Assembly (NCBI GenBank): GCA_050084515.1 | Contig: CM114271.1 | Location: 41,912,001 to 41,976,000, forward strand | DNA from: Blasia pusilla | Taxonomy: Eukaryota | Length of the DNA: 64,000 nucleotides | Direction of reading: 5' to 3' | Notes under the pieces: model-generated | The model's input: only the letters and a program-made list of their open reading frames with translations | Told to the model about the DNA's origin: nothing | The model's database searches: none | Shown here: positions 1-64,000 of the stretch, piece after piece | How the letters are laid out: each line of letters begins with the position of its first letter | How positions within the stretch are numbered: position 1 is the stretch's first letter | Program-made: the position numbers and the translations under genes

Positions 1-1941
1 CCCAGGTCTCATGAAGAACTATGGCCTGTCTGGACCCTTCTGGGCTTTCGGATTGCTGGGAGTCGTGTGGTTGAGTATGTGGTCATTTATCTCCAAGGAT
101 CCTCAAAGTAGCTCCACTATCACAGATAGCGAATTTTCCCACATCGAAAGTGGGAGTGAGAATCTAGGCAATCCTCCGAAAGGTTCCTCCGGCCTGCCAC
201 CAGTTCTCAAGATTTTTTCCAAACTACCCCCATGGGCCATTATTGTGGCAAATGCCATGAACAATTGGGTAAGCGCGATAATGTGCGACTTTCTGTTGAC
301 AACTGCTACAAACATGCAGAGGAGGGGAAGTCAAAAGTTAGTCTTGAAAATTTGAGCTGCCCCGGTCCATAACCGGCAACGAATTGACCAGACCTATATT
401 GTCAAAGATAAGTTTTTCCCCTACCTAGATTTTTTCAGGGATTAGCGGATATGTACTTTGCTAACGATGTCCCCTGGGGCGTGCAGGGATACTTTATTCT
501 TCTGTCATGGATGCCAGCTTACTTTAATACGGTACGATAATGCTGGCTTCTTAGGGACGTCTAGATAACGACAGGTGGACCGAATATAATTACTCGTGAA
601 CTCAAAGAGTAGAGTGCATTTTCTCTGGAAAGACTTCGTCAAGAGATAATGTTCAATGCTTTAACCCGCGTCGATGACTTGACATTGTGGACCTTCTGGA
701 TCGTTTGCAACGACGCAGGTTCTAGGTGTCAATCTGAAAGAGGCTGCATGGTTGAGTGCTGCTCCTTGGGCTATGATGGCCCTCACTGGGTTTTTGGCTG
801 GTGCGTGCTCAGATGCCTTAACTCAGATTGGAGTCAGCATCACCAATGTTCGTAAAATCATGCAGGTATGAGGGCCCCACAGAAGGTTTGATAATACGAG
901 CACATCCTGCACACTCGGATAATTAACTGAACACGCTAGTAGAGTACGATGATCCAAGTTTCAAAATAAAATAAAATTTCCTTTAAATAAAATAATGAAA
1001 AGCAGACAAGGTCTTCGAACTTGCACGACATCAATGAGTGTAAAGTCTGTAGACGTCATTCCTCCTTCCACGAAAGGTGCAACATCTGCTCGTATTTGAT
1101 GCCATGATCTATCGAGATTGGTTTTGATTTCAACTCTTCATCTTTGGCAGACCGTCGGATTTGTGGGCCCGGCGTTGTCACTACTGTGCCTAAACTCGGT
1201 GAGAGATCCAGCTGTTGCATCCGCGTGGCTTACGGCTGCCCTTGGTCTGAGCGCCTTCAGTCAGGCTGGGTTTCTCGTAAACCACCAGGTACACATTCTT
1301 CTTCGAATGCCAGATTACTGATGGAGATTAATTAGTATGTTGATAGGGGTACTGGTGACTTCATTTATAGGGCTGATCCGGACAGAGTGTGTGAACATCG
1401 GGAAAACAGAGAAGAGAAGAAGATAATTAGTACCATTCCTGACCGAGAACTTCGAAGGTCACTGTCGTAGATGCACTTCAAGCTGATCATCCCATAATTG
1501 GCTGGTGATGTAGGAGATCGCACCAAGATACGCCGGCTTCCTCCATGGTAAGCGTCGTCTAACACACTGAAATGCTCACCAATCAGGATGGTTAGAATGT
1601 ATGCACCTTCCGAGTCAATTTCTACCAAGGGCTTTCGTTCTTCCGTTCCGCCGCTAGGTCGCATCGATCCTACGAACATAGCGTCACACTCCGAAACGAA
1701 AACTAAGATCCGCTCGAGCCGGATGCGATACACGACTTGACACTTGTTCTATTTCCTGACTGTTGCAGGTGTGTCAAACACCGCTGGAACTCTTGCCGCA
1801 ATAGTCAGTACGGTGGGAGCGGGCTTCTTCATTGAGCGGCTTGGTTCCCTCCAATCATTTTTGACACTGACAGCCGTTCTCTATTTGGTCACCGCTGTCT
1901 TCTGGAACTGTTTCGCATCCGGAGAACGGATTTTTCCTTAG
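1..1941 (+). CDS. PHT4;2: 3' part of a plastid anion/phosphate transporter (MFS, SLC17/PHT4 family, PHT4;2/ANTR3-like). Exons <1-268, 487-531, 719-865, 1151-1288, 1514-1547, 1769-1941
   Basis: GT..AG introns join in frame to give WAIIVANAMNNW|GYFILLSWMPAYFNT|VLGVNLKEAAWLS...RKIMQ|TVGFVGP...SQAGFLVNHQ|EIAPRYAGFLHG|VSNTAGTLAAIVST...GERIFP*. This matches the PHT4 C-terminus as I recall it. The 5' exons lie outside the window. Confidence 0.92.
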
Positions 1942-4900
1942 CTTCAGATATCATCGTTACAACCAACTCCATGCGAGGACCACTCGAAATAGGTAGTTTA
2001 CATTCACGTAGGTAGATAAATGAAGTACACCCACACCCTTGTACATATAATCAGTTGGACGACTACTGGTCAAAATTGTATTTTTTTATGAATCTTACAA
2101 CGGTAATATTTTTAAGATCTTAAGAAAATGCTTCCAACAAGTTTTTTCTTTATCTTCTCATAAAATTGTGAGATGTATGTAACGTAGGTCGAAAATTTGG
2201 GTCTCTATCGAATCCAAGACGTAGATAGCCATAGAAAATTTGATTTCATATACCCACTTGATCCAAGAACAAGAAAATCCAACAAGAAAATGTTTCCCAT
2301 ATTGCACGCATGAAGGAGACCTTCACTTCCATGCATGAGTTATAAACTAGTATGATCGAGATCCTCACCAAGCCTCGTGAAAACCTAATGATCAAGTTTT
2401 GGTTGAATCAATCGTACGAAGGAATTTGATTGTAATCATCCTCTAATTTTGGTTAACATTTTCAAAAAGTCAACCTATGAGAAATTTTGAAGGTCAATTT
2501 GATTGTTGGCATGTGGAATTTCATGAACTTTGAAGTTCATCAATTAATTGTAGTAGTAGTCATGTATTTAGTGAGATGCATGGGAGAGAGGCCTCTTTAC
2601 ATCACAACTTGAAAATACTTTTGACCCTCTTTAGGGTTCAAAATTACTTTGAGTAGAACAATTATTTAAAAAAATATCCAACCATGAACAAAGTTCCCAT
2701 GACATGATATTAGTTAACATAGTAGGAGATAGAGGATCTCGATCAGACTAGTTTATAGCCTCACCACGTATCCTCACCACGTATTAGTGGAAACGTTTAC
2801 TAGCTTATATTGTGTTTATAATGAGGCACTAAAAAGCTTCATTATAAATACGTCACTAATTTTAATAGATTTAAATTACAAGTTGCATTTTTCAAAAATA
2901 TTATTATGTAACTGTCTTGATGAATAATTATTTTATCCTCTGCAATGATGAAATAAATAAAGTTTTGTCACACGTGTATCGGGTTTCTCCAGAGTCCAGC
3001 CTTTGGCTAAAGTATGGGAAGAAAGTATAGCACTGAAGCATAAATGCCCAGAGCAAGTACGTGCACGTCCCAGAACAGTTCCATAGCCTCGCTCCTTCCG
3101 GGGGATAAGATCGAACAGTCCAACTCTACCTGTACCCAATGCGTTCTTCTTCAAGCCCAGTGCCTCTCCCAGCCCTCTACTAGCTGTCTGGAGAAAATCG
3201 TGATAGGCCCGGCGCCTCTCCCTCCCTCTTTCTGTGTGGAGGAAATCGTGCCGTCGAGGAGAATTCCTCACTGGTGCATGTACTTGACACACCGAGAAAA
3301 CGTTTCCACTAATACGGCGTAAAGGGGTAAAACTTACAACCCTATCTTTGCCCAGTCCTTCCTCACATCGGTCCAGAAAGTCTGGTAAGATGCACTTTCG
3401 TCGTCTCATTTCGCCTGAAAACAGCATCAGATCTCGGCTCCCACTTGATCGGATCTCACCTTCACTGCTACATCCACCTTCACATCGTTTTGACACACTG
3501 TCACATAACGGTACAGCAGCCTGGATCGCTGAGTCAAACGCGACATTGCACGACGTCTGCTCTTCTAGGCTTTTCATGAAACCTCCCGTTCTCATTTTAA
3601 AGCTGACATGACAGTTCCGCAAGAGCGAATCCTGTAACATGCAAATTATGTTCACCACACAACACTGGGAATTCGTTGATTACACGCTAGCCACCAGTTA
3701 CTAAGGCTTCGATGCGATATACCGAGACACTGTCCTAGATATTGTCGCTCTGCACATGGCTCGCTCGTCACAACTTTTCTTTCATTTTCTTGAATCTCCT
3801 CCTCCGTGTTCCTTCGACTTGCAATCGCTAGATCCCCCCCACTCTGTGACGCAGCCTCTACACGGATGGCTAAATCAATAATATTCGATTTGTTTCTCCC
3901 GAGGTGGTGCGCACGCACGTCGGCGTTGCGACTGCGCGCGACGCACCTTGCGGCCTTGCCTCCGGCGCTCCTCCGTCAAGATGGAACTACTAGTCGTCAT
4001 CACAGCGACGGTGACAATTGGTTGGTCAGTGTTTATGTCGACCGGTTGAACCGGCTACCGTGGTCCTCTGTCTTCCCTACCTCTTTCGTACGCTTTTCCT
4101 CGGCCGCGACGGAAAGGGTTGCGTGGTCATGACGACTGTTCAAGTTGGTCATATACTCGCCTACTCCCGAGCGCGCACAAGCTCCACGCGACCAAGTCCT
4201 AAATATTGACACTTGAGATCATTTCATTTCAAATTCATTAGAGGCGGGATTAATGGGGTCATGCAGCACTACTCCTGCCTGAGGAGTCTGTCGTACCGGT
4301 CTTTCTCACGCCTCCACGTAAGCTTCGCAGCAGGCCACCTGGCATACTATCTTTTATGAGGGACAAGAGGACGACCAGAATTTGCTTTCGTCAACAATTT
4401 AGAGCCTGGTCCTGGGGCCGCGTGAGTTTCTTTGTCATACAAGAGGATAAAATCTTCGTCATTTGAAAGAGAACAGAAAAGCATCGTCATAGAAGAAAAA
4501 CATATTGAAGAGGATTCGGAGAGGGGAGTAGAAAACATGTTTTATTTACATAACGGAAGGTGGGTCCCCAAGGTACCTACTGGCGAAGGAATGAAAAGAC
4601 GAAGTAGTTTTGATGGGACGAAGAAGTAGTTCATTCGTAGCCTTGCTACCATAGAGTCCGGACCGAGGGACATTTACACAGCTCAGACTTCCAAAGTTCT
4701 TCATGATCGGTTTAGGGTTGAGATGTGAACCCTAGTTTTCCGGTTAGTGTGAGTATGTGCATGCAATAAATCAGATGGCTATCTGGCAGTAAGCTGAAGA
4801 CAAGAATTAGTGTGTGAATGTAGTATACTGAAATTGAGCAAGAAGAAATATTGAGAACTTTAACATAGTAATGACCAGTAGGGGGTACATTTTTGGTGTT

Positions 4901-5284
4901 TATTCTCATTGCAAGTTGAGACCAATTGGGCATTTCCCTTCATCCTTGCACTTGCGGAACATAGGTATCATCTATCTGCTCATCATACTTATGAAGAAAA
5001 ACATTTTTACAAGCACTTAATTACGAATTTCAATGCCTCCATCATAACAAGCCACTTCTTAAATCCATTACCGTTGCCATAATGTTGTCAATTAGAATAT
5101 GAGTCTTTCACAATGTCGTGCGGATACACATAGTTACACAACGTACATCGATGTCACTAAATACACACAAAAACACACAAGATACCATACTAACTCACGA
5201 CATCTGAACATGATGATCGAGTACCAAAATATTTCCAATTAAATCAAGATGTCTCAAAAAGTGCACACAAATCCATCTCTCTCT

Positions 5285-5902
5285 TGTTGTGCGCATACAT
5301 AACACTACACAACATACATCGTCGGTCACATCTACACCACACAACACCGATCTTCCCCACACACAGGTAGATCCAAACATGTACAGAAATCAACTCATAC
5401 ATATACATGGAGATCACACAACAAAAATAAAGAGTAGTAAAAATGGCACATCCGGCCTAAAACTCCACTCCTCAATCTACATCGGCATATCAAGCCTCGT
5501 CCACCCTGTGCTAGCAAGGAATCCCGACGCTAGCACCTTAGTCCTATCTCACACACATACAAGAGAGGTGCTCCAACGGCCCAACATAAGAAATATGGCT
5601 TGGGAAAGCCATCTTCCTCCCTTTTTTAGGGTTGGGAAGAGCCAAAAGGCTCTTCCCCTAGAAATAGCCACCCCCTTGGTAACCTGCACGCGCAGGTTAC
5701 CAAGGGTGGGTGACCTGGTCAACAAGTCATCCGATTGTGAAAGACCTCAACAAGAAAGTTATCAAAAACGACGTTCCTGACACAATGGACCTATCCTCAA
5801 CCTCATCCGACACCGTGGGACAAAGTTACACTCAAGATAGTCCGCTGGCTCCTACGCCCTATCCACAATAGATCTCGGCCTATCGGCTACTCATATGTGA
5901 CA
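5285..5902 (-). repeat. LTR of the DNMT/PHD gypsy family (modules A 5285-5422 and B 5423-5902)
   Basis: TG...CA ends. Module A recurs at 5905-6042. Module B recurs, with a ~200-bp internal deletion, at ~26069-26322 and ~9960-10213. Confidence 0.7.
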
Positions 5903-6118
5903 GCTATCGTGTGCATACATATCGCTACACAACATACATCGCTGGTCATATCTATACCACACAACACTGATCTTCCCCACACACGGGTAGATCTAGACAT
6001 GTACAGAAATCAACTCATACATATACATGGAGATCACACAACCGCCCCCCTAGCTGGCAGTTGGATCCCCCTAACTCCAGATAGAAAATATCACATCTCT
6101 CTTACATGACCTACTACC

Positions 6119-7104
6119 CTATACACATCTCGGACATATCCATCGTCCCATGGGAACTACATCAAGAAGGGGGGTCAGACATGACATTTACCACCCTCGA
6201 GAACAACCATCACATACCAACATGGTGGCTGCACCCCTCGTAGATCGGCACAACATACACCTAAAGCCTGCAAGTACCATTGCCAAGCTCGGATCCACTG
6301 TCCCGTCTATGTTCAGAAGATGACATGGCGCACTATTACGCACATGATCCTTCCAAACCATACCATCCCGTCCCTCCAACATGAGGACTCCGATCGGTAA
6401 TATCTCGCGCACACGTAGGATTGTGCGCCTCGCAGTGATATCTAGCGTCGTGGGTGCCGCCTGCTGTAAATACACGTAATCTCCAAGATGAAACCTCCTA
6501 ATCCTTGGACGATAACCTCCTCCACGAATGGTCGCGTACCTCAATGTATCTCTATGCTAAGAAATAGCTAAGTTCTCAAAGGCCATAGGCATAACTCTAC
6601 GAAAAATCTCCACCCTCTGAGAACACGCTTGTACCCACACATGTGGATCATCAAGATCTAACACCTCCGCCATGTCATGCCAAATATTTGTAAGTAAATC
6701 TGGCTCTCTCCCAAAGAGCAAAAAGTACGGTGAAAATGACGCCAAGGATGCCTGCCGACTAAAGCCATATCCCATAGCCAACCATGGCAACTGTAGGTCC
6801 CATTCCTTCAACTGTCCCTCGCTGCAAGCCATACTTGCGCAATCCTCTCTTCTCCGTCTGTACTACTCTCTCCACCAACCCATCCGCCTCAAGATGATCT
6901 CTAGACGTGGTACGGTGATCTATCAACGCCTGATCATACAAGGCTTGAAACTCTCCCCTGAACTCGGTACCCTGGTGAGTCAACACCTCCGCCGGTGCAC
7001 CAAAGTGACTAAGCACACGATCTAGAAACGCATAAGTTGTTCCCTCGCTCGCCTTGTCCGGTAGTGCCACCAACTCTATCCACTTGGAGAAACGCTCCAC
7101 CATG
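6119..7104 (-). pseudogene. Integrase core/C-terminus plus PHD finger (frameshifted)
   Basis: VERFSKWIELVALP...ADGLVER, then CMLC...CDGCSRGW*MSC...WICPRC*. Collinear with 62772-63835. Confidence 0.85.
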
Positions 7105-7389
7105 CACTAGAAGAAATGTGTGGTTTTTATGACTAGGCTATAAATGACTCATCGAAAGATTGACTCAAATTATGACTAAAATGGTTGAGTCATAAAATTT
7201 ATGCTCATGCAACTCACCTGGTTATCTGTTTATAACTAAAGCAGTTATCAATACCCTTCTGTCAAGACTAGTCATACTTGTTTCACTTGTCTAGTAATAC
7301 CTAGTCATAAATAACAACTAATGTGCTTAATTAGTCCATGCTCCATTGTTAAGGGGTTTTTTGTTGTTGTTGGGATATATACCATGCGT

Positions 7390-9620
7390 TTCTTGGCTGT
7401 GGGTACCAATGCCCCTGTGGAAAACCATTCTTGATTTTTGGACCATATTAAGGGGGGTGGAAAGGTGTTCCAAAAGAGGAAGATGGCATTAAGTATGAAT
7501 ATTTTAACTCTTGTGGCATTCTCATGTTAACATGCTTTTAACATTTCCTATAACCATTAGATGGTGGTGAAACTTGCCACAAGCCTTGTGATTAAATCCC
7601 CCCACAATTTCAACGAGAAGGAGGAGGGGAGAAAATGATGGATCAAGAACGAATACGAGGACTTTTACCAGTCTTGTTCCAAGGTGTTGTATCATTTTCG
7701 TGGTAACATGGTGATAACTTTTCTTTCTACCATTGGATGTTAATGAATATCTGGCCTCGCCTTGCCAATAAGTTCTTCACCATCTTCAATGGTGCAGATC
7801 TGACATGGAAGATCCCATACTAATACCAAAAATCAAAGTCCTTATTAGGGTTTACGGTTTTTAATTCCATGTGTGAGTGGTCATTTGCACTTTTTTCTTT
7901 TGCCCTGTATTCCTAGAGTTGGGTTCCTCCCGAGGGAAAAGTATCATAATTTTTGGACTCTTGGTTGAGGAGGATGGGAGAAAATAATGGATCAAGAAGG
8001 AGGACGAGAACTTTGAGTAATCTTGTTCCAAGGTGTTGCATCATTTTCATGGTAACATGATGGTAAATTTTATTTCCACTATTGGAAATAAAAGTTTGTT
8101 GATAAAACTTTGGCCAAGCCTTGCCAATAAGTTCTTCCACATTTTCAACGATGCAGATCTGCCATTGAAGATCCCATGCTAATACCAAAAATCAAAAACC
8201 TTAATTAGGCTTTACCGTGTTTAATTCCATGTGTGAGTGGTCATTTGCACTATTTTATTTTGCCCTGTATTCCTGGGGTTGGGTTGCTCCCCAGGGAAAA
8301 GTATCATGATTTTTGGACTCATCGTTGAGGAGGAGGGGAGAAAATGACGGATCAAGAAGGAAGACGAGGACTTTGAGTAGTCTCGATCCAAAGCGTTCAA
8401 TCATTTTCACGGTAACATGATGATCGCTTTTATTTCCACCATTGGATGTTGATGAAACTTTTGCCAAGCCTTGCCAATACGTTCCTCCACGTCTTCAATA
8501 GTGCAGATCTGCTATTGCAGATCCCATGCTAAGACCAAAAATAAAAAACCTTAATTAGGGTTTACGGTTTTTAATTCCATGTGTGAGTAGTCTTTGATTT
8601 TTTTTCTTTTTTCCTGTATTCCTGGGTTTGGGTTGTCTCCCAGGGAAAAGTATCATGATTTTTGTACTCATGGTTGAGGAGGAGGGGAGAAAATGATGGA
8701 TCATGAAGGAGGATGAGGACTTTGAGTAGTCTCGTTCCATGGTAACATGATGCTAACTTTTATTTCCACCATTGGATGTTGATAACACTTTGGCCAAACC
8801 TTTTCAATAATTTCTTCCACATTTTCAACGGTGCAGATCTGCCATTGAAGATCCCATGCTAATACCAAAAATCAAAACCCTTATTCCGGGTTTACGGTTT
8901 TAATTCCATATGTGAGCGGTCATTTGTAATTTTTCTTTTTCCTTGTGTTCTTGGGGTGTGGGTACCCCTCTGGGAAAATTTTCATGGTTGATGGGGAGGG
9001 GAGAAAATGGTGGATTGAGAAGGAAGACGAGGACTTTGAGTAGTCTTATTCCAAACCATCTTATCATTTTCATGAGAACATGGTGATAACTTTTCTTCCC
9101 ACCATTGGATGGTGATGAATCTTTGCCATTCCACTTTCATTAAATTTTACACATCTTCAACGGTTCAGATGAGCTATTTAAGCCCCCATGCTAATACTAA
9201 AAATCAAAACCCATATTTAGGATGTACGGTTTTTAATTCCATGTGTGAGAGGTCATTTGTAATTTTTTCTTTACCCATGTGTTTTTGGGATATGGGTGCC
9301 CCTCTGGGAAAATTTTCATGATTTTTGGACTCATAGTTAATGGGGAGGGGAGAAAATGGTGGATTGAGAAGGAAGACAAGGACTTCGAGTAGTCTTGTTC
9401 CAAACCGTTGTGTCATTTTCATGGTAACATGGTGATAAATTTTCTTCGCACCATTGGATGCTAATGAATATTTGCCATAGCATTTTCATTAAATCATTCC
9501 ACATCTTCAACGGTTTAGATCTGCCATTTAAGACCCCTTATTGGGGGACACCTCCTTTGGGGATTTCGATTTTTAAATTTATGTGTGAGTGGTCATTTCA
9601 AGTTTTTTCTTTTCCTTTTT
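7390..9620. repeat. Tandem array of about 6 diverged ~330-360 bp units inside the CACTA
   Basis: Marker (G)CAGATCT recurs near 7794, 8153, 8503, 8833, 9165 and 9515. The repeated minus-strand ORFs (HHVTMKM..GTRLLKVLV) reflect the unit. Confidence 0.85.
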
Positions 9621-10211
9621 GATCCTCGTGCTGGGGTGAGTAAAGTCGCGGCACACATGAGGAAAGTGTTCGGATCTATTTGCCAATGGACGATGCAAAA
9701 AAACACTAGGGTGCGTATTTTGTACTCCTGATTGTAACCGCGTCGATTTGGCCGATTTGACATTGAGAGTGAAAACTATATAACTTTGGTTGCCCATATC
9801 TATTATCAAAGGGCTCTTCTTGTAGTGAGATGAATCCTAGGTGGCATTTTTGGTTCGTTCTGAAGACTCTGCTCTCTGAAGATTGTTCCATCTTCTCAGC
9901 GGTTAGCTCTTAGCTCTCTCTCTCTCTCTCCCACCAGCCCCCTAACATCTTTCTCATATAAAAATAAAGGGTAGTAAAAATGGCACACCCGGCCTAAAAC
10001 TCCACTCCTCAATCTATATCGGCATATCGAGCCTCGTCCACTATGTGCTATTAAGGAATCTGCACGCTGTGAAAGACCTCAACAGGAAAGTTGTCAAAAA
10101 TGACGTTCCTCACACAATGGACCTATCCTCAACCTCATCCGACACCGTGGGACAAAGTTACACTCAAGATAGTCCACTGGCTCCTACGGCCTATTGACTA
10201 CTAAGATGTAA

Positions 10212-10365
<154 letters not shown>

Positions 10366-11129
10366 GTTGCCAGACAAATATGACATGGCTTTTGTGTCTA
10401 AAGTAGTCGTCAGTCATTGTCAGTCGTGGAATGTAAAGTATGACTCATATGAGTCATATAACCTAGTCATAAAACCAAGGATTTCTTCTAGTGATGATGC
10501 CCCGTCAATGGCAAAGGTCTCGCAAAGTCTAAACTCCACCGATAACCTAAACCCATAATCGGAAAAGGATATAACTGCGGAGTGGGAGCATTGAAGGATG
10601 CTCGCACTCTGTCACATACCATACATCTGGCCACAAATTGCTATACCCTAGTATGCATGCCGCGCCACCAATACTGAACCTGGAGTAAGCTATAAGTACG
10701 CTTTATTCCAAAATGCCCCAACTACTCATGGGCATGTTGCACTACACGTGCTTTCTAGGTAGGATGAGCTTCCACTCGTATCCTACCATCTTTCCATACC
10801 CACAAAATGTGAGTCCCCTCCCACCTAAACCTCTTGGCTCGCTGTACGATTCAATCCCGCTCCCTAGCACTCACTGTGCTCGCTATGATGCCAATCCGCA
10901 AGAACTCCACAACCTCCACGTCGTCATGGATATCACGACCACCTGTCGCCTCCTCATTGACCTCCGGATCCAAAGACTCATCATCCAACCCCACCACTGG
11001 AGTCATCACCTGTGATAGACCTACTATAGTCAACCAACAAAGATGCATGCCAATCGGGCACCATCTCCTCATCACTCTCTCCGTGCCATCAAGCTCCTGT
11101 GTCGTCTCTCTGACTCGGACATGGTTTAC

Positions 11130-12560
11130 AACTTAACCCATCCGCATCCTGGTTCAACCAACCTGGCCTATGAACCACCTCAAACTCATACTCCTGTAGT
11201 AATAGACCCCACCTAGCAAGCTTTCATGTAAGCTTGTCGGACTCCATCAACCACCTCAACGGCTGATGATTAGTGATAAGTGTGAAAGGGTTGCCGAATA
11301 AATAGCACATGAAATGTGCCACGTCCCACACTACAGCCAAGCACTCTCCCTTGTAGGAGCTATACTTTGCCTCTGTTATGTTGTTCAATTGGCTCGCGTA
11401 AGCCACAACGAACTCCCTCTCCTTGTCATCCCTTTGAGTAAGCACTGCTCCTAGATCCAACATGCTCCAATCCGTATGTAACTAGAATGGGGGACCCCTA
11501 ACCGATCTCTGTAAAATGGGTGAGGACGTCATCCTGTCCTTGAGCTCTTGAAATGCTTGCTCCTAATCATCTCCCCACAACCAAACCTGATCAAGTCTCG
11601 TCAATAAGGTCAAAGACTTTGCGATCGCACTAAAACCCTTGACATACCGTCAATAGAAGTTCGTCAGTCCAAGAAACGCTCGGACTCAACTCACATCTGT
11701 AGGGCATGGAATCTGCGTAATAGCCTCTACCTTCGTCTGCTAAACGTCTAACACACTCAGGTATATGGTGTGTCCCAAGTACTCAATCTGCTCCTGAAAG
11801 AATCTGCACTTGCTTCGATGTAACTTCAGTCCATGTAACTGCAATCGCCAAAATACCTCCTCCAGGTGTCGCTCATGCTCCTCAACCGTGGAACTGAAGA
11901 TAAGAATATTATCTATGTAACATCGTACAAACTCCAAGCCAGCCAGAATCCTATCCATCACTCTCTGAAACTCTGCAAGCGCATTCTTCAACCCAAATGG
12001 TAAGAACCGCCACTGATACAAGCAATCTCTCCCGAACCGATCTATCCCCCAGAAATGTTGTCTTCTCCCTGTCCTCCAACCTGATAGGAAGTTGATGATA
12101 GCTAGCACGGAGATCTAAAGTACTGAAGATCTTTGCATGCCCTACCGCCTCAAAGATCTCCTCAGGAGTAGGCATGGCGTACCAATCTGACCTCGTCTGT
12201 CGATTGATAGGACGGTAATCTCCACACATCCGCCTGTTCGTCCAATTGCCATATATATCCTTCTTCACCCGCATGACTGTGGCAGATGCATACTCCCCAT
12301 GTGATAACTCCACAAGTCCTGCCTCCAACAAGTCCTGACTCATGCTCCAAATCAAGGCTCACTCCATATCAAAATACCTGTAGGGTCGACGAAAGATTGG
12401 CGTATCACTAGCCAACTCAATCTGTATCCTAAGACCCTTCAACGTACGCAAGTCTCTCATACTGAAGGCAAAACAACTGATATGCCCTCTCAAAAACCTA
12501 TGAACTCGCCGTCGTTCTCCTCCTATCAACTTGAGACCTATAACAAGCTTCCAAGTCTCC
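11130..12560 (-). pseudogene. Gypsy reverse transcriptase plus RNase H (frameshifted)
   Basis: RMCGDYRPIN, FSTLDLRASYHQ, LPFGLKNA, YIDNIL, TDWS..LGAVLTQ, ECLAVVW. Confidence 0.92.
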
Positions 12561-12899
12561 ATCGTGACCTCACTCGGAGAGGACGCAACCTCCGGCTTTG
12601 GTTGCTATATAGCAACCGTAGCCACCTCCGCAAAAACCACTCCACTCTGAGCTCCTACACCATGCTCTACATCCAAAAAATGAACATGTGCTACTCTGGC
12701 CGCCTTTGCACTCTCCACTCGAATGACGTCCTTGGAAGTCCATGGATGCCTATCTCTCCTCGTCCCGTCTCCAACCAATGCCTATACCCTAAACCCTAAA
12801 CTCTAAACCCTATACAAACCCTGTAGGCAATGGTCCAACTCGTGGACGTGACGACATGGATGACACTCGAATCCATCTCTGCTCAGCCATACCTAGGCT

Positions 12900-13840
12900 G
12901 GCTATCCATGTGAGATAGTTGAGGTCCATCGCCTGCCCCAACACCTGTCTCGGGGATGCCTTAGTTAAACCTCGCACCGCCGTAGTACCCGTAGCGAACC
13001 CCATGGCGCGCTCGCGCTCATCTGCTATAGGCTCCTCCAATGCTCTGATCACCTCATCCCAAATTATGCCTAGCCCTCCCTGACGAAAGGCATGGGATGC
13101 TGGGAAGCTCACCAACGTAGGTAAGGCTGCCCTCAACTCCCCCATCCTATTGGCCATCGCCAACGGTGGTCTATCATCCCGCGTCACCACTTGAGATCGA
13201 CGTCGTGAGCCCAAATAGCATCCACTGTGAGATGTGGTGCTCTCTGGACTCCATCGTATGCTCGACTCTATACCTTTGATGGTATCAGGTTCGTCCAGCA
13301 CAGTCATGGACGATAGGCACGTGATCCAAGTGCATCCAGCAACACAACAGGTCACAACCAAGACCTCATCTGATGCACACTCGTCATCACACGTGCATGA
13401 GTGTCTCCCAACAACATCACATTTTCCAAAATGTACGTTGGAGAACATGTCTAACTCTCCTGCAAGTGTTGTACTACTCGCAGCATCTCCCAAAACATCC
13501 CTGACCTCGGATCTTGCAATCCAAATCCACGGCCAGCTAATGAATGACCCTAACATGGCCATCCAGCAATCACTAAATGAATGGTGCCAACTCTATCCAG
13601 ATCTTGCGCCCCCACCAAAGAGATGTCGGCGGGTAGTGTATGTTGATATCCCCGTACTGCAGATACCGGTTCCAACTCAAGATACCTTTGGACCAATCTT
13701 GCTACGTGACGTAATGATACTCGCCGTGCGGTCTCATCTCTCTCCACATAAAGTAACTGATGCACCCGTATGCCCGCCTGCAATATTGAAGCCAATCCAG
13801 TGCTAATCCCTCCAAAGAGATCTAACACCCTAACACCCTC
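12900..13840 (-). pseudogene. DNMT3-like C5 cytosine methyltransferase domain within the retrotransposon Pol
   Basis: Motif I VRVLDLFGGIS. Motif IV IAGWPC(Q>*)G at ~13550. Motif VI YILENV (ENV 13418-13426). Motif VIII AYRP(R>*)LCWTNL. Motif IX ERERAMGF..GTT. Motif X RQVLGQAMD. All in canonical order. Confidence 0.88.
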
Positions 13841-14169
13841 CTCTGGACACTACCACACAACGGGTGTGGTATCCATTGGGATCAACGTCTCCACTCTAGG
13901 AGCCCGATCGCGACCTGACTCTCGCTGCTCCGGGATAAAGGCATGACTCCACGCCTGCCTCACGAGGTCGTTGGCACTCCTCTGTAGCTCTTGAGTCGTA
14001 CCCCACAATGGTGAAGAGGTCTCGCCAACATGGGAAGAGACACTCGCCATGGCATGTCTCTCCGTGGGACTATCCGTCACTAGGACATCCTTCGCATGTG
14101 CGTTCCCCTCCAACAACTCTCCTGGCCAGCTAACACTACCCGTGAAACTTGCCAACCTGGTCACAGACT

Positions 14170-16460
14170 CGTCTCATGATCTACCACCTCGTCCCGCAAA
14201 CTGCACGGGTAAGTGACTCATCCGCCAGTCACCTGACCGCCACCCTGGCCGGTAAGCAACGGTCTCCTCCCAGAAGTCAAGGATGAATCTTAGGGGATAT
14301 AACACTGTACTCCCCACCAACACATCATACGATTCTGTTGGTCGTAATCGCACGTGTGTGCACCATAGCACTATCCATCGCATGCTCTGGCTGGACTCTT
14401 ACAACTATCTCCTGTCGAGTCATATACTACGTGGATGATACGCCCCTAATCGAGGTCTCTATCTGGAAGGGACAAGGCTCAACGTCGGCCTTTTGTAACC
14501 CCAACGCTAAATACGCCGCCTTCCCTAACATCAAGGGCTGTGCTCCCGAATCAAGTAGGACGCATTGCGAGTGGTATACTCTCCCCGTCTGACTAACCAA
14601 GCAAAATACTCCAACTCGGTTATCGAGTAACACTGCTCCAGGTGTCACCACTGCTCGCTCTATGGCCGGTCGAGCTGGCATATCTACCAACTTCGCCGCG
14701 GCCGCATGCCATGACATTGTGGGGGACGTCTTGAGCACGGTCTTTGAGGGCAAGTTCACCACCTTCTCAACAACCTCTGAATAAGAAGCAGTCACCTCTC
14801 CACGCTCACACAACGTGGCGGCCAGTTGCAACACCTCAACTGGTCCAACTCCCATCGTCGCCAACTCTATGGCGGTAAATAGCGGAGTCTGACTCACTCT
14901 CGTGGCCACCTCCAACACTATGGTCAACATTGACTCCACTCGAGCCGGCATAGGAGTTGTCACTCCAACTCCTCGTGGCGTCGATGTACCTGCCTGAGCT
15001 GTAGGCACCGCTGGTCGTTGAGGCACCATCGATGGTGTGTGTAGTGCCTCCGACAATGTCAGGGTAAGAGGTAGAAGCTGGAGCCACACTAGCTAGTCAC
15101 GGCTCTGTGCCTTCCCTGAGCTGCATCATCGTCATGGCAGCAATCGTCTGCTCCAATTGATCGATGCGTGAGAGAAGTGTCGGCTTTGGTGCTCTTGCTC
15201 CATCTCCTCAGGCTGATGGTGGTCCTCTACCACCACATCTAGGAAGAACTCCCCAACCTCCTCCAAGACGACCGCCCCCTAGCCCTCGGCCTACCTCTAG
15301 ACGTGCCTCTCGACGAAGGTCAAAACATCTATCCCTAGTGTGACCATATATGTGGCAATAGTCATACTGGTACTATGGTGGGGCCATCCTTTATGGCTCC
15401 TCAGCAATCGGAGGCGCTTGTGGTCCTCTCCCATGTTGTGTGCAGTCTCTCTGCCTATGGGCCCCTCCACATATCCAACAAGATAACATCGGTCCCTATT
15501 GTGCAACATATGTAGGTACGGGTCGTTGCCTCATAGGCTCACGGTACCTCGCCTGCTCTCTGAGCACACTGGCCCGCTCCCGTGGTACTGGTGCTCGCTG
15601 TGGCACTTGTGGGATCACCGTCGCTCGTAGACCCGTCAACCCTCGAGAAAATCCAAGGATCACTACCTGCTCCTCACTCATGTTAAGCTCAATATGCTCA
15701 GACAACTCAAAGACCACCTTCAATGTGGGCTTCGCTGTATGAATCAGCACTGCATCTCGGACTCTCCTCCGTAGTTCTCGGTCTAGAACCCCGTACCAAT
15801 ACTAGACTGACTGCGCCTTAGTCACTCCATATGTAGCAATGATCAGCCTCCTCATGCGCATGAATGCCTCTCTCAGATTCTCACCCGATCGTCGCTGAAA
15901 ATCCTATAGACTCTTTAGCTAGTCGGTGCGTACGCCCTAGTAGCTCTTCCCCAACTGTCGGAAGAACTCCACTGTGGGACTGAAGCTAGGTGGCCCTCTA
16001 CCACCAAAGGTCTCTGCCACATTGCCTGTCTCACTTCCCTCCTCTCTATCTAGTCTCCGGGCTCATGGTGTGGGTCTCTCTCCTCTCACGATCCTATCAT
16101 ATGCCTCGCGACCACTAGTAGACATATACCTTGGAGCCCAATACATCCTCCACGCATTGATCTCTATTGAATATAGTGATCGAAACTCCATGTAGTCATC
16201 CATTGGAGGACCCTCCAAGTGCTGGAACAACCTTCCATGCCATGAAAGGGTTGAATCGTGTCGGGGTCCATATCTCTTGGAAGTTGCACCACGTGTCAAA
16301 CTCCTGGATAAAATCATCTAAGTCGATGGTGCCCACTGCACGTGAGAAACGACGCATGCCACGATGGCCCATATCATCCATCTCTTGCCAAGTGATACTG
16401 GCTATGTCTACGATCTCGTCACCAAACTCGGTGTCTAGTGATGACGATCCAACCACCGAT
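14170..16460 (-). pseudogene. Gag and aspartic protease of the DNMT/PHD element
   Basis: DLDDFIQEFDTWC gag start, CCHC knuckles ~15320-15480, VLLDSGAQPLMLG protease motif. Confidence 0.8.
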
Positions 16461-17542
16461 GGATGTCGAGGTATCTCAATCCACTCTCGTAACCCCTCGG
16501 TATCTCAGTCCACTCTGTGTCACACCACTACTTATGCTGGCACTACCCCGTTCTTCCAAACCTGGAAGAACGCCGTGATGACAACCCTGTCTCACCCGCT
16601 CAAGCATTCAGACTCACCAAGAGTCTCCCACACTTCTCACTAGCTCACCTACGCTAACGTCAATCCCATGATGACATACCCGGCCTCACGCACACTCAAC
16701 ACTCGAGCTTACCATGAGCCTCCTAACTGACTCACCTAACCTAGCGACACTCTCGGGTCATACATGCGACCCCTACTCGACAACCGCCGTATATCCACCA
16801 ACATGCTAGACATGAAAAGAGTCTACATTCGTCAACATCACTGCACCCACCTAGCACCAGCTACTACCCGATACCCATCACTCTCAATCACACACGACAA
16901 GTGCAAGAAAAGGGACTCGAATGGGTAACTTGATCACGCCCTCCAACCTACGCACCGTCAACACTCAGTCCTCCATGTGGTGTGGCAACCTCCGCAACAT
17001 AACACTCTCCTCAACCAACACGTTGATCCTCCCGTCAACAGATGCGGACAACCCGTCGGCATCATGTGCACTGACATTCCATCGTCAACTCTTCCCAGCA
17101 AACTGTCCGTGTAACTCACCCACCTCGCGGACAGTCAGTTCGGTCTTCCAAAAATAATCTCCGAAAAATCTCACTTTGAAAAATTGCGTACAAGATCGCT
17201 CAACCATATAGCTCTCCTAACTATGTTAGTCATTCCACCTCATCCGCTTCCCAATGGGGGGGGGGGGCCGCACCCGTCCGCCTACATGACCTAAACGCCT
17301 CCGCCTTCGTGCCCTGGCCGCCTACGCGACCTAAACGCCTCCGCCTCCGCCTCCGCGACCCTCACCGCTCACTAGTCGTGGACCCACTCATAAACACCCG
17401 CCATCACAACCTGCGCTTACACGTTGTTCCTGTCCCCCATGAATCCGCACCAGCAAAATTTGAGAAAAACGGACAGCGCTTTCGCCCACGGCCTTCCCCA
17501 TGGAAAAAATGACAAACACAACGCCAACCAACGTCTCCACGG

Positions 17543-18809
17543 TGTCGTATAGTAAAATCAACCAGTGTGTAAACTCCTTCGTCATTAAGTGTTAGATAGA
17601 GTTTCATTAGTATTAAGTAAATTGGCTTAGAAAAAGGAGATTCTTATGTTTAAACCTCTTTATGGTGCCTCTTTTATGCGGGCCCAACTTTAGGAAAAGG
17701 AGGTAATAAATAAAAGATGACTTTATAAAAGTAAAGTAGTTGCTTTAATGAAAAGCAAAAGTAGTCTTGGTTGGTGGCTAGGTTAGTTGGGGTAATTTGG
17801 AAAATATCATGTGCGTAAAAGAAGATATTTTGGAAGAGAAAAGAGGAAATCTACTTGTGTCAAAATGTGATTGGCTAAGCCTTGAGAGGAAGCCATGTGG
17901 CACAAGATAAGATAAGCTCTATTTCGTACTCTTGTGGATCCCTTGTGAGTATATAAAGAGGAGGGACCTTCAAGGGTTCATCACCTTCTATTCCACATCT
18001 TGAGTCTCTCGTGTCTCTCTTGAGTGTATGGCTTTGGGATTGCTTGCTCTTCCAATGAGAGTGGATCACCCCTCTTGGGAGAGTAACTTGATCATGGTCT
18101 ATTCTTCGAGAGGTTTCTAGAGTGTGGTGTGTGTGTGTTGGGGGGATGAGAGGTTTGTCACCGTAGAGGAGTTTAGTCATACTAAAATAGCGGATGTTTT
18201 GGCTTGTTACTTTCCCAATGAGAGTGGATTACCCTTCTTGGGAGAATAACTCCGCCAAAACCCATTCTTGAGGAGAGTAGAGAATGTCATCAAGCATGGA
18301 TAGGGTGGAGCACGAGCCGTGGCCCTCCGACTTTCCTTTCCTCAATCCTTACCATGTCAAGGTACTCTTTGTAGATAGGCACTGGTTCACTCGCTATTTA
18401 GTTTATCACTTTGGGGAGGCGTTCATGAACCAGGTCATGCAATCTCCAACTCCGGTGATTCTTCCTATCGTCACATATGGAAGGACATGGGATTGTATTT
18501 TGTATGTCCTTATATAGCGATCCATGGATGTCAATAGGCCTGGTCAAGTAGGGTTTAACACTAGTTGTGCTATCTTCCTCGTGTACAAACGTAAAATAGT
18601 TCATAGGGATTTTATAGTTAGGAATTTCGGGTCCGATGTTACGAAGAAGTGATCGCTCGGCACTTCCATTTGTGATACTGTCGTGAGAGAATGGAGAGTG
18701 TACATCATAATTTTGTATTGAAAAAGGAGAACTTATTAGAGAGTTCACCTTGCATCGACATCATGACTAGAAGGCCCGCCTTGCTCGAAGAAAGATTCTC
18801 GACACGACA
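17543..18809 (+). repeat. 5' LTR
   Basis: Direct repeat of 24732-25988. Confidence 0.95.
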
Positions 18810-21800
18810 AATGGTGCTTCCACCGAGAGCTCTTTGAGGCGGTAGTTTGTGTTTGCAAGTTGAGTCATATCAAGATGACTACTTTTGGGAGTACTTCATC
18901 AATGGGGAACCGAGGAGCGAGGATCTTCTCCGAACTTTGACAACATTGTTGAGCCAACAAGGAGGAGTTCACATCGGAGAGCAAAGATTAACAAGGGCTC
19001 TCAAGCGATTGTGAAGAAGTTGGGAGATTTGATGGCGGGAACATCACCAAGTATGTTCGAGAAACGTTTGTGAGATGGAGGTAAACCGTGTACCGAAGGT
19101 GATATGTTGTCAAGTTTTGAGTTAGTGTAATACCTGAGATTCAGTAGTCAAGTAAAGCGGTTGAGAGCAGAAAATCCAACCTCATGGGAGGAGTACTGAA
19201 CGATTCTTTGAAAGGAGAATTCTTCGATGATGATGTGGATCGGGTGACTAAGAGGAGTTTTGTAGAATGGATAGAGCAACGTCAGGAAGGAATGACTCCA
19301 AATGAATTGTTGCGTGAGTTTGAGAAGCGGTTTTTCCAGCTTTCTCCTTCTGAAAGGGCAACTCTAGACTTGAGGAAAACCGAGTTATTCCTTGAGGCGG
19401 CAGATGAGAATTTGGAGGACAAGCTTTTCATAATGTTGGCGGACAAGAATGAAGAAGGAGGTGTCAGCACTAATTGGAAGAAAGTGGAAGAAGTGTTGCT
19501 ATCCTCACAAAGCAAAGTCAAAGTAGAGGTAGAACCACAGTATTCAAGTCGGAGGTACCAATTTCAAATCCATTGCCTAAGCCCATGCCTGCAAAGCTTG
19601 AAGATTCTACCATTGATGAGTTGGTGAAAGGTTTGAGAGAGTTGAGAGTAGAAATGGCTGAGCTTAAACTTGATAGGAGTCCTAGTGTTGGTGCTCCTTC
19701 AACAAGTAAGAACTTTGTGAGAAGATGTATATGGTGTGATAGTGTTGAGCATCAACGTAGAAGAGAATGTGAATTTTAGAAGCTCTTAGAAATGGAATAG
19801 TAAACTTCAAAGATGGGAAGATTCATTCAACGCAAATTGGTATGCCGTTGAATACCAACTTTGGTAGAGGAGGTATGAAAGGCTTAGTGAGAAGTCCAGT
19901 AGGAGTTGCCACTACGACATTAGATTCTGATACCTTTGCAAAAAAATTGAAGCGCCTCTTGTATCTCAGTAGCTAAAAAAGTGAATCATTAGAATTTCCT
20001 CGAGAAGTTATGATACGAGGGGCGAGAGACTATCCGTCATCCTGGATGGATGGGATGATCCAGTGGAAGTGGGTGTGTTAAAGCATACCTAGCACAAGAG
20101 AAACATGTGAGTTGGCAAGATGCTAGTGTGGAGGAGAAGAGGAGACGCGACAATGATGGTGTTGATGTTGAGGAAGCCGCAAGAAGAGCAAGGACCTTAA
20201 GAAGAAAAGGACAACCGGAGGCGCAACCATCAAGAGAAGAAGGACCTTCCACATCTGAATCTGTGAGGGATTCTCATGTCAAAGAAGCAGGGACCAAGGA
20301 GAACAATTGAGGAAGAAAGAAGACCAAGGGTAAGACTCCTACATACAAGCTGCACTTTGATATCGAGACAAGCACAAATTTAAAGGAGATTCTTGAGGAG
20401 AGGATTTTGGATGCGAAAATAGAGTTTTCTTTGAGGGAAGTCTTGGACATAGCCAAACATGACTTTCATGAGTTGATCATAGATGTGATCAAAGGAAGAG
20501 GCAGATGACTGCAGATATGGTGATGGTGAGAGCTTTGGATCTGACATCAGGAAGAAGAAGATGAAGAGCTTTGCCAAGTGTTTGGACAAAAGCTTGACTT
20601 ACGGGGAAAAGAGGCGAGAGTAGGAGAAGCCTTGACAAAACAAGGTAAAGAAAGGCATAATGGTGGATACTATTCTCGATCATATTGAGGCGTGCAACGA
20701 CGGAGGCTAGAGTTCGACTTGGCTCTCTTCAAGAGTCGGGATTCCTGGCTCTCGTTGATCATGGTTCGAGATCAACATCATGTCGCAAAAGTGTGTATAC
20801 AAAGGATGTGGCCAATTGATACAGGGCATGGATGGGTACTACGAGCGCTAACAACCAAAAGGTGAACTCTATGGTGCTTGTCCATCCGTCAAAACTCAGA
20901 TCGGAGATGTGTTGATTGAGCAAAATTTCTTTGTCGTAATGGAGCCGCTTATCCCTGTGATTCTTGGGCAACCTTACATCACAACATCTAGAATGGAGAC
21001 CAAAGTCATGGATGATGGGTCTCATTATGCCCGTATTAGAAGTCAGGATGGAACAAGATCAGTTCAATTCCTTACTGTACGAATAGGTCATGAAAGGAAT
21101 AGAGAGAAGTTGAGAGATGGTCCTATGAAGGTAGAGAAAGAGTTTTGGATTTTTAGTTAGCACTCCTATAGAGCGGGAATATGGGGGGAAGTGAAGAGAA
21201 TAGAAAGAGTCTTCCGCTAGTAGAGGGGGAAGAATCATATATGTTTAGGTGTGGGTTTTCTCAATGTTTTTCTTCGTGGTCTAATAGATTCCAAATGATG
21301 AAAGAAATGAATGAAAAGAAAAGACGTTTTATAAAAAAAAGGAGGGTTTGTTAAAATGTGAGGGTGTTCTATTTAGATGAAGAGTTCATTAGTGGGATGT
21401 ATGAAGAAGAGGGTTTTGGAGATAGTCTTGAAGAGGTGTTTACCCAGATGAACACCGATTCGTTGGATAGAAGTGTGATTGCAATTCACTCGCGTGAGTT
21501 GCATGAAGAGATATCAAGGTTCATGGAAGGAGAAAATGAATATGAATCTACGGAGAAGGAAGCGGATGGGCATTGGTTTGAGTCGACGAACATCCCATGG
21601 AGGCACAAGTGCACAAAAATACAAGACAAGGTCTTGGAAGGTGAAACCAATGGCTACTCAACTACCGAGAGGGTTTGGGAGACAAGTAGAACGTGCATCA
21701 ATGGAGCCTAGTCTAGGGATGTCAAGAAGATAGGACACAAGTTCACGAAGAGACGCTAGATGGAAATGCAAATCGGAGGGGGTGAGTTTCTCACGTGAAA

Positions 21801-24731
21801 TTGAAAGAAAATGCTTTCGGGAGATGTTAAGGAGACATGGTAAGGCTTTCTCTTTTACTACACAAGAAATTGGTTGTGTAGACACGAGTGTGGTGGTGGC
21901 GATGGTAATTTTCAGATTCCACATGTGCCTTGGGATTTGAAACCCATAGTACCACGAGCTATGATTCCAAGCTGATTGAGTTATTGAAGGAGAAGATGCA
22001 GATGGGTATCTTAGAGCCATCTATGGGGCCTTACTCAAGTCGATGGTTCATTGTGTCAAGAAATTAGGAGCTCTCCGGTTCATTCAAGATATGCAACCGG
22101 CAAATAAGGTAACCATTCGGAAATATGGGGAGCAGGCCTAGAATAGATGAAGTCGTAGAAGCTTTTTTGCCCGTGCTATCTATTCTATAGGAGATTTGCA
22201 CTCGGGATATGATCAATTCCAATTAGCTACAGAGAGTAGAGATATTACCACTATCGCACTCCACTTGGGCTTGTAAGAATGTGCACATTACCTCAAGGAG
22301 CAACAAATGCTCGCTCACATGCAGAGTGCAATGAATAAGATCTTGAGAGAGTTCATTCCTCGAGAAAACCATTCCTTTTGTAGATGATATCCCTATAAAG
22401 GGGTGTGCAATAGAAGATAGGATTGAGAGGGTTGTGAAAGATGGGTGTAGAAATTTTGTGTGCGATCATATTCGAGATGTGGATATGATCCTAACAAGAC
22501 TAGAAGAGGTCAATCTTACTCTTTCGGAGAAAAGTGTAGCTTTGGGGTTCCTCGGATCGTGGTAGTGGGTCATCTTTGTGGAGAGTTTGGCGAAAACCAA
22601 ATCCAGAAAAAGTTGATGTCATTGGGAGGATACGAGAATGCTAAAACGCCACCGAAGTGAGAAGGTTTTAGGAGCTTGTGTGTTCTATCGGTGTGGATTC
22701 CTCATTTTGGCCACATATCTGATCCTTTGTATGAGTTGTTGAGAAAGAAGAAGAAGTTCACTTGGGAGAAGAAGCAAAGAGCAAGAATGATGCAGATTGA
22801 AGGAGGCATTGAAGTCGCCACGTTTCTACGACAAATGAGCTATGAATGCGGGCGACCTATTATCATCATAGTGGACACTAGCCCTATTGCTATCGGATGG
22901 GCGGTTAGGCGGATGACGATGAAGGAAGGAAGAAGATTTGCGACAAGGTTTGGAGCTCAACACTTACTTTAACGCAGAGGAGGTACCCTCGAGGTAAAGA
23001 GGAGCTTTGGGGAGTTGTAAGCGCAATGAAAGCCGAGAAGGAGTATCTTATGGGAGCCTATGTATTGCTTGAGGTTGATTGTCTACCTTTGTTAGGTATG
23101 ATTACGGTGTACAACTCGGATATAGCCATGCTCGTTGGATAGCCTACATTAGGTCCTTGAATCCACAATTGAAGCATATATTTGGGAAAGAGAACTCAAA
23201 GTGACATGTTGTCTAGAGCTAGATTTAGTCAAGAAGAAGATATGGAGGCAACTAAGATAGATGAGGATGATGCACATGTGTGGCAAGTGTTATCTCAAGA
23301 ACGAGGTGGCATAGAGGATGTTCTAGCCTTCAAAGAGGATTTGTATGAGGGCAGGTTAAAAGAAATTGGGTGCTATTTAAGCACTCTGCAAAGAGATGGA
23401 GGGTGGATAGAAAAGTTCTTCAAGGAGATTCGGCACAAGGCGTATGGCTATCTACTACAAGATGGATATCTTTGGAAAAGGCCAAAGAGGAAAGATGGAA
23501 TGCCCTTGAGGGTGGTGGATGACAATGGGACAAAAATGCAAGTGCTCAAAGAATTCCACAATTCTTTATGGGCAAGTCACAGAGGTACTTGGGCAACTTT
23601 CACCAAGATAAAAGAGAGAGGTATTGGTGGAAAGGCCTATATAAGGATGTTGAGAGATATGTTGGGTCGTGTGTTGAATGTCAGTTTCAATCAAAAATCA
23701 GGGTGAGAGATGGACTTAAACCCACGTATCCTTTGTCTATTCATCATCAATGGGTTATAGATCTAGTTGCTATGCCACTAGATCTTTGGGGAATGCGTTA
23801 CTTGGTCCTAGCACGAGTAGAGTTGTCCAACTTTGTAGAAGGGAGGGCTTTACGGGCTAAAACAACAGAGCCTATATGTCGTTTTATTCTAGAGGATATT
23901 GTTGCTAGATATGGGAGTGTCGGGAGAATCCGTGCAGATAGAGGTGAGTTGAATGCGGAGGAAGCACGAGAGTTCTTCAGAGATATGGAGTCGATTGAGA
24001 TTAACAACCTCCATGAACTGGGAGGCAAACGGCAAGAGCGAAAGGGGACATCCGCCAATCATTCAAGATTTGGTAAAGGCGTGTGGAGATCGTTATCTTT
24101 GATTGGCCCAGATTACTTCCATTTGCTTTATGGGCGAGATAGAACCACTCACACTGCACAGATTATAGGGTTCATGCCTCTGAGTTGATGACCCAGTCAA
24201 AATCCGATAATGCCCGAAGGAGATATACCCACTTGGATGGGTTTGTCGTGGGGAAGACGAGGCTCAATAGGAAGAGCTCCTAGTACATTTGAATGCAAAG
24301 CGACTAGAGCGGCGGGAAGAGGATATTGCGAAGCGTTAGTCAAAATGAAGGAAGCAAGGTTGAAAAATATGAGCGCCGACAAAACTCATCGACTTCGGAA
24401 GGAGCCGATAAGAGAAGGAGATTGGGTCTTGGTGCACAACAACAACCTTGACAACCAACATAGTACAATTAAGAAGTTTGCACGTCGTTGGTTTGGTCCA
24501 TATGTTGTAGTCTTTGCTTTTGACAATGCCACTTACAAACTACGTGAACTAGATGGCACAATTCTCAAATTCGCCCATTTGCAGGAAAAAGGGTCAAGAT
24601 TTTAGTGAGCGTGAAGGATTTCTTGATTTCGATTGAATGTGTCTAGAGGCACAACATAAGTAAGTCTATAGCAAGAATTCTTGATGTTTTTGGGCACATA
24701 CCGGAGGATGTGCAAGTTTGGAGGGGGTGAA

Positions 24732-25988
24732 TGTCGTATAGTAAAATCAACCAGTGTGTAAACTCCTTCGTCATTAAGTGTTAGATAGAGTTTCATTAGT
24801 ATTAAGTAAATTGGCTTAGAAAAAGGAGATTCTTATGTTTAAACCTCTTTATGGTGCCTCTTTTATGCGGGCCCAACTTTAGGAAAAGGAGGTAATAAAT
24901 AAAAGATGACTTTATAAAAGTAAAGTAGTTGCTTTAATGAAAAGCAAAAGTAGTCTTGGTTGGTGGCTAGGTTAGTTGGGGTAATTTGGAAAATATCATA
25001 TGGGTAAAGAAGATATTTTGGAAGAGAAAGAGGAAATCTACTTGTGTCAAAATGTGATTGGCTAAGCCTTGAGAGGAAGCCATGTGGCACAAGATAAGAT
25101 AAGCTCTATTTAAGTACTCTTGTGGATCCCTTGTGAGTATATAAAGAGGAGGGACCTTCAAGGGTTCATCACCTTCTATTCCACATCTTGAGTCTCGTGT
25201 CTCTCTTGAGTGTATGGCTTTGGGATTGCTTGCTCTTCCAATGAGAGTGGATCACCCTCTTGGGAGAGTAACTTGATCATGGTCTATTCTTGAGAGGTTT
25301 CTAGAGTGTGGTGTGTGTGTGTTGGGGGGATGAGAGGTTTGTCACCAGTAGAGGAGTTTAGTCATACTAAAATAGCGGATGTTTTGGCTTGTTACTTTCC
25401 CAATGAGAGTGGATTACCCTTCTTGGGAGAATAACTCCGCCAAAACCCATTCTTGAGGAGAGTAGAGAATGTCTGTCAAGCATGGATAAGGGTGGAGCCG
25501 GTGCCCGACTTTCCTTTTCTCAATCCTTACCATGTCAAGGTACTCTTTGTAGATAGGCACTTTGGTTCACTCGCTATTTAGTTTATCACTTTGGGGCGTT
25601 CATGAACCAGGTCATGCAATCTCCAACTCCGGTGATTCTTCCTATCGTCACATATGGAAGGACATGGGATTGTATTTTGTATGTCCTTATATAGCGATCC
25701 ATGGATGTCAATAGGCCTGGTCAAGTAGGGTTTAACACTAGTTGTGCTATCTTCCTCGTGTACAAACGTAAAATAGTTCATAGGGATTTTATAGTTAGGA
25801 ATTTCGGGGTCCGATGTTACGAAGAAGTGATCGCCTCGGCACTTCCATTTGTGATACCTGTCGTGAGAGAATGGAGAGTGTACATCATAATTTTGTATTG
25901 AAAAAGGAGAACTTATTAGAGAGTTCACCTTGCATCGACCGCAGCTAGAAGGCCCGCCCTTGCTCGAAGAAAGATTCTCAACACGACA
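24732..25988 (+). repeat. 3' LTR
   Basis: Direct repeat of 17543-18809, preceded by a purine tract. Confidence 0.95.
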
Positions 25989-26320
25989 ACGGGCTCCCCA
26001 CCAAGGCAACTCGCTTGCCTACCTGCAAACAACGAATTCCCACCAGCCCCCTAACATCTTTCTCATATAAAAATAAAGGGTAGTAAAAATGGCACACCCG
26101 GCCTAAAACTCCACTCCTCAATCTATATCGGCATATCGAGCCTCGTCCACTATGTGCTATTAAGGAATTTGCACGTTGTGAAAGACCTCAACAGGAAAGT
26201 TGTCAAAAATGACGTTCCTCACACAATGGACCTATCCTCAACCTCATCCGACACCGTGGGATAAAGTTACACTCAAGATAGTCCATTGGCTCCTACGTCC
26301 TATCGACTACTCAGATGTAA

Positions 26321-26439
<119 letters not shown>

Positions 26440-27949
26440 CAAACCAAATCCAGTCTCCTAATGAGAGGCTTGGGTTACTTACAAGGCAAGGAGGACGTCC
26501 ATAGCTCCGTTGCATCGTGCTAAGAGTTTCAACAGAGAGAGGATGAGCTCCAAAACTCTCTCCCCTTGGATATATCCCCTTCCTTCTTCCAAGCTCTCGC
26601 CATGATAACCTATGCTCACAAGTCATCTCCTTGGCTCTTTATTTGCTATAGGGAGTCAACTCTATTCATAACGGTTACTTACCTGAAATAGCAAGTTCCT
26701 CTATATAGCTCCAAATAAGCCAAAACAAAGGGGAACTTTCTCTCTTAGGTTACCCGTTGCCTCAACAGGTCATCCTTGATCTCCTTAAGTTGTCCTCGAC
26801 TATCCTCAAAGGCACTCTTCTATAAACTCGTCAACCCATCCTAAAAGATGTAACAACAATCCAAACCAACAATGACTTGCAAGTACTATAATATCGACGC
26901 TGAGGTAAAATAGAAGAGCAGTAAGTCACTGCAATGGTCGTATTGCTCCATTGTTTTCTTTGCTGCTTCCTCCCAAATCGGGTTTTCTCTACATCCATTT
27001 CACTCTCTTGTAGCAACTAATCACGATGAGAACTTGTATTTCCAAGAATAAAATAGGAAGTATTCAATGTATACAGTCCCGCTAGTGGGTTGGCTTAGCT
27101 TAAATTCAACTTCAAGATAAGGGCTATTCCCTTGAACCAGAAGAAAAGCAGAATAGGAACACACATAAAAATTTGCACATTAAGTGACATTGGGAATGAA
27201 AGCTCTTGTCACTCCTTGGTCACCTCCACAAAGTCCATAACGCATATTACAAGAGCATATATAGAGATTGTTGAGCAGATTGTATTTGAGTTTTCCAACA
27301 CATTCAACAGCCTAAATTCAATGCCCAAAGGTAATTCATTGGTAAGTAATGTGTATTGGGATCTCAATCAGATAAAGTGGATAGTATTGTCAACAACTTG
27401 AAGTTCCAACTTACACTTAGAAAGCTCCACACCAACACTTTGTAGGATCAGCACTCACACTAGAGTGCCTCCTTTTCATAGGGTACTATCTTTATTTATT
27501 CCTCTTTCTACAACCATCCAAAATCTCTGAAAGCGCCAACAAGGGCATAGAATTTTTTAGTTGCAATTGATAATTACTAAAAAGTTAGACTACAATTCAG
27601 ATACCTATAAAGCTTACCCATTCTAGTTGTGGAAAAGAAAATGATGGTAGCATGCGTCATACTACAAACACACATATAGTGGAAGTGAGTGTGAAACTCC
27701 ATAATATACTATGAAGAAAATCGTGATTCCTCTGCGAGATAAACACTAATATATATGTTGTATATAAAAAAACATGCAATGCAAGTGAATAGTACAGTGA
27801 ATAATACATTACAATAGAACTGTAGTACGTATTATGTGAATACTTACATAGAGTTTGCACATTAGGAAAAATATAGAATAGTATAACTGACTAGATAAGC
27901 AACAATGATCAACAAGGATGGATAGTAGTAATAGCGGACTTGTATTCAA

Positions 27950-28290
27950 GATCTATTTCAGACTCCGCAAAGCTTCTTCATATTTGGGCGTCCACCTAAA
28001 CGGTGCGTTCTTGCAAAGTAACGCATGAGGCGGGCTCGCAATTTCTGCAAATATCTTCACATGTTTCCGAAAGTGAGTGGCGAGTCCTAGAAAGGTGTGG
28101 GTTTGAGGCAGATTTCTAGGAGTCGGCCATTGCACTAAATTTTTAATCTTGTTTTGGTTCGGTTGGACTCCTTCATGGTCGATCAAAAACTCTAAGTAAA
28201 CCACATTAGGTTGGCCAAATGAACATTTTCTTTCCTTGAATTAGAGCTTCTCTGGCCTTAAGCGTTTGAGTACCTCTTTGATATCTGTGC
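27950..28290 (-). pseudogene. Isolated gypsy RT/thumb fragment
   Basis: KCSFGQPNVVYLEF...WPTPRNL..TFLGLATHFRKHVKIFAEIASP..LL.KNAPFRW. Confidence 0.75.
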
Positions 28291-28381
28291 GCCCCTTCAT
28301 AAGTGGATCCCATGTGTGTTAGATACTTTTGGGACTCTAGTTAGGTGAGTAGAAGGAGCTAGAACAACAATCTGCAATTTA

Positions 28382-29087
28382 AATGGGATCATTGGTGCTA
28401 TTTGGGCCGAGATGGTGGCAGCTCACAAATCAGATTTGGATAGGAAATTAGCTTCAGTTGTCCATGCTTACAACACAGCTGAGAAGAGTACCACAGGGAA
28501 AAGTCCCTACTTCTTGGTGTATGGGCAGAACCCTCTCTCGGTAGTAGAGTTGGAGTTGAAGATTGATCATACTCTAGAAGGGCACTTCCAACTTGAAGGT
28601 GGCATAGATAGCAAGCTGGATATGATTGATGCCCTAGAGGAGGAGAGAAAGGCAGCATTAGAGAAGACCAAGGCCGTTCAGCAACAAAGGAAGATGAGGT
28701 TTGATAACCGAATACAACATGATCCAGTGAAGGAGGGGGACATAGTGCTCATGTACGATAGTCGACCCCAAGAGTTTCCAGGAAAGCTGCACATTCGACT
28801 GCTTGGGCCTTATCAGCTGAAGAGCATCCAGGGGAGTGATGAGATCAAATGAGGAGCATCCAAGGAAGTGATGAGAGCAGGTGGAGCTGAAGAGCATCCA
28901 GGGGAGTAATGAGATCAGGTGAGGAGCATCCAAGGAAGTGATGAGAGCAGGTGGAGCTGAAGAGCATCCAGGGGAGTAATGAGATGAGGTGAGGAGCATT
29001 CAAGGAAGTGATGAGATCAGGTGAGGAGCATCCAAGGAAGCGATGAGAGCAAGTGGAGCTGAAGAGCATCCAGGGGAGTAATGAGAT
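28382..29087 (+). mobile_element. Integrase C-terminal fragment plus 70-bp tandem repeats, same family as 31681-39298
   Basis: Near-identical to ~37390-37985 (AYNT..GKSPYFLVYG, LGPY). GAGCATCCAGGGG recurs at 28822, 28892 and 28962 (period 70). Confidence 0.85.
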
Positions 29088-31680
29088 CTTCCCTTTCCTT
29101 TTAGCTTTTACCTCCTGCTCCGAGTCCGAGGACTCGGACGAATCCTCTGTAGAGGATTCCGTGTCGGTGGAGGACGCTTCGTCTTTGGACAAAGCACTAG
29201 TCTGCGACGCCCCTCTTTGTTGGTGACGCCGTCTTCGTGTTCGGGCGGGACTTTTTCTGAAGCTTAAATCAGACGCCTCATCGAGGCTATGCGCCTCAGG
29301 GAATCCCGTTGACCTCTCCGGCAATACCTATCCATTTCTTTGGACAAGCGGACACTAACCAATCTACCAATTGGGAGGTAGTAGTGTGTTCTAGCTTATT
29401 CACAAGGCTCCGAACCGTTGGGTATATTCCCGAGAGAGTTTCCTTCTTTCTTCGCTTCAGGTCGCGAAGCTTTGTAAGAAGCCTGTCCTCGAACTCCAAG
29501 TTGAGGAACTCATGTAGGAAGGATTCCACGACCCTCTTCCAGGTCTCCGTGACTTCTGCTCCGAGACCTTCATACCACTGGCTTGCTCGCTTCTTGAGCA
29601 AGCCCGGGAAGACTCGTAACAAATCCTCCTCCGCCCCTTCCCCGTTGGCTTTTGCGACATGGGTGAATTCAAGAATAAAGTTATCCACATCGTCTCGTCG
29701 GCCTCCAAAGAAAGGTGGGGTACCTTAGCGAGTTTTTCTAGTGTTGGCCATGGGCACGCTGCTCTCTGCTGGCTACCGGGCTTGATGCTCGAGAGGGAGG
29801 AGGTAAAGGTGCCGCCCGAGGTGCTCTGATCGGCTCCTTGCTCCCTGACTCTCCAAAGGGGTCCTAGGACGACTCTTCATCCGATTGCGAAGTGGCAGGG
29901 GACGTAGTGGGAAATTTGTCCCTTTCTTTCTTCTTGGTCTTCGTCTTTGGACGAGGACGAAGACTCGGAGACGAACCAGGGGTCTCAAGCCGTTGCTATT
30001 CCTCGCCGCCATCGCGATTGATTGGCTCGCTGCTCTCGCGAAGAGGGCTGAGAGCCTTCCATAAGTCTCTTGAGGGATTTTGCAACTCGCAATCACCCCC
30101 ACGGTGGCGATAGGGTAAGGGTCCATGGATGGAGGTTAACTACTGATTCTTTTTACATCTACAGGAGGGTGCCTGGTGCTCCTATGCTTCCTGCCAGGTT
30201 TTCCTCCCATAGACAAAAGTACCGGGTTTTCACCAAGTACAACTATCGTCCATGGGCGAAGCACCGTTCGGCGACCGGTTCTTTGACCATTCTAATTAGT
30301 TGGCCTATCTTCTCTAGCACCAATGCAGCAACTGTATTGTTATCTTCAAGCATACATTGTCTTATGGGGGTCGCTAGAGCTAGCCGATGGTCTTTAGTAA
30401 GAATTAGGATGTGGGTTGTCTAGGAGCGAAGCTTCTTTCTCCGTTCCCTGCTTCCCCATGGATCTTTTTCTCCCTTCTCAGCCAAGGATATGATCCCCGG
30501 CAGCGGTGCCAAAAAGTCTTCGACTATATGTAATGTTTAAGTGTTTCTTATTTACAGTCAATTGTAGAGTTCGATCCCCAAGAGGATCATTGTTGGATGA
30601 AAAGAGAGTATAAGGTGATGATTATGTTGTAAAAGTGTAATTGATTATGTAATTCAATTGTAATGTTTCAGTATCAGCTTCCGATCCTTCTTAGTACCTA
30701 TGTTTTCTTCTTCAATTCTCTCGAGTGGAGTTTAAAGGACGCTCAGGCAATTTGTTCTCTCATCATCTCAGAACCTCACAGAGACCTCAAGAATAAAGCT
30801 GGCTTCTCCTACTTTCGAACTCAACCGTCAAGGGTAGGTTACTCTCTGTCAAACAGATTTCATACAACTTTATATTGATTATTCCATTGATGAGAAAGGT
30901 TCGCCTGATTCACTCTTCACTCGGCAGACCCAAAAAGAATATTCAGACATAAGCATCGCACATCAGAATGAATGAATGAATGCTTTACTACTCCATCAAG
31001 AATTGGAAGACTTCAAAGTATCTACAAGCTCGAGAGGGTACAACTCTCTTGCTCAGACGTCGTGAGCAAATGATGCTAATAGCTTCTGTCCTGTTTCTTA
31101 AATATTCTCGAGAGTAGGATCGTTTCTATGATCCGAAGCGTTCTTGATGAAGGGTGTGTCTTTTCAATATCTGTAACTACCTAGATCTATGGTTCTCTTA
31201 GCTTTTCCTATGATCCCTATGAATCCGTGGTACAAAACTGTCCTAACTACCAATTTGATACAAAGGGTCGCGCCCTTTCCTAGTCTCATTCTGTAAACTA
31301 TGTGTCGTTTTGAATCTCAATCATGCTGAGCTTCGCTGCCCTAAATTTCCGGAGGACGAAGTTCTTCTTTCTTCTTCGTGCTTCGCTCTTCGTGCTTCGT
31401 TCAAGAGCAAAGTTCTTCGTATATAGAGCTTCGTTGAGCTTCGTTAGACTTTGTTAAGCTTTGCTGGGCTTCGCTGAGCTTTGCTTTGATCCTTTATACT
31501 TCTTTACAACTTTTGATTCTCCTCTAAGGCAAATCCTTGATCTTTATCTCTCTGCCTTGTCTTCGGAGCTTGGTGATTCACTTATTCTTCTTCATAATAA
31601 TAATCAAAATCATAATATACAAGAGTCTTCTTTGAAAAAAAAAATATATTCTTCAAGATTACAAAATTGTGGGTATCACA
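29088..31680 (-). mobile_element. 3'-truncated Athila/Tat-like gypsy element (LTR ~30516-31680, PBS, gag)
   Basis: The minus strand starts TGTGATACCCAC at 31680. tRNA-Asp-type PBS TGGCACCGCTGCCGGGGAT at ~30493-30511. Gag (VDNFILEF...ASQWYE) at 29300-29750. Confidence 0.75.
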
Positions 31681-34600
31681 CCCTGTATCTGAGTATGTGC
31701 ATGATTGAGTGATGAGTTGGGGGGGCTTGATGAAGGGAGATTCTTGGAGCTGATTCAACTAATCATTCAAAAGTGTAGTGAGTGGACAAGAGGCTGTACC
31801 AGTAGAGGGGATGCAAGCTTGGGTTCCAAGATTGTGCTCCACCAAGGTGTGCTTGGAAAGCTTTCTGTTCTGCCCACCTGAGCTTGGCCTTTGACACCAA
31901 TCACTGATTACTTCCAGGGTGTGACAACTTGGACTTCCAGGTCTCGTAAGTGATAAGAGTTAGTGAGTGGAGAGAGAGAGAAAGGGTCATGCTTGAGCTC
32001 CCCTATAGGTAGAAGACCATGGGCTTAGCCTGTTAAGTCTCCTACTACCTGAACAAGAAGGGAGAACAAAGGATCAGCAAGGTAAGAGGAGAAGAAGAAG
32101 GTGATTGCACTACCTGATCGGTTAGGAGTTGGGTGTACTTTAGAGGATGTCCTTGGTACATTCAACTAGTCCAAGGCAGCACATTGGAGGACCTTATGCT
32201 GCCCTGGTCATTCTTGACTGTGATTTCTAAGTAGAGTGTGCTTGTTGGGTTCCACTGGCCACTCCACTCAAAGAAAGGAAGGAGTTTTGGTTAGTAGGGT
32301 GAGGATAGGATTGTGATACTGAAGTGGAGAGAGTTTCTCCAGCCTCTTAAGGTAAAGAGGTGGGGTTTACAATCATATGAGTACATCTTGTAGATCTGAT
32401 CTTTTGATCCGGCCCTAAGCTCTTATGGGACCGAAGGCCCTGGTGGAACTAGCAACATTTTCACAGGTTGTGTCTTTGCCATGTATTACCTGGTGAGACA
32501 TTTTGGCGCCACCTGCCGGGAGCTGTGGAGTCAGACCAAAAATGAAGGAGACTTATGAGTGAGCGGCATCAAAGACATTCAGCAAGGAGTGCACGGAAGG
32601 CTGCTGCAGATCACCAAGAAGAGAGAGAAAGAGCTTCCATAGGAGACTCTTTAGTGGGGAGTTCAAGTTCAGCACTTGCTATAACAGCGGGCTCAGTTCA
32701 AGTGGTTCCTGCTCAAGCTACCTCTGTCAAGATGCCTCCCTCATTTCGAATCAAGTACACCAGATTTTGAGGGGATGGTAGTCAAGATGTGGATGACTGG
32801 ATGGAACAATACCTAGCAACTTTGGCAGCCAATAATGAAGGGGATGAAGACACAACCAAGAGGTTGTTTCGTGGGCTGATTGATGGAGAAGCCTTGCGTT
32901 GGTACAATGCCTTGGAGGTTGATGAAAGCTGATTGGCCAAGGCTGAAGTCAGCATTTGAGCAAGAGTTTAGGGGGATTGGGGCAGATTCAAGGGTGATGT
33001 CACGACTGAATTCTATCAAGATGAAGGCAAGTGACACACTAAGGAGCTACACCCAGCGTGTCCATCAGCTGATAGGGAAGCTATCCATAGTACCACCAGC
33101 AAACCTTCAGTGGGAGTGGTTTATTTCTGGTCTACCAGAGTTGTTGGATTTTGAAGTGAGGAAGGCAGATCCTCAAACATTAGCAGCTGCTGTTGATGTG
33201 GCCAAGAGATATGAGAAGTCAGCCCTACTATCAAAGGCCACAAGGCAGAGAAGAAGTGAAGAAGAAGGTCAAGTTTGAGGACTCGATGATAGTGATGAGT
33301 ACTTGGTGGAGGACAGAGAAGAGAAGTCTAGCCATCAGAGAGGTAGAGAGACACATCCATCACAACTCACCAAGGTTGTGAAGGATGAAATGCAGACCTT
33401 AAGGGCAGCCATAGAGGAGGTGAAGGTGTTGATGGATGATATCAAGAAGAACCGCAAGGCAGTCCCTATGACCCGCACTAATATTTGGTGCACCCGATGC
33501 AAGAAGGAGGGTCACTTCTCTTATGATTGTCAAGCTGATTGAAGGATGATCCAAGAGACGGAGCTGAACTCTCAAGAGCTAGAGCTCAGGGACATAGAGT
33601 GTCTTTATGCTATTCAACAAGGAGCTCTACGTCTTGATATCGAGGCTAGACCAGGGATTCAATACCAAGAATCCCTGGTGCTTGTTGGGAATGGGGAGGT
33701 TGGACATATCTCACCTGAGTGCCCACACCGGAGGATGCCTGGGAGTACATCTTGTTGTGTAGAAATTGCAGGAAGAGGGGCACAAGGCTTCCGGTGCCCA
33801 AAGCTGTGCAACTTAGAGTGTTGCCCCGCTATACCCCAATCCCACCTAGGAAGAAGAGACCCTCAACTGGTCCAACAAGTCAGCAGAGCAAAGAACAACC
33901 AAGGGCGAGGCACGACTTCAAATGTCGATGGATCAGAATCGTGAAGAGGAGAATGTAGAGAGTGATTACCAGGAGGCAAACCAATGAAGAGAAGGGCAAG
34001 GGGCCTGCAAGAGAGGAGATCAGATCAGGTGGAGAAGAGGAGGAAGAAGCTCCGCCTTTGAGTTGCTCCTCGATATTCTTGAAGAAGTGCTAGCCCACTT
34101 GGAAGAGCTACATACCAAGGAGGGAGAGGCGAGTACCAAGAAGACTACAATGGTGGTAAGACCCTCTTTGTCCCCTGCACCATAAAGGGAGTTGCACTAC
34201 AACATCATCTTTGGACATTGAGAAGAGGTTAGTGAAGTCACCATTGGGCGATTGTTGAAGGATAATCCAAGGTACCAAAGCAAGTGTTGATACAAGAAAG
34301 ACCAAGAGGAGGAAGAAGCTCCCACCTACCATTTCAGAGGTGAGGTACATCAAGTGGAGGATTGGGGAGCACCGAGATCGACACTTGAGATTGAAGGGTG
34401 TTTGATCACAAGGGTACCCGGTGGATGGAGGTTCAGTGTGAATGTCATGATGGAGCAAGCTGCTGTGACGACTGGTTACACAGATTCGAGCCTACCCCAA
34501 AGATATTGAGGATGGCTAACCAAGAGGAAGTGGTACCGGTGGGTAAGTTATCTCAGGTAGTTACTAGGATGGGAGAGTTGGAGTATGTTTTGAACTATGT

Positions 34601-37600
34601 AGTAATCAGGCTACCCATTCTGCTACATTCCAAGTTTTGTTGGGAAGGCCTTGGTGTACAAGGGGGAGTTTTGGAGGATTGGAAGAAGAAGGAGTTTAGG
34701 ATTGGTTCAAGAAGGAACCCATGGGGGCTTCTAGCATACCAAGGCGAGACAACAGCAAGCTCCATGGGGTACACGATTGAGAGTGAGGAAGTAGATGAAG
34801 AAGAGCAAGCTTCAGATTTCTTTGGATGGTGGTGAATGCCTTCAAGACAAAGAATGAAAGAGAGTTTGACTTCAACCAACCAGAGGAAGAGCATGTGCAG
34901 GTCAAGGAAGATGAAGAGCCGAGGACACCACCAAGACTTGGCCTCTTACATCAAATGAAGGAGATCAAACAAGACTAGCTATAGGGAAGAAGAAGAAGAA
35001 TGAGCATGCCAGGAGAACTTGATGTCCCACTCACGGTGCATGGGTGCACCAAAGCAACTAATGGAGGATCCAAGTATGAAGGGCTATCATGAGACCTTTG
35101 GAAGAGAGCAAGAGGAGGACCTCTCCGCAAACTTTGTAAAACCAGATTCAAGATGAGAAGATGAGTCTTGCGCCATATATGGAGTTCTATGTAGGGAGCA
35201 CTATCCAGGAGGTGGAGAAAGAAGCCTACAAGGAGTTGTTGCTAGAGTTCAAGGATGTGTTTTCTTGGTCACATCACGACCTGACTGGAATCTCATCCGA
35301 GTATGGAGAACATCGGATAGACTTGAAGGAGGATGCAGATCACCGGTTAGGCAAAGGCAATCTGAGGCTCAATCCAAAGTACTCCTTGAAGGTGAAGGAG
35401 GAGTTGGATAAGCTATTGGAAGCAGGATTTATCTATCCTGTAAAACATAGTGAGTGGGTATCCCCCATTGTGATTGTACCAAAGAAGGTGGGAGCTTATG
35501 GAATAGCCAAGATCAGAGTTTGTCAAGACCATAGAAAGTTGAATGAGGCTACCAAGAAGGACTTCTACCCGCTGCCCTTCACGATATCATCATCTTTGGA
35601 CCATGTAGCCGGGTCATGCGGTGTACACTTTCTTGGGCGGTATGTCGGGGTACTACAGACCTTCATCGAGTTGGAGACCAGATCTACACTACATTCACCA
35701 CTGATTGGGGACTTATGCATTTTGTAGGATACCCTTTGGATTGTGTAATGCTCCAGGTACATTTCAGAGGATCATGAGAGACATTTTCCATGATTTCTTG
35801 AGGCATTTTCTAGAGGTCTTCATTGATGATTTTGCAGTTTTCAGTAAAAGGGAGGAGCATCTACAACATTTGAGGCTTACCTTTGAAAGATGTAAGGAAG
35901 CCAATCTGAAGTTAAACCAGGAAAGTGCTTCATTGGGATGGAGAGTGGGATCTTTGTTGGGGCATAGAGTATCGGCCGAGGGGATTGTGAGACTGGATAA
36001 AGTGACCACCATCTTGGCTCTCAAAGCACCCACTAGTGTGAAAGAAGTTCGAGGCTTCCTTGGCATGGTTGGTTATTATAGGAGGTTCATAGAGGGATAT
36101 GCTAAGATTTCTCTCCCATTGATCGAGTTGCTGAAGAAGGAGGCTACATTCCACTGGGCAGATCGCCAAGAGGAAGCCTTTAGGAGCTCAAGGCAAGGAT
36201 GGTGAAGGCACCCATGATGGCGACACCAAGGTTTGATAGAGAGTTCCATGTAAGCGGTGATGCTTTTGGATTTTGCATAGGAATTATATTGTGGCAGTAT
36301 GGAGAGGACAAAGAAGAGAGGCCAATTTATTATGCTAGTAGGTAGTTGAGTTCCGCTGAGAGAAACTACAACACTACTGAGAGAGAGTGCTTGCCTATCA
36401 TTTTTGCGTGTAAGAAGTTCAGGCATTACCTCCTTGGCTATGATGTGGTCTTTCACACTCATCATGATGCCATCAAACATCTGGTCAACAAGGCTGATCT
36501 ATCCGGCAGAGTTGCAAGGTGGGTTATGCGGCTACAAGAGTTCCAATACCAGATCAAGGTGAAGCCAGGGATGGGGAACAAGAATGTTGACTACCTGTCC
36601 AGGCTAGAGGAGGAAGAGATGAGAAACTCTATTGTTGCCAAGTTTCCTGATGAACACCTCTTTGCCATTTCAGAAGAAGGGGATGAGTATGTTGAGATTA
36701 GAAGGTATCTCAAAGAGGGAGTTGTTCCACCCGCGAACTCTCAAAAACAAAAGATGTTTATGGTTAAGCGGGGCCATATGCATTGATCGAGGATGTCTTT
36801 TGTTCAAACTTGGACCATATGACAAAGTTGAGAAGGTGTGTGAGTAAGGGGAGAAAGTCCGAGAATCATGCACACATTCCACTCGGAGAGGAGGGGGTCA
36901 CTTTGGAGTGGAGACCACCATCAAGAAGATTCGAAGCTGCAGGGTACTAGTGGCCTACCCTCCATAGAGATGTGCACAAGTACATCGAAGTTGTGACCCT
37001 TGCCAACATTCAGAAAACCTTGATTAAGGATCATCGGCCACTCACACCTATCATCCCTTTGGGTCCTTTTGCTAAGTGGGGAATTGACTTCATTGGTCCT
37101 ATCACTCCTGCTAGTAAGGGCCATAGAAATAGGTATATTATTCTAGCCACCGATTATGCTACTAAGTGGGTGGAAGCTAAGGCCACAAGGAAGAATGATG
37201 GTGAAAGCTGTTGGGAGGTTCTTGTATGAGCATATTCTCATGAGGTTTGGTGCTCCATGGGAGTTAGTGAGTGATAGAGGTTTGCACTTCATTAATGAGG
37301 TGATTCAGGCTATAACAGAGCAAAGACCGAATCAAGCATAGGTTGACCACACCTTACAACCCTAAGGCTAATGGTCTCACCGAGAGAGCCAATGGGATCA
37401 TTGGTGCTATTTTGACCAAGATGGTGGCACTCACTAATCAGATTTGGATAGGAAATTAGCTTCATTTGTCCATGCTTACAACACACAGGTGAGAAGAGTA
37501 CCACAGGAAAAGTCCCTACTTCTTGGTGTATGGGGCGGGAACCCTCTCTCGGTAGTAGAGTTGGAGTTGAAGACTGATCATACTCTAGAAGGGCACTTCC

Positions 37601-39298
37601 AACTTGAAGGTGGCATAGATAGCAGTGGATATGATTGATGCCCTAGAGGAGGAGAGAAAGGCAAGCATTAGAGAAGACCAAGGCCGTTCAAAGCAACAAA
37701 GGAAGATGAGGTTTGATAACCGAATACTGACATGATCCAGTGAAGGAGGGGGACATGGTGCTGATGTATGATAGTCGACCCCAAAAGTTTCCAGGAAAGC
37801 TGCACATTCGACTGCTTGGGCCTTATCAGCTGAAGAGCATCCAGGGGAGTGATGAGATCAGATGAGGAGCATCCAAGGAAGTGATGAGAGCAGGTGGAGC
37901 TGAAGAGCATCCAGGGGAGTAATGAGATCAGGTGAGGAGCATCCAAGGAAGTGATGAGATCAGGTGGAGCTGAAGAGCATCCAAGGGAAGCTCGAACCAG
38001 CTTGAGAAGAAGCAAGCATGGGAAGAATGTAAAGGTGGGTCTTACCTTCAAGCATGTCCAAGAGACAAGTCGAGCCTATGCCATCAATGCTGCTCAAGAG
38101 ACTTTAGTTAGGACAGGTTCAGAAGTAGATGAGGTAGAAATTTCAGGCAGTAGATGCCTTGGAGTAGATGCTTAGGGGGAGGTAGATTTGTAGGAAGGTA
38201 GGAACCCAAAATGCCAGAGAAGCCCAAGTGGGGAGAGGGCTCTCTGCTTCACTTATAAATACTCTATTGGGTTTGCTTGAAGGCGGGCATATACATGCTG
38301 TTGGCTAGTAGATACTCGATCTCTTGAGCCAAGCTAACTAGCAGAGTTATGTGCTCCCAGATCTAGGTAGTGTGTAGTGTGCTTGAAGGGGGTTGAGACT
38401 AAGAAGTTCTCTCATGTACTCTATGATTTTGTGATACACAGAAGGTAGCCCTATGAAATGAGTTCACTCCATTGCCCTGTATCTGAGTATGTGCATGATT
38501 GAGTGATGAGTTGGGGGGGCTTGATGAAGGGAGATTCTTGGAGCTGATTCAACTAATCATTCAAAAGTGTAGTGAGTGGACAAGAGGCTGTGTACCAAAG
38601 AGAGGGGATGCAAGCTTGGGTTCCAAGATTGTGCTCCACCAAGGTGTGCTTGAAAGCTTTGCATTCGCCCCACCTGAGCTTGGCCTTTGACACCAATCAC
38701 TGATTACTTCCAGGGTGTGACAACTTGGACTTCCAGGTCTCGTAAGTGATAAGAGTTAGTGAGTGGAGAGAGAGAGAAAGGGTCATGCTTGAGCTCCCCT
38801 ATAGGTAGAAGACCATGGGCTTAGCCTGTTAAGTCTCCTACTACCTGAACAAGAAGGGAGAACAAAGGATCAGCAAGGTAAGAGGAGAAGAAGAAGGTGA
38901 TTGCACTACCTGATCGGTTAGGAGTTGGGTGTACTTTAGAGGATGTCCTTGGTACATTCAACTAGTCCAAGGCAGCACATTGGAGGACCTTATGCTGCCC
39001 TGGTCATTCTTGACTGTGATTTCTAAGTAGAGTGTGCTTGTTGGGTTCCACTGGCCACTCCACTCAAAGAAAGGAAGGAGTTTTGGTTAGTAGGGTGAGG
39101 ATAGGATTGTGATACTGAAGTGGAGAGAGTTTCTCCAGCCTCTTAAGGTAAAGAGGTGGGGTTTACAACTGTTAAGGAGTACATCTTGTAGATCTGATCT
39201 TTTGATCTGGCCCTAAGCTCTTACATGGGACCGAACTGGTGGAACTAGCAACATTTTCACCTGGGTTGTGTGCTGGCCATGTATTACCTGGTGAGACA
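31681..39298 (+). mobile_element. Ty3/gypsy non-chromovirus (Athila/Tat-like) LTR retrotransposon with a truncated 5' LTR
   Basis: Partial 5' LTR 31681-32500 matches 38476-39298. 3' LTR ~38189-39298 follows a PPT. PBS TGGCGCCACCTGCCGGGA ~32504. Gag with CTRCKKEGH knuckle, protease VDGGS, RT EWVSPIVIVPKK/FIDDF, RNase H, integrase [16 protein letters not shown]. Confidence 0.93.
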
Positions 39299-42200
39299 AT
39301 ATCCTTCAAGTGTTACTACCAAGTAAGGTTGCAATATATCATGTGTTTTTGCAATGATTTCTGAAATGTGAACTCCATTGCAGAGCAGGATCTATGTGGG
39401 GCAAGGCAAGATGCAGACCAAGGTGTTAGTGGATTGTCATGACCCACCCTTGGCATGACATAAAGGAGAGTAATCTACGCTGGCTGTTCTGTCTAAGCGG
39501 TTCTTCTGGCCCAACATGAAAGAGGATGTTGCTCAATATGTGAAGACCTGTATAACCTACCAAGCAAACAGAGTTTCTTATGATAAGGAACAAGGCTTGC
39601 TGCATCCCTTGCCGATTCCAGAAGGAGCCTTGCAAAGTGTGAGTATGGATTTCATCACAAGTCTTCGGGAATCCGAGGGATACAACGCTATACTTGTGAT
39701 TGTGATCGGTTTAGCAAGTTGGCAAGATTTGTGCCGACGATGGATTCCGCAACGGCTTATACAATTTTGCAACTGTTCTTGGATGGCTGGTGGCGGGCTC
39801 ATGGTTTGCCGAGGAGCATTGTTTCACATTAAGATCCAAAATTTACCCGTGCTTTCTGGAAGTACTTATTCAGAAGATTTAAGACCACGCTGAGTTTTAG
39901 TATTGCCTTCCATCCACAAACGAATGGGCAGAATGAAAAGGTTAACTCGATCGTAAATCAGTACTTAAGGAATTAAGTGAGTGCGGATCAACGAGATTGG
40001 GTCAAGTGGCTAAGCATGGCAAAGTACTGCTACAACTTCACCAAGCATTCTGCAACTAGAAAATCTTCGTTTCTTCTAGAAAATGAACGAGAGCCAGAAG
40101 GGCCTCTTGACCTAGCCCTTTCAAAGGGTGCTACATTGGCATGGACATGACAAGCGACGGTAGAAGGTTTGTTAGTAGAGATGCGAGAACGAGAAGAGCG
40201 AGCAAGGCAAAGTCTTGAAAAGGATCAAATGAGGTACGTTAAGCATGCTAACAAGAGTCGGCGCCAAGTACGATTCCAAGTTGGGGAGCAAGTGTGGTTG
40301 AGTGTGAAGAATCTCACTCTTCTGAAAGAGTTGTTTGCGAAGCTGACTGCCAAGTATGTTGGACGGTATGTGATTATGGGGAACCCGTTTGAGGATGTGT
40401 ATACATTGGAGCTACCGGAAGAGTTCAAGATTCATCCAACCTTTCATGTGTCATTGTTGAAGAAATATCTTCAAGATAATGGGACCTTCGAGCGGAGACA
40501 AGTGTTGAGACCAAAACCGGTAACTGTGAATGAAGAACCAGAGTTCGAGGTGGAGACCATCTTGCGTTCAAGGCGTCGGGCCAACAAGTACAAGTACTTG
40601 GTTATATAGAAGGGCTACCATGTGAAGGAGGCCACTTGAATTGCATAGGCAGATTTGGAATGCGCGCAAGAGTTGTTGCGAGACTTCAAGCGGACGCAAG
40701 AGAAGCACATACGTTAGTACGCGGAGAAGCTTAGGACATGACTTGTGACCATAGGAATCTTGGGCCGAAGGCTGTTGTAACTAGAGCAGGCTAGTGTTGC
40801 AATAAAGGAATGCATGGATTTGGAGATTCGATGCTAGTGTTTCATTGCAATTTGTATGTGGTAGTGCATGGCTATGAGTCGTTCATCATATGTTTAGGAT
40901 GTAAGTCAAGAGGAGAGACAAGGAGTATTTGAGGTGAGAGCTCGTATTTGGATAAGCACCTAGAACAAGACCAAGTGTTGGATGACACTTGGGCTCGCCC
41001 TAGCGACGGCGGGGCAGATGAATCTGTCTTGGGGCTTGGGGTGATCGTACTTGTGGTAACATGAGTAAACTTAGTGACGCGCCTAAGTTGAATACGAGAG
41101 CGACCCAATAGTAATACGATTTGTGGACCGGGTAAACAAGTGTGATGTTTACAAGAGTGAGCCAGAAGAGTCTAAGGTTGCACACTTAGCTAGCTTATTT
41201 GATAGGTTAGTTCTTTGGAATGAGTCTAGGCTTATCGAAGAGGAGATGTTAATAATCCTAAGTGATGCAAAGCGACAACTTGAGACTTAAGAGGAATTAC
41301 GGACTAGCCACCAGAATGCAATTCGATGTCAAGGGGTAGGCTGCCCAGGAGACTTGACATAACAAAGGTTTGCGTTGATGAGGGCATCAACCTCTAAAAG
41401 AGGGGTGAGTGTCGCGACCCTCATGACCAAACGAGTGCCAAAGCGGAACATCGGAACACTAGCGGGCTCACACTAAGATGGTTTGCGCGTTGGAGTGGTC
41501 TCGGAGAAGAGACAAGAGACAAGACCCAAGCAAGGCTTTGCATTTCATATGTTATGATCGCGACTGAGAAACCTGGACCAAACGCGGATCAAAACTTGAG
41601 AGGAGTCAAGCCTACGAAGTGGGTTGCCAAAGGAAGGAATCCCGATTTGGGACGCCACTAGCGTTTGAGAGTTTCCGACTGTATTTATGGCCATAACTTT
41701 TAGTGCCAAGATTCGCTTGGGACGAGTAAGGATGCGTTGGAAAGCTTATGGAAAGCCGGTTTAGACTCACTAAAGATATCCGCAAATGCACTAGTAGCGG
41801 CTGAGAAACGGCTAAAAAACGACTGTAAGTAGAGTCAGGTTGAGGGCCAAAATGAAGGGCCCGACCATCCTTTCCCAAAGGTAGGGAGTGGGTGGAGATC
41901 TCCATAAGTACTAGTAAGGGGAGGTCTCCAAGGGTGCTTGGGACTTGAACCCCACTTTGGGCACTACGGGGCGGCTCAAGGGCATGGAACGGATTGGGAG
42001 TTTGGAGTTGGGCTTGAAAACCTGAACCAAGTCTATTGAGGTGAATTTTAGAGATCCCTCTTGGATTCCAACCCGTTCAATTGCTTGGGTCCCAGTTAGG
42101 AACTCGCACAAGGTCCGTTAAACAGTTCAGACCGCTAGGCGCGCAAGTGATGTTTTAGATTCTTGGACTAACCAAAAAGTCTGTTCCAAGTCTTGAAGGA

Positions 42201-42406
42201 CTTGCCGTGTTGGGAACCTAGGAATGAGGGAAGGTTGAGCTTGATGAGATGCTGAGTTGACGACTCGGTGGGTTGGAAGGACGCTTGACCCAAAGCCAGA
42301 TTAACGTGAGTGAGTTTGGATGCAGGTTGGTGATGAGAGCGTGTCCTACTGAACGTACGCTTCCGCAACACTAAGATTGACGTTCAAGGAGAGTAGGCGA
42401 ACGACA
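39299..42406 (+). mobile_element. 3' part of an older chromovirus (integrase plus chromodomain, PPT, LTR 41410-42406)
   Basis: FFWPNM..YVKTC..QA, SVSMDFIT, IHPTFHVSLLK, chromodomain EFEVETILRSR...YKYLV.*KGY (~40540-40700). PPT AAGAGGGGTGAG. LTR TGTCG...CGACA. Confidence 0.85.
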
Positions 42407-42839
42407 ATATAAGTAACTTGCTAAATTTTTGTGCTCCCCACAATAGTAGGATTATTGGATGATATGGTATCACATTTCTATGTTCGTGATATGATGTGAA
42501 ATAAGTCCAACAAAATATAGATTGATCAATAAAGGGTGCTATGGATCTGCTACTATCAATAGGAAAGTCAAATCTACACTAGGGGCGATGATCTTCAGAT
42601 TTGCGTACTAGTTATCCTTGCATTTATGAAGTTGCTTAATTACTTTTGACATTTTAACATAAAAGAGAGCAACATTTGCTACTAGTAGATGAGCAACATT
42701 GCTACACGATAGGGCTATGCCTAAGCATTGGCAGTAGGAGTCATTGCACTTGATTCTCCCATCGCTCGTCATGTTTGTATATACCATCAACATCCACCCT
42801 CTGACAAGTTTGATCATGATCCATCAATGGGATCCTCAT

Positions 42840-45430
42840 CCTCATACAAAGTAAACTATTAAGGAAGCTTGGTCTACTTCTTGGCTTCTCCTCTCTATAG
42901 ATCCAACTTTACAGTTGGTCCACGGGTAACAACAACGGAGGCCTCCGTCTGTTCAACCTCACACATCCAACTAGGATCCTCCATGTCTGTGGCGGCTCCA
43001 TATGAGGTTGATGCCAATAACCCGACATCAAGAAACCTCAATGCTATCTCGGTAATCTTTTGTTGTAAGTGCTCTATCTGGGTAGGCATCTTAGCCTCAC
43101 ATCCCATGTCTCCTTTGATTTGTCTGGGTGGCGAACCTCTATCTCCTTCACGGGCATATCTACCTCTTCCACGGACGAATCCAACTCTTTGTCTCTGTCA
43201 TTCAACATTGCACATGGAAAATTTCTATGTCTATGAGCTTATGTCCATCTCGAGGACAACCATATCGGTGCGGGCTATGCGGGCTGGGATGCTCACATCC
43301 CGCGCTATCCATATAGTACATTCTTGGTCGGCTTGCTTGCACCTTAACCCAACAATTTTCAGCCAATTTCTGTCACTTGATTTCTAGCCCACGTCGGGCC
43401 CATTGGGTCTCACACCACAAATGAGTCAGACACACATGCCCTTCCAAGCCAAACCATTCCCATTGATTGCATCTAGTGAGCGTCCATGCCATTAATGAAG
43501 ATCGACCTATGTTGAGCCCGCAAGAGGCCCCGGGGGGGGTCCTCGCCAAGCCTGTAGGCGGCATGCACCTAGCCCTCATCCCACCCCTCATCTTTTTGCC
43601 AATGTTTAATTTCCACATGGCAGCCGGCCATTCATCCATCCAACCCACACTCAGACCACGCTTGTCCCACATCCTACAAACCCCGCGTTGACACGTGGCA
43701 TCCTATGATTGGTTGAATGCTTGATCCAAACCCTCTTCCACCTTCCCACTATCTAAAATGGGTTTGAAACATAAACCCATAAGCAAGGGGCCCATAAGTG
43801 GGCCCTAATATAATTATAAGGAAGTAATTACGCCTGATTAACTTCACTTATCCTACTTCTCCTTCATGCTTTTTTCTTCTTAGTCTTGGATTAGGCCTCA
43901 AATTTATGTTGGTGCCTTGATAGCTTAGATCTTTCACAGTTTCTAGGAGTTTTGGGAGGATCCATCACATAACTTTTGGGATAATTCGATTCTTTTTGTG
44001 ACCGACTTGGATATTTGTGCTCCTTATTGTGTCTTAAACAAACTCTAATTTATTCCACATTAGGTGAGAGGTTGAGAGTGTGAAATTCTCTTGTATCACT
44101 AAATTTTTTTGGAATTCTTGAGATTTTAGATTCATCCCCTCGAAATTAGATGTGTTTGATTGGCTTTCCTCAGCACATCGGGGATATGGATGTGGTTAGC
44201 TTAAGGAAACTTATCTAAGCATGCATATATTCCCTTTGAGTGCTAAACCCTAAAACTAGATCCAAGATTCCATCCTTCATATCTTTATGCATGGAGTTAT
44301 TATTATAGCACAGTTAGTTGTTATCTTTTTGGTACTTTCCAGTCTCCACCTCAAGATTTCAACATACCTAGTCATGTTTTTCTTTTCTTGGTTATGTAGA
44401 AAATCTTCTTTTCTTCCTCCTCCGAACGATATGTTTAGTGAGTCTAAATCTTTGGGGTCTGGAGATAATTGAGTGGAGTCGAATGATAATGCCAAAAGGC
44501 AAAGAGTCAATTCCAAGAATGACTTTAAGATGGCTAGAAGAGAGGCATGGATGGCTAGACTAGTTTTTTCAGCTACCATTAGAGAAGAGACGATCCTACA
44601 TTCCGAGGGGTATGGATGGATTCCATGACTTTATCTTATAATTGCAAAGATTGTGTTAGAGAGTTTCAACGCCATGGGAGTGGAAGACCGATGCGAAAGA
44701 GGCTGAGAGGTTAAGTGCATTTTGTTCCCAACAAGGTCTTAACTTGGAGAGAGTTTATGTCAATCTCAAGATATATAAGAAGGAAAAACCCATCATTGTA
44801 GAGACAACTCCACTAGAAATATTTTGTGTAGAGTTCAAAAATGATGAACATATTTTTAAGGGATGTAATACTCCGGTGGAGAAGACATTCATAGTTCCAC
44901 ATGGAATTGTGTCAATTTTTAGCAAGGATGTAGTGGTAGGAGATGATCTAGAGGATACCTTCTTGAGGGGAAGATCACTTCCACGAAAAGCCCCCATCAC
45001 ATAAGACAAAGAATAGGAATTTTTAAATGATTTGGCTAAAGATTTATAAATTTTAGTGGAACAACATAAAGGCTAGATTTATTTTTTGGCCATATTATAA
45101 GAACAATAAGGGTGCTTAAAAATGAAACCCTTCCACACAAGTTGTTAGTGAAAGTTAGGATTTACACAAGTAAAGATATTATTGGACCACTTTTAAAATC
45201 TTTATTGGACCTAATTTCATATCATACAATTGAAGAAATTAGTTTTAATGACATGTTAGGGATTCTTGGGACCCTTTGTTTGATTTAATTAAGTTCACTA
45301 GGGATTAGGGTGGCAATAACATTGCAGTTGCTATTTGGGGAGTTTTCACTTGAATTTCAACGCTCTCATTTTCGAGAGCGTTGAAATTTAAGTGAAAACT
45401 CTACAACAAGCTTTTGTGAGGGTGAGATCA
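42840..45430. mobile_element. Highly degraded LTR-retrotransposon remnants
   Basis: Weak gag-like fragments and LTR-like composition only. Confidence 0.3.
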
Positions 45431-45616
45431 ATGAGCGTCCAATCCAAAGTAGCTCCATTGGTTAAGGCACACAAGGTGTATAAACATTAAGGGCACAAAA
45501 TTTAGAGTTTTTTGAAAATCTTGGGAGGCAAAAAACTTCATTTATAAATGTTGTAAGTTTTCTTAAGTATCATTTTCTTCATTGTTTATTGGATACATGT
45601 CTCGCAATTTTGAGAT

Positions 45617-45619
<3 letters not shown>

Positions 45620-45673
<54 letters not shown>
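45620..45673. repeat. (GA)n microsatellite
   Basis: Seen directly. Confidence 0.95.
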
Positions 45674-45677
<4 letters not shown>

Positions 45678-45690
45678 GGAAGAGATATAT

Positions 45691-46955
45691 TGATAACGGG
45701 TTTCCAAGGTTATTCTGAAGATGTTGAAAAAGACAAGGACTTATCTTAGAGGAGTGAAGAAATGTGGAAAGAAGAGACTCGGGGAAGCAAGGAAGAAGAG
45801 AATATAAAGATGAAGAATTCAAATTTGTTCAACAAAAGACTTTTCAAGAAGAAGAATTACCTTTACCTTTCGGAGACTTTGTACCGTTTACATGAAGACT
45901 ATATCATGGCTGAAGAGCTTCCGTAAAGACTAAGATGCTCTTCAAGAAGACTACACAGTACTTACGAAGAAAGAAATAAAAGAACAAAGATATCTGGAAG
46001 AGGACTAAAAGAGGAACAATGACATTCTTTGCAAAGACTAAAGATCTTCACAACAAAGACTTCAAGAAATTCAAAGATTTTTTTAAGAATAGAAAGAATT
46101 AAAGTAGTTAGAATAATAGAGTCATGATCTTTGGAATCTAGACAAAAAGGAGTATGACGCTTCAAAAGAAGTTACAACGGTTGCACTAACAGATTTCACG
46201 GGATCACCAACAAAGCTATGATAGACCATTGATTAGCCAATTAGCGAGATTCCCAAAAAACCTCTTGGTAAAAAGATTTTTTTAATATCTCAAGAAGGGA
46301 TCATGTTAACACTAGTATTTAAGAAGATTCTAAGAAGGAAGAAACATCGTTCGAGTGAAGACCTAAAGATGCTATTGGAATGATCCGAGCTTAGGAGAGA
46401 GTAGCAAACTTAAGCTTGTACTGTGAGGGAGCCCCATGTGTTTTTTATGAAATAGAATAGATCCTATTTCTCCATTTTGAAGTGTAGAGGTGTCAATTTG
46501 CATGTGATTGGGTTTGTAGACTGTGAGAGATGTATGAGTTTGGATTCGTGAGAAAGAGGGAAGGTTTAGTGTGTATGATGTATTAAATCTGTTAGATAGA
46601 GAATAACCTACCATGATGGATTGAATTCCGAGAGTAGGGAGAACCATCTGAACATTGTGATCTCTTCGAGGTTCTTTCTAGGTTATCACGAGTCCAATTT
46701 GAGAGGACATTATTCTTCTTCTAGTGGAGAAGACATTTTTAGGGAAAATTGACATGCTACTTTGTGAGAGAGCATGTGAGGGAGAAAAAGTTGATTGAAG
46801 GAACAAGAGAGAAATCCGAGATTGAATCAATTTTCTCAATAAAACTACCTATCAAGAGATAAGAGTGATCCTTTTGGGGAACGAATTATATACTTAACGC
46901 TCAAAATACTGAATTCAGAAAATACCAGAACATTACATGAATGAATCCATAGACA
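45691..46955 (+). repeat. Probable solo LTR related to the Athila-like LTR at 30516-31680
   Basis: TG...CA ends. Shares blocks (GATCCT..TGGGGA.CGAA, CATTACAT..AGAC, ATCTGT..AGAG..TAACCTACC) with the reverse complement of 30520-30870. No convincing TSD. Confidence 0.5.
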
Positions 46956-46964
46956 TATCGATAA

Positions 46965-47133
46965 TAAGACATAATGTTTCCTTTGTCACTTACATTGATT
47001 AAGGTCAAGTGTTAACCTCATTCTTAGGATTGATTCAAGTTGATAACAAGGATGCCGAGTCCATTTTAGAGTGTATCGTATCCTTACTTAGGGAATGGGG
47101 CTTGGAGTTTCAAAGATGGTTGGTTTTGGATCT
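46965..47133 (+). pseudogene. hAT-type (ZNF862/KIAA1586-like) transposase fragment
   Basis: SFVTYID*GQVLTSFLGLIQVDNKDAESILECIVSLLREWGLGVSKMVGFGS, broken just before the expected DGA motif. Confidence 0.6.
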
Positions 47134-47461
47134 CGGGGACTTCACTATACAAATATACTCTATATCATGTGCGTGCAAGACCCTATTAATCCAAACTACT
47201 CCCCCCCCTCCCCCTTAATATTAAAGTCCCTTCTTACATCAGCAGCATGATATTAAAGGCCCTTTCTTATAAGTGACCTTTGATTATTTCAGCCCTTTGC
47301 CTGAAAAAAAAACTTAAGTAATCCAAAAAAAATTGCCAACAATGAAGATTGCATATTACAATTTCATATTATAATTTCTGCCTGAATTCTTGACATGATC
47401 ACATGTCTCAAAATTGAATCACAATAGAAGAAGAATCTGCAAAGAATGAACATGGTGGACA

Positions 47462-49651
47462 TCATGTCCTCAAGGTATGGTTCTTATCTAAAAATCTATC
47501 AAGGGCCTTTCTATCATTCTCATCTAAAGTCCACGTCTTCACCAGATCCCCGCTTGTAACTTGCATGGTCACCAAGCTCACTACCATCTCAATATCAATC
47601 AATCTAGTATCTACCTCATTATATTTAAACTTGTTCTTGTTATTGCCTACTCGCTTATACCAATTACACATGACTTGGCATACATATTGGCCACCTTCAT
47701 TCAGAGGGACAGGTCTATCTAGCAAATCCACTTCATGTCTAGATCGAGTAAACTTGGCTTCATATTTCCTCCTAATTTTTGAACTTTTCCTATCCAAATG
47801 ATTTGATCACATCCACTCAAAATAGATGCCTCGTTAATATCTCTAGGCCTTGATGTCTTCCCTTTTCCTTTTCCTTTTCCTCTCCCTTTGTTTGCAGCTA
47901 ATGATGCTCGAATGGACCTGCATGGTTGAAGAACAGTTGGACCACATGCAAAGACAACAGCAATATCAGAACTAATATCGAGAATAATCTTCTCACTTTC
48001 ATCACTCTATTCTCCATGGAACTATTCCAATGAATAGATTCCCTCATCTTCCCTAAATGCTGGACCCTTTTCAATCTATCTTTTGAAAGAGAAGGATTTC
48101 CCACAAGTAGGCTAATAAAACTAGACTTGTATATCTGACTCCCCTCAAATGTAACTATAGGAGTTACTTTGTTGAGTCTCTCCTCCCTACCATGAAGTTC
48201 TGAAGACATGAATTCCTCAAAAACATGACCAACTTTATTCCCAACAACATCTATATCATTCAATCCATCATCTAGCATATCATCATCTCCAGGTAAAGTA
48301 GGACTAGTATCACTCGTGTTCTACAATGCATTATCAACAAGGTCCAAGTCGTCTCCATTTCCATCTTGAGTCAGAGGAGAAATGCTTGGTCTCTCAAGGT
48401 CTGAATCCCGAAGAGGTATAACTTCGTCTTCTGGTTCCGCCTCTTCATCAAGATCAATTTCCATGTTCCAGATAGAAATGACATCTTTCTTCCACATTTG
48501 GGTTTCTATCACCCAAGGTGTATTCCACCACCTTGTACCAATCTCTGATGTATGTGGATTCATCTCTAATCTTATGCAAAGATTTTGAGCCTCCCACAAA
48601 CCCCGCTTTAAGATATCTACAACAAGTTCATCTGTGGCAATACTATTGTAATCCTCCAAAATCATTAGTAACTAGCATGGAAGGAGAGGATGTAAGTCAT
48701 ACCAAATATGCTCCATTTTCTTATGAGCCCTTCATAATTTCAACCCTTCTATACCATAATCTAATGTAGCAATTCTGTTTAAACCTGAGACTGAATCCAT
48801 CAGAACTCAAAATCATAATTCCGCTCATAACCCGCCATCCCTCCAACTTTAGAAATGAAGATTTCACAACAATCTGATCCTGTTAATAGGAACATGAAGC
48901 AAGGGATATTTGTCTCTAAAGAGGAAAATCAATTGCACAACATAGTGACATGACATATTCACATCATGAAATGCTTGCAGACTAATCATGTTCTTTTCAG
49001 AATATATATCACTACTTAACTTCAACCACAACCTCCATAGTCGTAGGAATGATGTGATTTTTTAACACAGCATGATTCGAGTCCACAAGTCATGTTGTAC
49101 ACAATCAGGGGAAAATAAAACATCAATGTGATCAGCACAGATTGATAGGTATATCTTTGTACCCAAAGCAGAGCATCATCACGTGTTTGCAAGTCATGAA
49201 GACAAGCTTGCACTCCTCTACTTGCAACTCTCTATGCAGAGGCCCAATTCTGTATGTCCCTTCTTCTTGTATCATCAAATGTTAGATGATGTTGCTTGTT
49301 AGGATAAAGGTTGTACACCAGTTGTACGTGTTCTAAAGACGCTTTGTAAGGACCTAACATAATTGGATGGTTTGCTCTATCTAATGGGTTCAACAATTTC
49401 TTCCCACAATGAGAAGGATCTTGATCACCAAACCCTTCATAATCCCCATTAGGATATTCATGTATTGTGAATCCCCACCCTGCCCAATTCAAACCCTTAC
49501 GAGGGTGATCCCCATATGGTCCTCTATCCATATAATCTTCAAGTTTACGCCTTCGTGCATCACCATCAAAAGCATTCCCAATAGCAATGCCTACCGATTC
49601 CCTACAATTTGCATCCCCCATGGTTTTCATATCCTCCCACTGAGCCCTTAC
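47462..49651 (-). pseudogene. P-element/THAP9-like DDE transposase, 5'-truncated
   Basis: IGNAFDGDARRRKL (D), DQDPSHCGKKL (DxxH), DIQNWASA, and LTGSDCCEIFISKVGG (E, ~48840-48890) in P-type order. Confidence 0.62.
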
Positions 49652-50068
49652 CCGAGGTGCGGGAAGAGAAGAGGAAGAGAGGAAGAGAGGAGAGAGGACT
49701 ACCTTCAACCGAAAGAGATACTTTTTTTTTAAGAGAGTTTCCTATGATTTGAATAGAGTTTCCGTTGGGTTGAAGAGAGGAAACTTTTTGTGTGAATTTT
49801 TTTGCACTTTTTTGCTCAATTATTAAGCAGTCCCACAATTTTTTTTTTCCTCTTCCATATTTTGGCAACCCATCTGAGTCCGACGAGTTGCAAATTGCAA
49901 AAAATTTAGAAAACTGAAAAATGAGTAAAATCATAAGTGTGGAACCAATCACTTTTTCCATCCAAGGTTGGAAACAATCTATCATTTGCTCTCGGCTGAA
50001 TAGAGTTCAAGCTCAAAGTGAAGGTTGTGGAAAAATGAAAGTACAATTTAAAACCTCATTTTACATCC

Positions 50069-52662
50069 TCAAAGTGGTTTGTTTAAAATACTTCGCACTT
50101 CTTTGAGGGACACAATTGGTTGGTGGATTCCTACTCCTACCTCCAACTCTCTTAAAACTACCAACAACACATAGTACATGTGCTTACAAGGGAAATACCT
50201 TTTGCCACTTGTCTCTCTTTGGACAAAGTCATCACATGAACATGTGGGAAAGCAACAGATGTGCACCACACACACCCCTGTGACACTTGAATTTACAGTG
50301 TTGTTCCTGACCCAATACATCCTTCCTATTCCATTGCCACTCTGGACATCTTTCGTGGCGATGATCTCCATTTTTGCCTCCCGAGCTGATGCAATTTGCT
50401 TTGCTCTCTCCACCATTGGCCTACACATTTTGTTTCTCTTCACCCCATATCTAGACTCAAACAGAAATAGTGGATTGAGATCATCCACCTTCTCTGAGTA
50501 CATGTTGACATCAATCTTGGGTTGAATACAAAATGCAAAGGTCTCTATAATGCAAACATGCTCTGAACTTCCTCCGTGTGCAAGTCTGAAATCGACACTT
50601 GTAAGATTTTCCACTTTGTCTTGAGTGCAATTCGTACCTACGGCGATGGGCCAAATCGTGGGGGTATTCCCCGGAGCTCCAATGGCAGCCGGATAAGACT
50701 TCCGGAAAGCGCACGATTCATTTGGGAAAAAGAAGTACTTCAATTGATCCCCGGTCCTCGTGAAACGATCAAAGGTTTTGAGTCCCCAAAACCCAGGCAG
50801 TGGTCGTCCAGTCCTTGTACAATTCTTAATTAGGAAAGTGCCACATGCTCTCCTAATGCCATCAGATCCTGCCTTGCAAGTGGGTCCACGACCGGGGTTG
50901 CTCTGGGATATATGCCACCGTTTCAAGTTGCAATCCACCTCCATGACCGGAATCCCATATTGTTGAACCACCCAAGCGACCGAATGTTGCGAACTTCCAA
51001 CAACGGAGGGCTTTTGAAATAAAACATTCACTGATTTTGGAGAAGTTACTCCATCACGGATTTGGGAGCAGTCCGGGGTCCCCGAATACCTGGGCAGCGT
51101 AATTTCCTCATCCAAATCAATCACCGGATTTGTTTCTCAATGCTGCCTCTTCACATGCTTGAAGTCAAGATACTTATCTGGTCTCCACGAGTCTCGCTCG
51201 GATTGCTCTACCACCATCTGTATGGGACTTCGTGAAACGCGCCCATGAATATCCCCACCAATGTGTACGTCTTGCTCGAGGGGAGTTCCTGCTACACACC
51301 GGTCAAAGGCTTCCACAAAGAGTTTTTCATCACCAGATCTCACAACCGCCCTCACATAGAGCTCGTAGATCAAAGGCCCCCTTCCTTTTGTTATGCCTTT
51401 TGTGAGGAAGATATGGGATGCTGTAGATTGTAGGATTGCTCTTGCCTGGTCTTGTTGGCATGCCTCCACAAGTGAAATTATTTGGCATGCTTGTGACGAC
51501 CTCCAAGAGGAATGAACACTTTCTGCTCCACTTGTGTTGGGGCAGAGGGCATTTTCATGAATGTTCAATCCCTGCAACGACGGCAATGTGAGAAGGGAAC
51601 GAAAATAACTCAGAAGTCGGAGAATTAAGCTACCTGTCGGAATCGGACGGGTTGCAAGGCTGAGGCATCCCATGAACGACTTTGTGACCCGTCGGGTCCC
51701 GACGTTTTGCAACACCCAGGAACCACCTACTGCAACCCGTCCGATTCCGATGGGTTGCAAGAACCTTTGGCCACTCTGGGCTGGAAGATCCAAGTGCAAG
51801 TCATCCAAAACCCATCCGGGTCGAACTATTTCCAGGCCTTGTATGCATGTGACTTGCATACTTGTATATGGGTTGCACCAAAATTCTTGATGCAACCCGT
51901 CCGTTTCCGACGGGTTGCATACGCGGGCAACCCGTCGGTTTCCGACTGGTTGCACACTCAGAAAACCTGTCCGTTTCCGACCGGTTGCATACTCAGGCAA
52001 CCCGTCTGTTTTCGACGAGTTGCACACTCGGGCAACCCGTCTGTCTCCGAGGGGTTGCACACTCGCGCAACCTGTCGCATCCGACAAGTTGCTTGGTTTC
52101 TTCGGTTTGAAATCCCTATAGTGCCCACACTTCTCAACTTGAGCTGCAACTTTTCATATAATTCTCAGCGTGAGCTTGACAAGACAAAATAGTGAACTCA
52201 CCTGCTGCATGAAGTTTCCCCATTGTCTCATACGTACAGTCCACCAACTCAGCCAAGAGCACAACTCTTTGTACTTCCCCTCAATCGCATGTTTCCTCCA
52301 CCACCCATGAAGTTCTTCTTGGCATTCCATGGCCCGTTTCAAGGTTTTGCTGTCCTTGCAGCGTTGGAGTAGAGTGACATGCTCTGTCCTCTTATTCTCC
52401 TTGATGCAAGATTTGGTGTACCGGGTCACAGACTGTTGCCAATGGAAAGCATCCGACCTTTCCCTCTCCGGTTGAACCTCTCCAGCCCAGAACACTTCCC
52501 TGATAGCAATCCACCCAAGTTGTGCATTGTCCGCCATGAACCCATAAATTTCCGGAGGTGGCCATTTGTTTTCCTTCACCACCTCCAATAAGAGTAACCA
52601 GCACATCTTCAAACTGCCAACGTCTTCTACTTTTACTTCACAGACAAATATAGTTTTGAGTC
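50069..52662 (-). pseudogene. C-terminal half of a MULE-like DDE transposase with SWIM zinc finger (exons 52662-52202 and 51571-50069)
   Basis: GFMADNAQ, AFHWQQS, PNTSGAESVHSSW, SWIM-type CSC...PCKH. Phase-0 intron 52201-51572 (GTGAG...TGCAG). One in-frame TGA at 51137-51139. Confidence 0.75.
51892..52092. repeat. 35-bp-period tandem array of 27-bp palindromes, intronic
   Basis: GCAACCCGTCGGTTTCCGACGGGTTGC consensus plus ~8-bp spacers. Units start at 51892, 51927 and onward. Confidence 0.85.
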
Positions 52663-52716
52663 CTGAATTGCAAGATGGGCCTTCACATAACTCAAAGAAC
52701 AAAGATTGTGTCTTAC

Positions 52717-53250
52717 CCGCTCGAAGATTGGGTCGGTGTCTTGGCCCGCCAACTGCTCTGGGACAGCAGTTGGCAAGTCCACTAGAAACTCGTCGATCCG
52801 ATAGAGGTCGATTTCTTCCGCCGGGCTAAGAGACGAGGAAGACCGCTCTCGTGCTTCTTCAACGATGTCCACCATCTCCATGTTGGGGGTCCTCATGACC
52901 TCATCGTCCGTCATTTGAACTTCGGCCGTTTCCTCTATATTGATTGTGTCCGCGGACTTCATCGGGGATATTTCCTGCATCTCAACACTTTCGATTGGAT
53001 GGGCCGGGCTTTCTTCAATGGCAATCGCTTTTTCCCTTCGAGATTTTGCCAATTCTGCTCTCCTCACCGACGCGTCTATACGCTTCTTTTCACGCTTTTC
53101 CTCGTCAATCCTTTGCTTCAAGGCCTGCGATGACTTAGCCTCTGCGTTCTGTTTTTCGAGCGCCTCCTCAATACATTTTGCAAGAAGCTCCTGCTTGTGC
53201 ATATCCGCTTCCCTTTTGCGCTCCTCGATCTCTTGTTGCCTTAATCTCAT
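52717..53250 (-). pseudogene. 5' exon of cargo gene B (charged coiled-coil), separated from its 3' exon by the inversion
   Basis: E/K/R-rich ORF ending IFER|GTAAG donor at 52716. TATAAATA on the minus strand near 53630. Confidence 0.6.
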
Positions 53251-54665
53251 TGGCCGAACAAGGCTCTGGAGATGGTGACGTAGGAGTCTTGGACTTGGGA
53301 GTGAAGCTCCCAGCCTTGCTTGCTTGAGTTTTTTTCCTCGTCATTGTTCCCGAAAATGCCTCCTATGGACAAGGAAATTTGTTTCTGTGCATGATGAGTC
53401 GCCTCGAGGAGTCACCTTGATGAGTCGCCTTGCTGATGTTGCAATGAGTCGCCTTGATTAGTCGCTTGAATCGTCTCGCGATCGTTTGCTCGAATCGTCT
53501 TGCGATCGCTCGCTCGAATCGACTCGCGATGAGTCGCCGTGTAAAGCGCCCCTTGGTATCTGGTCAACTGTTGCGCGGAAGAGCAATTGAGTTCACGAAA
53601 CCAATAACCGGAAATGAGCGAACCCTCGCCTATTTATACTTTTCGAGCCGTTGGGTTGCATTGTCGTTCCGACGGCGACGTGTCGGCCGTTATGGAAGTC
53701 TGGACGTGAAAACCACCAACCCAACAGCTCCGACGGGTTGCACGCTTCCCGCGGGATCTAGGCATCCGTCCATCCTAGCAACCCGTCGGAGACCAATAGG
53801 TTGCCTCGAGGAGTCGTCTTGAGGAGTCACCTTGCTGATGTTGCAATGAGTCGCCTTGATTAGTCGCTCGAATTGTCTCGCGATCGTTTGCTCGAATGGT
53901 CTTGCGATCGCTCGCTCGAATCATCTCGCGATGAGTCCATCCTGGAAACCCATCTTAGACCGACATGTTGCGCGCCTCCACCATCCTCGGGCAACAACGC
54001 GAGGTACCCGCGCAAACCGTCGGAGACCAGGGCGTTGCACGGGTCTTGGGATAACAAGGCGGGGCACCCGCGCAACTCGTCGGAGGCCGACGGGTTGCAC
54101 GCTTCCTTCATGTAATCGTTACAAGGCGAGGAACTTGCGCAACCCGCTGAGGCCGATGGGTTGTGCGCCTCCCCTATCTTTGGGCAAGAAGGCGGGGCAC
54201 CCGGGCACTCGTCGGAGGCCGACGCGTTGCATGCTTCCTTCATTTAAGTGTTACAAGGTTAGGCACTTGCGCAATCCATCCGAATCCGACGGGTTGCACG
54301 CTTCCCTTATCTTGGGGTAATAGGCGAGGTACCAGGGCAACATGTCCGTTAGCGACAGGTTGCACGCTTTTCTATCCCTCCGGTAACAATGCGACAACGC
54401 ATAGTTCCGAGGCAACCTTTAACAATCCGACGGGTCATAAGATCTACCCTGAGTTGGACAATCCCGCAAAAGTACCCAACGATTGGTTGCCTTAGCAAAT
54501 GCAAGCGATGTATCGTGTTTGATGCTAGCAGTCACTCATATTCTGTCAGGAGAATTTAAGTCCCTATTCGCTATAAATTAAACATTCTCATTCTCATTCT
54601 CATACCCATTCCCATTTTTATCCTCATTCTTATTATTAGTCTCCTCCCGGTGGAATCTTTCGGGA

Positions 54666-56221
54666 ATGGATAATTATGTGAAGCTCACTTATGGCAGTCA
54701 TCTAGTGGCCCTTCCTCAATCAGAAATCGTTCGACCGCAAGCTCGTGAGTCTTGAAATCATAGCAGTGGATGAAAATTTTCTCTCAGTTCGATTTCTTCT
54801 CCAAATTGGAACCATCTTTGTATCCAAGGATGTTAGGGTGGACGGTACGGAGGACATAATAGGTGAGACATTCCAGCTAGTGATTGCAGACCGTAAAGTA
54901 TGGAATCTCCTACCTCTAGAAAATGGTCAATATAGAGTTTACGGCTTGCCTCTTAATTCCTCAATTTCCCAAGTAGACGGTTGAGAATTTCCTAGTGCGC
55001 CGAGCTCTACGTTTGCAACTCCTACCTTAGTAGATCAGGCATTGATTCCAACTTCATACGCTCGTAACAATGTTGTACTTCCTGAAGACATTCCGAATGT
55101 CGTCAACCTCAGTGGATCTGTCGGACATCAACCGGGCCCTCTGTCCGCCTACTCGTTCCTCTTGCGAGTATCAGGCAATAGATTTCTATTGTCTCTGGCC
55201 TTGAAAATGTTCAAGCACATTCTTGTCGACGAACTGCCACCCACGTACGATGGTAATTGCATTTTTGAGTTGCCTCCACTTGCTGCTCCTGCTCAAAAGA
55301 AAGATGTAGGACGCTTGAAGGCTATGGACAGAAAGTATGATTGTCATCGATGGTGCAGGATTCAACGGACTAATGCTTCAATTCCAGATGGTCCTTGGAT
55401 TTTCTCCGGCCGCCAAAGCATTGGAGCCTTGGAGTGTAGAAGTCCAGCATGCCCGTATCTAGAGCGCAACAGGCGGGTCAATACGTCGCAATTCCCCCTC
55501 AAGAATGCAGAAACTCCATATGAGGTCAGTGCCACCATACCGCTGGATGGCCATCGATGTCCTCATTGTCAGGCATCCCCTTTCTACGTTGGAGCGTGTC
55601 CTGCATACATATTTTTCATTGTCCACGAATTTGGCTTCACGTCATAGTACACAAGGCTGGCAGTTCATGTTGGCTCCCACACTCATCCTGTGACCGATGC
55701 AATTCAGAGACACATCAAGGAGGATGTGGCGAAGAAAGTGGCCGAGGGCTACAGAAACTCTTCGGGTTCAAAGCCCGGAGTGATCAAGCTCACAACAACA
55801 TCACAAATTTGTGAACAATTTCTTGGAATCCCTGGACAGAGCGAGATCACGCCTGCTGAGGAGAAACAACTTTGGGAAAATCTCGCATTTCTCGCTGATC
55901 CTGAATGCTTCCGGAATTTGCTGCGTCAAATAAGGGTACTGGATGGAAAGACGGCCGAAATGGATGCCATTTCCAGAATCAAGGCCAACTCCAGATTTCC
56001 ATTCATTCAGAGATGGCAGTTCATGGGCCAGGGAGGCAAAGGATCCAAGGCCTATGTCTTCAAAATATCAACGACATGTCCGTCGAGTGGCCTCGATCTT
56101 ATAGATCGAATGAGGGAAGGGGAAAATCTTTACGGGAGCTGGGTAAGCTTTGATATTTTCTACAGAGTGCTGAACGGATGGTTGACAATGGGTGCTCACG
56201 TTTATGACCATGTGGAGGAGG
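54666..56221 (+). pseudogene. N-terminal half of the MULE-like transposase (GCM/WRKY-like Zn domain plus first catalytic strand)
   Basis: LPPTYDGNCIFELPP, MDRKYDCHRW, C..C...C..C...HVGSHTHP, WVSFD..RV.GWLTMGAHVYDH. In-frame stops at ~54982 and ~55645. TATAAAT near 54572. Confidence 0.72.
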
Positions 56222-56262
56222 CAATTCAGTGTAGTTTATTGACCTTGTCCCCGTTATGACAG

Positions 56263-56485
56263 GTGATAAAGCAGATGGCACTGATGGAGGGCCAGAACGC
56301 CCCAAAAATTCCACTTTGCCGATTGCGGACAATGGAGTACGTCCGCGAAATTCAGTCTGACGAGGATATTTCAAAGCTGAAACAATCGGCAGCGACAGCA
56401 TCCTACGTCGACAGCTTCCCTCCGTTCTATATTCAGCCTTACGATGAACATGGAACCGAAGGGCTGGTTACGGAGGAGGACTTGG
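56263..56485 (+). pseudogene. Next exon of cargo gene B (IPLCRL motif, possibly ParB/Srx-like), truncated
   Basis: ACAG acceptor at 56262, then VIKQMALMEGQNAPKIPLCRLRTMEYVREIQ...KLKQS, cut by the terminal-like repeat at ~56483. Confidence 0.45.
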
Positions 56486-57551
56486 AGGGGGGCTGGTATT
56501 TTGGCAGGAGAAAGGAAGAGAGGAAGAGAGGAGAGTCTCTCTTCAAAATAAAGGGCCAAATCCGCCTCCTCTCTTCAAAACTTTTTGACATATTTGAAAT
56601 TATTGTTTGCTTTCAAATTCATGAAATTTTTAGAAGAGAGTAGGCAGAGGTCCACATTTGGGCCAAACGAAACCTCCTTTTTCCAGGGGGCGAAAAACAA
56701 GTAGACATCATAAGACCACTACAAACATTTTTCCATCACTCTCCATGTGAGCCTAAATTTCTTCACATTGCCTGTCTCAGTCTACACTAAGCTGTGCCCA
56801 GGGCTATTTTTGTTGGAGGACCATTGGAAAATAATTTGACCAGAAGTAGCAATCTCATCTCAATGAAAGGTTCAAATAAAGACTCTAATGGTGGTCTCAA
56901 CAGACTACGGTGCTTTTCAAGGTTTAACTTCTCGGAATATTTGGTTGACATTATGGATTGACATCTCTTCTTGCAAAAGAAAGGCACAAGGAAATGCCTA
57001 TAAATGATTGTTGACTCTTCTTGCAGGAGGCATCAATACTCATCATACATTATGGAAAACCATTGGCAACATAGTACCAAAATGAGAATTTTTGAGCTTC
57101 CCCTATTCCCAAGTGTCTCTGAAGTATTAATGTATCATGAGACCTCACACGGATACGCATCGGGTACGATGCCAACCTCTCTTTTTGCAGGGATTGTTGC
57201 TTGCATCATGGCCTTCCCTGAATTGCCCCATAATGAATTCTCAAGACCAACTTTGTGAAATGTGAACACACAAGACGATAATTGAACCAAAAGATTGTTA
57301 GCTGTCTGGAGTAAAGAGGAACTGATGTCCCTTCATTCAGATCCTAAATTTGAGAAACCGAGAAGTTGCACCCCTCCCAATCCGTCAGAATTTTATAGGT
57401 TGCAACTCTTGCAACCCGTCGGAATCAGATGGCTTGCACCCCTTGCAAGCAAGCTCACCATAACTAAGGAAAGATTTTGAGAAGTGATTCCATTCCACCC
57501 TGCACCCACGAAGATCCAACTGGTTGGGAATCGGAAATGGCAATCCGACAA

Positions 57552-58655
57552 GTAGTAGGAATCCAGCACGTCTTAGAGAAGAAAAGAAGCCTACAATTGG
57601 TTTGATGATACTAGGGGAACGAGCCAAAAGTGAAGAAGCCCGCCAAAATGCCTCAGAAGTTGGTCTCATAGGGAAAGAGTTCGATCACTCAAGCAACCAA
57701 CCTGTCGGAATCCGATAGCTTGCGTGGAAATGGTTAAAAAGTTGCAGTGGTCAAAAAGTGAAAAGTTGCAACCCGTCGGAATCAGATGGGTTGCAAAATA
57801 AACATTGTGAGTAGCTAGACGAACACAATCGACAAGTCCAAAAAAAATATTCAGCAAACTTTTACAAACACCATCATCGTTTGAAAAATCTTGTCCTTTA
57901 TTACATCCGAAGGAAGCTCGAAAATGTATATTTGATCTAGTCTATGATTTCTTCAGCCTCGTCATCTACAAATTTACTCCTAACTCTCCTAGGTTCCTGT
58001 ACAAAAGGAATGTCCTAGGATACAAGTGGCTCCTCTGGCCGATTGTAGACGGGGATCGAAAATGTTGGCGAATTCGAGAGCCTTGGCACCCCTAGGTACA
58101 CCATAACGGTCCCATGTAACCTGATTTGAGTCCCACTGCCTTCCTCGGCAGTAAATCTTGTACGCTCTGCAAGGTAACATCCATCTAGTATCAATATGTG
58201 CTACGTCCTTGGAGACACCATCATGTCCTCAGCCCGGTAGTAGGAATCCAACACGTCTTAGAGAAGAGAGGAAGCCTAAGACTTTTTTGACAAAACTAGG
58301 GGAAGGTGCTAAAGTGAAGAAGCCCGCCAGAATGCCTGTAAAGTTGGACTAACAGGGAAAGAGTCCGATCACTCACGCAGCCAACCTGTCGAAATCCGAC
58401 ACGTTGCTTGGAAGTGGTTAAAAAGGTACAGTGGTCAAAAAGTGAAAAGTTGCAACCCGTGGCAATCCGACGGGTTGCAATATGAAGTGTCGGAGTACAT
58501 AGACAATCACAATCGATAAGACCAAAAAAGAAATTCAGCAAAATTTTACAAACACCATCATCGTTCAAAAAAATCTTGTCCTTTATTACATCTGAAGGAA
58601 GCTCGGAACTGTACATTTGATGTATTCTATGAATTCTTCTGCCTCGTCATCAAAT
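57552..58655. repeat. Diverged direct duplication (~420 bp; 57552-57975 and 58237-58655)
   Basis: Both copies begin GTAGTAGGAATCCA.CACGTCTTAGAGAAGA and are collinear. Confidence 0.8.
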
Positions 58656-58708
58656 AAGTCCTTACTCCAAAACGTTGCAGTCAAGCTGGGTCATTGAGTT
58701 CTTTGAAC

Positions 58709-60788
58709 TCACTCGTCATCGGTCGAGAGCTCTTCCAAAATTACTGTCAACCTTGCCCTCCCGATTTTCCGAATCGTGGGAAGTGACGATGGTGTCACTA
58801 CCAATGGTGGGTGTGGAACCGGAGCTGTCGGCTTCGGAGGAGAGTTGTACGCCCCAACTAGCCTATCATAATCTGCCTTTGCCTCTTTACAAAGGTCAAA
58901 CAGTTCCTGCCTTCCCTCAAGGCAGAGAATTTTCCTGCCACTCTGCCAGACGCCTCTGATACTCGCCCCTGAAAGGCCCACTAAGTCGAACACCAAGTCA
59001 CCCGGCTTTGAGCAGAGCTCAATGAGCATTTGCATCAGCGCTGGTGACTTTTCCCTTCCTCCAAGTAAGGGGTACCATTTTCCATGTAAATTCCCGGAGG
59101 GGGAATTGCATCAACTATCTAAGGTGTATCCATCCGAGCATGGATCAACTGGATCGAGGATCTGAAACACTTGGAAGTTGTGCTCGGGCCTTACAAAACA
59201 GTAGACAAAGGAGTGATCCATCTGGTAAGAAGCAGGTTGGAAAAAATGTCAACAACAAGAAAGAGCTAATTTCAGTATGCAACAACAAGAAAAGTATACT
59301 ATCAGAATGGTGACATAATGTGCAACTCGTTCCCAAAGAACTTCGCTTAACCCCAGATAACTTAGTTATAGTCATAACATTGGAGCAACCTGTCAGAGTC
59401 AGACGGGTTGTTTTACAAGTGTTTGCCATGAGCAACCTGTCGGAAGGCGACAGGTTGCTGGCTTAGAGCACCCCATGGTTGGCTAAGAGCAACCCGTCGC
59501 TTTCAGAAGGGTTGCATCATTCCAGAAACACAAGGAAAAAGCATAAGCACTTGCAATCCGTCGGGTTGCATTCACCCAATGGAGACTTGCATTCAATTTG
59601 CAACCCTTCGCTTTCAGACAGATTGCACCACCAAAGTCTCTAGCTCAAACAATCCGCCGGGTTGCATGCAAAGATGCAACCCGTTGGAGAAAGACAATTA
59701 GGATATGGATTTAGAGCCCTTACCCGGATTTGACTCGTCGTAGATCGGAGTGGGTACTCGTTCTTGATGACCCACGATTGCGCCGTCCTCCACTTCAACG
59801 ATCTCTTGACGCACTACAAGTTGAAGAGCTCGTCCTGGCTCCCTCCAGTCAAAACTAAGAAACAGCCCTTGTCATTGAGATAAGCGTCTGCAAAGGAAAA
59901 CAGGAGCGCAATCTGGTCATAAGAAAGAGGGACATTCCAGTCTAGGATACCGTGGGACAGATTCTCGTCCCACAAGCGCAACCCCGAGGGCAAATCAGCG
60001 ACGAGGAGATCCACCGCCACCTCTTCCACCTCCCCATGGACCGTCCAGGGAGCGTGCCCGTTTTGTTGAAGCTTCCGTCCCAGCATTGTCAATTTCTTGA
60101 TGGCGGGTGTTGATGCTTGGGAACTGAAACTTTTCAGCTCATCCAGAAGATTACTGCACTAAATGATGACGCTTGTCCGGGTTGTTGTTTCTCTATGTCT
60201 TCCCAAGGATGATGGAGTGTATTCCACATCCTGGTCTGCTCCCTGGGACAACCATGGCGCCTCTTGCTTCCGCTTCTCCCGAGTCTGCGGTCGGCTTGTT
60301 GGGGTCTCTATTACCTAGACTCTAGTGGAGTTTTTTTGCGGAGGACCTGGTCCGACCCTCTCTCCCCGCTCGCCCGGACGATTCGGCTCTCGCCTTGAAT
60401 TCTCAGCCTCTCTTTGGGAAGACTCGGCCTCGGAATTCTTCGATCCCCTCGCCTTGGATTTGAGACCCGTTGTAGATTTGTCCTTGGCGGTAACAACCTT
60501 GGACATCAACTCCGCTGTCTCGAGGGCTTGCTCCTCCGCATCTCCTTCGAAAAAGTCTTCAAGCTGCACAAAATTGGGGATGTTGTCCCTACCTGCGGCC
60601 ACTGCATCATAGAGAAGGCGTATATCTTCTTGGTTATGTCCTCATGGTCGTTGAAGTCCAGCCAGATCGGGCAATTCTCCACCTCCCAATCGAACATGCT
60701 TTGAGCCATCTCCATGTCGTACATGGAAAATGTCTCTCCATCAGGCGGAGAAGCCCACAATTTGTAGGCTGCCGGTATTTTTTGCCTT
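58709..60788 (-). pseudogene. Beta-class amino (N4-cytosine/N6-adenine) DNA methyltransferase-like gene, 5'-truncated (exons ~60788-59724 and 59221-58709)
   Basis: VDLLVADLPSG (DPPY-type strand) ...YLNDKGCFLV precedes GGREKSPALMQMLIELCSKPGDLVFDLVGLSGASIRGVWQSGRKILCLE, which resembles the N6_N4_Mtase SAM-binding end. Phase-0 intron 59723-59222. TAG stops and frameshifts are present. Confidence 0.72.
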
Positions 60789-63700
60789 GGGCCCAAGCTT
60801 AGGGGAGGTGAGAAACGACGCTTGACACAGTTCCTACGTGCTTATAGGAGTTGTTTTGCCTTAAGCATGAAGGAGTTGGGTGCTTTGGTTGGACCCGGTA
60901 TACGGATTGATTTGGCTAGTGATTCGCCAATCTTCCGTTGTCCCTAGCGATATAGTGATATGGAGAGGGACGTGATTCAGAGTAGGACATTAGATCTTTT
61001 GGAGGTTGGATTAGTGGAGTTGTCGCATGGAAAGTATGCATCAGCCACAGTCATGCCTGCTAAAAAGGATGTGCATGGCAACTACACGGTTAGGCGGATG
61101 TGTGGAGATTACCGTCCTATCAATCGGCAGACCAAGGCCGATAGGTATGCCATGCCTACACGTGAGGAGATCTTTGATGTGGTGGGACAGGCAAAGATTT
61201 TTAGTACTTTGGATCTTCGGGCAGGATACCATCAGTTGCCAATTCGAGAGAGTGACAAGGCCAAGACAACATTTTGGGGTGTCAACTCTCATGGCGGGGA
61301 TTGTTTGTACCACTGGAAATTCTTACCCTTTGGGTTGAAGAATGCACGTGCCGAGTTTCAGAGAGTGTTGGACAGGATCCTAGCAGGGTTGGATTTTGTT
61401 CGATGTTACATTGATGATATCTTGGTGTTCAGTAACACGATGGAGGAGCATCAGATACATTTGCAGATTGTGTTTGAGTTGTTGAAAGCTCATGGTCTAC
61501 GTTTGCATCCAGGAAAGTGTAAGTTCTTCCATGAGGATGTTGAGTACTTGGGTCATGTGATCTATCCAGGTGGTTTGGGAGTTCAACAAGCAAAGGTGGA
61601 GGCTATTGCACTTATTTCTCGTTCGGTGAGTAGAGTTCGGGCATTCATGGGATTAGCAAACTACTATCGGAGGTATGTGAAGGGATTTAGTGCTATGGCA
61701 AAGCCTTTGAACCAATTGCTGAAATCAGATAAGGAGTGGCACTAGGGAGATGATCAAGAGAGAGCTTTTGTGGAGCTCAAGGCCCAGTTGGTGACGGCGC
61801 CTATCTTGAGGAGACCTATTAGAGGGCGCCCATTTCAATTACACACTGATTGGAGTAGGTTGGAACTTGGAGCGGTGTTGACACAACATGATGATGAGCA
61901 CATGGAGTTTGTGGTGGCCTATGCAAGTCATTCGAATAATGCAACGGAGTCGCCCTACAGTTCATATGAGGGAGAGTGCTTGCCAGTAGTGTGGGCTGTG
62001 GCACACTTTAGGTGTTACTTGTTTGGCACACAGTTTACCCTTGTTATTGATCACCAGCCGCTCAAGTGGTTGATGGAGTCTGACAAGCTTAAAGGGAAGC
62101 TTGCACGTTGGGCTCTTATCTTACAAGAGTATGACTTCCAGGTGGTACATAGACCTGGAGTTGCCAACCTTGATGCTGATGGGTTGAGTAGGAACCCATG
62201 TACTAGCCAAGAGGATGCAACTGGGGCTAGATGGCATGGCGAGGTTGATGAGGAGATGATGCCAGGTTGGCATGCATCCGCCTTTTTATGTTGGTTAGGG
62301 GTGGACTCTAGTATGGAGGACCACATGACATCTTACTCTAGTCAGAGGGTAGATGGCCAGCCTTTAGATCCTAAGGTTGGAGATGGTGGTACGGATCAGC
62401 ATGATATTCATGATGATGCGTTGGTGTTGGAGTTCCTACAGACCAGCAGGGTGCTAAGCATAGTGAGTGCCAAGGAGCGAGACCGTGTTCTTCAACGTGC
62501 TAAGAGGTATTGATTGGAGGGAACACATATTCTCCGTGTGTGGGAGGATGGTAGAGTACGAGTAGTGCCGCATTTGGTTCAGTGAGAGCGCATTGTGCGA
62601 CATGCCCATGAGGAGTTGGGACATTTTGGGATAAATCGTATATATAGCTTATTCCTTGGTCAGTATTGGTGGCATGGCATGCATACTCAGGTGCACCACT
62701 TGGTGTTACGTTGTATGGTTTGTGACCGGCTGAGGGCATCATTCAATGCCCCTACACCATAGCTACATCCCTTGCCTGTTATGGGGTTGGGTTACCGTTG
62801 GAGTGTGGGCTTTGCCGGACCGTTACCGTCGACTGTACGACATTATCGATATGTGTTGGTGATGGTGGAGCACTTCTCCAAGTGGATTGAGTTGGTGGCA
62901 TTACCTGACAAGGCAAGTGAGGGAACTTCATATGCGTTTCTTGATAGAGTGCTTAGTCATTTTGGTGCACCATTGAAGTCTTGACCGACCAGTCTGAGTT
63001 TGAGTGAGTTTTAGGTCTTGTGTGACAAGGCGTTGATTGATCATCGGACCACGTCTCAAGATCATCCAGAGGCGCATGGTTTGGCTGAGCGTGTGGTTCA
63101 GACGGTGAAGAGGGCATTGCGCAAGTATGGCCTACAGAAGGGGCATCTTGGAGACTGGGATATTCAGTTGCCATGGTTAGCCATGGGGTATAGGTTCACT
63201 TGCCAAACATCCTTGGCTTCCTTCTCACCTTATTTTCTGTTATACGGCCGAGATCCAGACTTGCCCGCAGCAATTCGTTGGGAGTCTAGTCAGGTGGTGA
63301 ACCTTGATGACCCAGAGATGTGGATGAGAGTGTGTTTCTGGCGAGCTCTTTCGGAGAGTTATGCCACATGACCTTTGAGAATCTTGCCATTGCTCAACAC
63401 AAGGATACGCTGCGGTATGCAACCATTCGGGGTGGAGGTTATCGACCATCGATTTGTAGGTTCTATGTGGGGGACTATGTCTATTTGCAGCAGATTGCAT
63501 CGACAACGTTGGATGTGACGGCAGGCCGCACTATTTTACGAGTGCGCGAGGTGTTAGCTTCTGGAGTTCTCATGTTGGAGGGTCGTGATGGAGCTTTTTG
63601 GAAGGACCATGTGCGTAATTGTGCGCCATGTCATCTTCCAAATGTGGATGGTACTGTTGATCCAAGCTTAGCCATGATACGTGCTAGCTTGAGGTGCATG

Positions 63701-64000
63701 TTGTGTGGGTCTACTGGTAACGTAGCCCGTATGTTGGTGTGTGATCGGTGTTCTAGGGGTTGGCACATGATGTGTTTGACTCCACATATGGATGTTGTTC
63801 CTACTGGAAGGTGGATTTGTCCTCGATGTACTTAGGAGAGGTAGATGACTTGATCTTTGCATGATATGGATTACAAATGTGCGACTAACGATGGGGCAAC
63901 CTAGCACCCGGCCTCCTGATTCGTGCACCCAAGAAGGTAGATAGCATGTAGTAGATGTATAGGGCTACTTGGGAGTTAGAGGGACCTAACCGCGAGTTAA
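60788..64000 (+). mobile_element. 5'-truncated gypsy element of the PHD family: RT-RNase H-integrase-PHD
   Basis: RT YIDDIL (60960-61745), RNase H TDWS (61770-62513), integrase (62560-63690), intact C4HC3 PHD 63695-63835. Collinear with the minus-strand element at 6-12.5 kb. The window ends just before the expected PPT. Confidence 0.93.

Follow-up and report, generated by a model that had tools for sequence, protein, structure and literature searches.

The window analyzed here is a stretch of 64,000 nucleotides of contig CM114271.1 of Blasia pusilla. It contains a spliced methyltransferase (MTase)-like gene on the minus strand, a remnant of a MULE-like transposase in the same orientation about 6 kb away, and a truncated gypsy element next to the MTase-like gene. 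The last coding exon of the MTase-like gene (58709..59221), which consists of 170 codons and the TGA stop at 58709-58711, encodes the SAM-block-like half of the domain. A 502-nt GT..AG intron (59222..59723; donor 59723/59722, acceptor 59223/59222) with phase 0 at both junctions separates it from the upstream coding block (59724..60641), which is in a single frame and encodes a disordered basic stretch followed by the catalytic-like half of the domain. An upstream coding remnant in a different frame (60642..60786; ORF 60506-60841), also on the minus strand, ends at the breakpoint with the gypsy pol.

The translation of the upstream block includes a motif IV-like strand, VDLLVADLPSG (59982-60014), with DLPS where DPPY or SPPY is expected. 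In the last exon, the motif I-like stretch GDLVFDLVGLSGAS (58961-59002) replaces the canonical GDxVLDPFxGSGTT, as judged from the translation and the alignment to M.RsrI, and the SAM-like block REKSPALMQMLIELCSKPGDLVFDLVGLSGASIRGVWQSGRKILCLEG is found at about 58910-59056 in the same translation. The catalytic-like strand thus precedes the SAM-like block in the minus-strand translation, which is the beta-class order. The order of motif IV before motif I is also observed in the Ceratodon proteins described below and in the metagenome locus L008, which has an intron at the equivalent place in the protein. The initial annotation of a spliced minus-strand gene with a DPPY-like strand before a SAM-like block is confirmed by the translation, with the intron lying between the two.

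The window locus is a dead copy with four in-frame stops, several frameshifts, and a cut 5' end. Three TAG codons interrupt the minus-strand translation of the upstream block (60315-17, 60159-61, and 59814-16), a premature TGA interrupts the last exon (59111-13), and a frameshift is present near 60626. According to the WGS reads, most other copies have TTA (Leu) at the premature TGA (59112 C>A in 73 of 74 reads), CAC at 60159-61, and additional bases at 60316, 60330, and 60383/60386; an extra T behind 60626 is seen in 105 of 192 reads. Three of the four stops, as well as the frameshifts, are private to the window copy or in the minority among copies. At 60782-60786, the reading frame breaks off and abuts the 5'-truncated gypsy pol on the opposite strand, whose RVT_1 starts at 60948 on the plus strand. 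WGS reads show loose ends in both directions at this breakpoint (249 and 228 reads "behind" and 884 "before"). The non-intact state of this gene copy had been overlooked in the initial annotation.

Relatives and PF01555 homology

The relatives of the window gene are three annotated proteins of Ceratodon purpureus, 36 short fragments drawn from ENA, Logan, and JGI, and three intron-bearing metagenome loci, 1.2-2.4 kb long. The Ceratodon relatives are full ORFs of 758-803 residues with a long N-terminal region. Both halves of the window gene are colinear with one of them, M758_9G084500 (P0005), in BLASTP. Residues 209-301 of the upstream block align with P0005 residues 435-525 (E 8e-9) in an alignment that crosses the stop at 59814-16, and the last exon aligns with residues 588-646 (E 6e-13). 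The tblastn match of another relative, P0009, spans 60107-59739 of the window. The N-terminal half of the family protein is sampled in only five lineages.

Residues 57-112 of the last exon match positions 165-220 of the 221 positions of PF01555, with E 1.8-2.4e-4. The score of 21.6-22 bits does not reach the gathering cutoff of 26.7. The best relative scored, P0008, has 26.5 bits against the same cutoff, and most relatives are likewise below it. When 41 rows, including the two read-through pieces of the window, were scanned singly, 28 matched PF01555 at E<=0.01 (best 6.1e-7), and it was the sole recurrent family. The precomputed Pfam annotation of the databases assigns PF01555 to 7 of the 36 relatives.

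The search with the family profile against PDB gave four hits at E<=10, all of them beta-class MTases: two DpnA entries (4.4e-4 and 4.6e-4), CcrM (0.17; the hit covers motifs IV to I), and TTHA0409 (0.2). The hhalign comparison of 43 family rows with six phage PF01555 MTases gave a probability of 97.4% and E 1.2e-11, versus a probability of 1.4% for the reversed-template control. The confident part of this alignment is the C-terminal 62 columns, and with mact 0.05 it extends to 218 columns. Alignment of the motif IV half needs a permissive setting, or reaches P=0.03 when this half is taken alone. The Ceratodon strand equivalent to motif IV was aligned to VDLIFADPPYNL of CcrM by hmmsearch and to DPPY of phage MTases by hhalign. 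These results support the homology of the family domain, as judged from sequence profiles, to the beta-class N6/N4 amino-MTases (PF01555) with their permuted order. The beta-class kinship that had been proposed from the catalytic-before-SAM order is thus corroborated by Pfam, the PDB profile search, and hhalign.

A phmmer search with the exon, run against 1.84 billion representatives, returned at E<=1e-3 only four family clusters and one bacterial-type fragment. P0003, also from this search, consists of one nearly identical unit repeated many times (21 matched stretches) and was excluded from all family counts. For the upstream exon, a search limited to longer proteins gave no homolog among 433 candidates, which is weak evidence. 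The NCBIfam hits to adenine MTase models (CcrM, PRK13699, and PRK11524) are far below the thresholds and cover the SAM block alone; therefore, the specificity is not assignable from them. For a viral origin, a pattern-limited scan of IMG/VR returned 22 pattern matches and no relative.

The AlphaFold2 models of Ceratodon P0005 have mean pLDDT of 38.1 and 43.3 with 8-row and 41-row alignments, respectively, and pLDDT of 70-86 is reached only for residues 580-650. Due to these poor models, no fold comparison is possible. A wide VIA-align search with the AlphaFold model gave helical matches to the N-terminal region only, with Z up to 6.1.

Copy number, transcription, and splicing

The WGS depth over the exons is 350-1140, compared with ~0.87x when only reads that are 99% or more alike are counted. 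This suggests that the family has hundreds to ~1,300 copies (about 400-1300 copy equivalents based on the WGS depth). The depth in the intron is lower (120-180). Of the 20 majority differences listed for the last exon, 12 are at third codon positions (P=0.013), in line with constraint. Across hundreds of copies, the WGS reads show that the exon sequence is better kept than the intron sequence. The high repetition is consistent with a transposon-borne gene.

RNA was analyzed with raw-read runs under the same species label. RNA reads cover 58652-59283 in the sense orientation. They are all less than 99% alike and are therefore derived from paralogs, not from the window copy. There is no RNA depth within 59284-59678 of the intron. 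Reads with a loose end exactly at the acceptor, 59223, are present in three RNA runs (13, 12, and 20 reads). The loose part of these reads, inspected by hand, is an in-frame and diverged version of the upstream exon. The joint from 59724 to 59221 was not reported in the RNA runs; in their upstream part, the expressed copies have diverged too far to align to the window exon. Diverged copies are thus transcribed on the sense strand, and their RNA is spliced at the acceptor predicted for the window gene.

The resemblance to MTases could be due to chance, the ORFs being meaningless frames in repeat DNA. The Pfam hit of the window below the cutoff and the lack of a usable AlphaFold2 model would fit such an origin. 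This reading is close to refuted by the conserved relatives in other genomes (the three moss proteins and 36 short fragments), by the row-wise PF01555 matches, and by the hhalign control. The RNA evidence for splicing also speaks against it, and the probability left to it is very small.

Catalytic motifs

The family resembles the beta-class MTases (PF01555: DpnA, CcrM, M.RsrI, TTHA0409, and phage orphan MTases) in that it begins with the motif IV strand and ends with the SAM block. In this block, the (K)-helix, GDxVxD, G-x-S, and then R-x-x-x-G-x-E are recognizable. The beta-class enzymes keep (D/S/N)PP(Y/F/W) and DPFxGSGTT, whereas the family has DLPS, DAPE, or EYPD and DLSASTGAS. Unlike these enzymes, the family is eukaryotic, with spliceosomal introns, a long N-terminal extension, and hundreds of copies, and its scores against PF01555 are at or below the curated cutoff.

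Motif IV is DLPS in the window, DAPE in all three Ceratodon proteins, and EYPD in L008. The (D/S/N)-P-P-(Y/F/W) tetrapeptide is absent, and in all three lineages seen neither the second-position Pro nor the aromatic residue is present. For motif I, the window has DLVGLSGAS and the family consensus is DLSASTGAS (column counts over 37 rows: D35 L33 S26 A30 S31 T34 G30 A34 S36). The canonical DPFxGSGTT is found in none of the 37 rows, and its Phe and first Gly are missing in every row. Across these rows, conservation is strong in the remainder of the SAM-block half. The departure of DLPS and DLVGLSG from the consensus, which had been pointed out for the window copy, therefore holds and extends to the whole family.

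In the DPPY motif, Asp and Pro form hydrogen bonds with the amino group of the target and Tyr makes a stacking contact with the base, as described in PMC10406627. The change from SPPY to APPA is reported to abolish the activity of the rotifer enzyme N4CMT (PMC8885841). These residues bear on the proposal in the initial annotation of a 4mC/6mA writer. In its full form, an active N6-adenine or N4-cytosine MTase would be mobilised by a Mutator-like transposon and would possibly be a relative or source of host enzymes like Marchantia DN4MT1. The PF01555 homology in permuted order, a SAM-block half that is strongly conserved over 37 rows, and the transcription and splicing of paralogs would agree with an active enzyme. 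The weak nearest NCBIfam models are those of adenine MTases, and bryophytes have an acquired 4mC writer, reported in Marchantia (10.1101/2021.02.12.428880). Against it, the motif IV residues vary by lineage as if unconstrained, motif I has lost two of its residues in all rows, replacement of the tetrapeptide inactivates N4CMT, and the window copy itself is dead. The phmmer result, with its family clusters and single bacterial-type fragment, also argues against it. Because motifs IV and I are non-canonical in all family members seen, an active 4mC/6mA writer is improbable, as far as the motifs tell, and the writer idea is not upheld. Unusual chemistry or SAM binding may still have scope, as an Asp/Glu, a Pro, and, in motif I, one Gly are retained, and the conservation of the SAM-block half may indicate that the cofactor site still matters.

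Rotifer N4CMT and Marchantia MpDN4MT1a/b are similar to the family in having a PF01555-type domain in a eukaryote, and Marchantia is also a bryophyte. N4CMT keeps the catalytic SPPY (PMC8885841), which is not seen in the window family. N4CMT and MpDN4MT1a/b are described as single or duplicated host genes with demonstrated activity, whereas the window family is highly repeated and transposon-associated. The N4CMT chains (8S9M/N/O, codes as given in PMC10406627) are not among the PDB profile hits at E<=10. The profile matched DpnA, CcrM, and TTHA0409 instead; no specific sequence tie to N4CMT was seen, and the suggested status of relative or source of host enzymes is not supported.

Linkage to the transposase remnant and possible role

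The MULE-like transposase remnant is located at 50069..52825 on the minus strand. In the Atlas feature search, its core ORF (52154-52825) falls closest to MULE/ZSWIM clusters, at 0.93, which is a lead only, and the ten best Atlas hits with a family all fall in one family or clan. PF10551 (MULE) has no match in this ORF (E up to 1) or in the ORFs of 50069-51640 (E up to 0.1). A gap in the remnant (51617-52092) contains 35-bp tandem palindrome units. The C-terminal ORF (50069-51136) has a CxC...CxH SWIM-like finger pattern. SWIM PF04434 matches the remnant with E 0.0047 and 16.9 bits, under the cutoff of 19.6, and there is an in-frame stop at 51137-39.

The palindrome GCAACCCGTCGG (with at most one mismatch) has 29 matches in the window, versus 0.06 expected, and none of 100 shuffles reached 29. 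All except one at 17048 are confined to 49880-59687, about 10 kb holding both genes, and lie in non-coding parts. Six are in the intron, three exact units are in the 3' flank (57411, 57768, and 58467), 11 are in the gap of the transposase remnant (51644-52058), seven are in an intergenic block (53730-54297), and one is at 49880. The intergenic matches belong to a palindrome-bearing repeat block (53398..54376) of 58-71-nt units and a 138-nt pair, located between the transposase remnant and a set of plus-strand ORFs (54667-56643). Those ORFs have no Pfam or Atlas assignment; by eye, a MULE transposase might have its N-terminal half here, an impression not relied on. The claim that the intron, the flank, and the MULE-like transposase share the palindromes is thus borne out. 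The palindrome was not found in nine metagenome loci, as expected for other species.

The link between the MTase-like gene and the MULE consists of these common palindromes and the adjacency. No TIRs or TSDs were found around the MTase-like gene and the transposase, and neither a search for inverted pairs of at least 40 nt in 49000-61000 nor self-BLAST found any. The absence of TIRs at this locus says little because one element end was lost at the 60786 breakpoint.

It is conceivable that the MTase-like gene is outside the Mutator-like element, either as a fragment of a host gene or another transposable element captured in the Pack-MULE style or as a chance neighbor, with the palindromes being an independent small repeat. 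The missing TIRs and TSDs would fit this origin, as would the absence of a transposase domain (Pfam) in the Ceratodon relatives. The region is a mosaic, with the gypsy element truncated at 60786, the transposase remnant with its stop, the unexplained plus-strand ORFs, and a 415-nt segment present twice in the 3' flank (57399..58651), at 57552-57966 and 58237-58651, 685 bp apart and with 85% identity. Moreover, the palindrome-rich intron segment 59442-59520 has a WGS depth of ~470, versus 120-180 in the rest of the intron; therefore, palindrome units are also present elsewhere. Captured fragments are unlike this family, however, with its conserved intron, long N-terminal region, and full-length Ceratodon ORFs. 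The better preservation of exon than intron among hundreds of copies and the concentration of 28 of the 29 palindromes in the non-coding parts of both genes also argue against it. Location outside the element is thus rather doubtful.

The window gene is a decayed, 5'-truncated copy of a multi-copy family of moss-like plant genomes, and the family protein probably serves a DNA transposon as an accessory protein with a non-catalytic MTase fold. Its C-terminal domain of ~230 residues derives from a beta-class (PF01555) DNA amino-methyltransferase of prokaryote or phage type, with the catalytic half, the intron, and the SAM-binding half in this order. Both chemistry motifs are replaced family-wide, motif IV by D/E-x-P-x-G with no aromatic residue and motif I by D-L-S-A-S-T-G-A-S. 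A repurposed and probably non-catalytic protein is favored because of this replacement, next to which the SAM-block half is otherwise strongly conserved; the loss of methyl transfer is inferred from the motifs. The host transposon would most likely be the Mutator-like family of the transposase remnant, with which the gene shares the GCAACCCGTCGG palindromes. As an accessory protein, it may bind DNA or the cofactor and thereby aid transposition or counter silencing, rather than write 6mA or 4mC.

METTL14 of the MT-A70 family is an MTase-fold pseudoenzyme in which EPPL replaces DPPW, and it partners an active paralog. The window family is comparable in that the fold and the cofactor-pocket region appear to be kept while the catalytic tetrapeptide is degenerate, which by analogy points to a role as a scaffold or in binding nucleic acids. 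The two differ in MTase family, and no active partner is known for the window family.

The VANC anti-silencing factors of VANDAL elements, which belong to the Mutator superfamily, bind short motifs repeated in the non-coding regions of the element (PMC10398659). Here too, a second gene lies beside a MULE-type transposase and a short element-specific motif is spread across introns and intergenic DNA. The window family has no sequence relationship to VANC, and its binding to the palindromes is putative. VANC is not known to have an MTase fold. A Mutator-like family of bryophyte-type genomes might have domesticated a phage or bacterial amino-MTase as a conserved and expressed DNA-recognition protein. 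With a target-recognition region kept from the MTase, it would read the GCAACCCGTCGG palindromes of the element and shield the element from silencing or guide its transposition. Such a protein would be VANC-like and either non-catalytic or unconventionally catalytic, and elements of this kind might also have spread PF01555 genes among bryophytes before a host 4mC writer arose in one lineage. As a whole, this scenario is speculative and unlikely.

Two eukaryotic lineages, one of them a bryophyte, are known to have made an acquired PF01555 enzyme an epigenetic writer. The interest of the present case is in the family, the window locus being a dead copy. Moss-like genomes contain hundreds of copies of a PF01555-derived family that is transcribed and spliced and lies beside a Mutator-type transposase. 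This raises the question of what a transposon gains from an MTase fold without the canonical catalytic motifs, and it indicates a possible route for PF01555-type genes to move and diversify within plant genomes. No description of a transposon-borne N6/N4-MTase-like gene in plants was found in searches of open-access text.

Cytosine-5 DNMTs are carried by retrotransposons of dinoflagellates and charophytes, which are likewise mobile elements with a DNA-MTase-derived domain. They are C5-MTases fused into polyproteins with intact catalytic motifs, whereas the window family is of the amino-MTase type with degenerate motifs and is located beside a DNA transposase.

Structure, decay and copy number of the window gene

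In the minus-strand translation, the upstream coding block of the methyltransferase (MTase)-like gene is read in a single frame (60641-59724) and includes the motif IV-like strand VDLLVADLPSG (59982-60014). It is followed by a 502-nt intron (59222-59723) with canonical GT (59723/59722) and AG (59223/59222), both junctions being in phase 0. The frame resumes at 59221 in the last exon (59221-58709), which contains the SAM-block-like stretch REKSPALMQMLIELCSKPGDLVFDLVGLSGAS...GRKILCLEG and ends with TGA at 58709-58711. The catalytic-like strand is thus seen ahead of the SAM-like block, the order that the initial annotation stated.

The frame is interrupted by four premature stops (TAG at 60315-17, 60159-61 and 59814-16; TGA at 59111-13) and by a frameshift near 60626. 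At 60782-60786 the gene abuts a 5'-truncated Ty3/gypsy pol on the opposite strand (60786-63835, plus), which encodes RVT_1, RNase H, integrase and then a PHD finger (PF00628, E 2.4e-10). Whole-genome shotgun (WGS) reads have loose ends in both directions at 60782-60786, indicating that the gypsy junction is a private breakpoint and that the window gene is 5'-truncated.

Reads of the same species from three RNA-seq runs and one WGS run were mapped to 58652-61000 at at least 88% likeness. The summed WGS depth was ~750-1140 over 58652-59046 and ~350-560 over 59679-60784, with values of 120-180 in most of the intron. Reads at least 99% alike numbered 13 of 10,998 mapped, or ~0.87x; relative to this value, the exons are present in ~400-1300 copy equivalents, as a rough estimate. 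According to the WGS differences listed, the window copy deviates from most other copies at three of its four stops. At 59112, 73 of 74 reads have A, so that Leu replaces the premature TGA; 60159 and 60161 are G in most reads, giving His instead of TAG; and most reads have extra bases at 60316, 60330 and 60383/60386. An extra T behind 60626 is present in 105 of 192 reads. Third codon positions account for 12 of the 20 differences listed inside the last exon (P=0.013; best-supported rows only). A C/G run (…TTCCCCCTCCGGG…) at 59047-59125 lies beside a private stop codon; across it, alignment breaks down in DNA and RNA reads alike, 1-nt insertions appear, and WGS depth falls from ~1000 to ~150.

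None of the RNA reads in the three runs was at least 99% alike to the window copy, so the transcripts come from paralogs. RNA covered 58652-59283, where first mates map to the plus strand, and gypsy RT RNA has the opposite orientation; both are sense, provided that the library is stranded in the usual way. RNA depth was zero in eight intron bins (59284-59678) out of 30 bins. Reads broke at 59223 in all three runs (13, 12 and 20), with 99-100% consistent continuation. Reverse-complemented by hand, the continuation runs in frame and stop-free into the exon and resembles the end of the upstream exon of the window copy, indicating that the predicted acceptor is used in expressed, diverged copies. 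No RNA read in the three runs joined 59724 to 59221 on the window copy itself. The window copy is dead, and it belongs to an MTase-fold gene family that is real, repeated and expressed. The gypsy RT part is also highly repeated (WGS depth ~1150), and its sense RNA, at 65-98x in the three RNA runs, greatly exceeds that of the MTase-like family.

Relatives and homology to PF01555

When 1.84 billion representatives were scanned with HMMER using the last exon, six proteins reached E<=1e-3: four relatives with the same odd motifs, a bona fide MTase fragment of bacterial type, and an apparently spurious entry, dropped because it consists of near-identical units repeated at length (21 matched stretches). 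Among the relatives is a hypothetical protein from the moss Ceratodon purpureus, 758 residues long; two paralogs, whose chromosome-style locus tags differ (1G, 6G), share 89-92% identity with it across the domain region. The 758-residue protein aligns with both halves of the window gene in order (E 8e-9 and 6e-13), the former alignment passing straight through the stop at 59814-16. A profile search added 36 short fragments, 61-203 residues in length, whose sources are long ENA contigs, Logan and JGI. Three short metagenome contigs with introns carry a divergent subfamily. One of these loci, L008, has an intron at the same protein point as the window gene and a second one inside motif I. This conserved position suggests that the gene family is ancient and eukaryotic rather than a recent insertion from bacteria.

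Ahead of the MTase-like domain, L008 (1-427) and the Ceratodon protein M758_9G084500 (P0005; residues 230-400) have a long Pro/Ser-rich, basic, probably disordered linker, whose KRVK/KRK stretches are suggestive of nuclear localisation signals. In the Ceratodon proteins, ~230 residues at the N-terminus make up a conserved helical region without family assignment.

The last exon of the window matches only the last 56 positions of the PF01555 profile (E ~2e-4), and its 22 bits are below the cutoff of 26.7 bits. It aligns weakly to the PDB sequences of M.RsrI and DpnA. Precomputed Pfam annotation gives PF01555 for 7 of the 36 fragments, and one source names a fragment protein "DNA modification methylase". 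When 41 rows were scanned singly, PF01555 was the sole recurrent family, found at E<=0.01 in 28, including the two read-through pieces of the window. The family profile against all PDB sequences (E<=10) gave four matches, all beta-class MTases: two DpnA entries (4.4e-4 and 4.6e-4), CcrM (0.17, aligned from the motif IV strand through the SAM block) and TTHA0409 (0.2). Comparison by hhalign of the 43-row family alignment with a reference alignment of six annotated phage PF01555 MTases gave a probability of 97.4% (E 1.2e-11), with the C-terminal 62 columns as the confident stretch; the reversed-template control gave 1.4%. A permissive run aligned 218 columns, covered the whole template and placed ADAPEG on DPPYEY. 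Structure prediction (mean pLDDT 38 and 43) was confident only at residues 580-650, and the fold search matched N-terminal helices only. With good confidence, the SAM-block half is homologous to PF01555; the catalytic half is very probably homologous too, judging from position and colinearity. That the resemblance arose by chance is scarcely credible.

Motif IV is DLPS in the window copy and EYPD in L008; the three Ceratodon proteins all have DAPE. Canonical motif I is found in 0 of 37 family rows, the column counts being D35 L33 S26 A30 S31 T34 G30 A34 S36. According to PMC10406627, the Asp and first Pro of DPPY in CcrM bond the target amino group, and modelling on N4CMT stacks the motif Tyr on the target base; an SPPY to APPA change is described as abolishing N4CMT activity (PMC8885841). 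The lineage-variable motif IV and strongly conserved SAM-block half would fit a kept fold, and perhaps a cofactor pocket, without canonical base methylation. The amino-MTase identity proposed initially is upheld as PF01555 kinship by profile comparison, but not by the Pfam cutoff or motifs IV and I. The domain resembles beta-class amino-MTases and descends from them, but since it fails these tests it is filed as a divergent derivative, not as a member in good standing. The proposed 4mC/6mA writer finds no support in either motif; the family lacks the features that make N4CMT and DN4MT1 writers, and an active writer appears very unlikely. Nor was the suggested relationship to N4CMT borne out, as the PDB matches of the family profile at E<=10 do not include the N4CMT chains (chains as identified in PMC10406627).

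Palindromes and transposon context

The palindrome motif GCAACCCGTCGG (<=1 mismatch) occurs 29 times in the window against 0.06 expected, and 0 of 100 shuffles reached 29. Its units are palindromic pairs: GCAACCCGTCGG, a few bases, then CCGACGGGTTGC. Matches are distributed in the intron (6), the 3' flank (3), the gap within the MULE-like transposase remnant (50069-52825, minus; 11), the intergenic repeat block (7) and at 49880 (1). As initially annotated, the intron and flanks of the MTase-like gene share palindromes with the remnant (28 of 29 matches within 49880-59687). At 51880-52092, GCAACCCGTCGG palindrome pairs are arrayed in tandem as ~5 units of 35 bp; the array lies in an open frame, though probably within an intron of the remnant. 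Directly downstream of the MTase-like gene, a 415-nt segment occurs twice (57552-57966 and 58237-58651; 685 bp apart, 85% identity), each copy with one exact palindrome unit. A 138-nt direct repeat pair (53398-53535 and 53800-53937, 93% identity), built of short GAGTCGCC/GATCG-type sub-repeats, lies beside the palindrome block.

The transposase remnant is ~6 kb away in the same orientation. Its ORF 52154-52825 adjoins MULE/ZSWIM clusters at 0.93 in the Atlas feature search, and the ten best Atlas matches with a family all belong to one family or clan; both are leads only. ORF 50069-51136 has a CxC...CxH finger and a sub-threshold SWIM match, and an in-frame stop is at 51137-39. The Pfam scan of the remnant did not match PF10551. 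A repeat block rich in palindromes and an ORF set on the plus strand lie between the two genes. Around both genes, no inverted repeats fit to be element ends were found, and the right end is lost. The high copy number and the shared palindromes are best explained by a transposon-borne gene, which may lie inside the same Mutator-like element as the remnant. An MTase-like gene unlinked to the MULE is unlikely. The initial observation was confirmed and its interpretation is supported in part.

The family protein, with its MTase fold, has probably been repurposed as an accessory protein of a transposon, and its nearest functional analogy is an accessory gene of a Mutator-superfamily element. VANC binding sites are short repeated motifs. 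The VANC proteins of VANDAL bind non-coding regions of the element (PMC10398659). Searches of open-access literature text found no account of an N6/N4-MTase-like gene borne by a plant transposon.

The ORF set (54667-56643, plus) has an upstream TATA-like box, Cys/His-rich stretches and two in-frame stops; neither Pfam nor Atlas assigned it to a family. On visual inspection, part of it (~56100-56259) may resemble the first half of a MULE transposase core; an inversion would then have split the transposase. The window is largely nested transposon debris, with LTR-retrotransposon coding remnants (RT, integrase, gag-like) at 11951-12358 (minus), 19148-24605 (plus) and 32880-40609 (plus). The gypsy piece at 60849-60977 and the piece at 12350-12478, which lie on opposite strands, share 76% identity.
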